Source: Callorhinchus milii (taxonomy: Eukaryota). Taken from it: a stretch of 64,000 bases of DNA. The notes under the pieces are model-generated. The model was given only the letters and a program-made list of their open reading frames with translations, was not told the origin of the DNA and made no database searches. Every line of letters starts with the position of its first letter. Position 1 is the stretch's first letter. The stretch covers positions 129,644,001-129,708,000 of the forward strand of contig NW_024704742.1 of NCBI RefSeq assembly GCF_018977255.1. The letters are read 5' to 3'. Positions 1 through 64,000 of this stretch are shown piece after piece. Both the position numbers and the translations under genes were made by a program.

Positions 1-2132
1 CTGACTGTTTTGTCCACACGAGGTGTGTTTTATGCAATTTTTTTTCATTTGAATGTTGACAACACTTCTCACCCACCTGAGGAGCTGACAGCATCAACCT
101 TCCGGGTTGCAAACTCCACCCTGTGGAGCCATTGCGGGATCTCGGTGTTTTGTTCTGTTTCGATTTGTGGTTCAGAACCCACATCCATACTCTCACTCGG
201 CTCAGCTTTTCCTCACCTTATTGTACGCTCTGTCATTACCTTTCACTCCTCTCCTCCCCCACCGGCTGCCGCGACAGTTGGCCACATCTTTTTCATGTCC
301 TTGCACCTCCTTCATGCCCTTGCACTTCCCTACCTTTCCAACTTGTTCAACCCCCACTCCACCATCCCCTGCTTCCGCTCAACCGGCTCCAGCTTCCTGT
401 TCATCACTCGCCCCCTCAGCTCCACCATCGGCGGCCGTGCTTTCAGTCACTACACCCTAAAGCTCTGGAACTCTCTCCCCCAATTCCTCTGCTTTCGCCC
501 TTCTCGCTCCACTTTCAAATCCCATATAAATACCTTTCTTTTTGATCGTGCTCACAGTCACCTCCCCCGTCCCTCTCCCCCTAGGTCAAGGTCAGACTTC
601 GCCACTGTTAAGCACTCCAGGACCCTATCCCACATGAAGGGCGCTATATAAATGCAAGTTGTTGTTATGTTCAGGCTAAATTAGCCAACTTCCCTACACA
701 GGTGGCAAACTATCCTCTCCCATATCAGGCTCCTTGAGCCTATCACCCCCATCGTTGCTTGGCTCCACTGGTTCCCTATCCCTCAGTGCATCAAGTTCAA
801 GATCCTTGCCCTCACATTTAAATTCCTCCAAGGAGGGTGAAGATCATGGGTTGCGATTGCAACAGTTCAGTGCTTTGAGACATCCTCCTGACTATATAAT
901 TGTAACTTGTATTGTTTAATATAATAATTTAAGTATCTGAGGTTCGGTTAAGTAGAAAAATAATACTGGCATTTGATAATGCGCCTTATTGCACCTTCAA
1001 AACACTTCACAGGATTTACTGTGGAGGAAGGGTCTCCAACCGGGCAATCGCCACTGGGTGGTGCTGTTACACATGATCAAAAAGATAAGAGGAAGGAGCC
1101 ATAGAACTGTATGCTTATTTTGTCCAGTTGTAAATGAAACCTGAGGCCCAAAGTATTTCATGCATCTGGAAATAAAAATGCAAACTTTAATGTTAAAACT
1201 GCGGCAAATATTGCTCCTTTATCTTGTTTTGTTGAGCATGTGCGAGATGCCCCCGAGCAGTGATAGACTGGTTGGAGACCCCTGCTCTAGAATGTAGTGA
1301 CTGTGCATTGAGTTGGCAAATGCAGCAGCCAATTTGCAGATAGCAATGACCCACAAACCGCCGTTAAGTGATTGAGTTATAGAGAATATCGTGATTTCAA
1401 TTCCAGGGAGTGGCGGGGGGGGTGGGGAAGGAGGGCGAAGATCAAGTTCCAGAATGGGGTGGAGGAGATTGTGATTTGAGATGAAGGAGGTGGGTGGGAA
1501 GGATCAGAGCTTGAGTTACGTGGGGGACAAATGATCACAATCTCATTGCTGGGGAGGGAAGAGAATCTCCGGGGGAATCCTAGTTTGAATTTGGTGGAGG
1601 GAACTTTTGATAGACCTTGTGTAAGATGGGTTTTCCAATTATAAACGCACTTCATCAAAAGTCCCGTAGCGTAGTTGTCAGAGCATTCACCTTGCAAGCA
1701 AGGGGACCCAGATTCAATTCTCGGGCGGAGCAAGTTTCCTTACTGCACAGGTCTCTGTTTACCTAGCAGTAAGTAGGAACACGGTTGTTAGTCAACTGGC
1801 AGATTGCTTTCCAGGGATAATAATACCTCAAAAAAAAATTTGGTCAATCAATCCACGATTGGATGTGGGACACTGCAGTGCGAAATTGGCTGTGTGTTTC
1901 GCCCATGAAATATATAGGTACACAGTCAATCCACTTTACAATATATTTGTGAAGCACTTGGAGACATCTCAACAATGTGATAAGATGCTATATCAAATGC
2001 AAGGATTATTATTATTATTATTACCATAACGTTAGTTAAGAATGCAAAGATAACCCTTGGTGACTCCTTACATGTGAACAGGAAACACTGGAAGGTATTG
2101 ACATTTCGGTGTTCTGGAGCTGGTGTGTAGAG

Positions 2133-2649
2133 TGGAGTGGGATTTACTCTCTCCCTAAAGGCTTACGTTGTGATTTGATTCTGATTGTGACAGGCAGTAA
2201 AGCAGTGTGAAGTAAACAAGTAACTCTTCTCTCAGAGTCTCCTTCATCAGTAGGAAGGCAGAAAATCCAAATACTGCAAAATCAACAAGGGATTAACAAG
2301 CACTTGACAAACACCACAAGAGCCTTTCCTCTGGGATATTTTTAAACGACCACTGAATGTACCACAGCGCAGTGGGCGAGTCTCTCAAACAAAGATAATT
2401 CAGTGACAGAGCTACTTTATGGACAGGAAAGTGTTAGGAAGCTGAATTTGGTGAGTGGGTGCCACACATCAGCCATTTGTGTTTCTGTGAAGTTGCCTCT
2501 GGAAGATGAGGAACTGACTCCCCAAGGAGTTCTGAAGTAAATGATAAATGTTTCTCACACTTAGATTGGCACCTTCCATCCTCTCACCCCAACCCCCAGA
2601 CCAGGAGGTTTGAGTTAAAGGAACATCAGATGCAGAAATACTGAGCTCC
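2133..2649 (+). repeat. Inverted-duplication block A, left copy (partner 23081-23594, reverse complement)
   Basis: Direct reverse-complement match. The same spurious peptide (QTSWSGGWGERMEG...) appears on opposite strands in the ORF track. Confidence 0.95.
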
Positions 2650-2833
2650 CATGTAAAGCAGGTCAAGACCTCCACAGAAAGAGGTTAATAGTATTGAAAC
2701 GTGAGAATCCACCAAACCACCTTGGGACTGATTTCCGCTACTTGTTACTGGCGTTGTTGAATGTGTTGCACTCCTCACTATGCTAAGCAGGGAAACTTTA
2801 AACAGTAATAAATTTGCATTGGTGTTAAATACT

Positions 2834-3180
2834 AATAATCTTTGCATTTGGTATATTATAGTGCCTTTCATGTCGTGAGGATGTCCCAAAGTGTTTCACA
2901 GCATATACTGTAGTTTGAGGGTGAATATAGCAGCCAACTTGTGCACAACAATATTCCCCAAATTGCCATAAAGTGAATGACCAATTTTATTTGGGTGATT
3001 GTTGACCAGGACCCTGGGAGAAACTCTCTTCTCTTTTTAAATAGTGCCATGAGATCTTTAACATCTACCTGAACAAGCAGACGGAATCTCAGTTAGCATC
3101 TCATCTGAAGGACAGCACCTCCAATAATGCAATACACTCCCAACGCAGCATTGAAGTGTCAGCTTAGACTTAATGTGTTC
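2834..3180 (-). mobile_element. Older DeuSINE-like element (longer body containing ...ggatgttaaagatcccatggcactatt...)
   Basis: The shared body also appears at ~4165-4490, 12480-12800, 17460-17720, 18480-18770, 22820-23075, 47730-48040 and 53350-53625. Confidence 0.7.
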
Positions 3181-6100
3181 CAACAACTATGACGACAACA
3201 ACAACAAATTACACTTGTATAAAGCCCTTCACGTCCGATAGACGTCCCAGGGTCCTGGACAATTAGGGTTTTTTGGCCTGAGCTGGGAGTTGAGGTCAGA
3301 AGGGGTGGAGGGCAGGGGGTGGTGGGGGTGGGAGGGTGGCCGAAGGCAAGAGAGGGGTGAAGCAGAGGGCTTGCGGGATAGAGTTCCAGAGTGTGGGGAC
3401 AGAGATGCTGAATGTCCGACCACCAATGATGGGGCGGGAAGTGTGGGGCCCTGAAGCAGGCCAGTGTCCACCGAGCGGAGGGAGCAGAGAGGCTGATATG
3501 GGGTTAGGAGGTCGGAGAGGTAGAAGGGAGCAAGACCGTGGAGGGCTGTGATGGTTCCAAATCCCGACATAAGGTATGAACCCACAATTTTCTGAGTCAG
3601 AGGCAAAAATGCTACCAACTGTGCTCAGCTAACACACAAAGCCTTGTGTGCTAAGCTCTCAGAGGGAGTTATGTTATGAGGAAGGCCTGCCTGGAGCTAT
3701 GAGAACAGATTCCCCACTGGTTTATTGGGTAAATGTACCAATCGAGGCAGGTCTTAGCCTCATAAACCAACAGCTTGTAGCCTTGGGGGGCAGCAGTTGA
3801 TGCTAAAATTGGACTGAGTTAAAAGTGCCCTGCATTAGGAGAAAAGTCAGCTACATTTGATTTATGTAACATTTATGAGCGTCCAAAATTTGGAAAATTG
3901 TTGAATTTGTTCTTTCAACTCAGTCTTATGTCGTTCTTAAAATAATTCACACAAAACTTCCTTATAAATTAAGGCTGTACTTAAGAATTAGACAAATTCT
4001 GGATACTCTGAAAAGCTGCATAAATAGAGTCAATCTAGAGCTTGGCGAAATTTCTCCCCTTTCTCTCCTTTCCTGTTAGCTATCTAGCTAACTTCCCTGC
4101 TGGAAGATTAAAGGGCGAGGCTCATGTTGGGACTTTGAACTTTCCTGGCTGTTACACCAATACAGCGCTGCATTGTCAAAGGTGCCGTCCTTCAAACGAG
4201 ACATTTCACTGAGGTCCCAGCTTCCTGTTCAGGCGGACGTTAAAGATCCCAAGGCATAATTTAAAAAAAGAAGGCAGTTTCTCCCAGTGTCTTGGCCAAC
4301 AATCCCTCAGATAAAATTGAACATTCACTTCATGGTTGTTTGCAAAACATTGCTGTGCGCAAATTGGCTGTTGTGTTTGGTTACATAACACAAGATCACT
4401 ATACTTTACATTCGATATAGCACCTTTCATGTCGGGAGACCGTCTCAAAGCGACGTACAGGATTTTACTGCAAAGTGTCTATTTTGTAGGTGAACGCATG
4501 AACTAACAGATATCTTGGTCGAAGCGCAATGCTCTAGGTTACAGCACATCACATGGGAGTATGAAAGGGGAGGAGACTGTGGCAACACAAACAGAAATAA
4601 CAAAGGAGCCAGACTTGGAGACTCCTGGCAGAGAAGCAGGAGACACGGAGTTCTGTTTTATTACAGTGAGGAATTTATCAATTTCGTGGTGACTTGCTGA
4701 CTTGAGCCAGTGACTCAAACAGCTTCGGAAATAAAAACGAACAATCTTACAGGTGCAAAGGAAACTTCCGTTCCATTGGCGGTGAGGCAAAAATAACTCC
4801 GAGAACATAAAAATATAGTTTAAGTCAAAAGGTTATGTCAGATGAGAATTGTGTGGGTTTGTTCGTGGTGTATTTGTTAGTGGCTCCAGCCCTATCTTGC
4901 TTCAAGCTGTTTCTCCAGATAAGGACATGGACCTCCCTTGGTGCCATATTCTTTCCACCAATTTTGCACGAAGGATTCGTTTAAGTTTGATCTGAATCTT
5001 ATCTCCTGAGTGTTGAAGAATGTTGGTTCTTAATGTGATCTCATCAAGCTAATGAGACCCTCGGCAACCCCTAATTATTTTTTACCTGATTTTTATCTTT
5101 CTCTTCGACCGTGCCTTCAGCTCCCCTCTCGACTCTCTACCCCCTCCTCGCTCCCTCCCTTCCCTCCCCTCACCCTGACCATTTCCCCCCTGCTCAGGTC
5201 CTGACCCAACTGTCCAGCACCTTGGGACGTCCTTCCGAAGTGAAAGGCGCTCTATAAATGAAATCTTGTTGTTGTTGTTTATCTGAAAGGAGCAAAAGCC
5301 CGGTTGGTCAGAACTTTTGGTATAAAATCGAGAGGACCTGGGTTTGATTCCTGAGCGGGGCAAAACCTTAGGCAAGTTTCATTACTCCACAAGCCTCTGT
5401 TTACCTAGCAGTAAGTAGGAACCCGGTTGTTATTCGATTTGGCAGATCGCTTTTCCGGGGATAATAATCCCCAAAAAAACATATTTGGTCACTCAATCCA
5501 AGACTGTTCGTGGACACTGCTGATCGCAATTGGTTGTCACCTTTTGCCCACAAAATATACAGTCAATTCACTTTACACATATATTTTGTGAAGCGCTTTG
5601 AGACGTCTCGATGATGTGATAAGGCGCTATATTAAATGCAAAGATTATTATTATATTGTTAAGAATGCTGTGTTTAAGTTCATTACACTCTTTCTACACT
5701 TAGCCTTTACTGTTAAGAAACATCGCATCTCTTACTCTGACCTTTCAGATCTATTCCTCTTTGTCCGCCCATCAAAGTGGATCTTAACCATCCCTGTTCG
5801 AAAATGAGTTTTTCCCGGGATCTTGGCCATCAATACCCAAGATAAAATTGGTCATTAACTTCATGGCTATTTGGTGGACTCCCTGTCTTACCTCGTTCAC
5901 ACTCAATCACTCACCTCATCAAGCTCCGTTTGCAGACGGACCTCTTTGACTCAGCTATCGATCATCTTTCCCCTCCCCGTTCTACTCCACTCAGCAAACA
6001 CCCCCAGCTCGGGTACCCAGCCAGTATTATTGAACACTTTGGGATATCCTCCCAATGTGAAAGGCATATAAATATAAATTTGTACTGTATTGAATTGCTG

Positions 6101-6506
6101 TGTGTAAATTGGCTGTTGAATCCTCAACAATATTCAATCACTACTCTTTACAGTAAAATCCTTAAAAACGCTTTGAGATATTTCTATGCCTTGATATTAA
6201 ATTGATATTAATTTGCTGTATTAAATCCAAGCATGGTTATATTATTATTTTATTAAAGGGTAGATCACTGCTTCAGGGAGAGAGAACATGCAGAGACATT
6301 GCACCGTTTTCATAATAGTGGTTTTGTTGCAAATGTGATGCAGTGATTTCTCCAGTGAATTATGTAAATTGACAAGCACTTGCCACTGCTGATAAAAAGC
6401 GTTTTTAAACTGTCTTGTTAACCCAAACCCTGCATTGCAGCTTGTCTCCAATCTGCCTACTGAATGCAATCAAGGAAGACAACAGGTCTGATCAACTTAC
6501 AAAGCT

Positions 6507-7856
6507 GAACCATGTTAAACCTTCACTTGTGAAACCCATAACAAATCTCTGGACTCTCCACTGCTGTTCTCCTCCCTGTAACATTTTAAAGCCTTTACTC
6601 ACTGGAGACTGGATCAAACTCCTGCTTTCAAAAGGCTTGTGTTTTCACTGATACACTCGAGTGCCTCTCAAGACACCCGGAGCCTTGTTCTGACAGGACT
6701 CTTCTCTTGTTCTAATTCCTCCCTCACTGATTATGAGGAAGCAGCAGGAAACGTCCTCTTTCAAGCAGGTTTGAGCTACAAATTGTCCCTTTGGAGAAGA
6801 CAACTTACACCCCACTGTCTTTATCCTCCTTAAAGAGACCCTGGTCTTCTCTATAAAAGATTCACAGCATCCGATGAGAAGCTTAAGGAATTGAAGGATT
6901 TGCACCTTACATTCGAATATAATGTTCATCTGAACAAACCAATTAAACCACTCTCCTCAAGGCAGACAGACTGCCTTCATACATCCCTTCATCTCCATCT
7001 AACCCCAATTATTGACAAGTTTAAGTTAGTTCATCAACCTGTGATTTGTCAGAATTTAGGATACTCCAGAACTAAATTAAGTCAACTCATGGTTCATGTT
7101 AAGAATTGTATGTTTTTTCAGACATCTGGGGTTTCCTAACATATAATTACAGTAATAATAATCCTTGTATTTGATATATTTTCAACCACAAAATACACAG
7201 TCAATTCACTTACAATATATTCTGTGAAGCGCTTTGAGACGTCTCAAAGATCTGATAAGGCACTATATGAATCCTCTAGTTCAGTGGATAGAGCACTTGC
7301 CTTGCAAGCGAGAGACCTGTGTTCGATTCCTGGCAGGGTGAAACTCTGGGCAAGTTTCCTTACTCCACACGACTGTTTACTTAGCAGTAAATAGGAACCC
7401 AGTTGTTAGTCAATTGGCAAATCGCTTTTCTGGGGGTAATAATTCCTTCAAAAAATAAAATAATAAATTGTTATCTCAATCCACAAGTGTTTGTGGGACA
7501 ATGCTGTGTGCAATTGGCTGCCATGTTTTGCCCATAAAACATACAGTCAATTCACTTTATAGTATATTCTGTGAAGCGGTTTGAGATGTCTCAGAGACGT
7601 TATAAGGCGCTATATCAAAGGCAAGGATTATTATTATTGTTGTGTAGCGCCTTATCACGTTGTTGAGATTTCTTGAAGCGCTTCACGGAATATATTGTAA
7701 AGTGAATTGATTGTGTATTTTGTGGGCAAAACGCGGCAGCCAATGTTTTTCTCTGAGGTAGTTTGGAATAATTATCATTTATTCAAGCATAAAAAAAATT
7801 GCATTCCTTTAAGCTCATGGGCCTTTCCCTGCTACTGATTCACCCAGATTCCACCC
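6507..7856 (+). repeat. Inverted-duplication block B, left copy (partner ~21697-22435); interrupted by SINEs at ~7145-7742
   Basis: Near-identical core 6510-6900 vs 22055-22435. More diverged homology at 6900-7142 and 7743-7856 vs 21697-22055. Confidence 0.92.
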
Positions 7857-8644
7857 TGTCCCACACACTTGTTGAAAGACAGTTTGGTGCCATGTGAAAG
7901 GCTAAATACATAAGCAGTGGGTGAAAAGATAACAGTGAAAGCTTGTTTGGGGTTTGAATGTGAACAGCTTTGTTTGACCTGGGCAGATACCCTCCAGTTT
8001 CAGAGGTAATTATTTGCCGAGTATCTCTTGAAAGTCGCATTGCGTCAAGGCTACATCTGTGCAATGTGTGTCCTTCAGCAAACGTAAGCTTTGATTTTCA
8101 TTTGTTTCTCTTCTGTGTCAGCGTCACTCTGCTAGAGCAAACATTCCACAGCTCCTTGATCCCTTTCTCCTAACTCTTAACACTATGGTTTGATTTCTCC
8201 ATCTTTGCTTTGAAGCAAAATCAGACTGTCCTGAACACATGCCCTTCAGAATGAACCAGTCATATTTAGAGCCCTTCAAAAGATGCCAGAAAAGGGCTCA
8301 AAAAAAACTTGCATTTATATACAATGATAATAATATTTTTTGCATTTGATATAGTGCCTTATCACGTCGTTGAGACATCTCAAAATGCTTCTCAGGATAT
8401 GTTGCCACATTTAGTCCACAAAATATAGTCAATTCACTTTACAGTATATTCTGTGAAGAACTTTGAGACGTCTCGAAGATGTGATAAGATGTTATATCAA
8501 ATTCAAGTATTAGTATTATTATCATTTAGTTTATCTTTTTGCAAATTGGAATCAGGAACTGGATCTCTTAATAGTATTTCCTTCCATTAAAAATTACTGC
8601 AAAACTCAGCCCCCAGATTTATTCATCATTTGATTTCCACGTTT

Positions 8645-9850
8645 GCGGTCGACACAAAGTTAGATACGGTGGCCATCTGCAGGAATACATAGACAGAATG
8701 GTAAAATGGTCAGACACATAGCAGATGAATTTCAATGTGGAGAAATGCGAGGTAATGCATTTTGGTAGAAAAAATGAGGGGAGGCAATATAGGCGGGTAA
8801 TACAATCTTAAGGGGGGTTAAAGAACAGAGTACCTGGGGGTGCAGGTAAATGAATCCTTGAAGGTGGCAGGACAGGTAGATAAGGCTGTAAAAAGGGCAA
8901 ATGGGATTCTAAGCTTCATAAATGGGGCATAGAGTACAAAAGTCAGGAGGTTATGATTAACCTGTATAAAACACTGGTTAGGCCTCAGGTAGAATACTGC
9001 GCCCAGTTCTGGGCACCACACTATAGGAAGGATGTTAAGGCATTGGAAAGGATGCAGAGGAGATTTAGAGTCCTGTAGCTCAGTGGTTAGAGCACTCGCT
9101 TTGCAAGCGAGAGACCTGAGTTCAATTCCAGGCAGTAAGTTTCCTTACTCCACACGCCTAATAATAATCCCTCCAAAACCAAAAACAATAATAAATTGGT
9201 CATTTTCAATCTACGACTGTTTGTGGGACATTGCTGTGCGCAATTGTCTGCCGCGTTCGCCCACAAATATACAGTCAATTCACTTTACAGTGTGTTCTGT
9301 GAAGCGCTTTGGGACGTCCTCCCGACGTGAAAAGTGCTATATCAAATGCAAGGATTATTATTATTATTATTATTTACGAGGATGGTACCAGGAATGAGGG
9401 ACCTTGATTATGAGGAAAGGCTAGGGAGGTTAGGATTATTCTCATTGGAGCAGAGAAGGTTATGAGGAGACCTAATAGAGATCTTCAAAATCATGAAGGG
9501 ATTTGATAGGTTAGAAAGGGAAAAACTGTTTCCACTGGTGGGTGTGTCGGTGACTCGAGGTCACAGATTTAAAATAGTCTCTAAAAGAAACAGAGGGGAG
9601 GTGAGAAGAATTTTTTTCATACAGCAAGTTGTTCGAATCTGGAACGCATTGCCTGAAAGGGTGGTGGAGGCCGATTCGATAACAACTTTTAAAAACGCAG
9701 TGGACGGGTATTTGAGGAGGACGGGTTTGCCGGGTTATGGGGAAAGGGTTGGGGAGTGGGATTGACATTACATTGCTCTTTTCAAAGAGCTGGCACAAAC
9801 TCGATGGGCCGAATGGCCTCTTTTTGTGCTGTACGATTCTATGATTCTAT
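8645..9850 (+). mobile_element. CR1-type LINE 3' fragment (degenerate RT C-terminus and 3' UTR) with a nested SINE at ~9068-9372
   Basis: Translates to CR1-like YKTLVRPQVEYCAQFWAP and MKGFDR...RIWNALP, and ends in a gattctat repeat tail. Confidence 0.88.
9068..9372 (+). mobile_element. tRNA-derived SINE with Deu-type core and L2-like tail, young internally deleted subfamily
   Basis: A box tagctcagtgg, B box gttcaattcc, core tgtttgtgggacattgctgtgcgcaatt and a (tta)n tail. A near-identical body lies at ~39438-39692. Confidence 0.88.
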
Positions 9851-12800
9851 ATAAAGAATTGGTGCACTATCCTTGTGCTGGAAATAGTTCCTCTTATGTT
9901 CAGTAGGAATTCTCATTTTACAGGTTAGATAATAAAACTCAACTAACTGTGGTGTGCTTGCTTTGTGGATGTTGACTGTGTTTAGATAAGGATTAAGAAG
10001 CTGAGAGATGGTTAATGATCTGACTGATTGAAAACAACTGAAGACAAAGCTAAACTCAGGTCAAGTTTACAAAGCTTGTGACAACACCAAACCCCATGAC
10101 ACAAAAAACTACATTGAAAGGTACATATGACTACCTATTTGCTGAACTCAACAACAACAACCTGCATTTTATATCAAGCTTTTTACATCTCGGAGGGATT
10201 CAGTCTGAGGTCAGACACCAAGAAGGGGCAGGGGGAGGTGAGACTTTTAACCCACCTGAACCGGCAGGTAGGGCCTCGATTTAACATCTCAGCCAAAGGG
10301 GCCTTGGTTTAATATTTAATCTGAAGGACGGCACCTTTGCCAATACAGAACTCCCCCAGCACTGCACTGTAGCATCAACCTACACAATTAAGCCAATGAC
10401 TTCCCTCCATTTGCTAATTCATCACAGATCCTTTATTCTTGATTGCAGTGAAATCTGGGAAGTATGGTCACTGCAAATAAAACTGAGTGACACTGAAAAT
10501 AGCAAGCAGAGAATTGTAGAGAATTCAGAATAAGCTATACTCAGCTAAACCTTTTTTTGAGGTTTTTTCCCCCCTTTTTCTCTAAATTTCCTACACGCCA
10601 AGCTTCACTGAGCTCATCTTGATTTGAAACCTCTGGGAAGAGAGAGCATGCTTAGAGATTTCTAACTCAACTACTTGAGGTGACTAGAATAAAACAATGC
10701 CGCATGTTCAATAGTAAACCATTGCTCATCTTAACTAAGTGGTTTAGATAGATTGATTGATGCTTATTTCATAAGATTGATCAAAATAAATGTTCTTACG
10801 GGAAAGTCAGCTGACAATTGAATAATGGGTTCAAGCCCCACATCAGGACATTGAGCTCATAGTCTAGGCTGACACTCCAGTTCAGTCCTGGGGGACATTG
10901 TCAGAAGCGCCGTCCTTCGGATGAGATATTAAACCGAGGTCCCGTTTGCTAACGCCTTCTTTTTTTAATATTAAAAAAATTAACTTGATAGTCCACTATG
11001 TCCTCTTCTGCATTCCCTTTATTTTTATTCGGGTCATTCCGAAATCAAATGTCAATCTAAACTCACTTCAATTTCAAGCGGTGGAAATAAAAAGGAAACC
11101 TTCACACATCGGAAATCTGAACTAAATAAAATAGAAAAGGCTGGAATTGCAAAGCAGGTCGATCAGGTTCTGAAAAAGAAAGAGGAGAAGGTTAATGTTT
11201 TAATGAGATCATTTACCAGATATGGAACAATTGGGCCTGAGAAATCTATTAATAGGATGGAAGAGGGAAATCTTGAATGTAGAAGTAATCTGATTTGTTT
11301 GAGTGGTTACTTGGCCCCAGAACTTCTTACATAAACTAACAATTGCTGAGAAAATGTTGGAATGTAAACCTCCTGCCTGAACACATTTTCTTCCCAACTG
11401 TGTTGAATGAGGATAAAGGCAATCAACGGACGGAGAGAGCTAATGATTTATAACAGTCCAAACTTGCTATACAGTGAAGCAGAAACACTTTGTTGTTTAC
11501 GTTTCTCAGCCTTAAAAAGTCAGCCTGGCTCAGTTGGTAGCTCTCTCACCTCAGGGTCAGAAGGTTGTGGGTTCAAGCCCCAACTCGGGACTTTGAGCTT
11601 ATGGTCTTATGGTCTCAGGTGAGATGTTAAACTGGTCTTATCTCCCGAAGAAGCTCTAGAAATTCACTGTGTGAAAGTACTGCCTTGTTCTCAGGAACCT
11701 GACTCACAACTGCAGTTGGGTATCAGCGCCAAAACAGGCACCTGTGAGCGGAGAGGTTTCTGGGGTCACGAGTACATCCACGAGGAGTGGCAACCCTGAC
11801 CCTTCAAACCTAAGGACTTTTGGCTCATTGCAACAACTCGATTACTTCTCTTGCTGAGATCAGCTAACTCACAACAGATTAAACCTGGCTACCAGTCACT
11901 ATGGTCGAGTGCGATACTGGACTGTACTTAGAACATGTGCTGGTATGATAATAATAATCCTTGCATTTCATATAGAAACCTTATCATGCTGTCGAGACAT
12001 CTCAATGAGCTTCCCAGAATATATAGTAAAATAATGCAGCTGTGTGTATTTGGTGGGCGAATGGTACCCAGGGATGGTAAGAGCTGCTTACCTGCAAACC
12101 ACCAGCCCAGCAATGAATTTTCCAGGAGATTACATAAGGCATCACTCTCACGTAGGGAGCAGCCTGCTCGCTGTATGTTGTCTTCCGTATAACATCCAAA
12201 GAGGTAACAAACTGAAACACAAGCCTATAGAATATTAAAGGCATCATGGTATCCATGGGTGGGAAAGCCTACAGCCCCTCATTATCTCCCACTGGAATTT
12301 CATTTGAGTCACAGTCATTTCGATCATTTTCGAGCTGTACCTCACCAGAGTGCTCTCAGATACTTTATACTTTATAAGGTCGTGGACCCGAAACGTTGAC
12401 CCACTTTCCTTTCTCCATAGATGCTGCCTGACCTGCTGAGTGTTCCCAGCGGCTTCTGTTTTTGTTTTATACTTTACATATTGCATTGTCAGAGGTGCAG
12501 ACCTTCGGATGAGATGTTAAACCAACCAAGTCTGCCTGTTCAGGTGGATGTTAAAGATCCTATGGCACTGTTCGCAAACCGAAGGTAGATTCTCCCAGTG
12601 TTCTAGCCAACAATCCTCCAAATATAATTGGTCACTTATTTCATAGCTGTTTGTGGGGCATTGCTGTGCGCAATTATGCCTCTGTGTTTGTCTACAAATA
12701 CACATTCACTCCATTTCACAGTAATTCCTGTGAAGCGCTTTGAGATGGCCTTCCGACGTAATAAGGCACTATATCAAATGAAAGGATTATTAGTATTATA

Positions 12801-13325
12801 CTGCTTTATAATAGAATTTATACCGCACAGTCACTTGCCACTTGAGGTGGAGGTGAATTTGATAAGAAATCCGTGAGCTGCTGTTACAGAAACTTAATTC
12901 TTAAGGGACTGGGGCTTTGAAAGTGCAGTAAAACATTTTGCTATCTGCAGATTTGGTGGAAAAGATGGAATTTGAATGGGCCATTTCTTTGTGTGTTAAT
13001 GTAGAAAAAGAGATGAGTGTGTTTTGTTGAGCCAGTTGACTTGGGAGTGTGGAGGCGGGGATTTGGGGGTTGAAAGGCTTTGTTGGAAGCTCCTGGAGGT
13101 GAGAAGTGACTAATAATTGCTGAGTGTTTGAGAGTCTCTGTTTGGAGAATGGTCAGAATGTAGCTCAGAAACCCTGCACATCCGAGCAGAGACCAGATTC
13201 CAGGCTCACACTGCACTGCACTGAGATCTGAGTGGAGCTGCTGAGATTTTGGGGAGTTTCTATTGTTTATTTACAGGGCGAACAAATAAATAACTGTAGA
13301 GGATCTCTGGCGTTTGGACCTCAAG

Positions 13326-13348
13326 ATGAATTATACAACAGCGACCCG
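13326..13348 (+). CDS. tdgf1: EGF-CFC family protein (Cripto/TDGF1/oep-like), coding exon 1 (MNYTTAT-R)
   Basis: ATG at 13326 (aagATGa) and donor gtgagt after 13348. Its phase 2 end joins exon 2 to form a signal peptide. Paralog identity (TDGF1 vs CFC1 type) is not resolved. Confidence 0.75.
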
Positions 13349-13450
13349 GTGAGTTAAGGATCCTGGAAATCGATCTGCAAAATAAAAAAAACTTTGGATC
13401 TTCGTAACAACTTCTAGATCATCATTGTATCCCGTTGTGTCTTGTTGCAG

Positions 13451-13500
13451 GTTCCTCTGCACCGTGCTGCTGACTTTGAAAGCTGTGCTGATGGGCTCAG
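13451..13500 (+). CDS. tdgf1: EGF-CFC exon 2, hydrophobic signal peptide core (FLCTVLLTLKAVLMGS)
   Basis: Acceptor ttgcag and donor gtaagt. 50 nt, phase 2 to 1, frame consistent with the neighbouring exons. Confidence 0.85.
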
Positions 13501-13723
13501 GTAAGTGATAGAAAATTAAATCAGCCCCCGATTGTTTTGCCAAGGGATCAAAATGGTTTAAACTCTAAACTAATCTATTCATTTAAAGTCTGTTCAATGT
13601 TATGGGGGCGTTCCTCATCCCACCCCCCACCAAAAAGAGCAATGTCAATCCACACTGAAGGTCTGATGTAAATTAATAATAATTTATTATTATTTTATTT
13701 TGATGATGATGATGTCTGGTCAG

Positions 13724-13909
13724 TTTCGGGCTGTGAAGATCCCGGCTGCGAAGGTGAAGATCTGTCAAGATATTCTGATCAGAAGAAGACGGAGACAACT
13801 CGCGGGTCTGCTTTAAGGCAGTTTAATCAGCTCAACACCAACAGGCGCACGGAAAGCCGAAAGTCCAGAGGGCGAGGACCCTTTATACCATTCATTGGGC
13901 TGACAGACA
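13724..13909 (+). CDS. tdgf1: EGF-CFC exon 3 (VSGCEDPGCE...GPFIPFIGLTD)
   Basis: AG/GT-bounded 186 nt open exon. It ends in PFIGLTD, resembling the PF(V/I)GLT segment that precedes the EGF motif in fish oep and Xenopus FRL-1. Confidence 0.88.
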
Positions 13910-16900
13910 GTGAGTAACACCAATAATAATAATAATCCTTGCATTTGATATAGTGCCTTATAGCATTGTCAATATGTCTCAAAAGTGTTTCACAGGATAT
14001 ACTGTAAAGTGGATTGACTGTATGTTTTGGGTGAAACAAGTGATATTAAATCTCAACAGTACCCCCTGGTGAATGGTCAGCGAGGAGCAGTGGCACAGTT
14101 GCAACAGTTTAAATCTTGTCCACAATTTTTTTAAAACAAAAGCTAATTCATGTGGAAAATTTGACTGTAATGATTATTGATTATGTAGTCCGAGCTGGAA
14201 GGTTGTGTTGTGTTATGAATGTGTGTGTGTGGAGTAGGGAGGGGGACAACTTTGAATATTTAGAGAGAAATTTGCAATATTTAAGTATAAACTTGACCCA
14301 GGTTTAGTTTCAGGTTTTTCTTCTCTTTTCACCCCCCTTCCTGTCCCTCCATCTCTCCCTCCCTCCTACCACCAATAGATCAATCTCTAGTGCTTTTTTA
14401 ATCCTTATACAAATAAACACTGGCTTTACTAAGCAAACCTACCACACTCTCTCAGTTTTATTACTTAACCCCTAAAGTGTTGCCATTCGCTTGTGAATGA
14501 ATGAACAAGGGAATCTTAAGCTAGAATAGAGGATGCTGATTGACTACTTATGAATAATTGTCACCTATACTTTCCAGCTGGTAAATAGAAAAGTTGTATT
14601 GAAAAGTGATTAATAATAATAATCCTTGGATTTTATCTAGTCATTGAGACATCTCAAAGAGCTTCACAAAATAGGACTGTATATTTTGTCGGTGAAATTG
14701 TGAACTTGTTATGAATAACAACTTGCTTTGAAGGTGAGGATCCTCACCTTCAAAGCCCTCCATGGTCTTGCTCCCCACTACCTCTGCAACCTCCTAACCC
14801 CCTACTATCATGCTCGCTCCCTCCACTCAGTGGGCTCCAGCCTGCTTCACGCCCCCGCATCACTCGCCCCACTATTGTAACTCCATCCCACAGTCCCTCC
14901 ACCTCGTCCCCTCCCTTGCCTCCTTCGAGACCCGTCTCAAGACAACTTGCATTTATAGTTCCATGTATGTACATAACCATCACTTCATTTCCCTGTGGTT
15001 TGAATGTGCACTCTCTCCCTGGAGGGATGCACCCTGCTTGCCTAATTACAGTATAAAGTGCAGATTGGTGAGAGCCAAGGCTTGGGGACCGCAGAGTATT
15101 CGCTAGAATACTGCTGGAATCTAACCAGCTAAAACTACATAGCTTACCATAGAGGACACTATCTGGCAAGCTTCCGATTGCTTGGCCAGCTAAAACCCCT
15201 GTACCCTACCCAGAAGAGTTTTGGCTTGCGTGATTATCAGGATCGAGTGAGAAGAACCCTGTCCACTAAGTTCTGGCAATAAGCTACGCGGATTGGTCAG
15301 CCATCAGCAGTGCCTTGGAGTACTGGCTTAGGAATCTAGACTACCTTGGATCATCAGGACCACCACAGAAGATTGACAATTCTGACAAACACGTCACATT
15401 GGAGCCAGCTCAGCCTCAAGGAGACCCCTCTAATCTCCCACCCTCCTGGAGAATAAGTGTTTTGATGAAAAAAACCTAGAAAATATAAATAATGAGTGGC
15501 ACATTATAATATAAAACAAAAAGTTGATATGGAAAGAATGATAATGAGAATAATCCTTACATTTGATACAGCGCCTTATCACATCTTCGAGATGTCGCAA
15601 AGCGTTTCGCAGAATATACTGTAAAGTAAATTGAAGGTATATTTTGTGGGAGAAAGAAAAATTAAGGTTGCTACACGATGGTTCATCACAAAGCTTATAT
15701 GTTGGAAATTCTATAATTTATCAGTTTAAAAAGGAGGGAAATATAATGCTATTGAAGCGCTCCAAGACACTACCCTGTGTGAAAGTCGCTATATATATGC
15801 AAATTGTTGCTGTTGGTCTTGTAATGAAGTTAGCCAGTACTTAAACTAAAATAGAATTTGATTTGTGGTGGTGTAAAGTTGTTTGGATCAGCTCTCTGAT
15901 ACTTGGCTAAATTGCTTCTTTCAGTTCACTAATAGTGTGTTAAAACCTCATCAGAAGAAGCAGGATGGATTTCACACTGTTTAAGTGAACCTACCATCTG
16001 GAGTTCAACTCTCCATCTGATGTCATTGGTTGTTAACATTTCAAAGCACCAGAATATTTGCCCCACCCAGATTATAGCAATAATAATTTTGATGTAGAGT
16101 CTTTCTTGTTGTGAGAATATCTCAAGCGTGCTACACAGGATATAATGTAAAGTGTGGTGACTGGGTATTTTGTAAGCCAATTTGCACCCAGTAATATCCC
16201 TCAAACAGCCATCCAGTGAATGGCCTATTTTATTTGAGGGATTGTTGGTCAGGACTCCTTTCACCTTTCGGTTAGTGTCATGGCATCTTCATCATCCACC
16301 TGAATAGGCAGATGGACCTCTGTTTAATAACAATAATAATAATTTTTGCATTTGATATAGCACCTTATCACATCATTGAGATGCCTCAAAGCGCTTCACA
16401 GAATATACTGTAAAATGAATTGACTGTATATTTTGTGGGCGAAATGCGGCAGACAATTGAACACAGCAGTGTCCCACACACAGTCGTGGATTGAGTAGTC
16501 AATTGTTACTATTTTTTTGAAGGGATTATTACCCCCCGGAAAAGCGATCTACCAAACGAATAACAACCGGATTCCTACTAACTGCAAGGTAAACAGAGGC
16601 ATGTGGAGGAAGGAAAACTGCCCAAGATTTCGCAATGCATGGGAATTGAACCCGGGTCCTCTCGCTTCTGAGGCAAATGCTCTAAACCAATATGCTACAG
16701 GGCTCCAGGATTCTTAATGCCTCATCTGAAGGACTGCAACTCCAATAATTCAGCGTACCCCCAACATTGCATTAGAGTGTCATCTTTCTAAAGCAATGTA
16801 AAACCGAGGAAACATCTGTCTGTTCAAGTGAATGTATCCAATGGCACTGTTCAAAAAGAGAAGGGAGTTTCTCCCAGTGTCATGGCCAACAATCCCTCAA

Positions 16901-18046
16901 AAAATAAAAAAAAGTTCATTCACTTTATGGTTGTTTATTATTAGTAGCATCTAGATTATTTGAGTTCAAAGTGCCAACGCTGGTGAACCCATAATCTTCT
17001 GACTCGGAGATGAAAGCGCTACCAACTGAGCCAGGCTGTCACCAATGGTTGGGAGAGACGATTTAATAAAGGTCTGACTGGGGTTCAACTGAGGCATACA
17101 GATCAGGAAGGACCTAAGGCTTCCTCCCCACTTCCCCCATTTCTATCTCTGCTGAGCTGGTTGATCTCAGCTGGGGTGATGGTTGGGAAGCTACAATTAA
17201 CCTTAATGCCCGTGTGTTAGTGAAGAGGAGAATGAGCTTGGATTTTCTCTCCTGCCCATGTGACTGTCTGAAAATTGCACACGTGTGGACTTTGGAGAAG
17301 GACAAGATAACATTTGACTGTGATATCCTCCTTATTTGCAAAGCCTGCTAACACACTCACATTTATGGGATCACACAACAGAATGGCTGCTGGATCGATC
17401 TTATGGACCAACACGGAAAGTCCTGTGATGGGAAAAAACTGCCCCATGAATTTAACAACAATAATAATAAGAATCCTTTTGTTTGGGAGGACAACCCAAT
17501 GCGCTTCACAGGATATACTGTAAGATGCAGTGACTATGTGTTTTGTGGGTAAACGCGGCAGCCAATTTGTCCACAGTAATGTCCTACAAACAGCCATGAA
17601 GTGAATGACCAATTTTTATTTAGGGGGATTATTGGCCAGGACACCAGGAGAGAGAAACTCTCTTCTCTTTTTGAATAGTGCCGTGGGATCTTTACCGTCC
17701 ACCTGAATTGGTTTAATGGGACCTGGGTTATGCATATCATCCAAAGGATAGATTTAGCAACAAGCCATGCCCATTTCCACAGATTCTTGTTTAAATAAAT
17801 ACCAATCCCGTAAATCTTTAATCTCTTCGATTCCTTGTCAGGGAAGATAGATGAGTTATATCTGGGCACATATTTATTCCACTTGAACATGACGTGTAAA
17901 TCAACTGTGAAATCTACTATCAGATGATCATATAAAAGTTCAGCTGAGGATATTGGTCCGCAGTCAGGGGAGGAAGGGAGAAAATTAGAGAAAATTATAT
18001 TTACAAGCAACTTCTGATTAATTTCTCATTTCCCTTCACCTCCCAG

Positions 18047-18161
18047 GTAGCAGACTCAACAGGAATTGTTGTCAGAATGGAGGCACTTGCATCCTTGGCA
18101 GTTTCTGTGTTTGTCCAAAACACTTCTCAGGGAGAAACTGTGAATATGATCAACACATCAG
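18047..18161 (+). CDS. tdgf1: EGF-CFC exon 4, variant EGF-like domain ([38 protein letters not shown])
   Basis: Diagnostic CCxNGGTCxLGSFCxCP...GRNCE pattern of the EGF-CFC family. Canonical cccag and gtgagt boundaries. Confidence 0.97.
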
Positions 18162-18839
18162 GTGAGTTGAACTGTGAATGGCAGGGTCACAGCGGGGTGG
18201 GAGGAGGATGTTGCTGATTAACAGTAGCAGTACCCCAACACACCCTCTGGAGTCCTCAAGACTTGGCTCTTGACAACTTCCTCCTAATAGTTTCCAGGGT
18301 GAGGTAAACAGAGTTTGTCCTTCAGGGAGAGATTGCACCCTCTATTCCGGACTAAGGGAAATCTCCCATGTATATGAGGAGCTCTCAGTCTGGTTTGGAT
18401 ATTCTTAAGCATTTCAATGAGTTTGCACATGTGTTAAGACACCCTGCTAGCTCAAAAAGTCTTAAAGCATTTCACAAGCATTTCACAAGTAATTGTTATT
18501 TGCAGTAGGAAATGTGTTTGTGAGCAAATATGGAGGCCAATTTGCATATAGCAATGTCCCACAAACAACCACGAAATAAATAACTAATTTTATTCGGGGG
18601 ATTGTAGGCCAGGACACTGGGAGAAACTATTCTCTTTTCAAATACAGTAGTGTCATGGAATCTCTGATGTCTACCTGAACAGGCAGATGGCACCTTGGTT
18701 TAAAGTCTCATTTGAAGGTGGAACCTTTGACAATGCAATATTCCCCCAGGACTGCACCTAATGGCCAGCCTGTGAGCTAAGAGTTACATGTTAGCAGTTG
18801 GTACTACATGGTCCTCGATCTTGCACTCTCTCCTAACAG

Positions 18840-18946
18840 GAACTGTGGCAGTATTCCCGAGGGAGCCTGGGTTCCCAAAGGTTGTACGTGGTGCAGGTGC
18901 GTCTATGGAATTCTTCACTGTATTGAAGGAAAGCAGGACGACTGTG
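18840..18946 (+). CDS. tdgf1: EGF-CFC exon 5, CFC domain (NCGSIPEGAWVPKGCTWCRCVYGILHCIEGKQDDC)
   Basis: Six-cysteine CFC pattern with the conserved Trp. Boundaries taacag and gtaagg, phase 2 to 1. Confidence 0.96.
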
Positions 18947-20007
18947 GTAAGGAATCATAGACTGGATTCTGGTTAAATTTCGTAACAAAGCAGATATTCA
19001 TTGATAAGCTCATTACACGATCACATTAATTTGATGAGTTTTTATTGCTACTAATGTGTTCCTCCTGGAAGAGAGTGCACATTACATTCCTATGCACAGG
19101 AATCCATGTATAGTTAAGGTGCAGGGAACACTCAGTTTGGTTTGGATACTCTTAACCTGGTGATTGGGTTTCCGCACGTCAGACACCTGATTGACCCCAA
19201 AAAAACTGTGCTGTAAATTTCTATGATTCTCTTGGGAAAGAGGAATTAATATGTAAGCAATAAAATTATTACATACATATTTTATTATTATTATATGTAT
19301 GTAAGGCTGTAATATGTATATGTAACATGTAAGGCTTATTGGGTCTAATCTTTCTGAAGAGATAAAGAAACTCCTTTACCCAAAGCTACCCAAAGGTTAA
19401 GGTTTGCATTTTTTATTCCAATAATGTGAAGCTAAGTTTTATTTCTTTTTAATGCCCCTAAAACTTATTGAAAGTTAGTGAAATCCAAATGGGCCATGAC
19501 AAATGCTGGTCATCCAGTCTGAGGAGCTCCTGTCGGGTCTGGATACTCTGAAGCATAGCGTTAGGTTTCCACGTGTGTCATAACTAAAAATATTGTGGTG
19601 AAACATATGATAAACATTTGCTGTATCAATCACCTTGCTGAGTTGCCTCAAAGCGCTTCATACAATATACTGTAAAGTGAATTGACTGGATATTTTGTGG
19701 ACAAAACGCAGCAACCAATTGTACACAGCAATTACAAAAAAAGCAGTCATGGATTTTGTGACAAAATTATTTATTTATTTTTGGAGGGATTATTACCCCC
19801 AGAAAGCGATCCGCGAATCAACTACCAATCGGGTTCCTACTGACTGCTTGGTAATAGAGGCGTGTGGAGTAAGGAAACCTGCTTAAGGTTTCGCCCCGCC
19901 GGGGAATCGAACCCAATTCTTCTCGCTTGCAAGACAAGCGCTCTAACTAATATACTACAGGACTTCACAATAGCTTTGTTGAACAATTCCTTTCTTTTCC
20001 GATTCAG

Positions 20008-20129
20008 ATCCTGATTCACAAGAAGATCTCCAATATTACCAGTTGGTTTCTCACGGTTCCCAGCTGCTCTCAGCGAGATTCTTGCTGCTGCCTGTTCCGT
20101 TCCTTGCTGCTGCCTTCTTTGGTTTATGA
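20008..20129 (+). CDS. tdgf1: EGF-CFC exon 6, C-terminal GPI-anchor signal (DPDSQEDLQYYQLVSHGSQLLSARFLLLPVPFLAAAFFGL*)
   Basis: Polypyrimidine tract plus cag acceptor and a hydrophobic C-terminus ending at TGA 20127-20129. Total CDS is 603 nt (200 aa). Confidence 0.9.
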
Positions 20130-21696
20130 CCTTAAGCCGCACGCCCTTCACAAGGTGGAAAGTTACTGTGGCATCAGCTGGTTCTGTTGCACAAAACATT
20201 GAAATACTGGGCTTCATTGTGGAAAAGAGATTATCTCCTGACACCATGGGCAAGAGGATACTCAGGCCATCAAAATTAGGCAACATTGTCCTCTTTTGTC
20301 CCCTTCACTGTGAATTATTGTGGTTGTGCATCATTATTATTGGGTCTGTCGTCCTAGAAATGTGCTAGCAATTTCCCTGTCCTCTTACTGACCATCTCTG
20401 TGTGTGGGGGGGGAGGTGGGGGTTGGGCATCAGGAGTTTTGTAACTTCCCTTGTTGAACCAGGGAATTACATACAAGCCGATTGGAACATGCTGCAGTCT
20501 GACCTTGCCAAGAAGGTCTTAGATCTTAGCTCTTCTGTTGTTTGAGTTTCATTGTATTGGTATGTGACTTGTAATATTGCTGGATACTGTATCTCTATAA
20601 TAGTCTTTAAAATTTTATTTAAGATGTAAATAGTTCACTATGATACTATTCATTAATTATAATATTATTTATGAGAGTTTTGATCATTCTGTATCTGATT
20701 TAGTTGTCTTTTATGGAGTAAAATCTTTGTTATGTTTATTTATTTCCCCCAATTCTACACCCAAAGCTTCTCCTGGCCAAGAATAGGAGAGAATGCTTTA
20801 TTCTTAGAAGGAATAAGGTAGATTAACTCATGCTACATGTTGCTTGGGTATTGTAAGAGTAAGTATTCCATTTGGTGTCTTGGAAATTGCCTGCAAATTA
20901 TACAGTTACCACACAATCCAGAAAAATCCTGAGAGATATCTGACAAACGCAGTGAATTTTTGTGGTAGATATATATATCCACATAAGCCATTTTGCATTT
21001 TAAAAATTGATCAAAGGATGCATGAGATTGTTGTTGCGGATGGAGAATACAATGGAGCTGATTTGGTGTTGAATCCATCAGTCAGCTTGTTATATATTAT
21101 ACGGGCACCCATTCAAAGCAATGAAATCAACTGTACATTGGACATTATGCTTTATGTAATTCACTTGATAAGAGTGATCATATTCTGGCGAGTTTCAGAG
21201 CCTCATACTTTGATATTATGTGGTAAAATTAATAATTGGCTTTCAGTATGAAATCAAAAAACTTGTGATAACAGTGAAGTATGATTGCTCTGAACTGACT
21301 TTATTTTAGTTCTGGATCATAATAATAATCCTTGCATTTGATATAGTGCTTTACCTTGTTGTTGAGATGCCTCAAAGCACTTCTCAGAATATACTGTAAA
21401 GTGAATTGAGTATATATTTTGTGGGCGAAATGCGGCAGCCAATTGCGCACAGGAGTATCCCGCAAACAGTTGTGGATTGAATGACAGAATTTTTTTTTTT
21501 TTGGAGGGATTATTGCCCCTGGAAAGGGATCCTCCATTCGACTAACAACGGGGTTCTTAGTTACTGCTGGGTAAACAGAGGCACGTGGAGTAAGGAAACC
21601 TGCCTATAATTATGTCCGATCCAAAGTTCTGAAAACTCTCAGGTTGATGAACTCTCTGAAATACACCATTAAATGGGTTTAGAATGAGATGAAGGG

Positions 21697-22435
21697 GTGG
21701 GTGGAATCTGGAAGCAGCAACAAGAAAGACCATTGAGTTTAAAGGAATGTGAATTTATGTTTGAATAAGTGATAATTATTCCAAACCATCTTAGAATAAA
21801 CATAGGTTAGGAAACCCCCAGTGTATTAAAAAAAATCATACATGAGACATAATGCCCTGAAATTACTTTATTTTGTTCTGGAGCATCCAAAGTTCTGACA
21901 AATCTCAGATCGATGAATTCACTTAAATCCGCCAATAATTGGGGTTAAAACGAAGTGAAGGGATGTATGAAGACATGCTGTCTGCTTAAGGAGAGTGGTT
22001 TAATTGGTTTGTTCAGATGATCGGGTTGCGTTACGTTTGATTGTAAAATGTAAATCCTTCAATTCCTTAAGCTTCTCATCGGATGCTGTGAATCTTTTAT
22101 AGAGAAGACCAAGGTCTCTTTAAGGAGGATAAAGACAGTGGGGTGTAAGTTATCTTCTCCAAAGGGACAATTTGTAGCTCAAACCTGCTTGAAAGAGGAC
22201 ATTTCCTGCTGCTTCCTCATAATCAGTGAGGGAGGAATTAGAAGAGGAGAGTCCTGTCAGAACAAGGCTCCGGGTGTCTTGAGAGGCACTCGAGTGTATC
22301 AGTGAAAGCACAAGCCTTTTGAAAGCAGGAGTTTGATCCAGTCTCCAGTGAGTAAAGGCTTTAAAATATCACAGGGAGGAGAACAGCAGTGGAGAGTCTG
22401 TTATGGGCTTCACAAGTGAAGGTTTAACTTTGTTC
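21697..22435 (-). repeat. Inverted-duplication block B, right copy
   Basis: Reverse complement of 6507-7142 plus 7743-7856. Confidence 0.92.
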
Positions 22436-23080
22436 AAATCTAGGCTTAGTGGAAGCCAGTGTTTGTCTTATTCAGTCTTTAAATTACCTAAATCTTCAGA
22501 CAATTGCTTCATTTACTATACAAAAAGGACGTTTGATTCAGGTAAACCAGTTCCATGAAGTAAATGTTTTTTGGGGGCTATCCATTGGCGATCACTGCAA
22601 ACAATAAACTGTTCCCCATGTTTCCATGAGTTTAATATTATTATGGGATGATTGGCAGTGTTAGTGATCAGTGATTCATAGACAGCTTTGAGAAATATAG
22701 AGAGAGGAGGCAAAAACAGGCGGGAATCATAGAATCATAATTTCAGACCATCATGGCAGAGCTGCGGACCATAACACTTGAATCTTTTCCCCCTTTATTC
22801 CCCTAACTGCTAGTAGCTAGTGGATGTTAATAGATCCCATGGCACTATTTAAAAGGAGAAGGGAATTTCTCTTGATGCCTTGGTCAACAATCCCCCAAAT
22901 AAAATTGATCATTCATTTCATGCTGTTTGTGGGAATACTGTGCACAGATTGGCTGCTGAGATCACCTGCAAAAGACACAGTCACTATACTTTACAGTAAA
23001 TCCTGTGAAGCACTTCCAGTGAGATGTCCTGGCGATGTGAAAAATGATACATCAATTACGAGGATTATTACTTTTTTATA

Positions 23081-23594
23081 GGAGCTCAGTAACTTTGCAT
23101 CTGTTGCTCCTTCATGCTCAAACCTCCTGGTCTGGGGGTTGGGGTGAGAGGATGGAAGGTGCCAATCTAAGTGTGAGAAACATTTATCATTTACTTCAGA
23201 ACTCCTTGGGGAGTCAGTTCCTCATCTTCCAGAGGCAACTTCACAGAAACACAAATGGCTGATGTGTGGCACCCACTCACCAAATTCAGCGTCTTAACAC
23301 TTTCCTGTCCATAAAGTAGCTCTGTCACTGAATTATCTTTGTTTGAGAGACTCGCCCACTGCGCTGTGGTACATTCAATGGTCATTTAAAAATATCCCAG
23401 AGGAAAGGCTCTTGTGGTGCTTGTTAAGTGTCTGTTAATCCCTTGTTGGTTTTGCAGTATTTGGATTTTCTGCCTTCCTACTGTTGAAGGGGACAGAGGA
23501 GAGTTACTTATTTACTTCACACTGCTTTACTGCCTGTCACAATCAGAATCAAATCACAATGTAAATCCTTAGGGAGAGCATAAATCCCACTCCA
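23081..23594 (-). repeat. Inverted-duplication block A, right copy
   Basis: Reverse complement of 2133-2649. Confidence 0.95.
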
Positions 23595-26044
23595 TTAACA
23601 GGCAAAGAGCTGCCATGCTGACCTTTGTATGCAAAGTGCACTGACTCCCCTTGCTGGCCTTGCTGGGAACAGCTCAGCTGAATTCTGTATCAATACTGAT
23701 CTGAACAATAATAATAATAATCCTTGGATTTGATATAGCGTCTTATCACTTCATTGAGGCATCTCAAAGCGCTTCACAGAATGTATTGTAAAGTGAATTG
23801 ACTGTATATTTTGTAGGCGAAATGCGGCAGCAGTGTTCCACAAACACCCATGGAGTGAGTGACCAAATTATTATTATTTTTCTTTGAAGGGATTATTACG
23901 CAAGAAAGCGATTTGCCAATTCTTGCTCGGTAAACAGAGGTGTGTGGAGCAAGGAACCCTGCCCAAGGTTTTCACCTGCCTGGGAATTGAACCTATGTCC
24001 TCTTGCTTGCGAGATGAGAGCTCTAAACAATACACTACAGGACTTGAATCATTACTGACTCTCCCCTGAACGTTTATACAACCAGCTTGCTTTACTCAGT
24101 GGTTGCGTGTAAATAAATGCGTTGGCTGACTTCCCACTATCCATACCCTGACACTTCACTGGACGGTGTGCAGATATGTTGACTGATTCCTTGCTGGCTG
24201 TGAGGGTAGGGTTGAGCTGTTTCCTCATTTGTCACGTACGACAGGAGTTTTATCTGCTGTGTTGCTGGTTGTGCGTAAACCATGATTACTGGATCTCCGT
24301 AAACTTGTTGCCATGTTAAGGCATTAGCTGACTTGCTGAGTGTTCCCAGTGACTTCTATTTTTGTTTCACTTTACAGTATATTCTGTTTGAAGATGCTTT
24401 GAGATGTCTTAAAAACATGATAAGGCGCTAAATCAAATGCAAAGATTATTATTATAAAATGTCCAGGGTTGCTGAATGTAACTGAAGTGGAATTATGATT
24501 CTTGCATTTGATGTAGCGCTTTATCACGTTGTTGAAATGTCTGAAGCACTTCACAGGAATTTACTGTAAAGTGCAGTGACTGTGTATTTGGAGGCAAATA
24601 CGGTAGCTAATTTCTGCACAGCACTGTTGTGACCAATGAATGACCATTGTTTCATCTACAACTTTTGATACTCAGATACTATCAGCATGATTCAATAAAT
24701 CAGTCACTATTTTGTGCAAACTTATGAATACTAATATGTATCACATTTCATCCTGTTGTTTGATTGAATTTCCAGTCATGCGTCTGCCAATTTGGTGTCA
24801 ATTATAGGTCGTGTTGAACTCAGAATGAATAACTGGATTGTCTGGTGATAAAGACTATCAGTAAATACTATAAATAGATTTTAACTACACAAAGAGCAGT
24901 AATCTAATCTTTATGTTCAGATGACGTCATAAATCACCAGCGGTTTGTAATCAAACCCTGTGTCTTAATTACAAATAAAGATGAAACAGGGTGAAAATTG
25001 TTATGATTCTTAGCTGATTTGATGTGTTTTGGGAGAGAATTCCATAGAGTGGGAGATAGTGGTTGAAATCTCAACCATCAATGTGGCGTGAAGAGTGAAC
25101 AGTAGACTTGAGAAGAGGATATGGCCAGAGGTAGGGGAGAGGAAGACAGTGGAGGGTGAAATACAGGCGTATGGAGTAAGGAAATTTGCCTAAGGGCAGC
25201 AAAATACACAGTCATTACACTTTAGCCGAGCCTTCGGATCCTACGTTCCAACCTCTGAAACTCCCTCCCTCCACCGCTCCGTTTCGCATCCACCCCCCAC
25301 CGCAACCATTGCCTTCCCCCCTTCCTTGCTCAGTGCCTAAAACCCTGTTCTTGTTAAGCCCTCTGAGTCATCACTCTGTACTCTATAGGAAATTGTACAA
25401 TTCAAGTGGCTGTTGTGTATTTTGTCGAGGAACATACTTTATATAAACAAAATGCATGACAAACGCAGGACATTATCCTACATTAGGGTTCCCCCAAATT
25501 GAACGAAAATTTCAGTTTTGTTAATCTCGGACCAGTCTAGTGGAACCACGAGGTGGCAGTATTGTGCATTTAGTAGCAGTGTCCCACAAACAGTCGTGGA
25601 TTGAAGTGACCAAATTTTTATTGTTTTTTTTTCTTGAGGGATTATTATCAGGCGTGTGGAGCAAGGAAACTTGCCCACGGTTTCAACCTGCCGGGAATCG
25701 GACCCAGGTCTCTCGCGTGTGAGGCGAGCGCTCTAACCACGAACCATGTTGTTGTTGTTGTTCTTGCTGTATTTACCTAGCGGTCAATTGGCGGATCTGG
25801 GGGTAATAATCCCTTTAAAAAAATAATAATTGGGTCACTTCAATCCACGACTGTTTGTGGGACATTGCTGTGCGCAATTGGCTGCCGCGTTTCGCCCACA
25901 AATATACAGTCAATTCACTTTACAGTCTATTCTGTGTAGCGCTTTCAGACGTCTCGGTGAGACGTTGAGGAGATATGTCAAATGCCAGGATTATTATTAT
26001 TATTATTATCAAGTCAACCTCTCGCTCAAATCTTGCTCTGGTAG

Positions 26045-26725
26045 TCACTCAGGCTCCGCCCATTCAGTCAGTCTCAGGCTCCGCCCCCCATCAGTCACTG
26101 ACTGAGGCTCCACCCCCTGACAGCCACTGTCTGAGGCTCCGCCCCCCATCAGTCACTGACTGAGGCTCCACTCCCTGACAGCCACTGTCTGAGGCTCCGC
26201 CCCCCATCAGTCACTGACTGAGGCTCCACCCCCTGACAGCCGCTGTCTGAGGCTCCGCCCCCCGTCAGTCACTGACTGAGGCTCCACCCCCTGACAGCCG
26301 CTGTCTGAGGCTCCGCCCCCCATCAGTCACTGACTGAGGCTCCACCCCTTGACAGCCGCTGTGTGAGGCTCCACCCCCTGACAGCCATTGTGTGAGGCTC
26401 CAACCCCTGACAGCCCATTGTGTGAGGCTCCACCCCCTGACAGCCACTGTATGAGGCTCCACCCCTTGACAGCTGCTGCGTCAGACTCCACCCCCTGACA
26501 GCCATTGTGTGAGGCTCCACCCCCTGACAGCCGCTATGTGAGGCTCCACCACTTGACAGCCGCTGCGTCAGACTCCACCCCCTGACACCCGCTGTGTGAG
26601 GCTCCACCCCTTGACAGCCGCTGTGTGAGGCTCCACCCCCTGACAGCCACTGGGTGAGGCTCCACCCACTGATAGCACTCAGGTTCCTCCCCATGTCAAT
26701 CCCTCAGGTTCTACCCCCTGTCAGT
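26045..26725. repeat. GC-rich minisatellite (~29 bp unit GAGGCTCCACCCCCTGACAGCCGCTGTGT, with a ~61 bp higher-order unit in the 5' part)
   Basis: About 20 visible tandem copies of gaggctcc(a/g)cccc. Confidence 0.93.
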
Positions 26726-26759
26726 CACTGTCACAGGCCCCACCCCCCTGAGGGAGGAG

Positions 26760-26980
26760 CACCATCTTGGCTCCGCCCCTTGTCCATGACGTCCCACCGA
26801 GTTGTCAGTCACGATCGCAGGCGCCTCGCCCTGAGGGAGGAGCGCGCTCTCTGCTCCTCCCTTCCACGCTTACGTCACACAGAGATGACAGACACTGCGC
26901 ATGTGCGCGGGTCTCCACTTCCGGCGGCGGCGGCTCTCTGAGCTGTTGCTTGAACTTTGACACCAAACAGTGACGCGGCG
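26760..26980 (+). promoter_or_regulatory. CpG-rich housekeeping-type promoter / 5' UTR of RGP1
   Basis: CpG-rich stretch before the ATG. It contains a GC box (ccgcccc ~26773), CRE-like tgacgtc (~26787) and tacgtca (26871), NRF1-like tgcgcatgtgcgc (26896-26908) and ETS/GABP cacttccgg (26916-26924). Confidence 0.75.
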
Positions 26981-27096
26981 ATGATCGAGGTGGTGGCCAG
27001 GCTGCTCCGCGGCCCCGTCTTCCTGACCGGAGAGGTGCTGGAGTGTGTCATCACCTTCAGCAACCCCGTGACAGCCAGATCCACCTCAGCCTCCAG
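26981..27096 (+). CDS. RGP1: RGP1 (RAB6A GEF complex partner 1), exon 1 ([29 protein letters not shown]...)
   Basis: N-terminus recognisable as vertebrate RGP1. Donor gtgaga after 27096. Confidence 0.95.
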
Positions 27097-27098
27097 GT

Positions 27099-27371
27099 GA
27101 GAGAGAGGCCCAGAGAGAGAGAGAGGCCTGAGAGAGAGAGGCCCAGAGAGAGAGAGAGAGAGTGAGGCCCAGAGAGAGAGAGGCCCAGAGAGAGAGAGAG
27201 AGAGTGAGGCCCAGAGAGAGAGAGGCCCAGAGAGAGAGAGAGAGTGAGGCCCAGAGAGAGAGGAGAGGAGAGAGAGAGAGGCCCAGAGAGAGAGAGAGAG
27301 GAGGCCCAGAGAGAGAGAGAGAGAGAGTGAGGCCCAGAGAGAGAGAGAGGCCCAGAGAGAGAGAGAGAGGC

Positions 27372-27410
<39 letters not shown>

Positions 27411-27537
27411 CAGAGAGAGAGAGGCCCTGAGAGAGAGGCCCAGAGAGAGAGAGAGAGAGAGGCCCAGAGAGAGAGAGAGGCCCATAGAGAGAGAGAGAGA
27501 GAGAGGCCCAGAGAGAGAAAGAGAGAGAGAGAGGCCC

Positions 27538-27571
<34 letters not shown>

Positions 27572-27781
27572 GCCCAGAGAGAGAGAGAGAGGCCCAGAGA
27601 GAGAGAGAGAGGCCCAGAGAGAAGAGAGAGCCAGAGAGAGGAGAGAGAAAGAGAGAGAGAGTGAGGCCCAGAGAGAGAGAGGAGAGAGAGAGGCCCAGAG
27701 AGAGAGAGAGAGAGAGGCCCAGAGAGAAAGAGAGAGAGAGGAGGCCCAGAGAGAGAGAGAGGCCCAGAGAGAGAGAGAGGC

Positions 27782-27824
<43 letters not shown>

Positions 27825-27917
27825 CCCAGAGAGAGAGAGAGAGAGTGAGGCCCAGAGAGAGAGGAGAGAGAGAGGCCCAGAGAGAGAGAGAGAGAGAGGC
27901 CCAGAGAGAGAGAGGCC

Positions 27918-27949
<32 letters not shown>

Positions 27950-28833
27950 CCTAGAGAGAGAGAGAGAGAGAGAGGCCCAGAGAGAGAGAGAGAGAGAGAG
28001 GCCCAGAGAGAGAGAGAGAGAGAGAGTGAGGCACGGAGAGAGAGAGAGAGAGAGAGAGGCACAGAGAGAGAGAGGCCCTGAGAGAGAGAGGCCCTGAGAG
28101 AGAGAGAGAGAGGCCCAGAGAGAAAGAGAGAGGCCCAGAGAGAGAGAGAGAGAGAGAGAGGCCCAGAGAGAGAGAGAGAGTGAGGCCCAGAGAGAGAGAG
28201 GCCCAGAGAGAGAGAGAGGCCCTGAGAGAGAGAGAGAGAGAGAGAGGCCTAGAGAGAGAGAGAGAGAGAGGCCCAGAGAGAGAGAGGAGAGAGAGAGGCC
28301 CAGAGAGAGAGAGAGAGAGAGTGAGGCCCAGAGAGAGAGAGAGGCCCAGAGAGAGAAAGGCCCTGAGAGAGAGAGAGAGAGGCCCAGAGAGAGAGAGAGA
28401 CCCAGAGAGAGAGAGAGACCCAGAGAGAGAGAGAGAGAGAGGCCCAGAGAGAGAGAGAGAGAGGCCCAGAGAGAGAGAGAGAGAGAGAGGCCCAGAGAGA
28501 GAGAGAGAGAGGCCCAGAGAGAGAGAGAGAGAGGCCCAGAGAGAGAGAGAGAGAGGCCCAGAGAGAGAGAGAGAGGCCCAGAGAGAGAGAGAGAGGCCCA
28601 GAGAGAGAGAGAGAGGCCCAGAGAGAGAGAGAGAGAGGCCCAGAGAGAGAGAGAGAGAGGCCCAGAGAGAAAGAGAGAGGCCCAGAGAGAGAGAGAGGAG
28701 AGAGGCCCAGAGAGAGAGAGAGGAGAGAGAGAGGCCCAGAGAGAGAGAGAGGGGCCCAGAGAGAGAGAGAGAGAGGGAAAGAGGCCCAGAAAGAGAGAGA
28801 GAGAGGCCCAGAGAGAGAGAGAGAGAGAGAGGC

Positions 28834-28880
<47 letters not shown>

Positions 28881-29149
28881 CCCAGAGAGAGAGAGAGAGA
28901 GAGGCCCAGAGAGAGAGAGGCCTGAGAGAGAGAGAGAGGCCCAGATAGAGAGAGAGAGAGAGAGACAGAGGCCCAGAGAGAGAGAGAGAGAGGTCCAGAG
29001 AGAGAGAGAGAGGCCCAGAGAGAGAGAGAGAGAGGTCCAGAGAGAGAGAGAGGGCCCAGAGAGAGAGAGAGAGGGAAAGAGGCCCAGAGAGAGAGAGAGA
29101 GAGGCCCAGAGAGAGAGCGAGAGAGAGGCCCAGAGAGAGAGAGAGAGGC

Positions 29150-29185
<36 letters not shown>

Positions 29186-29580
29186 GCCCAGAGAGAGAGA
29201 GAGGCCCAGAGAGAGAGAGGCCTGAGAGAGAGAGAGGCCCAGATAGAGAGAGAGAGGAGAGACAGAGGCCCAGAGAGGAGAGAGGTCCAGAGAGAGAGAG
29301 AGAGGCCCAGAGAGAGAGAGGCCTGAGAGAGAGAGAGAGAGGCCCAGAGAGAGAGAGAGAGAAGCCCAGAGAGAGAGAGGCCCAGAGAGAGAGAGAGAAA
29401 GGCCTGAGAGAGAGAGAGGCCCAGAGAGGGAGAGGCCTGAGAGAGAGAGAGAGACCCAGAGAGGGAGAGGCCTGAGAGAGAGAGAGAGACCCAGAGAGGG
29501 AGAGAGAGAGAGGCCTGAGAGAGAGAGACCCAGAGAGAAAGAGAGAAAGACCCAGAGAGAGAGAGGGAGGCCTGAGAGAG
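27099..29580. repeat. ~2.5 kb compound (GA)n-GGCCCA satellite at the start of RGP1 intron 1
   Basis: Runs of GA dinucleotides punctuated by GGCCCA/GGCCTG. It generates the long low-complexity ORFs in the track. Confidence 0.98.
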
Positions 29581-29734
29581 ACAACAACTTGCATTTATAC
29601 AGCAAGGTAGCATCTCAGAGCACTTAACAGTGGTGGAGCAGCACACCAATCGAGAGGGTGGGAACCATAAGCATGGTTGAAGAGGACTGTGAGACCCTGA
29701 GAGAGAGAAAGGTCTGAGCCTGCAGGCGAGTCCT

Positions 29735-29778
<44 letters not shown>

Positions 29779-30882
29779 GGCTGAGCCTCCAGGTGAGACC
29801 GAGAGAGAAATAGAGAGATCCAGAGAGAGAGATGGCTGAGCCTCCATTTACTGTTCCTGATAGAGGCATCTGTCCCAGATGGAGATTCTGCAAAAGGTGG
29901 ATTCTCTTAAGCTTGGTGATGGGGCTCTGCATGTGTCAGAGACCTGGCTGACCAAAAAAAAGGTCTCCTAAAAACATCCTCGCATCCCCCCAACCCACCC
30001 CCCCACACACAGGTTTTTATTGTTAGTGTTTCCCATTGTCCCTATAAAACACTTATGAATGTTATAATAGGCATATTATTGTTGCAATAGTGTTTATTCC
30101 CCAGTGTCATTACCTTTGTTTATTCTTCCCCAATGTCATTCCTCTACTTTTGTCCACCTTCCTAGCTCAGGTCTCTAATCTATCAAGCTTCTTCTGTTTT
30201 TTTAGGCAGTCTAGTTCCTATTAATTGCAACAAACCCAGTTTGGTGTCTCAGTAAACTTAGATGTCCCACATCCAAATAATTTATATACAGTGTACATAA
30301 TTTATGTACATCAGCCCTAGCATCGATCCCAGAGGCACATAACTACAAGTAGTGACTTTCCTATAATCTAGTTAATTTCCACTTCTGCCCCCTATTCTAT
30401 GCAAGTACTTTTATTAATCATTTCTAAAGTATTTTTATATTTACCTAAGTAATTAGAATAATTGAAGTTTTATTTGGGAATTAGGTGTATTTTCTGGAAC
30501 TGTTTGCTATTAAATATAGATATATTTGACTAAATATTATTTTCATTAGATATATTTGACTAAATATTTTTGGGAAATAAACTAGTTGATGCATATTATG
30601 TGTTCTGATTGCGCTGAATGGGTGCTAGGCCTCTCTAAAATACACAATCGATCCACTTTACAGTATATTCAGTGAAGCCCTTTTGAGACGTCTCAATTAC
30701 GTGAAAGGGTGCTATATGAAATACAAGAATTATTATTATTTACCAGTTGAAAGCCGCTAAACAAATGTAATGTATTATTATCATTAGGACCTCAAATGAG
30801 GAAATCCTGTAAATGCTTAACAATTCAATCGGTTGTTTCCGAATTGTTTTGGTGCTAGAGTTGCTTTTCTTTAATTTTCCAG

Positions 30883-31019
30883 TGAGATGCTGGCATGGGC
30901 AAGCGCTCAGATCCACTGCCAATTTCATACCAGTGAGAGTCGTGTCTCTCTTCCTCCCTCTGAAGACACAAAGCACGATGTGCAGGCCGAAAATGAGACA
31001 GTCTTTGTCCCAAACAGAG
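30883..31019 (+). CDS. RGP1: RGP1 exon 2 ([15 protein letters not shown]...VFVPNRG)
   Basis: Conserved [12 protein letters not shown] motif, AG/GT boundaries, consistent phases. Confidence 0.96.
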
Positions 31020-31266
31020 GTAGATTTATCTCCGAGCTTTCTTCTACTTCTCTCTGCCCTCAGTGCTCTTGATATCTTTGTTCTTAAGCTTACGACCATC
31101 ACTTTATTATTGACCTTGATCTTCAAAACCAAATTTTATACCTGACTGTCATATTGCTCATCTTTATTTCCTGTTGATTTGGTTATAATGCGGTTGTGAT
31201 GTGGATCTCATCACTTTGCGTGTGAGCAGCTTTCCTGTGCACCTGCCATCTCTTGTACTGAAAGAT

Positions 31267-31488
31267 CCAACGTCCGAGTCATCAGGTCTCCACTGACATC
31301 ACTTTCTCTATGCCACGTACGCACAGTGCATGGGAAGTGATGTTGGGTCACTTTCTGCATGTATATATTCATTAACTGTAAGAAGCCCCGCTGATGTCAC
31401 CTCTTTTGCAAAGTTCACATGAGCACAATTATCTGCATTTAGTTTGCAGGAAACAATGTCAATGGCAACCTGATGACCCGGAAGTTGG
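31267..31488. mobile_element. MITE-like element with ~33 bp imperfect terminal inverted repeats
   Basis: Left end ccaacgtccgagtcatcaggtctccactgacat vs reverse complement of the right end ccaacttccgggtcatcaggttgccattgacat. Confidence 0.6.
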
Positions 31489-32897
31489 CCATTTTTTTTA
31501 GTGCTAGTCGCTGGTTATACTCGCTTCTGATAAAGTGGGGTCGACAGTAGACTCACTCAGACAAGTTATAATGGGGCTGCCGTGTAATACTTCTGGGTTA
31601 CTTATCTACACCATTAAATATTTTATGCACTTAGTGAAGCTCCTCCTTAGCCACCTTCTTTCTAGATTGTAAAGATTTAATTTCTTTAATCATAGACTAC
31701 ATAACAGTTATGGAATATAACATTCAATCAGCTTCATTAATAGTTGCCCCACGTTGTCTGAAAATTTTGGGTTTGGTCAGCCAGCTATCTGACCTGTAGA
31801 AACCCACGCTTAGGAGTATCCAAACCGATCTGGTTTCACATATGATGCCACCTACACATGGAAATTTCTCTTTGTCTGGAATGGAATACAAACTCTCTGC
31901 CAGAGAGATTCACCCTGATTACCTAATTTCAGAAAGATGCAGCTTGGCAAGAGCCAAAGCATGGGAACCCGAAAGTGTATGCTGCTTGAGTTTAAGATAA
32001 GGCCACACAGCTTGCAATCGTGATTCCTGTCTATTAAAATTCCCGCTGCTTGTCCAGGTTGGACAACCCTACTTAATAAAGCATTGGCTTGGAGAGTTAA
32101 TGGAAGCTGAGGGGAAGAGCACCTTCTCTCAGTGACTGGCCTGTTCCTCCAAGACTTGTTGACGTACCAGGTTGGCTGGTCTGTCATCCTGCATTGTACT
32201 CTGGACTCACCTGGCTTAGGAACGTTATCTGAAATTGAACAACAAGATTACAACAACAAGATTACATTTGTATAGCGCCTTTCACTCCGTAGGACGTCCC
32301 AAGGCACTGGACAGTGGGCAGCATTTTAGACCCGAGCTGGGGTCGGGGGGAGAAGAGAGGGGAGCGGAAGGGGGTGACCGATGGCATGGTCGAAGAGAAG
32401 GGTTTTGAGGCGGGACTTGAAGGAGGTTAAGAAGGGGGCGAGGTGAAGTGATTGGGGGATGGAGTTCCAGAAGTTGGGGGCAGAGTGGCTGAAGGTGAAA
32501 GTGGTAGAACATAATAAGTCTACTCTCTGACCCCTACTCCACCTCATTTCATTCATTGAATGTTTAAGTCCCTTCCGCACCCTATGTGTTAGTAATGCCT
32601 TACATTTTGCAGTGTATAAGCACACTTGAGATGATACCTGAGTGAAGGGCGCTTTACAAAAATTTGTATTAAGTTTGTTAATTGAGACTGACAACAAACT
32701 GTAACACCTAATAAAATCTGCCTGAATACAGGACCACGTGAAATATTTTTAGATAACTTGAGATGTAAATTCGAGTACAGCATTCAACACATCATGAATT
32801 GCATGCAGTCAGAACACGTGAGTGTCCCCTGACCAGGATCTGCTAATTTGTTTGTTGATTTAATACATAACTTAAATTGTTTTCAATTCATTTTCAG

Positions 32898-32981
32898 GTG
32901 AACGAGGGCAATGCCTTCTGGCCACTCCACCCAAGATACTCTTCTGTGACCTACGGCTTGTTCCCGGTGAATCAAAATCCT
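32898..32981 (+). CDS. RGP1: RGP1 exon 3 ([27 protein letters not shown])
   Basis: Conserved [10 protein letters not shown] motif. Boundaries ttcag and gtaagt. Confidence 0.96.
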
Positions 32982-33319
32982 GTAAGTACATCCAGTTTTG
33001 TAAAATAGTATTTTTCCCCTCAGCTTCCATTAAAACCCAGTCTCAAACCTCCATAGAGCTAGAATAAGAACTGTTATTCACCCACAAAAACACACGGTCA
33101 CTCTACAGTGTTGTGTATCCTGTGAAGCACGTTGGGGCGTTCTTCTGAGGTGAAAGGTACTTTACCGAATGTAAGCTTTATTACTATGGTCAGTTGAGCC
33201 TCATTTACTTGCGCTATTGGGTTCTTTGATCTTATTACTGATCAAGTTCTTATCACTATGTGCCTGTTAGCAAGGGTAATAGTGGGAAGAGAAATCAATG
33301 CAAGACCCAGAGGCTGCAA

Positions 33320-34005
33320 CATGATATATTCTCCGAAACATCGCCAGACTACGGCACTACCTCACCCCTCACGCTGCTGAAACCCTGGTCCACGCCTTTA
33401 TCACCTCAAGGCTGGACTATGGGAACTCTCTCCTCGCCGGCCTTCCCGGCCCTCCCTCCACAAGCTGCAGGTCATTCAGAACTCTGCAGCTCGTGTACTG
33501 TCCCGCACCGGGCTTCGGGACCACATCACTCCCACCCTCGCTCGCCTCCACTGGCTCCCCATCCCCCAGAGGATCGAATTCAAGATCCTCATCCTCACCT
33601 ACAAGGCCATTCACGGCCTTGTTCCCTCCTACCTCTCCGACCTACTATCCCCTACCTACCTGCCCGTACCCTCCGTTCCTCTGGCTCCGGTCTGCTCCAC
33701 ATCCCCCGCCCCAACCGCCCTACCATCGGTGGCCGGGCTTTCAGCCTCTCAGCCCCGAGGCTCTGGAACTCTATCCCCCAGTGCCTTCGCCACCTCCTCC
33801 CTTTCCTCCTTCAAGGCCGGTCTCAAGACCTTTCTCTTTGACCGTGCCTTCAGCTCGACTCTCTACCCCCTCCTTGCTCCCTCCCTTCCCTCCCCTCACC
33901 CTGACCATTTCCCCACTGCTCGGGTCCTGACCCAACTGTCCAGCGCCTTGGGACGTCCTCCCGACGTGAAAGGCGCTCTGTAAATGGAATCTTGTTGTTT
34001 TTGTT
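33320..34005 (+). mobile_element. L2-clade LINE 3' fragment in RGP1 intron 3
   Basis: Broken ORF2 C-terminus ([33 protein letters not shown]) plus a 3' UTR ending ggacgtcctcccgacgtgaaaggcgctctgtaaat...ttgttg. Related fragments lie at ~60-668, 3195-3555, 5095-5280, 32250-32495, 37640-37958, 45145-45300, 51420-51785, 51960-52255, 52905-53345 and 53900-54200. Confidence 0.85.
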
Positions 34006-34658
34006 GTATTTAAACCACAGAATGATGTAATGTGTATTATTACATGAATTACACAGACTTTGGTGATGCTCAGTAAGTAAATGTGGTTAGCTATACAAAC
34101 CTGTGAGGTGCTGGCTTGGACACTTGAATCTGTTCTGTTAGTTGATCACAGTATCAGTTTCTGATGACCTCTCAGGAATGTGGGAATATTCAATGACTCT
34201 TTAAAGTGAATATTTATTTGGAATACTCTTTTCCCATGTGAAAAATATAAAGTTTGAATCAAAAGGAACTGGATAATCGCTGTTTGAGAATGACAATCTA
34301 AATCATCCGATTAGGCAAAAATAAATTCAATTTACGCAATATTTGTTTTGTATGTATCTTTCAAAGTTTAGTAATGTACTAAAAGGAAGTGCTTTGTTTT
34401 GCAGTATTAAGTAGTAATGGCTCTCAGTGTTGTTATTACAGGATTACGTTACGTGTCATGACATTCTGCCCTAAGATATTATGCAAGGATTACTTTCTGT
34501 TTTACAATGAAGATAAGTTTTCAAAAGAAATCAAAGCATGATTGTAAAGTTGAAGATATACCACACACTGCTCCTGGTACCGAAATCTTTTGCTATGTTT
34601 GTCTTTTCCATTTCTGAAAAGACCTGTCATTTAACCTTGTTGTGCTTGGAATGTTTAG

Positions 34659-34808
34659 ATTCCTACTGTGAAACCGTGCCTCAAGATGGTCCGCCATCCT
34701 TCCGTGGCCAGTCAGTGAAATACGTTTACAAACTGACTATTGGTTGTCAGAGAGTAAACTCTCCTATCAAACTCCTGAGGGTCCCTTTCCGGGTTTTGGT
34801 GGTTTACG
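34659..34808 (+). CDS. RGP1: RGP1 exon 4 ([49 protein letters not shown])
   Basis: Conserved [22 protein letters not shown]. Boundaries tttag and gtaagt. Confidence 0.96.
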
Positions 34809-35927
34809 GTAAGTCCCTGTTACTCCTTTCACATGTTTGGCCTCATTAATTTTTTGCTGTACAGATGATTTTGGATGGTAATTTGCTGGAATATTATTTA
34901 TTTTAAAGCAATAAAATTGATGTTGCATTTTGTGGTAAATATTAAATTGCTATATTGGAAACTAAGGATTTCTTTCCCTTTTAATTTATTAAACAATCAA
35001 TTTTCCAGTTATTCAAGCATGATTATAAATAATCCCTGCATTTGATATAGCAACTTATTTTGTCTTTGAGACGTCTCAAAGTGTTTCACAGAATATACTG
35101 TAAAGTGAATTGACTGTATATTTTGTGGGCAAAACTCGGCAGCCAATTGCACTCAGCAGTGTCCCACAAACAATCTTGCACAAAGAGCCTATATGGTAAC
35201 TGAAATGCTGTATTCTTTTCTTTGGTCTTTCATACAGGAAGATTTCATAACTCATTCCATAGATTTCCTGTATGTCATATTGCTGTGGGTGACTATTCCT
35301 GTTTGTACTTGTGAACAGTTATAAAGAGCTTCCTCATTCCCAGTTGTGCCTTCTCCCTGTATACATGCCAGTTGTGTTCACACTTCACCTTTGCATAGAT
35401 TAGAGATTTAACTAGCACCTTCCTGATCTCATTTGTAATATTCCCAAACAGAATTGTTTACATTGATATTGTTGGCAAAATTTGCTAGAAAATTCATGCC
35501 TATTCATGCGAGTCCCAATCTGTTTTCCACTGCCATTTTGCCAGCTTTCTTAAGGATTTGCTGATTTGTGATTTCTGATTTATGGTGAGGAATTTCTCAG
35601 GGAAGTCTGTAAATCAGAAGTTGTAAATCAATTAATGTAAAAAATCTGATTTGCATCCTCACAAATTAGACCCCGGTTTAAAATCAAAGTAATTATAAAA
35701 TTTCTTAAATTTGGATGCAATTTTAATTAAAAAACACAGATTTTTGTTGAAAACGCCTCTTTTAAAAAATAAAATCTAATTTAAATAAATGGTATTTCTG
35801 ATTCGAACCTGTGATCTTCTGCTCTGAACATTTTAGTGAGCAATTACTCTCGGAGTCACTGGGGTGCCCTATAGTTTAATTCTAGGGGTGAGCATTTAGT
35901 TAACAAGTAAATTTCTGTCCCCATCAG

Positions 35928-36074
35928 GGTTAGAAGATTATCAGCTTACCCCAGATGAAGCCGTGGCCCCTTCAAACCCGTTTTTGGATGAAGATGAGAA
36001 CATCAAAAAAGACACCAGATTAATTGATATGGCAACAGAAATGCTGATGACCAATACTTCGCGACGTAGCCTTC
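35928..36074 (+). CDS. RGP1: RGP1 exon 5 (LEDYQLTPDEAVAPSNPFLDE...TSRRSL)
   Basis: Open 147 nt exon with the DEAVAPSNPFL motif. Boundaries atcag and gtaagt. Confidence 0.93.
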
Positions 36075-36242
36075 GTAAGTGTTAAGCAGCAAATTATTTA
36101 TTTGTTCTCATTGAAAACATGAAGCTAGCTGCTTAGATGTAAAAGCACCTACGTAAAGAATGGAGAGAAGAATCCGGTATTATTATCTAATGAGGATATT
36201 GTATGATCTAATTGATTAAACTTGGTGTTTCTTTCTGTGCAG

Positions 36243-36370
36243 ATCTGTATAACATTACTAATATCCGAGGGAAAGTTGGAAAGTTCTGCATCTTCAAAAC
36301 CATCTACAAGATTGGCGAGGATGTTGTGGGGACATTCGATTTCTCTGAAGGGGACATTCCGTGTTTACAG
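36243..36370 (+). CDS. RGP1: RGP1 exon 6 (LYNITNIRGKVGKFCIFKTIYKIGEDVVGTFDFSEGDIPCLQ)
   Basis: Rgp1-domain sequence. Boundaries gcag and gtcagt. Confidence 0.96.
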
Positions 36371-36763
36371 GTCAGTACAATTAGAAAATATTTGTATCTA
36401 CCGGCTGACCCCATTTATAATGTGCTTCAGTGTAGCTCAGGTCCACTCATAGTGCCATCACACTTTGAGCCACTGTATACCAGAAGAGCAGAACACTTCC
36501 AGCCTCCAGTGCTGACTTGCCAGCTTCCTAAAGCATTGATGATGTCCGTTCCTGTGCGCTGGATATGCCTGTTATGAGCAGGAAGCACTGCTGATATCAC
36601 TTCACATAGGAAGTGATATCAGCAGTGACCTGATGATCCAGATGCATTGACTGGCGACCATTGGCTGAATGACCACATCCTGTGTTGTGAACTTTCTGTG
36701 ATTGTTTTCAAGTTAATGTTTTAAACCCTGTAATATGAGCAACGCCTCTCTCCTTGGTTGCAG

Positions 36764-36941
36764 TTCTCAGTAGCTCTACAAACTGAAGAACACATACAGG
36801 AGGAGTATCAGAGAAAACAAGGACAGCCCGTTTCCCTTCATACACACGCACGACACCAGGAGTCATGTTTGCACACAGCTAAGACGCACTTCAGTTTACC
36901 TATTCCACTCAGCGTAACACCTAGCTTCCTCACCAGTGTTG
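36764..36941 (+). CDS. RGP1: RGP1 exon 7 ([17 protein letters not shown]...[14 protein letters not shown])
   Basis: Rgp1-domain sequence. Boundaries gcag and gtaaga. Confidence 0.96.
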
Positions 36942-38024
36942 GTAAGAGTGCCTTTTTGTCTTTGTATGTTATACAATTGGATGGGGTCAACACTGCAATG
37001 TGGTAACTCATGTAAATGGTATCTGGCAACCCGCCTACTTGAGGTGACAATGGCTGACCTACTTTCGTAAGAAACACCAGAAGAGTAAATTAAGCAACTG
37101 TCTGATCATTCAAGCGTTCTGAGACTGTGGAGTGCTTTGAGACGTCTCAACAAATTTGAAACGGTGCTATATGGAGTCCTGTAGCTTAGTGGTTAGAGCA
37201 CTCACCTCGCAAGCAAGAGGACTTGGGTTTGATTCCTGTGCAGGGTGAAACGTTGCACAAGTCCACACGCCTGTGTTTACCTAGCAGTAAGTAGGACCCT
37301 GGTTGTTAGTCAAATGGAGAATCGCTTTTCCAGGGGTAATAATCCCTTCAAAAAAAAAATGTTGTCACTCAATCCACGACTGTTTGTGGGATACTGCTGT
37401 GCGCAATTGGCTGCCGTGTTTCACCCACAAAATATACACTCAATTCACTTAACAGTATATTCTGTGAAACGCTTTGAGAAGTCTCAAAGATGTGATAAGG
37501 CTCTATATCAAAAATGCAAATGCAAGCATTATTATATCAAATGCAAGAATTGATATCTGCCTGTTGCTGAGTATCTGATGGTGTGATATTTTTTGAAAGA
37601 AAATGAGCTAGAATCTATGCAAAGATTCTGAGATGTGACTTGTCTGGCCCGGCTTCAGGTCCCTCATACCCCTCGGCCCCACCATTGGCGGTCAGGCATT
37701 CAGCATCTCCGCCCCCACAATCTGGAACTCTATCCCCCAATCCCTCCTCCTCACCGCCTCGTTTGCCTCTTTCAAGTCCCGTCTAAAGACCTTCTTTGAC
37801 CGTGCCTTCAGCCAACCTCCCATCCTCACCACCCCTGGCCTGCACCCCTCCTTGACCCCAACTTCCAGCTCGGGTCCAAAAAACCCTGACTGTCAAGTGC
37901 CCTGGGATGTCTTTCTGAAGTGAAGGGTGCTACACAAGTCTAATTTGTTGTTGTTGTTTTAAGTTTTAAAAGGTCTTTGCACTTGCTTTCAAGCAGTGGC
38001 TTGACACAATCCATTTAATTTCAG

Positions 38025-38248
38025 TGTCCTTGAGATGGCGCTTACACTTTGAGTTTGTGACGGCTCGTGAACCAGTGGAACCACCTACAGTCCTTGAGAA
38101 CCAATCGGAGATCATTACCTGGACTGGGGCGGAGCGGATCGATGTGGACACGTTCAGCTGGGATCTGCCCATCAAAGTACTTCCAACCAACCCTGTACTT
38201 GCCTCTTACGTGTCACAGTTTTCCTCTTCTAATTCTATCAATATTTGA
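38025..38248 (+). CDS. RGP1: RGP1 exon 8, terminal ([15 protein letters not shown]...[14 protein letters not shown]...SINI*)
   Basis: Conserved [10 protein letters not shown] and [10 protein letters not shown] motifs, stop at 38246-38248. Summed CDS is 1164 nt (387 aa). Confidence 0.97.
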
Positions 38249-40098
38249 GTTTTATTTTCTCTCTGTAAATACATAGATTGTATTTTTTTGGAACATTTAC
38301 ATTCCTTAGCCTCAAGATGTTTGCTTCACCTTTGATGTTAAGTAATAGTGGAACTACAGTAGGTGGAGGAATGTCAATATTATCATTGCCTAGGAGGAGG
38401 AACAATCTGCTATAGTTTTTAATCCGCATTGTTCTAACTGTGAAGCTAATCATTCAAGACCCCTTGAATATGCAACTTTGTATAATATTATGATCATTCC
38501 AGTGGACTTCCAGTATGAAAGAGTATTGCTTCCTATCCGTGTGGAAATACCTTGAACAAAATCTATGGTGATAGATTTCTCCAAATGACACAACATTATG
38601 GAAAGGTTCTTAACAGAGGTTCTTAAAACAAACTTAATTTCCACTTTTTCTACAGCTTTTAACGTATTCTAATATTTTCCCTGTCAATTTCAGATTCAAA
38701 CCTGGTTGCCTTAAGAACGTAAATGTTAATATGCAACACTAAATAGTTAGTACTCTGGAATAATGGGTATAAAATACTTAAAGAAATTCACATGGGAGGG
38801 AGCAGATTCTAAAATAGGAAAACCTATTGAAACCCTAGCTCAGGGAATGTTGTAGCTCCACACACCTGTGTGATCATTCCAACTCGCTAGACCTGCTCAT
38901 AAATGAGCTGTTTGAGATTTTAAGCTAAGAGTTAGTCATAGTTATCAACAGCATTATAAACCCTGTGAATCAACTGAATGACAGATAAGAGCCGAGGCAA
39001 AATAATTCTTTCCGCTAAACATTGAATCAGATTATCTCGTTTTCATTCTTTCCATTATTAGTAAATGCACAAGCATCCAGGTACTGTTTCTTCAATAGGA
39101 ATGAAAGAAATGGACTGCGTTTTGTAAAAGCAGTTTACATGAGTGAGCTAGTTTTGTACATTTTAAATTACCATAGTCTTGATTGTTTTCTTGCCTGTTT
39201 TGTTATGCAATTCAGGTCCCAGTATTTGCTGAAGATTAAGAATTGCGATTTGCTTTTATTTCTCTAAATCAGGCAGCTTCTTCAAACCCGGAGTTGTATT
39301 GTGGATATTTATTGATGGCATTAAGTGGTCTCTAAAGTTATAAGCCAGTATATCCTGTATGTTTTCCAATTTGGAAACATTGTGTGTATCCAAATTTCTC
39401 ATGTAAATAATTTCTCATGTAAATAATAAATAATAGGTCAGGGCGAAACCTTGGGCAAGTTTCCTTACTCCACACGCCTAATAATAATAATCCCTCCAAA
39501 ACCAAAAACAATAATAAATTGGTCATTTTCAATCTACGACTGTTTGTGGGACATTGCTGTGCGCAATTGGCTGCCGCGTTCGCCCACAAATATACAGTCA
39601 ATTCACTTTACAGTGTGTTCTGTGAAGCGCTTTGGGACGTCCTCCCGACGTGAAAAGCGCTATATCAAATGCAAGGATTATTATTATTATTATCTATGCC
39701 ATGTACTAGTCTCCAATCTCTAACCTTTGTCTGTGCTGTTCTTAAATTGACAATTGATTTAGTCTTTTGATTCTTTTCCGTGTGGAAAGCACTCTATGTC
39801 ACATTCAAAGTCAAGAATATACAGTGTGGAAAATTGTAGGCACGCCCCTGCGTCTTACTACACCTTGGCACAGCATGTTCGTTCAGCGTGTTCGTACCTC
39901 TCGGTGAGGTGCTGTATCTTTCTGCCATCATTTGTTAGCTTTGTGTTGTTACAGAATTGCAAAGAGTTTGCAGTGTTAGAAACAATAGGAAATATATTTG
40001 TTTAAAACCAGTTTAGTTACTACAAAGAAATGTATGTGTGTGTGTGTATTTAAAGCCATGAAAGTGCATTAAAGTATACGAGTGGAAAGTGTAACATT

Positions 40099-40104
40099 AA
40101 TAAA
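40099..40104 (+). promoter_or_regulatory. Candidate polyadenylation signal of RGP1
   Basis: AATAAA about 1.85 kb after the stop codon, followed by T/GT-rich sequence. Confidence 0.4.
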
Positions 40105-40359
40105 AATGATAATATTTGTTTTTACACCTGTAGTTTTGACACCAGACTCTAAATTTATTACATTCAAAGCCGTGCATACTCTGGATAGCTGTTGCGCCCA
40201 CAAAATACATATACAATCAATCTGCTTAACAATATAGTCATTGAAGCACTGTGAGACATCTCAACAACCTGTGATAAGGTGCTATATCAAATTGCAAGGT
40301 TTGTTCTCTAAAGTAGAATGGTGAAAATGAATATGTTAATAAATTAATGAAATAATTCA

Positions 40360-41493
40360 TTAAGGCCCACGGGATTAATGGGAACATATTAGCATGGATT
40401 GAAGAGTGGATAACAGGTAGAAAACAGAGAGTAGGGATAAACGGGTCATTCTCGAATTGGCAGGATGTGACTAGTGGAGTGCCACAAGGATTAGTGTTTG
40501 GGACTCAGCTATTTACAATTTACATCAATGATCTAGACGAGGACATTGAATGTAACATATCTAAATTCACGGATGACACTAACCGAGGTGGGAGAGTAAG
40601 CTCTGAGGATGATGCAAAAAGATTGCAGCGGGATATAGATAGGCTCGGGGAGTGGGCGAGTCGGTGGCAGATGGAATTTAATGTGGGGAAGTGTGAAGTT
40701 ATTCACCTAGGTAGAAAAAATAGAAAAACAGATTATTTTCTAGAGGGAGAGATTAGATAGTGTTAGTGTGCAGAGGGATTTGGGTGTCCTTGTACACCAG
40801 TCTCAAAAAGTTAGTTTGCAGGTGCAGCAATCAACTAAGAAGGCGAACGGCATGTTAGCGTTCATTGCAAAAGGTTTAGAGTACAAGAGTAGGGAAGTCT
40901 TGCTGCAACTGTATAGAGCCTTGGTAAGACCGCACCTAGAGTATTGTGTGCAGTTTTGGTCTCATTTAAAAAAAGACATACTTGCCCTAGAGGGGGTGCA
41001 GCGTAGATTCACTCGGTTAGTTCCTGGGATGAGGGGACTGATGTATGAGGATAGGCTGAATAAACTAGGGCTGTATTCTCCAGAGTACAGAAGAGTTAGG
41101 GGAGATCTTATTGAAACATATAAGATTCTTAAAGGACTGGATAAAGTAGAGGGTCTATTTCCCCTGGTAGGAGAATCTATAACCAGGGGTCACAGTCTTT
41201 AAAATTAAGGGTCAGCCTTTTAGAACAGAGTTGAGGAAACATTTCTTCACTCAGAGGGTAGTGAATTTATGGAATTCACTACCCCAGAAGGCTGTAGATG
41301 CTCAGTCCTTGAACATCTTCAAGGCTGAGACTGATAGATTTTTAAAAAAACAGAGGGATTAGGGGATATGGGGATAGGGCAGGTAATTAGAGTTAGGTCT
41401 GAAGATCAGCCATGATCTTATCGAATGGCGGGGCAGGCTCGAGGGGCCGAATGGCCTACTCCTGCTCCTAATTCTTATGTTCTTATGTTCTTA
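40360..41493 (+). mobile_element. CR1-type LINE 3' fragment (reverse transcriptase, with an in-frame stop)
   Basis: VTSGVPQGLVFG...FTIYINDLD...KFTDDT and LYRALVRPHLEYCVQFWS, with a (ttcttatg)n tail. Confidence 0.93.
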
Positions 41494-41995
41494 TAATTAA
41501 TGGTGCAAAAATAGGGGAACAAAAGGGAACTGTTATTACCTTTCCCAACAGTGGAGTGATGTCATCCTCAAATTAGTTGTGGAGGAACATGTGAGGAAGA
41601 ACCGTGGGGAAATATTACATATTTCTTCCCCAGTGACTAAGATTGATCATTCTCCATAAACAGCATTAGCCTTCGTAGAGTAACACCCTTTTAGAAGTAA
41701 GCAAAGCATTATAGGACAGTGCCATTTCCTACAACTGTGTCATATTGTTTTATTTTCTTGGCCTGCAACCCAAATGCATAATAAACTGCAAATTATTACA
41801 TTGTGAAATGCAGACGATTCTGGATCATTGAAATGGGATATTTGCAATAATGCCTTGGGATGCCCTCCCAATGCGAAAGGTGCTGTATAAATGTATAGTT
41901 ATTATTGCATTGACATGTTAACCTTTTGACATTAAATCACATTAGTTTTTCAGGCGAGGACTGAATAATTTACTGAATCAGACGTATCCGATGTG

Positions 41996-42134
41996 TCAGG
42001 CTTGCGCTGTAGCTACTTGGCGTTTGTTGAGACAAGGAAAGCTGGAGATCTCCTTTTGGATAACGTAGACTTGGCACATCTGTGAATCGTAGTGAGTTTC
42101 ACACCATTCAGGAAAGTTAATAGGATACTGTGTG
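41996..42134 (-). CDS. MSMP: MSMP-like terminal exon (TQYPINFPEWCETHYDSQMCQVYVIQKEISSFPCLNKRQVATAQA*)
   Basis: Matches the MSMP PxxFPxxCE...CQ...QK...PC pattern. The phase 2 acceptor (ggtcag) fits the previous exon, and TGA is at 41998-41996. Confidence 0.85.
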
Positions 42135-42985
42135 CTGACCAGATTCCAATAGTGAAAAGAAGATTATAAGAATATGCCACAATGTCATTTATCCTAGTGT
42201 CAACTAACACTGTTCTGGAGGTTGGTATGTGCTTAATTTTAACTAATATAGTTTCTTAGTTTTATATTTTAAAAATCATGGGAAACCCCCTCCAGTAATA
42301 TATGTTTATGTCTAGGCGTGACGATGCCAACTCTGCTCCCCATCTCTTCCCTACGCAACCTGCGGACAATGCAATACAAAATGACATTTGTATAGCGCCT
42401 TTCACGTCGGGAGGCCGTCCCAAGGCGCTGGATACTCAGGGATTTGGACCCCAGCTAGGGGTCGGGATCGGGGCGAATCATGACTATCCAGAACTATGCA
42501 ACCCATATCCTCTCCCGCACTAGGTTTCGTGAAGTCTTATCACTCCCATCCTTGCTCGGCTCCACTGTCTCTCCATCCCACAGAGGATTGAGGTCAAAAT
42601 CCTCGTTCGTGTGTTAAATTCCACAAAATCTTTTAATGTCCACCTGAACAGGCAAACAGGATTTTGGTTTAATGTCTCTTTCCAAGGGTACCACCTCCAA
42701 CAATGCAGTGCACTAGCAGAACTGCACTGGCTTGTCAGCCTAGATAGAAGCTCAAAGTCCTGATGTAGAGCTAAAGCCCACAACTTTCTGATTGTGAGGC
42801 AAGAGCACTACTAACAGCCTAGCTGACACCACAACTTTACAGAGGCTCCAGGCAAATGATTGAATACGTCCTTTTAATTGCTATCTACTTGTTTGATCAC
42901 TTACAAGCTGGAACTATATATTTTTGGAAAACAAATGTTTATTTTCAGGGGTTGCACTCAGTGACAGAATCAACACATGACTCGC

Positions 42986-43090
42986 AATTCGCAGCATCCA
43001 ACTCCAATTAGATGGAGACATGTGCAGAGGAAGCAGTTGCTGGTCAGCCAAGACTCACTCATTTCATACCTATGTCCAGAGTATTGACAC
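42986..43090 (-). CDS. MSMP: MSMP-like (beta-microseminoprotein family) exon 2 (CQYSGHRYEMSESWLTSNCFLCTCLHLIGVGCCE); possibly degenerate
   Basis: Matches the MSMP pattern CxYxG...ESW...CxxCTCLHxxGVGCC. It lies tail-to-tail with RGP1, as MSMP does in human. The donor is GC (gcgagt), not GT. Confidence 0.85.
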
Positions 43091-46000
43091 CTGATCGAAA
43101 CAGGTACATTTCCGTAAGTCAAACAGACCCACGCTCACAATTTACAGGTATGTTAACATCAGCCCTGCCTTTTGAGGAAAGCTTACATTTCCGTGCATTG
43201 AATGGGTTTAATTGAATCTAAACGACACATGATCCTGTAGGATTTGGGGATCAGCTTTGTGATCTGCTTCAAATGTATTTTAACATAGAATAGTAATCCT
43301 TGCATTTGTTACAGCTCCTTATCATGTCATCAAAACATCTCAAAAGAAGGAGTTTTACTGTGAAGTGTGGCAATCTGCGGTCAGCAAGGAAATTAACACA
43401 ATAATCTAACCCAGATGGGGAACAGAAAATAGGAATTGTACTTTAGCTCTGTTTTAGCTCCAAAACTGTACGTTCTTTGTTAGGAATGAAAACCAGAAGT
43501 ATATAAAAACAATGGTCAGCAAGTTGCAATAGCAAAGAAACAGAGAGAGAGAGAACAAAGTGACAAAAGGAAAGGAAGAAAACCAGTGAGAACAGCAACA
43601 ACAAGTTACACTTGCATAGCGCCCTTCACATCGGAAAGACATCTCAGGGCATTGGACAATCGGGTTTTGGACCCGAGCTGGGAGTTGTGGTCAGAAGGGG
43701 AGGAGGGCAGGAGAGAAGAACATAAGGCGAAAGGTAGAGAAATCAAAGAGAATAACAGAGTGAATGGAGAGTAAAGGGGAGAGAAAAACAATTTGCACTT
43801 ATATAGCACCTTGTATGTAGGGTTACATCTAAACACTTCATAGGGACAGGGACAGACACTGAGCAAGGTGGAAGTGGCCAAAGATACGGTTGAAGAGGTA
43901 GGTTTTTAGGAAGGATTTAAAGACAGATAGAGAAGCTGTAAGGATAGAGAAAGGGAAACCCAGAGATTAGGTGCACAGTAATGTTGGGGTGAAAGTGGAG
44001 AATCACAGAGAACAGGAGGTGCAAGGAAGTGAGTGAGAAAGAGGATTGAGATACAATAATAAAGTGAGAGCCAAGGGTGTAAAAGGGAGATAGACAGTGT
44101 AATGGGGGAGAATAAACAAGAGCAAAAGACTGAAATAATTTTGCATCAGTGTTCAGTATGTTACTTCCATCATCTAATTCTAAAGCAAAACATCTAAATC
44201 TTGGGAAAATGCAATTGCTGTTAATGAGGTTATTGTAGTTAATATAAAAGCTGATGTGAAAATGTTATGTCTGTAAACCCTCAACAGTGGGTAATAAAAC
44301 TATGAGACGTCATGAGCAGGTGTTGACAGGACACATTTAAGTTTTAATTCTTCTATATAATAATGAATTATAATCTATAATCAATGTTGGAGAGTGAAGC
44401 AAGGACATTTTAACAAAATGGTGATATTTGGTGCTAATGTTAAGATAGGACGTAATGCAAAGCAAGGAGGCATCAGCCATGGGAGGGTTGTTCCGACCCC
44501 AAAAACATTGCACCTTTAAAAACTTAAAAAGGGACTTATTGAACCCACAAGTTATTACAGACTTGTTGGTTAGCTTCAGTTATTACCACGCTGGGGATTT
44601 AGCTGAGGTCTAAAGAGTCAGATCATTGATGTAACGAGTTTAGTGGAAGACTCTGCATCCTGATCTGTTGTTTTGATGAACTGAAATTGATCCCATCTGT
44701 CCAGGAGCTGAAAACAGGTTTGTAGATTATAATTCATTGAGAAAAGCATGTAGTCACAGCATCAAAGTAAGGAAAAAGACCTTGGGGGCACAAATACAGA
44801 AACTAATTGAAATCAAATCTGCTCTGAGCATCCAATGCAATTGTTCAAAGAGGTTCCTTCTTTGATCTCTGAACAGGGATGAACTTCATCACTAGGAGTG
44901 TGTGTGTGGTGTAGTGAGAAGAGGAATGGGTGCTAAGAAGGATGGGGTGTGGGGGGGACAGTCAAAATACCCATTAAATCAACAGCCATAATTCTGGGAC
45001 TTTTTGCTCTGAGAAAATGCTGTCCGTCTAATAATTTGGTATCACGTGGTGGAGGTGAACAAGTACTTCACAGAGGTAGAATGGTGGTTCAGGGGTCGTT
45101 TCCACTACAATGACTTCAGCGGTGGACTGGGGCACTTCAACACAACAACAAGATTCCATTTATAGAGCGCCTTTCACGTCGGGAGGACGTCCCAAGGCGC
45201 TGTACAGTTGGGTCAGGACCCGAGCAGGGGGGAAATGGTCAGGGTGAGGGGAGGGAAGGAGCGAGGAGGGGGTAGAGAGTCGAGAGGGGAACTGAAGGCA
45301 CTGCTCTGAAGTGTCAGCCTAGACTGTGAGCTCAAATGTCTCGAACCTGCCAACTTCTGACTCAGAAGCGAGAGTGCTGACACCTGTGCAGTAGTGCACC
45401 AATGGGTTTTATTGGCAGTTATTCAGTATTATGTTAGTTCTAACAACCGTCTAGAGTATAAATGTTTCAAATCCTTCCCTTTGTCAACATTGTTTGGAAT
45501 TCTCATAATATTTTTCTACCTCACTCAGCGTCATGTAGATGTCAAGTTCTTCATTGTCAGCACCAGTGACTCAAAGCAGCTCCATGGTGCCTGGTTAATG
45601 ATAGCATTGATCACAGGGTGACTGGTGCAATCTTACTTAGTACAGACAAACAGTGAGCAAGCAACGAGAATAATAATAAGCCTTGCATTTGATATACTGC
45701 CTCTCACATTGATGTACCAAGGTGCTTCACTGGATATACTGTGAAGTACAGTCTTTTATGAGCGAATGTGGCAGGGTTGCAGGTAGAGACAAAGTTCAGC
45801 TGTGCACACATATAGTCTTAGGTATATAAAACCAACAGGTCCACAATGGTAACATTTTTGGCATTTCAGTTTACTTCTCAATAGCAAACATCAGTTTGCA
45901 CATTTCTGGGTACATTTCCATCAGACATTAATTTTACAACCTCCCATGAATGACACAAAAAACAAACAAAAACCTACTCAGCAGTGCAGTACGCAATTAG

Positions 46001-46669
46001 GTACAGTACCAGAATTCAATACTGCATTGTTTTTATATTACAAAACAAGATAGGTTTGTTGGACTATTTCCTTTAATACAGATTCAAAACAAGATCATTA
46101 TGTGCAAAACATCATGTACAGTACAGATATGCTAATTGGAGTGAATGATTTCTAGCAGTGAGCAGCTTTCTTTTTTTGCACGTGATCGACAATACTCTTT
46201 TGCAAAAATACTGTTGGACACAGTGCTCCCAGCAATTCCTTTACGTCAGAAAATAACTGGAATGAAATCTTCTTTGCAGCAGTATACACGTCTGAAAAGG
46301 TTCAGTGATCCTCAGCTCCCGACTCCCAATCCTCACTGGAAGAAAATTGGTTAAATGGTAACTTTGCGGCAAATCTAAAGTCAGTGGACCCGGGTTTGAT
46401 TCCTGGGCAGGGGGTTTACCCACTACTGTAAAGTCTATCCACTTTACAATACTCCTGAGAAGCTCTTTGAGATGTGTGAACAACATGCAAGGATTATTAT
46501 TATGTCTTGGTGGAAAGAAACTTCTCAATTTCCAGCTTTTCCTTTCTCTCCTTCTACAAAATTAGTGAAATTTTCAATCCATCGTGTCTGTGCTGGCCAG
46601 CTCTCGTCTTAGTACCAATCTCCTGCTGCTTCCTCAAATCCTATCATATTTCTCCCTTTCAGATATTTA

Positions 46670-47000
46670 GAATATAAGTATTTGCTGGGCGAAAGACCGA
46701 GGTCCATTCCGTTTGCCTTCCACCATCCTAGTAGTCGCATACACATGTCATGTCTTAAACTACATACTATATCCCAAGATATTATTTCCTAACAGGAATC
46801 TATCTAATTTGTTCTTGAAATAATTGACACTTGCTGCTTCCACCATCTTTTTAGGGAGCCTGTTGCATACGTTTACTACTCGCTCACTGAAATAGCATTT
46901 CTGCAGATTAGTTCTGAATTTACCCCCAATCAAACACAGACCAGGCCCTCTGGTTCTACTGTTCAGTACAAGATAAACCAGCTTGTCATGGTCTACATTA
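46670..47000 (-). mobile_element. CR1-like LINE 3' fragment
   Basis: Minus-strand RTRG...FSERVVNVCNRLP...SVNYFKNKLDRFL. Confidence 0.7.
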
Positions 47001-47337
47001 TTTAGTTCCTTTAAAGGATTGATCTTATCTATTTGCTTCTTAAAAAAGTTCATATGGATTCTACCTGAACCAGCATCCTCTGTAGAGAATTCCTGATAAC
47101 CCACCTTATGTGAAACACAATTCTTCTAACTCTCCCTTTGTCCTTTTGAGAAGTACCTTAAGTTTTTACCCTCTGGTTACTGACCAACTGGACAATGGAA
47201 ATAATTTCTCCCTGTTTACTTTAGGATTCTCCACATTTGTTGTTAAATTACTCCTGTGTTGGTGCAATCTAAATATTTTGAGATTGGTCCTCGGGTAGAA
47301 TGGCTAAAATACGTTTGATGTTTATTTGACAAACCAT

Positions 47338-47457
47338 TTATTTGTTGTTGTAACACTCTGGTGGGATCGACTGAGGTCTGTAATGCTTTGGCGGTAGTTT
47401 TGGTGGCAGTTCAGACACAGCTTCCTCATCACTATTATGCTCGTCAAAAGATGATTT
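47338..47457 (-). CDS. Myosin candidate terminal exon (KSSFDEHNSDEEAVSELPPKLPPKHYRPQSIPPECYNNK*)
   Basis: Acceptor tacag, a phase 0 open frame of 39 aa, and TAA at 47340-47338. Confidence 0.68.
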   Translation of the reverse strand, partial: KSSFDEHNSDEEAVSELPPKLPPKHYRPQSIPPECYNNK

Positions 47458-48134
47458 CTGTAGACACAAAATATTTACTGTTAAAACAGCCAGAGGTCGA
47501 ACATTCAATTGCAGGAAGCAGCGTCACCACTGCCACAGACACACACACACACACACTAGAGGGTGCTAGAGAGGGATCAGGATCAATAATCTTGGGCTAA
47601 TTTTCCCCTCCCGCAACCTGGGAAGGCTTCGGACCAATTGAGCCTTTCTGTGTGTTCACATGCTGAGATCAGCAAACTCAGCACGGACCGACCCAGTGAA
47701 TTTATTATTTGTGTGTGACGGAGGTGAAGGGCCAAGCCAGATAATGCAGGACGCTGCTAAGGCTGTCAATGGTGTAATGGACTGTATATTGTGGACCAAA
47801 CACAGCTGCCAATGGCACAGCAATGTCCTGCAAACTGCCATGAAGTGAATGATCAAATTGTACGTGGGGAGCTGCAGGCTAGGGCATTTTCCACTCTCTT
47901 TTCAAATAGTGCCATTGGATCTTTAAACATCCACCTGAGCAGGCAGACGGGGCCTCGGTTTTAACATCTCATTCGAAGGACGTCACCTCTGACAATGCAG
48001 CACAGCCCCAGCATTGTACAGTCAGCCTAAACTATATGAGTTCAAAGTCCTAACTGATTAAGACAGGCTGACACCTGAAATACAAGGATTATTATTAACC
48101 TATTTTCACATGACAAGACTAGAGATGCACGTGC

Positions 48135-48485
48135 CTCATAAATTTGCTGAATCTCCCTCATCGCCAAGCGAATTGATGGGTACAGTCTGGGGAACGTGCG
48201 TTTGCTTCCTTGATGTTCTTCCTCAGCCCAGTTCTCAGAATTTGTTCCAGTCGTTTCTTTCGAAGCAGTCTGAAACTTTTTATCCGAGATCTTTTTCAGG
48301 ATCGGAGGCAGTTTGGGTTGCATCGATGCCTGAACCTCGGGAGGCACAAAAAGCTTGGACAGCTCACTGTGCACTCGTGCGTGGCCTGAGAGATTGCCTC
48401 CTGCAGCACAGCTGGCCCCTTCCTCCAGAGACACTTTCCCCAGAAAATTTTTGAGTTCCTCATAGTCGGTCTCTTTGTCACATTT
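48135..48485 (-). CDS. Myosin exon: post-SH2 tail (KCDKETDYEELKNFLG...RLYPSIRLAMREIQQIYE)
   Basis: Acceptor ttcag and a 117-codon open frame. The 3' boundary is inferred as a phase 0 GC donor (GAG|gcacgt). Confidence 0.8.
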
Positions 48486-50628
48486 CTGAAAGGGAAGGGG
48501 AGAGGGAGAGAGAGGAAGAAAAAAAAGCATTGCATTTGTCATCTCACCATCTTCAAACAAGAAAATAATAATACTGTTATAATAATCTTGCATTTGATAT
48601 AGTACCTTATCACACCGTTCAGTCGTCTCAAAGCGCTTCACAGGATATACTGTAAAGTGGAGTGATTGTGTATTTCATGGGCGAAATGCAGCAGCCAATT
48701 GTGTACAGCAATGTCCCACAAACAGTCGTGGAGTGATCAATTTTATTTGGTGGATTGTTGGCCAGGACACTGAGAGAAACTCCCTTCTCTTAACTCTTAA
48801 ACAATGGTACACTGTTGTTCCCAAATTTTTGTTTCTTATTGGGTAACAGACCATTGTACTCCGAACCTGGAGTTTCATAATCAAAAATTGCTGAATCATA
48901 AGCCATAAATTCCACCTAGTCACAGGCTGTGAGTCCATTTAGTCTTTAAATGACTGAGCAAAATTGTGGAAAATTCTTAAATCCAGTCTTCATTTGTAAG
49001 CCGGGTTTCTGCAGGTCATTTTATTTTTTTAAAAAAGAATTGGCTTCTAACTTAAAACTGAATTTAAGATTTAACATCTTCTTTACGTTCTTAAAATGTT
49101 AACGGCAAAATGAGCTTGCAAGTTTCTCTCCCACTCTGCCCCCCACTCCAAATCTCCTTCACGCTCATTTGTGATAGGTTCCTGACTAGCCTGCTAGACG
49201 GAGCATTTCTGTGCAGAACTCCACTAAGGAGGAAACGAAAGACAAACCCAGCAATAGACAGAAGTATAACCAGTAAAGCTGAATACCCCGATGACATGGA
49301 AGAGAAAGACTGGCTCACGTTGCGAATAGAGACGCTGACTGAGCCAATGTGGATTTGCAGCATTTGCAGCTTTTCTTGGGACACTTGGTCCACCTAAGAC
49401 TCAAACAAATATTTAGGAATGTAGCCAATCATTTCAAGAATGTGCCTGTTTGGCCAGTCCTTAATCACCTCAAGCCCGCATACGGCACTTGCTTTGTCGA
49501 GTGAGAAAACGGTTGGATCTAATTATGCGCAGGAAATCTCACTGGTGATTCTTAGTGAAAGGAAGTGCCATCAGTGGCCATTCTTGCTCACAGCACACAT
49601 GTGCAGCATGCAGGAAGTGGCGTCAGTGGCACTTCCTGCGCATAATATGCCAAAGCGCAGGAAGTGACTTGAGCTATGACCCAACAACCTGGAAGCAGAC
49701 CCAGTCGCCACTGTTTCATTGACCAGTTATGAAGCAGTGTCCAAGTTCCAGAGAGTATGTGGCTCCGGTTGGCAAGGCTTCCAACGGCTTGGAACCCCAG
49801 AGCATGCGTTGAGGCCCTGCTGTGATTTAACATAGCCTACCATTGAGAGCACGGTCTGGCGAGGTTCCAGCAGCTTGCCCAACTAGAGCCACCCTGCCCA
49901 TTAGATTTTGCTTGCATAGTTGACAGAAGCTGAACGGGAAGGGTTCCTGCCCCAGTGACCAATCCACCCCTCCAACTTCTACTGATTGGCCAGTCTGGCT
50001 GATCGATCATAAGCATTTAGTTTGTGTTGCTTTATACGGAATAGAAGTTTTCATAAATAAAATATAATCTTCATTAAAATGTGCCACACGTTTAACATTT
50101 ACACAGACACCACTCACGGTTTTGATTTTCAATAAAAGAGATACTGGCATTCAAACCAATGGCTAATAGCCACTTACACAAAGTGCACTTACTCTGCCTC
50201 CATAAAAAAGATATTTCCATTAACAATTACACATCTCTCTTGAGATTGAAACCAATCCTTTCACTATTACCTGAAAATGAGATAATTGAGAGGGGACCTA
50301 ATAGAGGCATTTAAGATTATTTAAAGGATTCAATAAAGTGGAAGTTGATGGACTGTTTCTACTTGTTGATGAGTTCAACACAATGGGGCATAAATACAAG
50401 ATAGCTAGTAACAGATGTAAAAGGGAGTTTAAGAGGGACTTCTCTATCCAGAGAGTGGTAAGAATGTGGATCTAACTGCTAGCAATTGTGGTTAGGACAA
50501 AATGCATCACCAGAATAGAGAGATATGCAAGAATGGAGTAGGAGGCTTGTGTGGGAATAAACACCAGCATGGATTAGTTTGGCTGAATTGACAATGGAGA
50601 GAAGAGAAAAAAATCTAAACGTAAATGA

Positions 50629-50999
50629 ATAATAATAATAAGCCTTGCATTTGATATAGCGCCATATTATGTCTTTGAGATGTCACAAAGTGATTCACAG
50701 AATATACTGTAAAGTGAATTGACTGTATATCTTGTGGCCGAAACGTGACAGCCAATTGCACACAGCAGTGTCCCGCAAACAGTCGTGGATTGAAGTGACC
50801 AATTTATTACTTTTTTTGAAGGAATTATTACCCCTGGAAAAGCGATCCCCCCATTCAACTAACAGCCAGTTCCTACTTATTACTAGGTAAACAGAGACAT
50901 GTGGAGTAAGGAAACTTGCCCAACATTTTGCCCTGCCGGGAATCGAACCCAGGTCTCTCGCTTGTGAGGCGAGTGCTCTAAGCACTGAGCTACAGGACT
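50629..50999 (-). mobile_element. Full-length tRNA-derived SINE (representative of the most abundant family)
   Basis: Same head, core and tail. Other copies lie at ~1663-2022, 5295-5656, 7270-7640, 16330-16705, 19620-19965, 21318-21600, 23706-24045, 25575-26008, 37173-37550, 54902-55207 and 60467-60772. Confidence 0.88.
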
Positions 51000-51168
51000 T
51001 TACTATCAGTGCAAAAATACTGTCACTGCAAAAAAAAGTAATCCATTAAGTTTCAGATAAACACCTTTCCAGTGGCATTCGTTCCAAAAGCATATCAAAC
51101 GTGCAAATAGTTACCGAGATGCACAGATTGAGAGTAATCACACTTTGTTAAGGCAAATGAACTCATAC

Positions 51169-51334
51169 CTGGCCACAAGGAACGGTAAGAACTTCCATGA
51201 ACGGCTGAATCCCAACAGTTTTGTGATACTCCACTAAATCTGGCAGTGATGGATGGGCTCGGTCCTCTCCCAAAATCACATACTTTCCATTCGGTTGCAT
51301 TTCGATCATGTAGTGTCTGCACCGATCTGCGCCA
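51169..51334 (-). CDS. Myosin exon: SH2 C-terminal half (GADRCRHYMIEMQPNGKYVILGEDRAHPSLPDLVEYHKTVGIQPFMEVLTVPCGQ)
   Basis: SH2 motifs CRHY-I, SLxDLVEYH and LxxPC. Boundaries caag and gtatga. Confidence 0.94.
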
Positions 51335-54300
51335 CTTGAGAGATTTGTTTTTAATGGGAAAAAAAAGTGAAAGTTAATTACATTCTTATTTTAAATTATC
51401 GCCTTTTGATCCAAATGTTTTTGCTCCTTCCTACCTTTCCAATCTCCTAATCCCCTACCACCCTGTTCGCTTCCTCCGCTCATGGGCTCCGGCCTGCTTC
51501 ACGCCCCCCACCTTGCTCGCCCCACTATTGGCAGGCGGGCCTTCTGCCACTCTGCACCCACCCTCTGGAACTCCATCCCACAGACTCTCTGCCTCACCCC
51601 CTCCCTCGCCACCTTCAGGACCCACCTCAAGACCCTCCTCTTCGACCGTGCTTTTGATCTCCCTGCTTCCCCCCTGCCCTCCAACCTCCTTCACCCCGAC
51701 CCCCAGCTCGGGTCCATAACTCTGTCTGTCCAGCACCTTGGGATGTCCTCCCGACGTGAAAGGCGCTTTACAAATGTTGTTGTTGTCCAACTGCATTGCA
51801 GACTTCTACACTGTGCACTTACTCTATGCATCTGCCGTTCAGGTCATTTATGAAAAGGATGAGAACTTTCAATAAAAGGTAACTCACACATTGGATCCAT
51901 CAGATAATGAAAGCCAATTTACTGGATAACTATACAGCACATTGAAACCAGGACCAATGTAAAACAACAACAAATGACATTTATATAGCGCCTTTCATGT
52001 GAGGAAGATGTCCCAAGGCGCTGGAGAGTCAGGGATCCACACCCGAGCTGGTGGCTGGGATCAGGAGAGGTGGAGGGCAGGGAAGATAGGGGTAGGAGTG
52101 TGACTGAAAGCGCTGTCGAAGAAGAGGGTCTTGAGAATGGTCTTGAAGGAGGCATGGGAGGGGGCGAGGCAGAGGGACTGTGAGATGGAGTTCCAGAACG
52201 GCAGATAGGCTGAATACTCGCCGGTCAATGGTGGAGCAGGCAAGACAGGGGACATGAAACAAACATTTTAAAAGGCCATTCCCAATTACAAGAAGTTATG
52301 TTACGTGAAGGGTGCCATATGATTGCAAGTTGTTGTACAAAAGTCCCCATGTTCACTCTCCAGTGGCTGAATTATTTCAACACTTCACACAAAGTTATCA
52401 TAAAATATTCTCACGATTCACCAACACTTAAATAAATAACCCTTGCACGTAAAACAACAGCCATACAATGAGACTGTAGAAAAAAAATCAGCAACGCTGA
52501 TTGCACTAGCAAAGGGGGTTCGCGACTTCAGTTATATTTGTACCACTTCATCAGCTCTTACTATCAAATGCGAGGTTTATTATTATTATCCTACCAACAT
52601 TGTTTCCACAAGTGAGAGTAAACCGTGAAACCTCATTGGCCTAGTGATTGGTGGACAAGTACTACAGCAATTCACACAGAGACACAGACACCACTGCAGA
52701 GCTGTTATTTTAACAGTTTCCATGTTACAGGCTGCTCTGTGTGAGATCAATGCGACTTAAAGCAGGAAGTGATAGTTTAAAGTGTCCCGAATAAGGCAAT
52801 GTGTCCACAGTGACAAACAACCTTAAAAAACAATCACCTTCAGGGCAGTTTTCTTTCAGATGCTTTCAATGCGATTCGGGGAGTAAATAATCAGAATAAA
52901 ACTCTGTATCCCCATCACACCAGTCCTTGCCAGGCTCCACTGGTTCCCAATTACTGAATGGAACGATTTCCAGATCCTCTCACTCGTTGTCAAATCCCTT
53001 CATGCCCTCGCCCCACCCTACCTATCCAACCTGCTTACCCCCCACTCCCAAATCGCTCAGCTTCGCTCAGCTGGCTAAGGCCTCGTGTTTGTCCCTCGTC
53101 CCCTCCACCACCAGTGACTGTGCCTTCAGCCACTACGCTCTGAAACTCTGGAACTCTCTCCCTCAATCCCTCCACCTTTCCACCTCCCTCCCCACTTTCA
53201 AATCCTGCCTAAGGACATTCCTTTTTGATTGTGCTTACGGTCATCTCCCCCTTCCCTCTCCCCCTGGCTCAGGGTCAGACTCCCCCACTGTCAAGCTCTC
53301 CAGGAAGCTACCGGTGTGAAGGGCGCTATATAAATGCAAGTTGTTGTATAATAATAATCCTTGCCTTTGGCAGAGCGCCTTTCACATCAGAAGGATGTCT
53401 CAAATAACTTCACATGATATACTGTAAAGTGCATTATCTGTGTGTTTTTGACAGCAGCCAATTTCACACACAGCAATTTTTCACAAACCTCCATGAATTG
53501 AATGCTTAATTCTATTTGGGGGGATGGTGGCCAGGACAGCGGGAGACCCTCCCTTCTCTTTTCGAATAGTGTTATGGGATCTTTAATGTCCACCTGAAGA
53601 AGCAGACGGGGTCTCGGTTTAACTCCCATTCCTTTGAACAGTTTCACACACCCTCTCTTCTGTTTGTCCACCACCTACATCCCCACTTTTCAGAAACTGA
53701 CCCAGTGGGAGGTGACCAGAAGCACGATCGAAGAGGAAGTTCTTCAGGCGGATTTGAAGATGGGAAAGGAGGGGACAAGGTGGAGGATTGAGGGAGAGTG
53801 TTCCAGAGTTTAGAAACAAAGTGCTTGACATAAGAGGTTAAAAAAACAAACCACCGCCTTCGGGATGATGAGGCTGTTAAAAGCACATCAACACTCATCA
53901 ACAACATCAAACTACATTTGTATAGTGCCTTGCACATTGGGAGGAAGTCCCAAAGTTCTGGACAGTCAGGAATTTGGACCCGAGTTGGACATTGGGATCA
54001 GGAGGGTGGAGGACGGGGAGGGTAGGGGTAGGAGGGTGACCAAAAGCCCAGTCTAAGAGGAAGGTTTTGAGATGGGCCTTGAAGGAGGCAAGGGAGGAAG
54101 CGAGGCGAAGGGACTGTGGGATGGAGTTCCAAAGGGTGGGGGCAGAGAAACTGAAGACCCGATAGCTGATGGTGGGGCGGGCTGGATGGAGGACGTGAGC
54201 AGAAGTCTGCTGAGCTCTCACTCACTCACTTTGCTTGTGAGATATTGCAACATAGATATCAAATATGTCAAAGTGTGGCCTGGGCCTATCAACAAAACTG

Positions 54301-55238
54301 AGCCAGCGTGCAGGAGACAGGCTGATAGAAATGTGACGTTACTACATAAAATAATAGCCAATACTGTGGATATGATTTTAGGAATGTGCCCTTTACCCTA
54401 TTGAGCCTGGTTTGAAATCACAGTAGACCACTTTAAACCTCAATTCTTTGTTTGCTGTGCACAAGTGGCTGCCATGTTTCGCCCACAAAATATACAGTCA
54501 ATTCACTTTACAGTATATTCTGTGAAGCACTTTGAGACGTCTCAAAGATGTGATAAGGCGCTATATCAAATACAATTATAATTATTAGTAGTAGTTTTTT
54601 TCCTTACACCTGTTAGGGCAGGTGATGGATTTCACACCACAAGTTAAAAATGAAAGGCGGGTGGGCAGGCATTTATTTACTGACGTGAAATAATACTAAT
54701 CCTTGCATTTGGTATAGCGCTTTTCATGTTAGAACTGGGGCATGTTGGAAGGAGAGGCTTTTAAGGGCTAACAGAGAGGGGGAGGAAGGGCAAAGAAGAC
54801 AAAGGAGAAAATGGGGTAGAGGACAGGGGATGATGAGTTAAAGAGATGTTAACGATGCAACAAAGGGGGGGATTGCAACAAAGCAGGGGAAATAGAGGTG
54901 TTAATAATAATAATCCTTGCATTTGATATGGTGCTTTTCATGTCTTCTCGACGTCTCAAAGTGCTTCACAGAATATACTGTAAAGTGAACTGACTGTATA
55001 TTTGTGGGCGAAATGCAGCAGCCAATTGCGCACAACAGTGTCCCACAAACAGTCGTGGATTGAAGTGATCAATTTATTTTTTTTCTTGAGGGACTATTAT
55101 CAGGAGTGTGGAGTAAGGAAACTTGCCCAAGTTTTCACCCTGCCGGGAATTGAACCCAGATCTCTTGCTTGCGAGGCGAGTGCTCTAACCACTGAGCTAG
55201 AGGACTCCATAGCGTAAAGGTTGAATGGAAGAACTTAC

Positions 55239-55328
55239 CTGAAAGTCAAAGTGTATCCTTCCCTGCTGCCACTGACACGAATGAGGAAGCAGCCAAATAG
55301 TTGATTTGCCAACAAATCTTCAGCTTCC
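55239..55328 (-). CDS. Myosin exon: SH2 core (EAEDLLANQLFGCFLIRVSGSREGYTLTFS)
   Basis: GxFLIRxS phosphotyrosine-binding signature. Boundaries tacag and gtaagt. Confidence 0.94.
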
Positions 55329-55599
55329 CTGTAAACAAAAGCAACATAAAAGCCTATTGTAATCTGGAGGCACAGCTTGCAATAAGGCAGGAAAACAGCT
55401 CTGATCTAAGGAGACGTAGGAAAGGGGAAGATTTAGAAACAGTGTCCATTAACCTCACCTATTCAGCTCCTACACAACCTGCCCTCCTTACAAAGCACTT
55501 ACGCAGTGTTGGGTAATGAAACAGACTATTCAGCCCAACTGCACAATCACTGCATTTTACAGTGTGAAGTCTTCTGAAAGACTTTAAGATTTTATTATC

Positions 55600-57695
55600 A
55601 GAAGATAATCAAATGGAATATAGAAAGTACAGAGGAGAAATGAAAAAGCAAATAATAGGGGCAAAGAGATTGTATGAGAAAAGATTAGGGGTAACAAAAA
55701 AGGGAACCCTAAGGTATTTTATAAGCCTATAAAGAATAAAAGCTTAGTCAAAGGTAGGGTGGAGCCAATCAAGGACCAAAAGGAAATCTTTTTGTGGAGG
55801 CAGAGGGCATGGCTTATGTACTGAATGAATATTTTGCATCTGTCTTCACAAAAGAAGAGCATGCAGCCAATGCCACAGTATCAGAGGAGAGGGTAGAGAA
55901 ATTGGATACGATAAGAATAAACTGAGAGGAGGTACTAAAAAGGTTGTCAGTGCTCAAGGTAAATAAGTCACTCGGTCTGAACTGGATGCATCCTAGGTTA
56001 CTGAGGTAAGTAATGGTGGAAATAGAGGAGGTTCTGGCCACCATCTTTCAATCTTCCTTGGACACCAAGGTAGTGCAGAGGACTGGAGAGTTGCAAATGT
56101 TACTCCCCTGTACAAAAAGGGGCAGAAGGATAAACCTGGGAACTACAGGCCAGTCAGCCTAACATCAGTAGTGCGGAAACTTCTAGAGACTCTAATCCGA
56201 GACAGAATAAATTTTCATTTAGAAAGATATATGGGTTAATAAAGGACAGCCAACACGGATTTGTTAAAAGCAAATCATATCTAACAAATATGATAGAGAT
56301 TTTTGATGAAGTAACGGAGAGGGTGGATGAAGGTAGTGCAGTTGATGTAGTTTATGTGGATTTTCAAAAGGCGTTTGATAAAATGCCACATACGAGACTT
56401 GTAAGCAAAATAGAAGCCCTTGGTATTAAAGGGACAGTGGCAGCATGGATACAGAACTGGCTGGGAGACAGAAAGCAAAGAGTGGTGGTGAACAGTTGTT
56501 TTTCTGACTGGAAGGAAGTGTGCAGTGGTGTCCCCCAGGGATCGGTATTGGGACCACTGCTGTTTTTGATCTATATAACTGACCTGAACTTGGGTATAGG
56601 GAGTACAATTTCCAAGTTTGCAGATGACACTAAGCTAGGAAAACAGTGAGGAGGATAGTAACAGACTGCAAATGGACAGACTGGTGAAATGGGCAGACAG
56701 GTGGCAGATAAGGTTTAATGTGGAGAAATGCGAAGTGATGCATTTTGGGAGGAAGAATGAGGAGAGGCCATATAAGCTGATGGTACAATCTTAAAGTGGG
56801 TGAAGGAACAGAGAGACCTGGGGGTTCATATAAGTAAATCGTTGAAGCTTATAAAACACTGGTTAGGCCTCAGCGAGAGACTGTGTTCAGTTCTGGGCAC
56901 CACACTTTAAGAAGGATGTCAAGGCATTGGAGATTTACCAGGATGGTACCAGGAATGAGGGACTTCAGTTATCAGGAGAGGCTAGAGAAGCGAGAATTAT
57001 ACTCCTTGGAGCAGAGAAGGTTGAGAGGAGACTTAATAGAAGTTTTCAAAATTATGAGGGGATTCGATAGGGTGAACAAGGAGAAACTATGGGTGGGTCG
57101 GTAACCCTGGAACACCGATTTAAAATAGTTGTTAAAAGAAACAGAGGGGTGGTGAGGAGAATTTTTTTCAACAACAACTTAGATTTATATAGCGCCCTCC
57201 ACGCCGGACGGCGTCTCAGAGCGCTTTACAGCAACGGATCCTGAGACCGAGCCGGGGGGGGGGAAGATAACCAAAGGCGCAGTCGAAAAGAAAGGTCTTC
57301 AGCAGAGACCTGAAAATAGGAAGGGACGGAGTGAGGCGAAGGGAGAAAGCAAGGGAGTTCCAGAGCCTCTGGGCATAGTGGCTGAAGACACGGCCGCCGA
57401 GGGTGGAGCAGAGGATTCAGGGGACGAGGAGGAACAAAGGCAACGGATACTGTTTTGAGGAGAGAGGAGGTCAGAGAGTTTCACACAGCAAGTTGTTTGG
57501 ATCTGGAATGCATTGCCTGAAAGGGTGGTGGAAGCCGATTCGATAACAACTTTTAGGAGAGAAGTAGATAATTATTTGGGGAGAACAAGGTTGCAGGGCT
57601 CTGGGGTGAGTGCGGGGGAGTGGGAATCAATTGGATAGCTCTTTCCAAAGAGCCGGCACAGACATGATTGGCCGAATGGCTGTATAATTCTATGA
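55600..57695 (+). mobile_element. Degenerate CR1-type LINE (ORF2 RT region to 3' end) in a myosin intron, with a nested antisense L2 fragment at ~57170-57480
   Basis: [36 protein letters not shown] and KFADDTKL motifs with frameshifts. Confidence 0.92.
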
Positions 57696-58691
57696 ACTTC
57701 CAATGTGAAAGGCGATTATATCAAATGCAATGATTATCATTAATAATAATAATATTATGTATAATAATTAATCCATGTTGATATTTATGCTCCACGTGAC
57801 TTCACACCTCATATTCCCCCCCACCTACACCCACTCAGCCACCTCTGAATAAGTGCCTGGGAACAAGCCAATAGCCAACCTTAAATTATGATGTGAATAG
57901 TAATGGAGGAAGGGGGTGAGGGGGAGAGAGGAAAGAGAGGATAACAGAGAACCCAAGAACAAAACAACAGCAATGAAATTACATTTGTATAGCGCCTTTC
58001 GCTTTGAGAGGATGTCCCAAGGCACTGGACAACAACAACTTGTGTGGAGAGAGGCGGAGGATCAAAGAAAGGTGAGGGTAAAAATGTGAAACACGAATAA
58101 AACATAGATTAATACCCTCAACCATTTTAGAGTCGGGTTTTAAACTCAGATTAGAAAGATAATATTAATAATATTAATTAATAATATTTCTAAGTCTACC
58201 AAGACCTACACAGGATCAAGCTCTCCAGGACACTGCCCCACAAAAAGGGTGCTATATAAACACAAGTTGCTGTTGTTGAAGTGTAGCAACCTGTGTATTT
58301 TTGTGGGCAAAGGCGGTAGCCAATTTGCACAGCAATGTCCTGCCACGAAGTGAACGAACAATAATATGTGGTGGTGTTGGGTTTGTGGATGTCCTCCCGA
58401 CGTGAAAGGCGCTGTAAGATACAATTTGTTATTGTTGTTGTGGAGTTTGGTGTGGGAGAGGACAGGGTTCTGGATGGTCCGAAGCTTATGTAGGGAGGAG
58501 CTTAGGACTACACCAAGAATGACAACCACTTTGGGGTGGGGATTGGGGAGAAGAAAGAGGTTGACACTAGAGACCTGTTGATGGCAATGGAATCTCGCAT
58601 AATGAAAATCAAAGCTGCTCGAGAGAGAGGAGCTGGGGAGAAACCTGAAATAAAAAACACACACAGACACTGGAATTAAAACCAGGCTCAC

Positions 58692-58879
58692 CGCCTTGTA
58701 ATCATCCCATGGAACCAGGAGGGAAAAGTGCCGTTCTGAACGACTTTGCGAGCCTGAGTCTCGTTGAACCATCGAATCGTAGCTCTCTTCTTCAGAACAC
58801 GCTGCTCCTCGACCTCCTGCAGGCTGACCTGTGACAAACTACTGGCTATGTGGTCCCGCGGGTTGTCAAAGGGAGTTGC
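58692..58879 (-). CDS. Myosin exon: pre-SH2 helix and SH2 start (ATPFDNPR...IRWFNETQARKVVQNGTFPSWFHGMITRR)
   Basis: WFHGxIxR SH2 start, preceded by the WFxETQ motif seen in the SH2D7/HSH2D/SH2D2A-type SH2 subfamily. Boundaries ttcag and gtgagc. Confidence 0.93.
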
Positions 58880-61031
58880 CTGAAGGAAATAAACAGCGAA
58901 TTGTAGCAAACACGAAGGTCCCTCTGGCTGTGCGTTCAGTACAATTTACGTTTATGTAATGCTTATCCATCCCCGAATCCCTCCGCTTCGTCCCCTCCCT
59001 CACCTCCCTCAAGGCCTGTGTAAAGACCTTCCTCTTCCACCGTGCCTTCAGCCACCCCCACCACCCCTACCGATTATCCCCTCTTGATTCCAACCCCCAG
59101 CTTAGGGTGCAAACCTTTAACTGTCCAGCACCTTGGGTTGTCCTACAGCTGCTGTACAAATATATTTTGTTGTTGTTTTGTTTCCTGCTGTGAAGATGTT
59201 TCAAAACACTGGCTGGGAATAATGTGAGACCCCTGGAGGTGGGGGGGCCACAGTGGGGTAAAAAGATGACCAAAAACATGGTCAAAGACGCAAATCTTAG
59301 GCTGGCTTTGAAAGTGTGCGTGTGTAAGGGGGAGTGCGGGGGTGGGGGATGATTGGGGGCAAGTTGGAGGGCTTCCCAAAGAGTGACGGCAGAATGGCTG
59401 AACTCTAGCCCATCCACCATTGGGCGTATCGAGCGGGGGTAATGAAGCTGACCAGTGTTTGTTGAGTGCAGGGAGTGGCCGGGTCAGTGGGGTGACAGGA
59501 GGTGGCAGAACTGGATGAGGGCGAGGCCTTGGAGGGAATCTGAGGGTGAAATTAAAGGCGTGTTGAAAACAGGATTTTCTCATTACAAAACCATCACTAT
59601 GTCTGAGGAAGAAATGTGACAGCTGGGGGTGAGGCAGTCAGGCAACTCTCCATTTATACAGTACCTTTCCCCATGGAAACCCCTTTCACATCTTTAAGCA
59701 CTTTTACAGAATGATTTTAAATTAACGGAGTTAGGAAAAGTCAACAGTGGGGGTAGGAAGTGACCATCTGGGACTGGTTTGCTCAGCTTTGCTAAATCAC
59801 AGGTGCCTGGTTTGTTTTGTTTTAAAACAGCCGCAGGAAAAGTGACGTTAGTAGTTGAAGCAACATTAGAAGATTCCTGTGGGCTGAGGTCAGAACACAG
59901 CCTCGGGACAGCCTTTGCACTGACTTACACAGCTGCTGAAGGCATAAAAGTGACTGAATGATTTCAACAACCGAGGTTGCTCAATTCTCTAGTGATTCCA
60001 GCTCTTTCCTCTTCCTGATGTGACCGCATCAACTCTCGGCCACTCACAACATTGAGGCGGGTGGGCTTTAGCAAGGCTAGAAACCCAGGGACTCGCAAGG
60101 TCACAATGCTTGCACAGTGGAGGGACTTAGAAAAACACTCAGATTAAAACCAGCCACGGTTTAGATCCAACTGGGCTGAAAGGTCACTGTCTGGATCACA
60201 GAAAGGTGAGTTTTAAAGCAGGGCTTTTTCCATTACAAGTCTGGAAAAGTTTAACAGCGACCAGGCAGCTGCTATTAATACAGCACCCTTCCCATGAAAG
60301 AAACCTCTTAATACAGCGCTTTAGAGAATGAGATTAATTGGGAATCAGATGCACGAGTGGCCAGATTTTACAAATTCTTAAATGCAGCCCTAACAGAGAA
60401 AATTCCCCATCATGCAAGTACTAGATCTCCTTCCCTCTCTTTTCCCACCCTCCATAGAAACCTATAATAATAATAATCCTTGCATTTGATATAGCGCTTG
60501 AGATGTCTCAAAGCGCTTCACAGAATATATTGTAAAGTGTATTTTGTGGACAAAACGCGGCAGCCAATTGTGCACAGCAGTGTCCCACAAACAGTCATGG
60601 ATTGACTGACCACATTTTTTTGTAGAAGGATTACTAACTACGTAAAAGCAATCTGCAAATCGACTAATAACCGGGTTCCTACTTACTGTTAGGTAAACAG
60701 AGGTGTGTGGAGTAAGTAAACTTGTTTAAGATTTGGCCCTGCCCAGGAATCAAACCTGGGTGCTCTCGCTTGCTTCTATAACACAGAAGGAGACCTTTCA
60801 GTCCATCGTCCCTGTGCTGGATCTTTTAAGAGCAATTCTTACAGACCCATTTACCTGCCCTTTCCCTCTGCCCCCGTAGTAGAACACTCACCACCACACA
60901 AGCTGTAACCCTCCCCACGACCACACAGGACTGAGAAGCTAAAGGACAGGATAATTAGATATTTAAGTGTGGAGAGAACGGACTTTTTTTTTGTTAAAGA
61001 CACAACAAATGGATTAGGAAAAGATACGCAC

Positions 61032-61162
61032 CTCCAATAACTTACTCCGGGGTCTGGGAACCGGAGGCTGCACCTCCGTGCGGAACTTGTCCACTGCTAG
61101 AGAACGAGGTCGAGGCTGGGGCTTCCTTTTTCTTGGAAGGGGAACTGGAGGAGTCACTGGAC
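61032..61162 (-). CDS. Myosin exon: proline-rich linker (PVTPPVPLPRKRKPQPRPRS...PPVPRPRSKLLE)
   Basis: Acceptor tgcag and donor gtgcgt, phase 1 to 0, open frame. Confidence 0.82.
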
Positions 61163-61378
61163 CTGCAACAGAACAAACGTTTGAAAAAGTATCAGCCGAG
61201 TGTCAGCCTGGCTCAGCCAGTCAAACTCTGGCCTTCGAGTCAGACAGTTGTGGGTTTGTTACCATCACAGTTTGGTTTGTTGCAACCGTTTGATTAGTCA
61301 ACAACTGGATCAATAACATCCGCGCCTTGTGTGAGAGAGATAGAGAGAGAGATGGTAAAGATGACTGGGATCACCTAC

Positions 61379-61537
61379 TTTCATTTTCCAATTCCGTTTC
61401 CATTTCCTGTTTCCTCTTCCTCTCCATTTCCTGTTCTAATTCAACCTGTCGTTTTTCTTCCTCCTGCCTCTCCAGCTGCCGCCGCATCTCAGCCACCAAG
61501 GCTCTGTACTTGCTCTGGCAGCGATATTGTTTATAGG
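61379..61537 (-). CDS. Myosin exon: rest of IQ motif and E/K/R-rich helix (TYKQYRCQSKYRALVAEMRRQLERQEEEKRQ...ENE)
   Basis: Completes the IQ-like IQKTYKQYRCQSKY, followed by a charged helical stretch. The donor gtaggt was chosen because its phase fits the next exon. Confidence 0.88.
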
Positions 61538-62557
61538 CTGAAAAATACACAGACACAAATACACAAGAGATGGTCAAATAGACCAATTCCATCCTACCAA
61601 AAGGTTAATTTTTGCATGGTTGATAGTTTTAGATGTTCGATGCAACAACTTGGTAGTACTCTTGCCTCTGGGTTTAAGGTTGTGTTCAATGACAGGGGTT
61701 TTGAGCTCACCAGTCCAGGCTGTTAATCCAGTACAGTACTGGGGGAGTGCTACATTTTCAGATGAGGTGTTAAACCCATGACTGATTCCAAAAGGGAAAG
61801 TCAGTCCTAGGCAACAATCATCCAGATAAATAGCTCATTCGTTCTATGGCTGTTTGTGAGACTTTGCTATGTGCAAACTGGCTGCCACACCTGGTAATAA
61901 TCCTTGCATTTGATTTTTTATCACATTGAAACTTCTCAAAGATCTTCAGTTTTTATTCCCCTGCAAAGTCCATTGACTGTGTATGTGTAAGCAAAGGTGG
62001 AGTCGGTTTGTACACAGCAGTTTTCCACAAACAGCCACAAAATGAATGATTTGTGTTTATTTAGGGAATGTTTGACAAAATTGATGTCCAGTGGCAATCG
62101 TGGATGTCAGGACACAGGCTGTCAACCAACCACCCCACCCTCACCATGACTGCAAGTATTTGAGATATTAAAGAGGAGAGAAAATACAATTCCATTTAAA
62201 TTTATACAGCACCTTTCACATTGGAAGGATGTCTCAAGTCTCTTCACAGTGCTGGATGGGCATCAGAGCTGAGGGTGGGAGCCGAGGGGAGGGGAAAGGG
62301 TGATCAAGGAGATAAATTTCGAGATGTGCCTTGAAATAGGGGATGGTGCGAGCGAATCAGAGGGACTCCAGGACGGAGTTCCACAGGACAGGGCAAAATG
62401 GCTGAAAGCCCGGATATTGGTGGTGGGGCAGGTAGGGCAGGGTTATGGTGGGGACATGAAGCAAGCCAAATAGCAAAATGCCCTCAAAACACACAAAATC
62501 TAGTGAACCAGACCCATAGAGCAAGTAGAATAATCATGACCAATTGTTGGCACTCAC

Positions 62558-62649
62558 TTTTCTGGATGATTATTGCAGCCTTATCAAGCCTTTCTATGCA
62601 CTTTGCCAATTGATCTTGATGCCAATATTTAAAGAACAGGCGAGTCTTT
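62558..62649 (-). CDS. Myosin exon: end of motor and start of IQ motif (KTRLFFKYWHQDQLAKCIERLDKAAIIIQK)
   Basis: GKTxxFxKYWH converter signature plus AAIIIQK. Boundaries cacag and gtgagt. Confidence 0.93.
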
Positions 62650-63243
62650 CTGTGAGGGAAAAAATGAACAGATCAGTTCACTTAAACGTCAATGGTAATA
62701 AAGTTGTGAATCAACCAGTTGTTAATCCTAGGTCCCACTAAATTTAGACAGCAGTATTGTAAACTCCCAGCAACGGCAGATGGTAGTTGGTAGTTCTAAC
62801 ACTGCATTATGTTAGAATGCATTGGCTAACCTTACACTATAAAAGATGCACAATACACAGTGAACAATGAGATTTTACAGACCAATACCCCAGTGAATTA
62901 AACACTCTGCGACATTTGACCCTCTTGGTCTCAAACGATTAGCAAAGTTCCCTGCACCGCTATCATTTATTTCTACAGTAATCTGGACAGTATTTTGCTT
63001 GGGTATGTACCAACAGACTGTGGACAACAACAATAAAACAATTGTCATTAGGAAAGTATCTATTGCATATTTGGCACAAGACAAGAGCCAGCTCTAAAGG
63101 AAAAGGAAACAAAGAGACTTAATCTTAATTATGCAAGTCCACTGCTGATATAACGAAGTCAAAATGAAATGTGCACAAATCTTGACTGCACGTCACTCAC
63201 TACTGGTCTCAGTAATACTAGCCCTGGATCCATTTTGACTTAC

Positions 63244-63291
63244 CCACACTTCCAGTCCTTCAGGTCTGTGGTTTGGAGAAGAGCTAGGCAA
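63244..63291 (-). CDS. Class XXVIII-type (SH2-tail) myosin, motor/converter exon (CLALLQTTDLKDWKCG)
   Basis: Boundaries cgtag and gtaagt. It joins the next exon to give WKCGKTRLFFK, the myosin converter GKTKVF motif. The rest of the motor domain lies beyond the window. Confidence 0.85.
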
Positions 63292-64000
63292 CTACGAAAA
63301 ACAGAGAAGGATAATCTTAATTACACGCGTCAGCAGTGAACACTGCATTTCTTCAGAGACTAAAGTGCATTTTGTGTTCATTTTGTGCTAATTTCCCTTT
63401 TAAAGTCTTACAAGTAATTTCTCCTTTAGAAAAAAAACACATGGGACATTACCACAAAACAAAATGTGCTCATATGAGCAATTTTAATCCAAATAGGACT
63501 GCAGTTTGAGGAGTTAAAAGTTGATGGCTAGTGCAAATGATTCCATTTAGTTGCGGAAACTGGCATTGGAAGTCATATTCAGGCTGTGCTGATGCAAGTA
63601 AATGTTTATCAGGCCAGAGAATGCAAACTAAATTCCAACTCAGGTGCCTAAGGCATAGGATAACACATCAACTTTACAACAATCTCTGCTGCAATGGGAG
63701 ACACAGTGCACCACAAGGTAGAAACTAAATGGACTGTATTTTGAGAGAACAAATCAATGGAGGAATGGTAGAACAAAGAGAAAAAGTGAAAGAGGAGAAA
63801 AATGCTGTTGTTCAAAAATAACCTTTAATGTTCAAAAGCAAACTTATTTTCGATTCTACTTTTTGAAAAAATATTCAATGGCTCCATGTAAAAAGGAGCT
63901 GTGCATCCGATTACTGCTTTGTTTAGTTTAGGAGGCTTACAGCTCACATCACACTTGTAAATCTTATTTCATTAAATCATTTTTTTTAAAAAAAAATTTA

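What the first reader, a model, noticed from the sequence alone, without database searches (positions are those of the whole stretch)
2133..23594. EGF-CFC (Nodal co-receptor) gene sits inside a large inverted duplication with near-identical cores
Seen: two blocks are mirrored around the gene. A (2133-2649) pairs with A' (23081-23594), and B (6507-7856) pairs with B' (21697-22435). Parts are almost identical (only a handful of differences by eye over 6640-6900). Contiguous flanks (6900-7142, 7743-7856) are clearly more diverged and are interrupted by SINEs on one side only. The arms resemble none of the other repeats in the window. Inference: this is an old inverted duplication whose cores are kept alike by gene conversion or selection. 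Recombination between the cores could invert the ~14 kb segment holding the EGF-CFC gene (an inversion polymorphism), or the arms could act as paired regulatory elements.
Basis: partly seen in the sequence, partly recalled or inferred. Interest (0 to 1): 0.72.

Follow-up and report, generated by a model that had tools for sequence, protein, structure and literature searches.

The report
Gene-converted inverted arms around Cripto-family gene
Two short, apparently non-coding DNA blocks are mirrored on either side of a Nodal co-receptor gene and have been kept alike within each species by copying between the arms, a known process that could also flip the gene, although no flip has been shown.

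Summary
The mirrored blocks are real. A (2130-2652) pairs with A' (23597-23078) and B (6506-7144, 7740-7856) with B' (22436-21699). Cores are 98-99% identical, flanks about 81%, and the spacers between A and B are unrelated. An EGF-CFC gene (13326-20129; Pfam EGF and CFC) lies inside, and RGP1 follows. Contigs of another individual hold letters of both B copies at low depth, so this is no artefact or interspersed repeat. A related species also has two copies. In the B core, 16 listed sites group the copies by species and none by position (about 2 expected without conversion). Its A cores collapse into one double-depth contig 6.4% diverged from the window, whose own copies differ by 1.7%. This is concerted evolution of an old inverted duplication, most likely by gene conversion, stopped locally by SINEs and indels. 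The mechanism is that described for the FLNA-EMD and yeast flip/flop repeats. Inversion (15.1 kb via B, 20.5 kb via A) is plausible but untested. No coding or RNA-family signal was found, and a regulatory role is only inferred. New member of a known kind.

The parts
2130..2652 (+). Arm A, left outer copy; shoulder 2179-2378 (185 of 196 identical), core 2379-2614 (234 of 236), exact run 2441-2614
23078..23597 (-). Arm A', right outer copy; covered by contigs of organisms B and C at 4-12% divergence
6506..7144 (+). Arm B, left inner copy; core 6584-6902 (310 of 316), inner flank 6903-7144 (193 of 237); TATA-like word near 6852 (12 such words in the window)
7143..7744 (.). tRNA-derived SINE pieces inserted in the left B flank only
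7740..7856 (+). Continuation of the B flank (77% to 21806-21699)
21699..22436 (-). Arm B', right inner copy; core 22051-22370
21619..21699 (-). Extra, diverged copy of an 81-nt piece of the B flank (76% to 6982-7062)
2653..6505 (.). Left A-B spacer, SINE-rich, with no detectable homology to the unique part of the right spacer
22437..23077 (.). Right A'-B' spacer: unique 22437-22819 (matched to 22566 in organisms B and C) plus a SINE at 22820-23077
13326..20129 (+). EGF-CFC gene; coding exons 13326-13348, 13451-13500, 13724-13909, 18047-18161 (EGF), 18840-18946 (CFC), 20008-20129 (hydrophobic tail)
26981..38247 (+). RGP1, the neighbouring gene outside the right arms (ends read by eye)
   Evidence: Pfam Rgp1, E 4e-6 and 1e-3, both below the curated cut-off

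Best explanation
An old inverted duplication placed two copies of a flanking region on either side of the EGF-CFC gene, before the window's species split from organism C. Most of the duplicate diverged or was broken by SINEs and indels. Two islands (A, about 0.5 kb; B, about 0.4 kb) stayed alike enough to pair over 15-20 kb, and non-allelic gene conversion kept resetting them, so each lineage's copies share that lineage's letters. Shown: patchy paralog identity, two copies in two species, species-grouped sites. Inferred: conversion as the molecular route; that the duplication predates the split; that occasional crossovers flip 15.1 kb (B) or 20.5 kb (A). Weakest (about 0.4): that the islands are cis-regulatory modules under mild constraint.
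For: Core versus flank contrast. In run X11 (organism C), two contigs cover the B core at single-copy depth (51.5 and 39.7, against 47-60 for the eight X11 rows of table 5c). One follows the right-specific flank to 22566; the other leaves the right copy at 22350 for 417 letters. Of 24 listed sites in 22051-22345, 16 are type-C (both window copies alike, both C contigs alike, species differ), 0 are type-N, 6 are private to one window copy and 2 to one C contig. All six substitution differences between the window's copies in that span are among the listed rows, so type-N = 0 is complete. Expected type-C without conversion is 0.7-3.3, P(>=16) from 1e-16 to 5e-7 (using the test described in PMC2588116). 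Over 23168-23401, X11 has one contig at depth 89 (about two copies) with 15 differences from the window, whose own copies differ at 4 (Fisher p = 0.017), with two contigs on either side. Paralog flank divergence (44 of 237, 18.6%) exceeds ortholog divergence (about 11%). Theory expects conversion to stop at TE insertions and large indels (PMC3924837, passages).
Against: Only the right arms (2,091 nt) were laid, so the position of organism C's second copy next to the gene is inferred, not seen. Table 3 showed 40 of 170 rows and table 8 showed 32 of 38,482 pieces. Copy number rests on contig depth, and depths in X10 (organism B) are ambiguous (21-76). C's two B contigs stay separate over 355 nt, so they probably share no 31-mer and B is less homogenised there. 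For B the data therefore prove homogenisation only on the window's lineage. Constraint is doubtful: the B core is 9.7-11% diverged between species, like the piece running into the right-specific flank (24 of 257). Mirrored SINEs are not paralogous and the spacers are unalignable, so a single large duplication is not directly seen.
Confidence: 0.76

Rival explanations
1. No continuing conversion: the cores were copied separately and recently in each lineage, by template switching or re-duplication onto older, unrelated flanks.
For: The spacers are non-homologous and the mirrored SINEs independent. The outer boundary of B differs between lineages (22436 in the window, 22350 in C).
Against: The 81% flank is contiguous and colinear with the 98% core. 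Arm A shows graded identity (84, 94, 99%). The same two islands are double in organism C. A one-off templated overwrite of an existing paralog is itself conversion.
Confidence: 0.1
2. The arms are exons of a duplicated small gene pair (coding or long non-coding) facing the EGF-CFC gene, with converted exons and diverged introns. This is compatible with conversion but names a different substrate.
For: Two-block layout with spacers of unequal length. A donor-like site at 2451 and an acceptor-like site near 6591 (by eye). The left + frame of B has the most synonymous inter-species changes (7 of 18), and the right copy's stop at 22152 is derived.
Against: 7 of 18 is not significant (p = 0.14; best of six frames 0.49). 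Organisms B and C carry 1-nt insertions behind 23322, 22350 and 22351. No credible Pfam, Rfam, Atlas or phmmer hit. No unusual RNA fold (z -0.42 and +0.94).
Confidence: 0.08
3. The arms are terminal inverted repeats of a decayed foldback or composite DNA transposon that captured and moved the EGF-CFC gene next to RGP1.
For: 0.5-kb outer inverted arms about 21 kb apart. The gene lies beside RGP1 rather than visibly beside Lrrc2 and Fam240, the usual neighbours in PMC11383694.
Against: Depth over the arms in X1 is 7-50 per bin against more than 1e4 over the SINE, so there is no family of copies at 82% or more. No target-site duplication at the outer ends by inspection. Identity peaks at the inner end of A, not at the termini.
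Confidence: 0.04
4. Purifying selection alone keeps both copies near the ancestral sequence, or the mirror is an assembly artefact.
For: The cores are recognisable in two other species.
Against: Selection alone predicts orthologs at least as alike as paralogs, but 16 type-C and 0 type-N sites were found. X1 holds left-type letters at 22021-22051, 22201, 22247 and 22308 and also the right flanks, and the depth of its A' contig (15.8) fits two copies (16.1 expected). Fold-back artefacts do not give 81% flanks with one-sided SINEs.
Confidence: 0.02

Closest known systems
FLNA-EMD inverted repeats on the eutherian X (HsInv0389; Caceres et al. 2007, not held, known here through passages of PMC9731477 and PMC3961182)
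   Same: Inverted repeats flank genes and are homogenised within species; crossover during conversion flips the spacer.
   Different: Those repeats are many kilobases long and nearly continuous (recalled) and both orientations are documented. Here there are two nested islands of 0.3-0.5 kb and no inversion is shown.
Saccharomyces chromosome XIV flip/flop region (PMC9731477, passages)
   Same: Two inverted repeats 24 kb apart, concerted evolution across species, inversion proposed as a by-product of conversion.
   Different: The 4.2-kb repeats carry a tRNA and two sporulation genes; no gene was found in these arms.
KRTAP5-10/5-11 inverted duplications, HsInv0209 (PMC3961182, passages)
   Same: Older inverted duplicates (94%) with a short near-identical island (782 nt, 99.9%) that is the likely breakpoint.
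   Different: The duplicates include the genes themselves. Here the gene is in the unique spacer and the islands are shorter.
Human CFC1/CFC1B duplication and tetrapod Tdgf1A-C (PMC11383694, text parts 1-2 of 4)
   Same: An EGF-CFC locus with duplication and rearrangement; the authors note frequent rearrangements near these genes.
   Different: There the gene is duplicated; here a single gene is enclosed by duplicated flanks, beside RGP1.

Membership tests
Homogenised inverted repeats (FLNA-EMD / yeast flip-flop type) | Two inverted copies flank unique genes | tested here: met
Homogenised inverted repeats (FLNA-EMD / yeast flip-flop type) | Paralogs group by species rather than by position | tested here: met
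   16 type-C and 0 type-N of 24 listed sites; collapsed double-depth A contig in organism C
Homogenised inverted repeats (FLNA-EMD / yeast flip-flop type) | Both copies lie at the orthologous positions in related species | tested here: inconclusive
   Two copies in X11, one with the right-specific flank; the other's 417 flank letters were not visible
Homogenised inverted repeats (FLNA-EMD / yeast flip-flop type) | Both orientations of the spacer occur | not testable with these tools
   All 24 runs listed are kept as k-mer contigs; no genome is held
Homogenised inverted repeats (FLNA-EMD / yeast flip-flop type) | Arms carry a functional element under selection | tested here: inconclusive
   4.4-12.4% divergence between species with no neutral baseline; no coding or RNA-family signal
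Segmental duplication or sex-chromosome palindrome (definitions recalled: at least 1 kb at 90%; kb-long arms over 99%) | Continuous arm length and identity | tested here: not met
   A is about 520 nt at 94%; B is about 640 nt at 87%
Interspersed repeat or transposon terminal inverted repeat | Many genomic copies | tested here: not met
   X1 depth 7-50 over the arms versus more than 1e4 over the SINE at 82% likeness; copies under 82% not tested
Interspersed repeat or transposon terminal inverted repeat | Target-site duplication | tested here: not met
   Outer ends inspected by eye; age could have erased it
EGF-CFC gene family | EGF-like motif followed by a CFC domain | tested here: met
   PF00008 E 1e-4; PF09443 E 7e-14
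EGF-CFC gene family | N-terminal signal and C-terminal hydrophobic (GPI) tail | tested here: inconclusive
   Hydrophobic ends seen by eye in translations; no predictor run
Tdgf1 at the canonical jawed-vertebrate locus | Linked to Lrrc2 and Fam240 | tested here: inconclusive
   RGP1 and an SH2 gene on the right; a scan with recalled short motifs showed neither gene; only 13 kb upstream is in the window

The most novel reading that the evidence does not exclude
A and B are the distal enhancer and promoter modules of this Nodal co-receptor gene, kept identical on both sides by selection plus conversion. The two nested repeat pairs make a four-isomer invertible cassette in which the gene keeps a copy of both modules upstream in either orientation while the unequal spacers and outer flanks change. 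The arms would then be relics of the event that placed an EGF-CFC gene beside RGP1.
Probability: 0.1. Interest if true: 0.75.

Novelty: new member of a known kind. Interest (0 to 1): 0.42.

Why it matters
It is a clean case of long-lived concerted evolution in very short, apparently non-coding inverted islands around a gene needed for Nodal signalling. It gives a concrete, cheaply testable candidate for the suggestion in PMC11383694 that EGF-CFC loci are recombination-prone. If both orientations exist, or the arms are regulatory, it would link inversion toggling to control of a body-axis gene. Without that, it is a known process at a new locus.

Tried and rejected
No whole genome is held, so genome-wide copy number came only from contig depth. 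Protein-coding arms: Pfam on 16 open frames gave four hits at E 0.07-0.22, all far below cut-off. Word-indexed searches gave none, but a true EGF-CFC exon also gave none, so these blanks are weak. phmmer on the B frame gave 2 hits, both prokaryote-type repeat proteins (Calx-beta, PEGA) whose scores sum weak matches over 5-10 repeats; rejected. Atlas: low recognition, best 0.87 or none. Rfam: only SINE tRNA heads in the window and one E 0.49 hit over the right arms. Folding unremarkable. Expression: no RNA holder listed. X9 (RNA only by guess) gave one 200-nt, depth-3 contig at 21683-21882 and nothing on the cores; no evidence either way. The lack of cover at 21680-21959 and 22590-22729 in X10 and X11 is not used as evidence. 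X1 contig 8 matches A' without differences from 23700 to 23117, then leaves for 380 letters at the end of the exact run, as an inversion junction would; a k-mer graph cannot phase a 174-nt exact repeat and the letters were not shown, so it is not counted. Mirrored SINEs as pre-duplication insertions: rejected (outer pair 67%, twelfth hit). Motif scan: scattered T-box, GATA, Sox and FoxH1-like words with no enrichment test. Row 22244 was dropped before the site count as an indel-placement effect. Earlier findings: none.
Full report
Observation. A self-comparison of the window and targeted alignments confirm two mirrored pairs. A (2130-2652) matches the reverse of 23078-23597. Identity rises from 84% at the outer end to 185 of 196 in 2179-2378 and 234 of 236 in 2379-2614, with a 174-nt exact run, then falls abruptly. 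B (6506-7144) matches the reverse of 21802-22436: 310 of 316 plus a 3-nt indel in 6584-6902, then 193 of 237 in 6903-7144. After about 600 nt of SINE pieces present on the left only, the match resumes at 7740-7856 (77%). The patchiness exceeds chance (permutation p 1e-4 for A; 2e-4 by sum of squares but 0.08 by longest run for B; Fisher 8e-6 and 5e-12). The arms have a single partner in the window, apart from an 81-nt piece with a third copy at 21619-21699. The unique part of the right A-B spacer does not align with the left spacer better than shuffles, and the SINEs at mirrored positions are not each other's best hits.

The enclosed gene. Six coding exons on the + strand (13326-20129, with the start corrected by two bases) encode an EGF motif (PF00008) and a CFC domain (PF09443, E 7e-14). 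RGP1 exons and an SH2 exon lie to the right (the scores of these single exons are below the curated cut-offs). [quoted passage not shown] Whether this gene is a second locus is open: only 13 kb upstream is visible and the paper's Supplementary Table 1 was not seen.

Independent data. No genome is held. A run search with 21650-23700 listed 24 runs: 4 samples of organism A from one study held 0.61-0.67 of the words, and three other organisms held 0.05 each. I laid 4 of the 24 on 21610-23700 at 82% likeness (table 3 showed 40 of 170 rows, table 8 showed 32 of 38,482 pieces). In X1 (organism A) depth over the arms is 7-50 per bin against more than 1e4 over the SINE. Left-copy letters appear at 22021-22051, 22201, 22247 and 22308, and the right flanks are present. 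The depth of the A' contig (15.8) matches 16.1 expected for two copies. An artefact and a high-copy repeat are therefore unlikely.

Concerted evolution. In X11 (organism C) two contigs cover the B core at depths 51.5 and 39.7, in or near the range of other single loci (47-60 in the eight X11 rows of table 5c; 40-45 for two long pieces in table 8). One continues along the right-specific flank to 22566; the other departs at 22350 for 417 letters. Of 25 listed rows in 22051-22345 I dropped one (22244, indel placement). Of the remaining 24, 16 are type-C, 0 type-N, 6 private to one window copy and 2 private to one C contig. All six substitution differences between the window's copies in this span were listed, so no type-N site is hidden. 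With the test described in PMC2588116 (passages), 0.7-3.3 type-C sites are expected without conversion, P from 1e-16 to 5e-7. For arm A, one X11 contig of depth 89 spans 23168-23401 with 15 differences from the window, flanked by pairs of contigs, while the window's copies differ at 4 sites there. Both lineages thus appear to have homogenised A separately. Caveats: copy number rests on depth; X10 is ambiguous; C's B copies are assembled apart and so are probably at least 3% different, which leaves conversion of B proven only on the window's lineage; and the left position of C's second copy is inferred. Paralog flank divergence of 18.6% against about 11% between orthologs suggests the duplication is older than the species split, if rates are similar.

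Mechanism. Most likely, non-allelic gene conversion between inverted arms 15-20 kb apart keeps two islands alike, while TE insertions and indels ended it elsewhere, as reviewed in PMC3924837 (passages). PMC9731477 (passages) proposes that such conversion sometimes resolves as a crossover and inverts the spacer, citing the eutherian X case (that paper is not held). Here a crossover in B would flip 15,148 nt and one in A 20,501 nt, giving four possible arrangements. This step is inferred. The exact runs are short (174 and 60 nt), so flips may be rare. One X1 contig leaves A' exactly at the end of the exact run, which is what either an inversion or assembler simplification would give; it is not counted.

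What the arms are. No protein or RNA family was found; the two phmmer hits are repeat-summed artefacts. The best reading frame in B has 7 of 18 synonymous changes, not significant, and relatives carry 1-nt insertions in both arms. Divergence between species is 4.4-12.4% across twelve pieces, lowest in A. B is no better conserved than the piece running into the right-specific flank, so constraint is not shown. Contigs of both relatives run on unlike the window beyond 22566 (151 and 341 letters). A TATA-like word lies in the B core and an acceptor-like site precedes the start codon, which would fit a distal promoter, but 12 such TATA words occur in the window. I put a regulatory role at about 0.4.

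Novelty. The process is known from FLNA-EMD, the yeast flip/flop region and KRTAP5-10/11 (PMC3961182, passages). What differs is the small size, the nesting of two pairs, and the lack of any gene in the arms. Five searches found no paper describing these repeats or an EGF-CFC gene beside Rgp1; I saw listings only for most hits and passages of 10.1101/288530, and most subscription papers are not searched. Verdict: real, explained by a known mechanism, function and inversion open; new member of a known kind, interest 0.42.

Noticed in passing
window 13326-38247: The EGF-CFC gene lies directly upstream of RGP1, not visibly beside Lrrc2 or Fam240; it may be a second or relocated EGF-CFC locus.
   Followed up: partly
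window 43006-43119 (-): Cysteine-rich exon with a weak VWC hit (E 0.002); resembles MSMP, the usual neighbour of RGP1 (name and synteny recalled).
   Followed up: partly
window 55241-55327 and 58694-58879 (-): Exons of an SH2-domain gene (PF00017 E 1e-3), by recall HSH2D/SH2D7-like.
   Followed up: partly
window 27099-29832: A 2.7-kb GA-rich tandem array in the first intron of RGP1.
   Followed up: no
window 26048-26812: Minisatellite of GC-box-like units just upstream of the RGP1 start.
   Followed up: no
window 9160-9372 and 39480-39693: Two nearly identical SINE 3' halves by eye, suggesting a young subfamily; the first interrupts a LINE fragment.
   Followed up: no
window 23117 (run X1, contig 8): The contig follows A' without differences and departs for 380 letters at the end of the exact run; an inversion junction or an assembly path.
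   Followed up: partly
window 22112: All three X1 contigs carry the left-type letter where the window's right copy differs; possibly a polymorphism or a recent conversion.
   Followed up: no

What the first reader, a model, noticed from the sequence alone, without database searches (positions are those of the whole stretch)
47338..63291. Myosin with an SH2 tail (class XXVIII architecture), a little-studied motor absent from mammals
Seen: nine phase-consistent exons give converter (WKCGKTRLFFKYWH), one IQ motif, a charged helix, a Pro-rich linker, an SH2 domain with intact FLIR arginine and a ~155 aa tail. Established knowledge: IQ + short coiled coil + SH2 defines class XXVIII myosins, described in fish, birds and some invertebrates but not mammals. 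I know of no functional characterisation. Inference: an actin motor recruited directly to phosphotyrosine cargo. The ORF track shows only fragments, so the gene could easily be mis-annotated as a stand-alone SH2 adaptor or a myosin-III-like gene.
Basis: partly seen in the sequence, partly recalled or inferred. Interest (0 to 1): 0.7.

Follow-up and report, generated by a model that had tools for sequence, protein, structure and literature searches.

The report
Elephant shark class-28 myosin tail
This is the real, spliced rear half of the elephant shark gene for myosin-28, an already catalogued but apparently untested actin motor whose tail carries a phosphotyrosine-binding (SH2) domain and two conserved motifs that could switch it on and off.

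Summary
Observation confirmed. Nine minus-strand exons (63291-47338) give 447 aa, 446 identical to the C-terminal part of Callorhinchus milii 'myosin-IIIb-like X2' (motor plus SH2, no kinase). RNA-type contigs of 4 of 4 runs show introns 3, 6, 7 and 8, the last a GC-AG intron; one contig runs from the second IQ exon through the SH2 to the stop. The motor exons lie outside the window. The gene is already curated as ClmMyo28 (PMC5378345, S1 Table), and its motor falls outside class III and XVI. So: known class, known gene; I found no functional study in ten paper searches. Additions: the 'coiled coil' looks like a borderline single alpha-helix; the SH2 is of the TSAd/ALX type with an intact pocket; an acidic tyrosine motif (DYEEL) follows it from invertebrates to sharks; a C-terminal helix is kept from hagfish to birds and may fold back on the head (weak model support). 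Best reading: a monomeric, tail-inhibited motor recruited by tyrosine phosphorylation (inferred). Boldest reading: TSAd-family adaptors are motorless copies of this tail (suggestive; AU p 0.095). The scan's notes held nothing similar.

The parts
63244..63291 (-). Exon 1 in window (48 nt): end of motor domain, start of converter motif
   Evidence: 100% to P0004 657-673; AG/GT ends; joint not listed
62558..62649 (-). Exon 2 (92 nt): converter and first half of the single IQ motif
   Evidence: Gln702 invariant in 45 of 45 rows
61379..61537 (-). Exon 3 (159 nt): second half of IQ and the E/R/K-rich helix (61490-61380), borderline single alpha-helix
61032..61162 (-). Exon 4 (131 nt): Pro-rich linker with two PPVPxPR motifs (61151-61125, 61067-61041), candidate SH3 ligands
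   Evidence: SH3 binding is inference
58692..58879 (-). Exon 5 (188 nt): linker, pre-SH2 helix with WFxETQ motif (58783-58754), start of SH2
55239..55328 (-). Exon 6 (90 nt): SH2 alphaA-betaC, FLIR arginine (55288-55277)
   Evidence: Pfam SH2 E 0.0011; Arg882 45 of 45; joint to exon 7 in 4 of 4 runs
51169..51334 (-). Exon 7 (166 nt): SH2 betaD to end
   Evidence: Pfam SH2 E 0.00031; best solved relative HSH2D 2cs0
48135..48485 (-). Exon 8 (351 nt), GC donor: DYEEL motif (48470-48453), disordered spacer, conserved C-terminal helix motif (48194-48144)
   Evidence: (GC-AG joint in 4 of 4 runs)
47338..47457 (-). Exon 9 coding part (120 nt with stop): acidic and Pro-rich end
47325..47337 (-). Probable splice donor 3 nt after the stop (47335/47334): a further non-coding exon lies downstream; candidate acceptor 46336
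   Evidence: records of 3 runs stop at 47335 and go on for 276-416 letters; GT follows; acceptor not tested

Best explanation
The stretch is the 3' half of the single elephant-shark myosin-28 gene (1106 aa in RefSeq, mislabelled myosin-IIIb-like). SHOWN: exon structure, splicing from exon 3 to 9, class membership, no kinase domain, conserved motor motifs in the database protein, intact SH2 pocket. INFERRED mechanism: a single-headed actin motor with one light-chain site and a lever extended by a charged single helix; at rest the conserved C-terminal helix folds back on the head/neck and holds it off; tyrosine-kinase signalling recruits it through the SH2 to a phosphorylated receptor or adaptor, while the Pro-rich linker binds SH3 proteins and the DYEEL tyrosine, once phosphorylated, docks a second SH2 (a Src-type kinase or another myosin-28). 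It then tethers or moves a signalling complex on cortical actin or in actin protrusions. Odds: identity as Myo28 about 0.97; SH2 binds phosphotyrosine about 0.85; monomer with single-helix lever about 0.6; DYEEL is a used phosphosite about 0.5; head-tail inhibition about 0.4.
For: Identity; P0004 has Myosin_head 9-680 and SH2 857-932, no kinase. Motor tree (40 rows, IQ-TREE LG+G4): query in a 100/100 vertebrate plus hagfish clade; class III 100/100, ankyrin class XVI 100/100 and MH2/chitin-synthase myosins form a separate 95/95 clade; forcing it with class III gives p-AU 0.041. P-loop, switch I, switch II present; Glu at the TEDS site in 45 of 45 rows (rule recalled). SH2: Arg864 (alphaA2), Arg882 (betaB5), His902 (betaD4) each 45 of 45, Tyr903 41 of 45, the residues named as key in PMC9783222 (passages). 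Neck: 56% charged over 43 aa, one helix 681-749 in the model, SAH score 0.299 for this gene and 0.62 for zebrafish. DYEEL: Asp, Tyr, Leu each 43 of 45; fits the pY-acidic-acidic-hydrophobic motif of Src-group SH2s (Table 2 passage). C-terminal helix: eight positions 37-40 of 45, present in hagfish, pLDDT 73-80 inside a disordered tail. Complex model of this helix with head plus SH2: weak support, score 0.36, best of 3 controls 0.03 (the control that replaced the motor); runs agree in at least 76% of contacts, partner pLDDT at least 56; the mark was reached by 51 of 78 solved and 2 of 108 mismatched pairs, but at 0.60 or under by only 5 of 78 solved complexes and by all 4 mismatches that passed (of 180).
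Against: No experiment on any myosin-28 was found; every mechanistic step is inferred. The motor exons are outside the window, so motor integrity rests on a database model (P0004). The SAH score of this gene is close to the 0.25 threshold and 21% of the neck is hydrophobic, so a short coiled coil, as in the class definition, is not excluded. The DYEEL pattern was matched in 84 of 120 hits; 26 differ (14 begin with Val and look like read-through or exon-skipping models, but three bird proteins lack the Tyr), 7 had no recognisable SH2 end and 3 stop there. BetaD6 is Met, not Lys, and the nearest solved SH2, HSH2D, is filed as pY-x-N, not pYEEL, which argues against self-binding. The wider animal clade of SH2 myosins has only 92/67 support. 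A complex score of 0.36 is, by the tool's own counts, more often wrong than right, and the alignment was not used.
Confidence: 0.6

Rival explanations
1. Constitutive two-headed transporter: the charged helix is a true short coiled coil, as in the class definition, and the SH2 only selects cargo.
For: PMC2375034 calls the region a short coiled coil; 21% hydrophobic residues and a borderline SAH score in this species; invertebrate members are less charged (28-45%).
Against: Zebrafish Myo28 scores 0.62 as SAH and minnow, trout and Capsaspora members are listed too; neck length and sequence vary among orthologues.
Confidence: 0.2
2. Phospho-triggered self-dimer: the SH2 of one molecule binds the phosphorylated DYEEL of another, STAT-like (analogy recalled), making a processive motor only while the kinase is active.
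For: The Tyr motif sits at a near-fixed distance of about 7-10 residues behind the SH2 in sponge-like, mollusc, crinoid, acorn worm, hagfish and jawed-vertebrate members; 43 of 45 rows.
Against: HSH2D-type SH2 is filed as pY-x-N; Tyr lost in three bird proteins; not modelled here.
Confidence: 0.15
3. The SH2 exons form a separate motorless adaptor gene or main isoform, and the motor link is an annotation artefact.
For: Several databases hold short SH2-only models of this locus in birds and fish; introns 1 and 2 are not among the listed joints.
Against: X4 record 13 joins exon 3 to the SH2 and has 265 more letters upstream; five Logan proteins of 1075-1136 aa on contigs of 3.3-3.9 kb, too short for introns, carry motor plus SH2 (P0007, P0033, P0037, P0056, P0112); frame is continuous.
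Confidence: 0.03
4. A class III myosin that lost its kinase, as the RefSeq name implies.
For: Database names; 42-45% motor identity to vertebrate MYO3A/B; PMC3942036 places SH2 myosins of unicellular holozoans in a broad 'myosin III-like' group.
Against: Class III is a 100/100 clade without it; p-AU 0.041; fish, frogs and birds carry two MYO3 genes besides Myo28; curated as Myo28.
Confidence: 0.02

Closest known systems
Class XXVIII (class-28) myosins, Odronitz and Kollmar 2007 (PMC2375034); this gene is ClmMyo28 of CyMoBase (PMC5378345 S1 Table) and RefSeq XP_007895376.1 'myosin-IIIb-like X2'
   Same: Same gene: 446 of 447 residues, same numbering of the charged stretch; IQ, charged helix, SH2; no N-terminal kinase.
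   Different: Only allele-level: two residues shorter, one substitution. The DYEEL motif, the C-terminal helix and the SH2 subfamily are not mentioned in the passages I saw.
Class III myosins (MYO3A, MYO3B)
   Same: Among the nearest motor classes, 42-45% identity over the motor; source of the database name.
   Different: No kinase domain, one IQ, SH2 tail; separate clade.
SH2D2 adaptor family: SH2D2A/TSAd, HSH2D/ALX, SH2D7 (grouped in PMC9783222 Table 1)
   Same: Closest SH2 type: HSH2D 2cs0 is the best solved match (96.7 bits, next SYK 78.4); bird SH2D2A is 48-50% identical over 114-117 columns and shares the pre-SH2 WFxQTQ/WFxETQ helix.
   Different: They have no motor, IQ or charged helix; bird SH2D2A lacks DYEEL at that place, though it has tyrosine motifs further on.
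SAH-lever myosins of classes VI and X (PMC5378345); tail-inhibited myosin VIIa (recalled)
   Same: Works-like models for a monomer with a charged single-helix lever, switched on by cargo.
   Different: Other motor classes and cargo domains; the helix here is short and borderline.

Membership tests
Class XXVIII myosin | Tail with one IQ motif | tested here: met
   IQ-like motif across exons 2/3, Gln702 in 45 of 45 rows; degenerate: no Pfam IQ hit on P0004, E 1.7e-05 on the goose orthologue
Class XXVIII myosin | Short coiled-coil region after the IQ | tested here: inconclusive
   A charged helix is there; scored as borderline SAH for this gene in PMC5378345 S1 Table; oligomeric state untested
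Class XXVIII myosin | SH2 domain in the tail | tested here: met
   Pfam SH2 E 7e-17 on P0004 857-932; exons 6 and 7
Class XXVIII myosin | Motor groups with class-28 motors, apart from classes III and XVI | tested here: met
   Tested on database protein P0004, as the motor is outside the window. No founding sequence (Nematostella, Xenopus tropicalis) was in my tree; the link to the class name is the curated label ClmMyo28 and shared motifs with XtMyo28
Class XXVIII myosin | Motor/IQ exons and SH2 exons on one transcript | tested here: met
   Exon 3 (second IQ half) to stop on one contig; introns 1-2 not displayed; intronless-length Logan contigs of relatives carry both
Class XXVIII myosin | Match to the CDD model MYSc_Myo28 (name recalled) | not testable with these tools
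Class III myosin | [quoted passage not shown] | tested here: not met
   Motor starts at residue 9; no kinase family in Pfam scan of P0002-P0005, P0012, P0094
Class III myosin | Motor inside the class III clade | tested here: not met
   (p-AU 0.041)
Class XVI myosin | N-terminal ankyrin repeats and motor clade | tested here: not met
   No ankyrin hit; ankyrin myosins form their own 100/100 clade
Canonical phosphotyrosine-binding SH2 | Arg betaB5, Arg alphaA2, His betaD4 | tested here: met
   Each 45 of 45 rows; betaD6 is Met in 42 of 45
Canonical phosphotyrosine-binding SH2 | Binding to a phosphopeptide | not testable with these tools
   Needs an assay
SH2D2 adaptor family (TSAd, ALX, SH2D7) | Stand-alone adaptor without motor | tested here: not met
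   Spliced to the IQ exon; motor upstream; only the SH2 module is of this type

The most novel reading that the evidence does not exclude
The TSAd/ALX/SH2D7 adaptors of vertebrate immune and vascular signalling are motorless duplicates of the myosin-28 tail, and myosin-28 is the ancestral motor-bearing form: a tyrosine-kinase-switched motor (SH2, conserved DYEEL, fold-back helix) that mammals lost while keeping its headless paralogues. For: bird SH2D2A groups with vertebrate Myo28 SH2 domains to the exclusion of invertebrate ones (97/96); the gene lies next to RGP1, which by recall maps to human 9p13, the one of the four 1q/9/15q/19p paralogous regions with no SH2D2 member (positions recalled, not tested). 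Against: p-AU 0.095 does not reject a separate origin; 119 columns only; hagfish is a long branch; HSH2D, SH2D7 and SH2D4 were not in the tree; HSH2D scores higher with the acorn-worm SH2 (115.5 bits) than with the shark one (96.7). Liu et al. 2011 (PMC4255630), not held, may already discuss this.
Probability: 0.3. Interest if true: 0.6.

Novelty: already known. Interest (0 to 1): 0.33.

Why it matters
The class and this very gene are catalogued, so it is no discovery. It stays of some interest because it is a roughly holozoan-old myosin class, present in zebrafish, frog and chicken, for which my searches found no functional work, and because databases hide it under myosin-III, myosin-VIIa or kinase names. 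A motor that reads phosphotyrosine directly would be a short link between tyrosine kinases and actin transport. The analysis gives three point targets (SH2 Arg882, Tyr958, C-terminal helix) and a testable origin for a family of T-cell adaptors.

Tried and rejected
No whole genome was held, so the upstream motor exons could not be read from this assembly. Other donors for exon 8 (GT sites at 48131, 48100, 48075) were dropped once contigs showed the GC donor at 48135. The two UniProt models P0002 and P0003 read into introns of this window and were not used as the reference. The run search listed no holder on record as RNA; four guessed-RNA runs of 13 listed were laid. PDB has no class-28 motor among the best 60 of 257 matches; top hits are myosin XV, VIIa, X. 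ESM Atlas on residues 948-1106 gave one lead at 0.76, an SH2 cluster, below the 0.9 mark; Pfam gave nothing credible for exons 8-9. Comparing HSH2D scores for shark and acorn-worm SH2 went against the simple expectation of the novel case. A survey's zero for white shark Myo28 is contradicted by P0005 (86% motor identity, SH2), so its zeros for mammals and Anolis are not proof. No fold search and no mixture-model tree were run. Paper searches for functional work or for the SH2D2 link found classification papers only; the library lacks most subscription journals. Scan notes: none by sequence, eight unrelated myosin notes by words.
Full report
Observation. The finding lies on the minus strand. 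Nine exons with AG acceptors and GT donors (one GC) join to an open frame of 447 aa: 63291-63244, 62649-62558, 61537-61379, 61162-61032, 58879-58692, 55328-55239, 51334-51169, 48485-48135, 47457-47338. A search with exon 7 alone returned 177 proteins, 120 listed; three Callorhinchus milii 'myosin-IIIb-like' proteins match it at 100%. The model is identical at 446 of 447 residues to P0004 (XP_007895376.1, 1106 aa) residues 658-1106, lacking two residues at 725-726. P0004 1-656 has no hit better than E 1.2 in the window: the motor exons lie beyond base 64000, and no genome was held.

Splicing. Of 13 runs listed, none is on record as RNA; I laid four guessed-RNA runs from three studies on 46500-64000. 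Joints for introns 3, 6, 7 and 8 appear in 4 of 4 runs, intron 8 with GC-AG ends. Records of three runs bridge intron 4. X4 record 13 (1889 nt) holds exons 3, 4, 5, 7, 8, 9 in order, with an 89-letter gap that fits exon 6 and 265 letters before exon 3. Introns 1 and 2 are not among the listed joints (768 not shown). Records of three runs stop at 47335, three bases after the stop, and go on for 276-416 letters; a GT follows there, so a non-coding exon probably lies downstream. Five Logan proteins of 1075-1136 aa on 3.3-3.9 kb contigs carry motor and SH2 together in relatives.

Identity. P0004 has Myosin_head 9-680 and SH2 857-932 and no kinase. PMC2375034 (passages) defines class XXVIII by an IQ, a short coiled coil and an SH2, in Nematostella, Xenopus, chicken and some fishes; its supplement shows XtMyo28 with the same converter, Pro-rich, SH2 and end motifs (passages). 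The S1 Table of PMC5378345 (21 of 24 Myo28 rows seen) lists ClmMyo28_fl with the charged stretch of exon 3 at 730..744, and that stretch starts at 730 in P0004. The gene is therefore already curated as Myo28. PMC5583752 (passages) extends the class to Capsaspora; PMC3942036 (passages) treats SH2 myosins of unicellular holozoans within a 'myosin III-like' group and notes the link to tyrosine kinase signalling.

Motor tree. I took motors: 65 rows for a fast tree and 40 of them for IQ-TREE, LG+G4, 681 columns. The query sits in a 100/100 clade of jawed vertebrates plus hagfish; crinoid, acorn worm, molluscs and a probable sponge protein, all with SH2, join it at 92/67 (not starred). Class III (100/100), ankyrin-bearing class XVI (100/100) and MH2/chitin-synthase myosins (100/99) form a separate 95/95 clade. 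Holding the six vertebrate SH2 myosins with class III costs 39.5 log units, p-AU 0.041. Names of the unnamed rows come, domains. No founding class-28 sequence was in the tree, and no mixture model was used.

Range. Named hits include sharks, rays, sturgeons, gar, bowfin, many teleosts, coelacanth, birds, alligator, turtles, newt, frog, hagfish, crinoid, acorn worm, argonaut and pearl oyster. No mammal is named among 120 listed of 177 hits or 47 hits. Table S7 of PMC13520260 (read) gives 0 for human, panda and Anolis and 1 for frog, duck, finch, turtle, zebrafish and lamprey; its 0 for the white shark is contradicted by P0005, so such zeros are fallible.

Anatomy. In a 45-row alignment (38 jawed vertebrates, hagfish, 6 others) the P-loop, switch I and II are invariant or nearly so, and the TEDS position is Glu in 45 of 45 (rule recalled), which fits an active motor. 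The AlphaFold model (mean pLDDT 72) has one helix from 681 to 749 through converter, IQ and charged region, a disordered Pro-rich linker, a helix 819-848 before the SH2, the SH2, and a disordered tail with one confident helix, 1053-1074. The charged region is 56% E/K/R/D and 21% hydrophobic over 43 aa; its published SAH score is 0.29-0.30 against a threshold of 0.25, zebrafish 0.62: a borderline single helix, not a proven coiled coil. The SH2 keeps Arg alphaA2, Arg betaB5 and His betaD4 in 45 of 45 rows, Tyr betaD5 in 41, but Met at betaD6 (roles from PMC9783222 passages). Its best solved relative is HSH2D (2cs0, 96.7 bits; next SYK 78.4).

Two tail motifs that I did not see mentioned in the passages read. 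(1) DYEEL, about eight residues behind the SH2: Asp, Tyr and Leu each in 43 of 45 rows, and a matching motif in invertebrate members. Among the 120 listed hits, 84 match the pattern, 26 do not (14 start with Val and look like read-through or skipping models; five keep the Tyr with another neighbour; three bird proteins lack the Tyr; four are unrelated sequence), 7 had no recognisable SH2 end and 3 stop there; the pattern occurs in 80 of 6823 tiled windows of the same proteins, a count that includes the true sites. It fits the Src-group SH2 motif. (2) The C-terminal helix motif, 37-40 of 45 at eight positions and present in hagfish; its Tyr is His in five rows. A three-chain model (head and IQ, SH2, this helix) gave weak support: 0.36, best of three controls 0.03, that control being the one with the motor replaced; contacts agree to at least 76%, partner pLDDT at least 56. 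The mark was reached by 51 of 78 solved and 2 of 108 mismatched pairs, but at 0.60 or under by only 5 of 78 solved and by all 4 passing mismatches of 180; on eukaryotes 39 of 65 and 2 of 126. It is a lead only.

Mechanism. Most likely a single-headed, tail-inhibited motor that is recruited through its SH2 to tyrosine-phosphorylated partners, binds SH3 proteins through the Pro-rich linker and offers its own phosphotyrosine as a docking site, so tethering or moving signalling complexes on actin. Gene structure, class and intact pocket are shown; monomer state, fold-back, phosphorylation and cargo are inferred. Rivals: a constitutive coiled-coil dimer (0.2), a phospho-triggered self-dimer (0.15), a separate adaptor gene (0.03), a kinase-less class III (0.02).

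Evolutionary lead. In a 31-row SH2 tree (119 columns) six SH2D2A sequences, five from named birds, group with vertebrate Myo28 to the exclusion of invertebrate Myo28 (97/96); keeping all animal myosin SH2s together is not rejected (p-AU 0.095). HSH2D scores higher with the acorn-worm than with the shark SH2 (115.5 against 96.7 bits), which does not help the idea. The downstream neighbour is RGP1 (three Pfam hits of 30 frames scanned), and a bichir model fuses FAM221 in front of the myosin; by recall both point to human 9p13 and to the 1q/9/15q/19p paralogon that holds SH2D2A, SH2D7 and HSH2D. PMC3922782 (passages) only confirms that TSAd and ALX are homologues; PMC13005343 (passages) was not relevant; PMC4255630 was not held and may bear on this. 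Supplements of PMC3942036 were not read, and only one supplement file of PMC5583752 was held.

Verdict. Real, spliced, already known gene of a known class; function untested as far as ten searches show (listings only, apart from the papers named above). Interest 0.33; novel case 0.3 likely, 0.6 if true.

Noticed in passing
window 34517-38248 (+): RGP1 gene exons, tail to tail with the myosin: Pfam Rgp1 hits at 34517-34846, 36212-36574, 36734-37003; the frame at 37970-38245 looks like the last coding exon (by recall, no Pfam hit).
   Followed up: partly
window 18022-18957 (+): An EGF-CFC (Cripto/Cryptic type) gene: EGF exon 18022-18162 and CFC exon 18781-18957 (E 3.1e-13); a possible last exon near 19951-20199.
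   Followed up: partly
window 48135/47457: Intron 8 is GC-AG, seen in 4 of 4 runs; one UniProt model (P0003) reads through it.
   Followed up: yes
window 47335-46336 (-): Probable intron in the 3' UTR starting three bases after the stop; candidate acceptor at 46336 and ATTAAA at 46077.
   Followed up: partly
window about 26900-29600: Long purine/pyrimidine-biased low-complexity array (GA-rich on +) next to a GC-rich stretch upstream of the RGP1 exons.
   Followed up: no
window 55700-57200, 40200-41200, 46760-47125: Broken LINE-like reverse-transcriptase fragments (family by recall CR1-type), one inside intron 5; about 38% of the window matches itself elsewhere.
   Followed up: no
window 48395, 55298, 61478: Exonic variants in the contigs (48395 in two runs restores the P0004 residue; 55298 in three runs); the window allele is also 6 nt shorter than P0004 in exon 3.
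   Followed up: partly
P0030, P0121, P0279: Database models that fuse this myosin with neighbours (FAM221 and Kunitz in bichir; anoctamin in pearl oyster; fucosyltransferase in an unnamed protein), probably prediction artefacts but useful as synteny hints.
   Followed up: no
P0005: The white shark has a clear Myo28 (86% motor identity, SH2) although a 2026 survey scores it as absent.
   Followed up: yes
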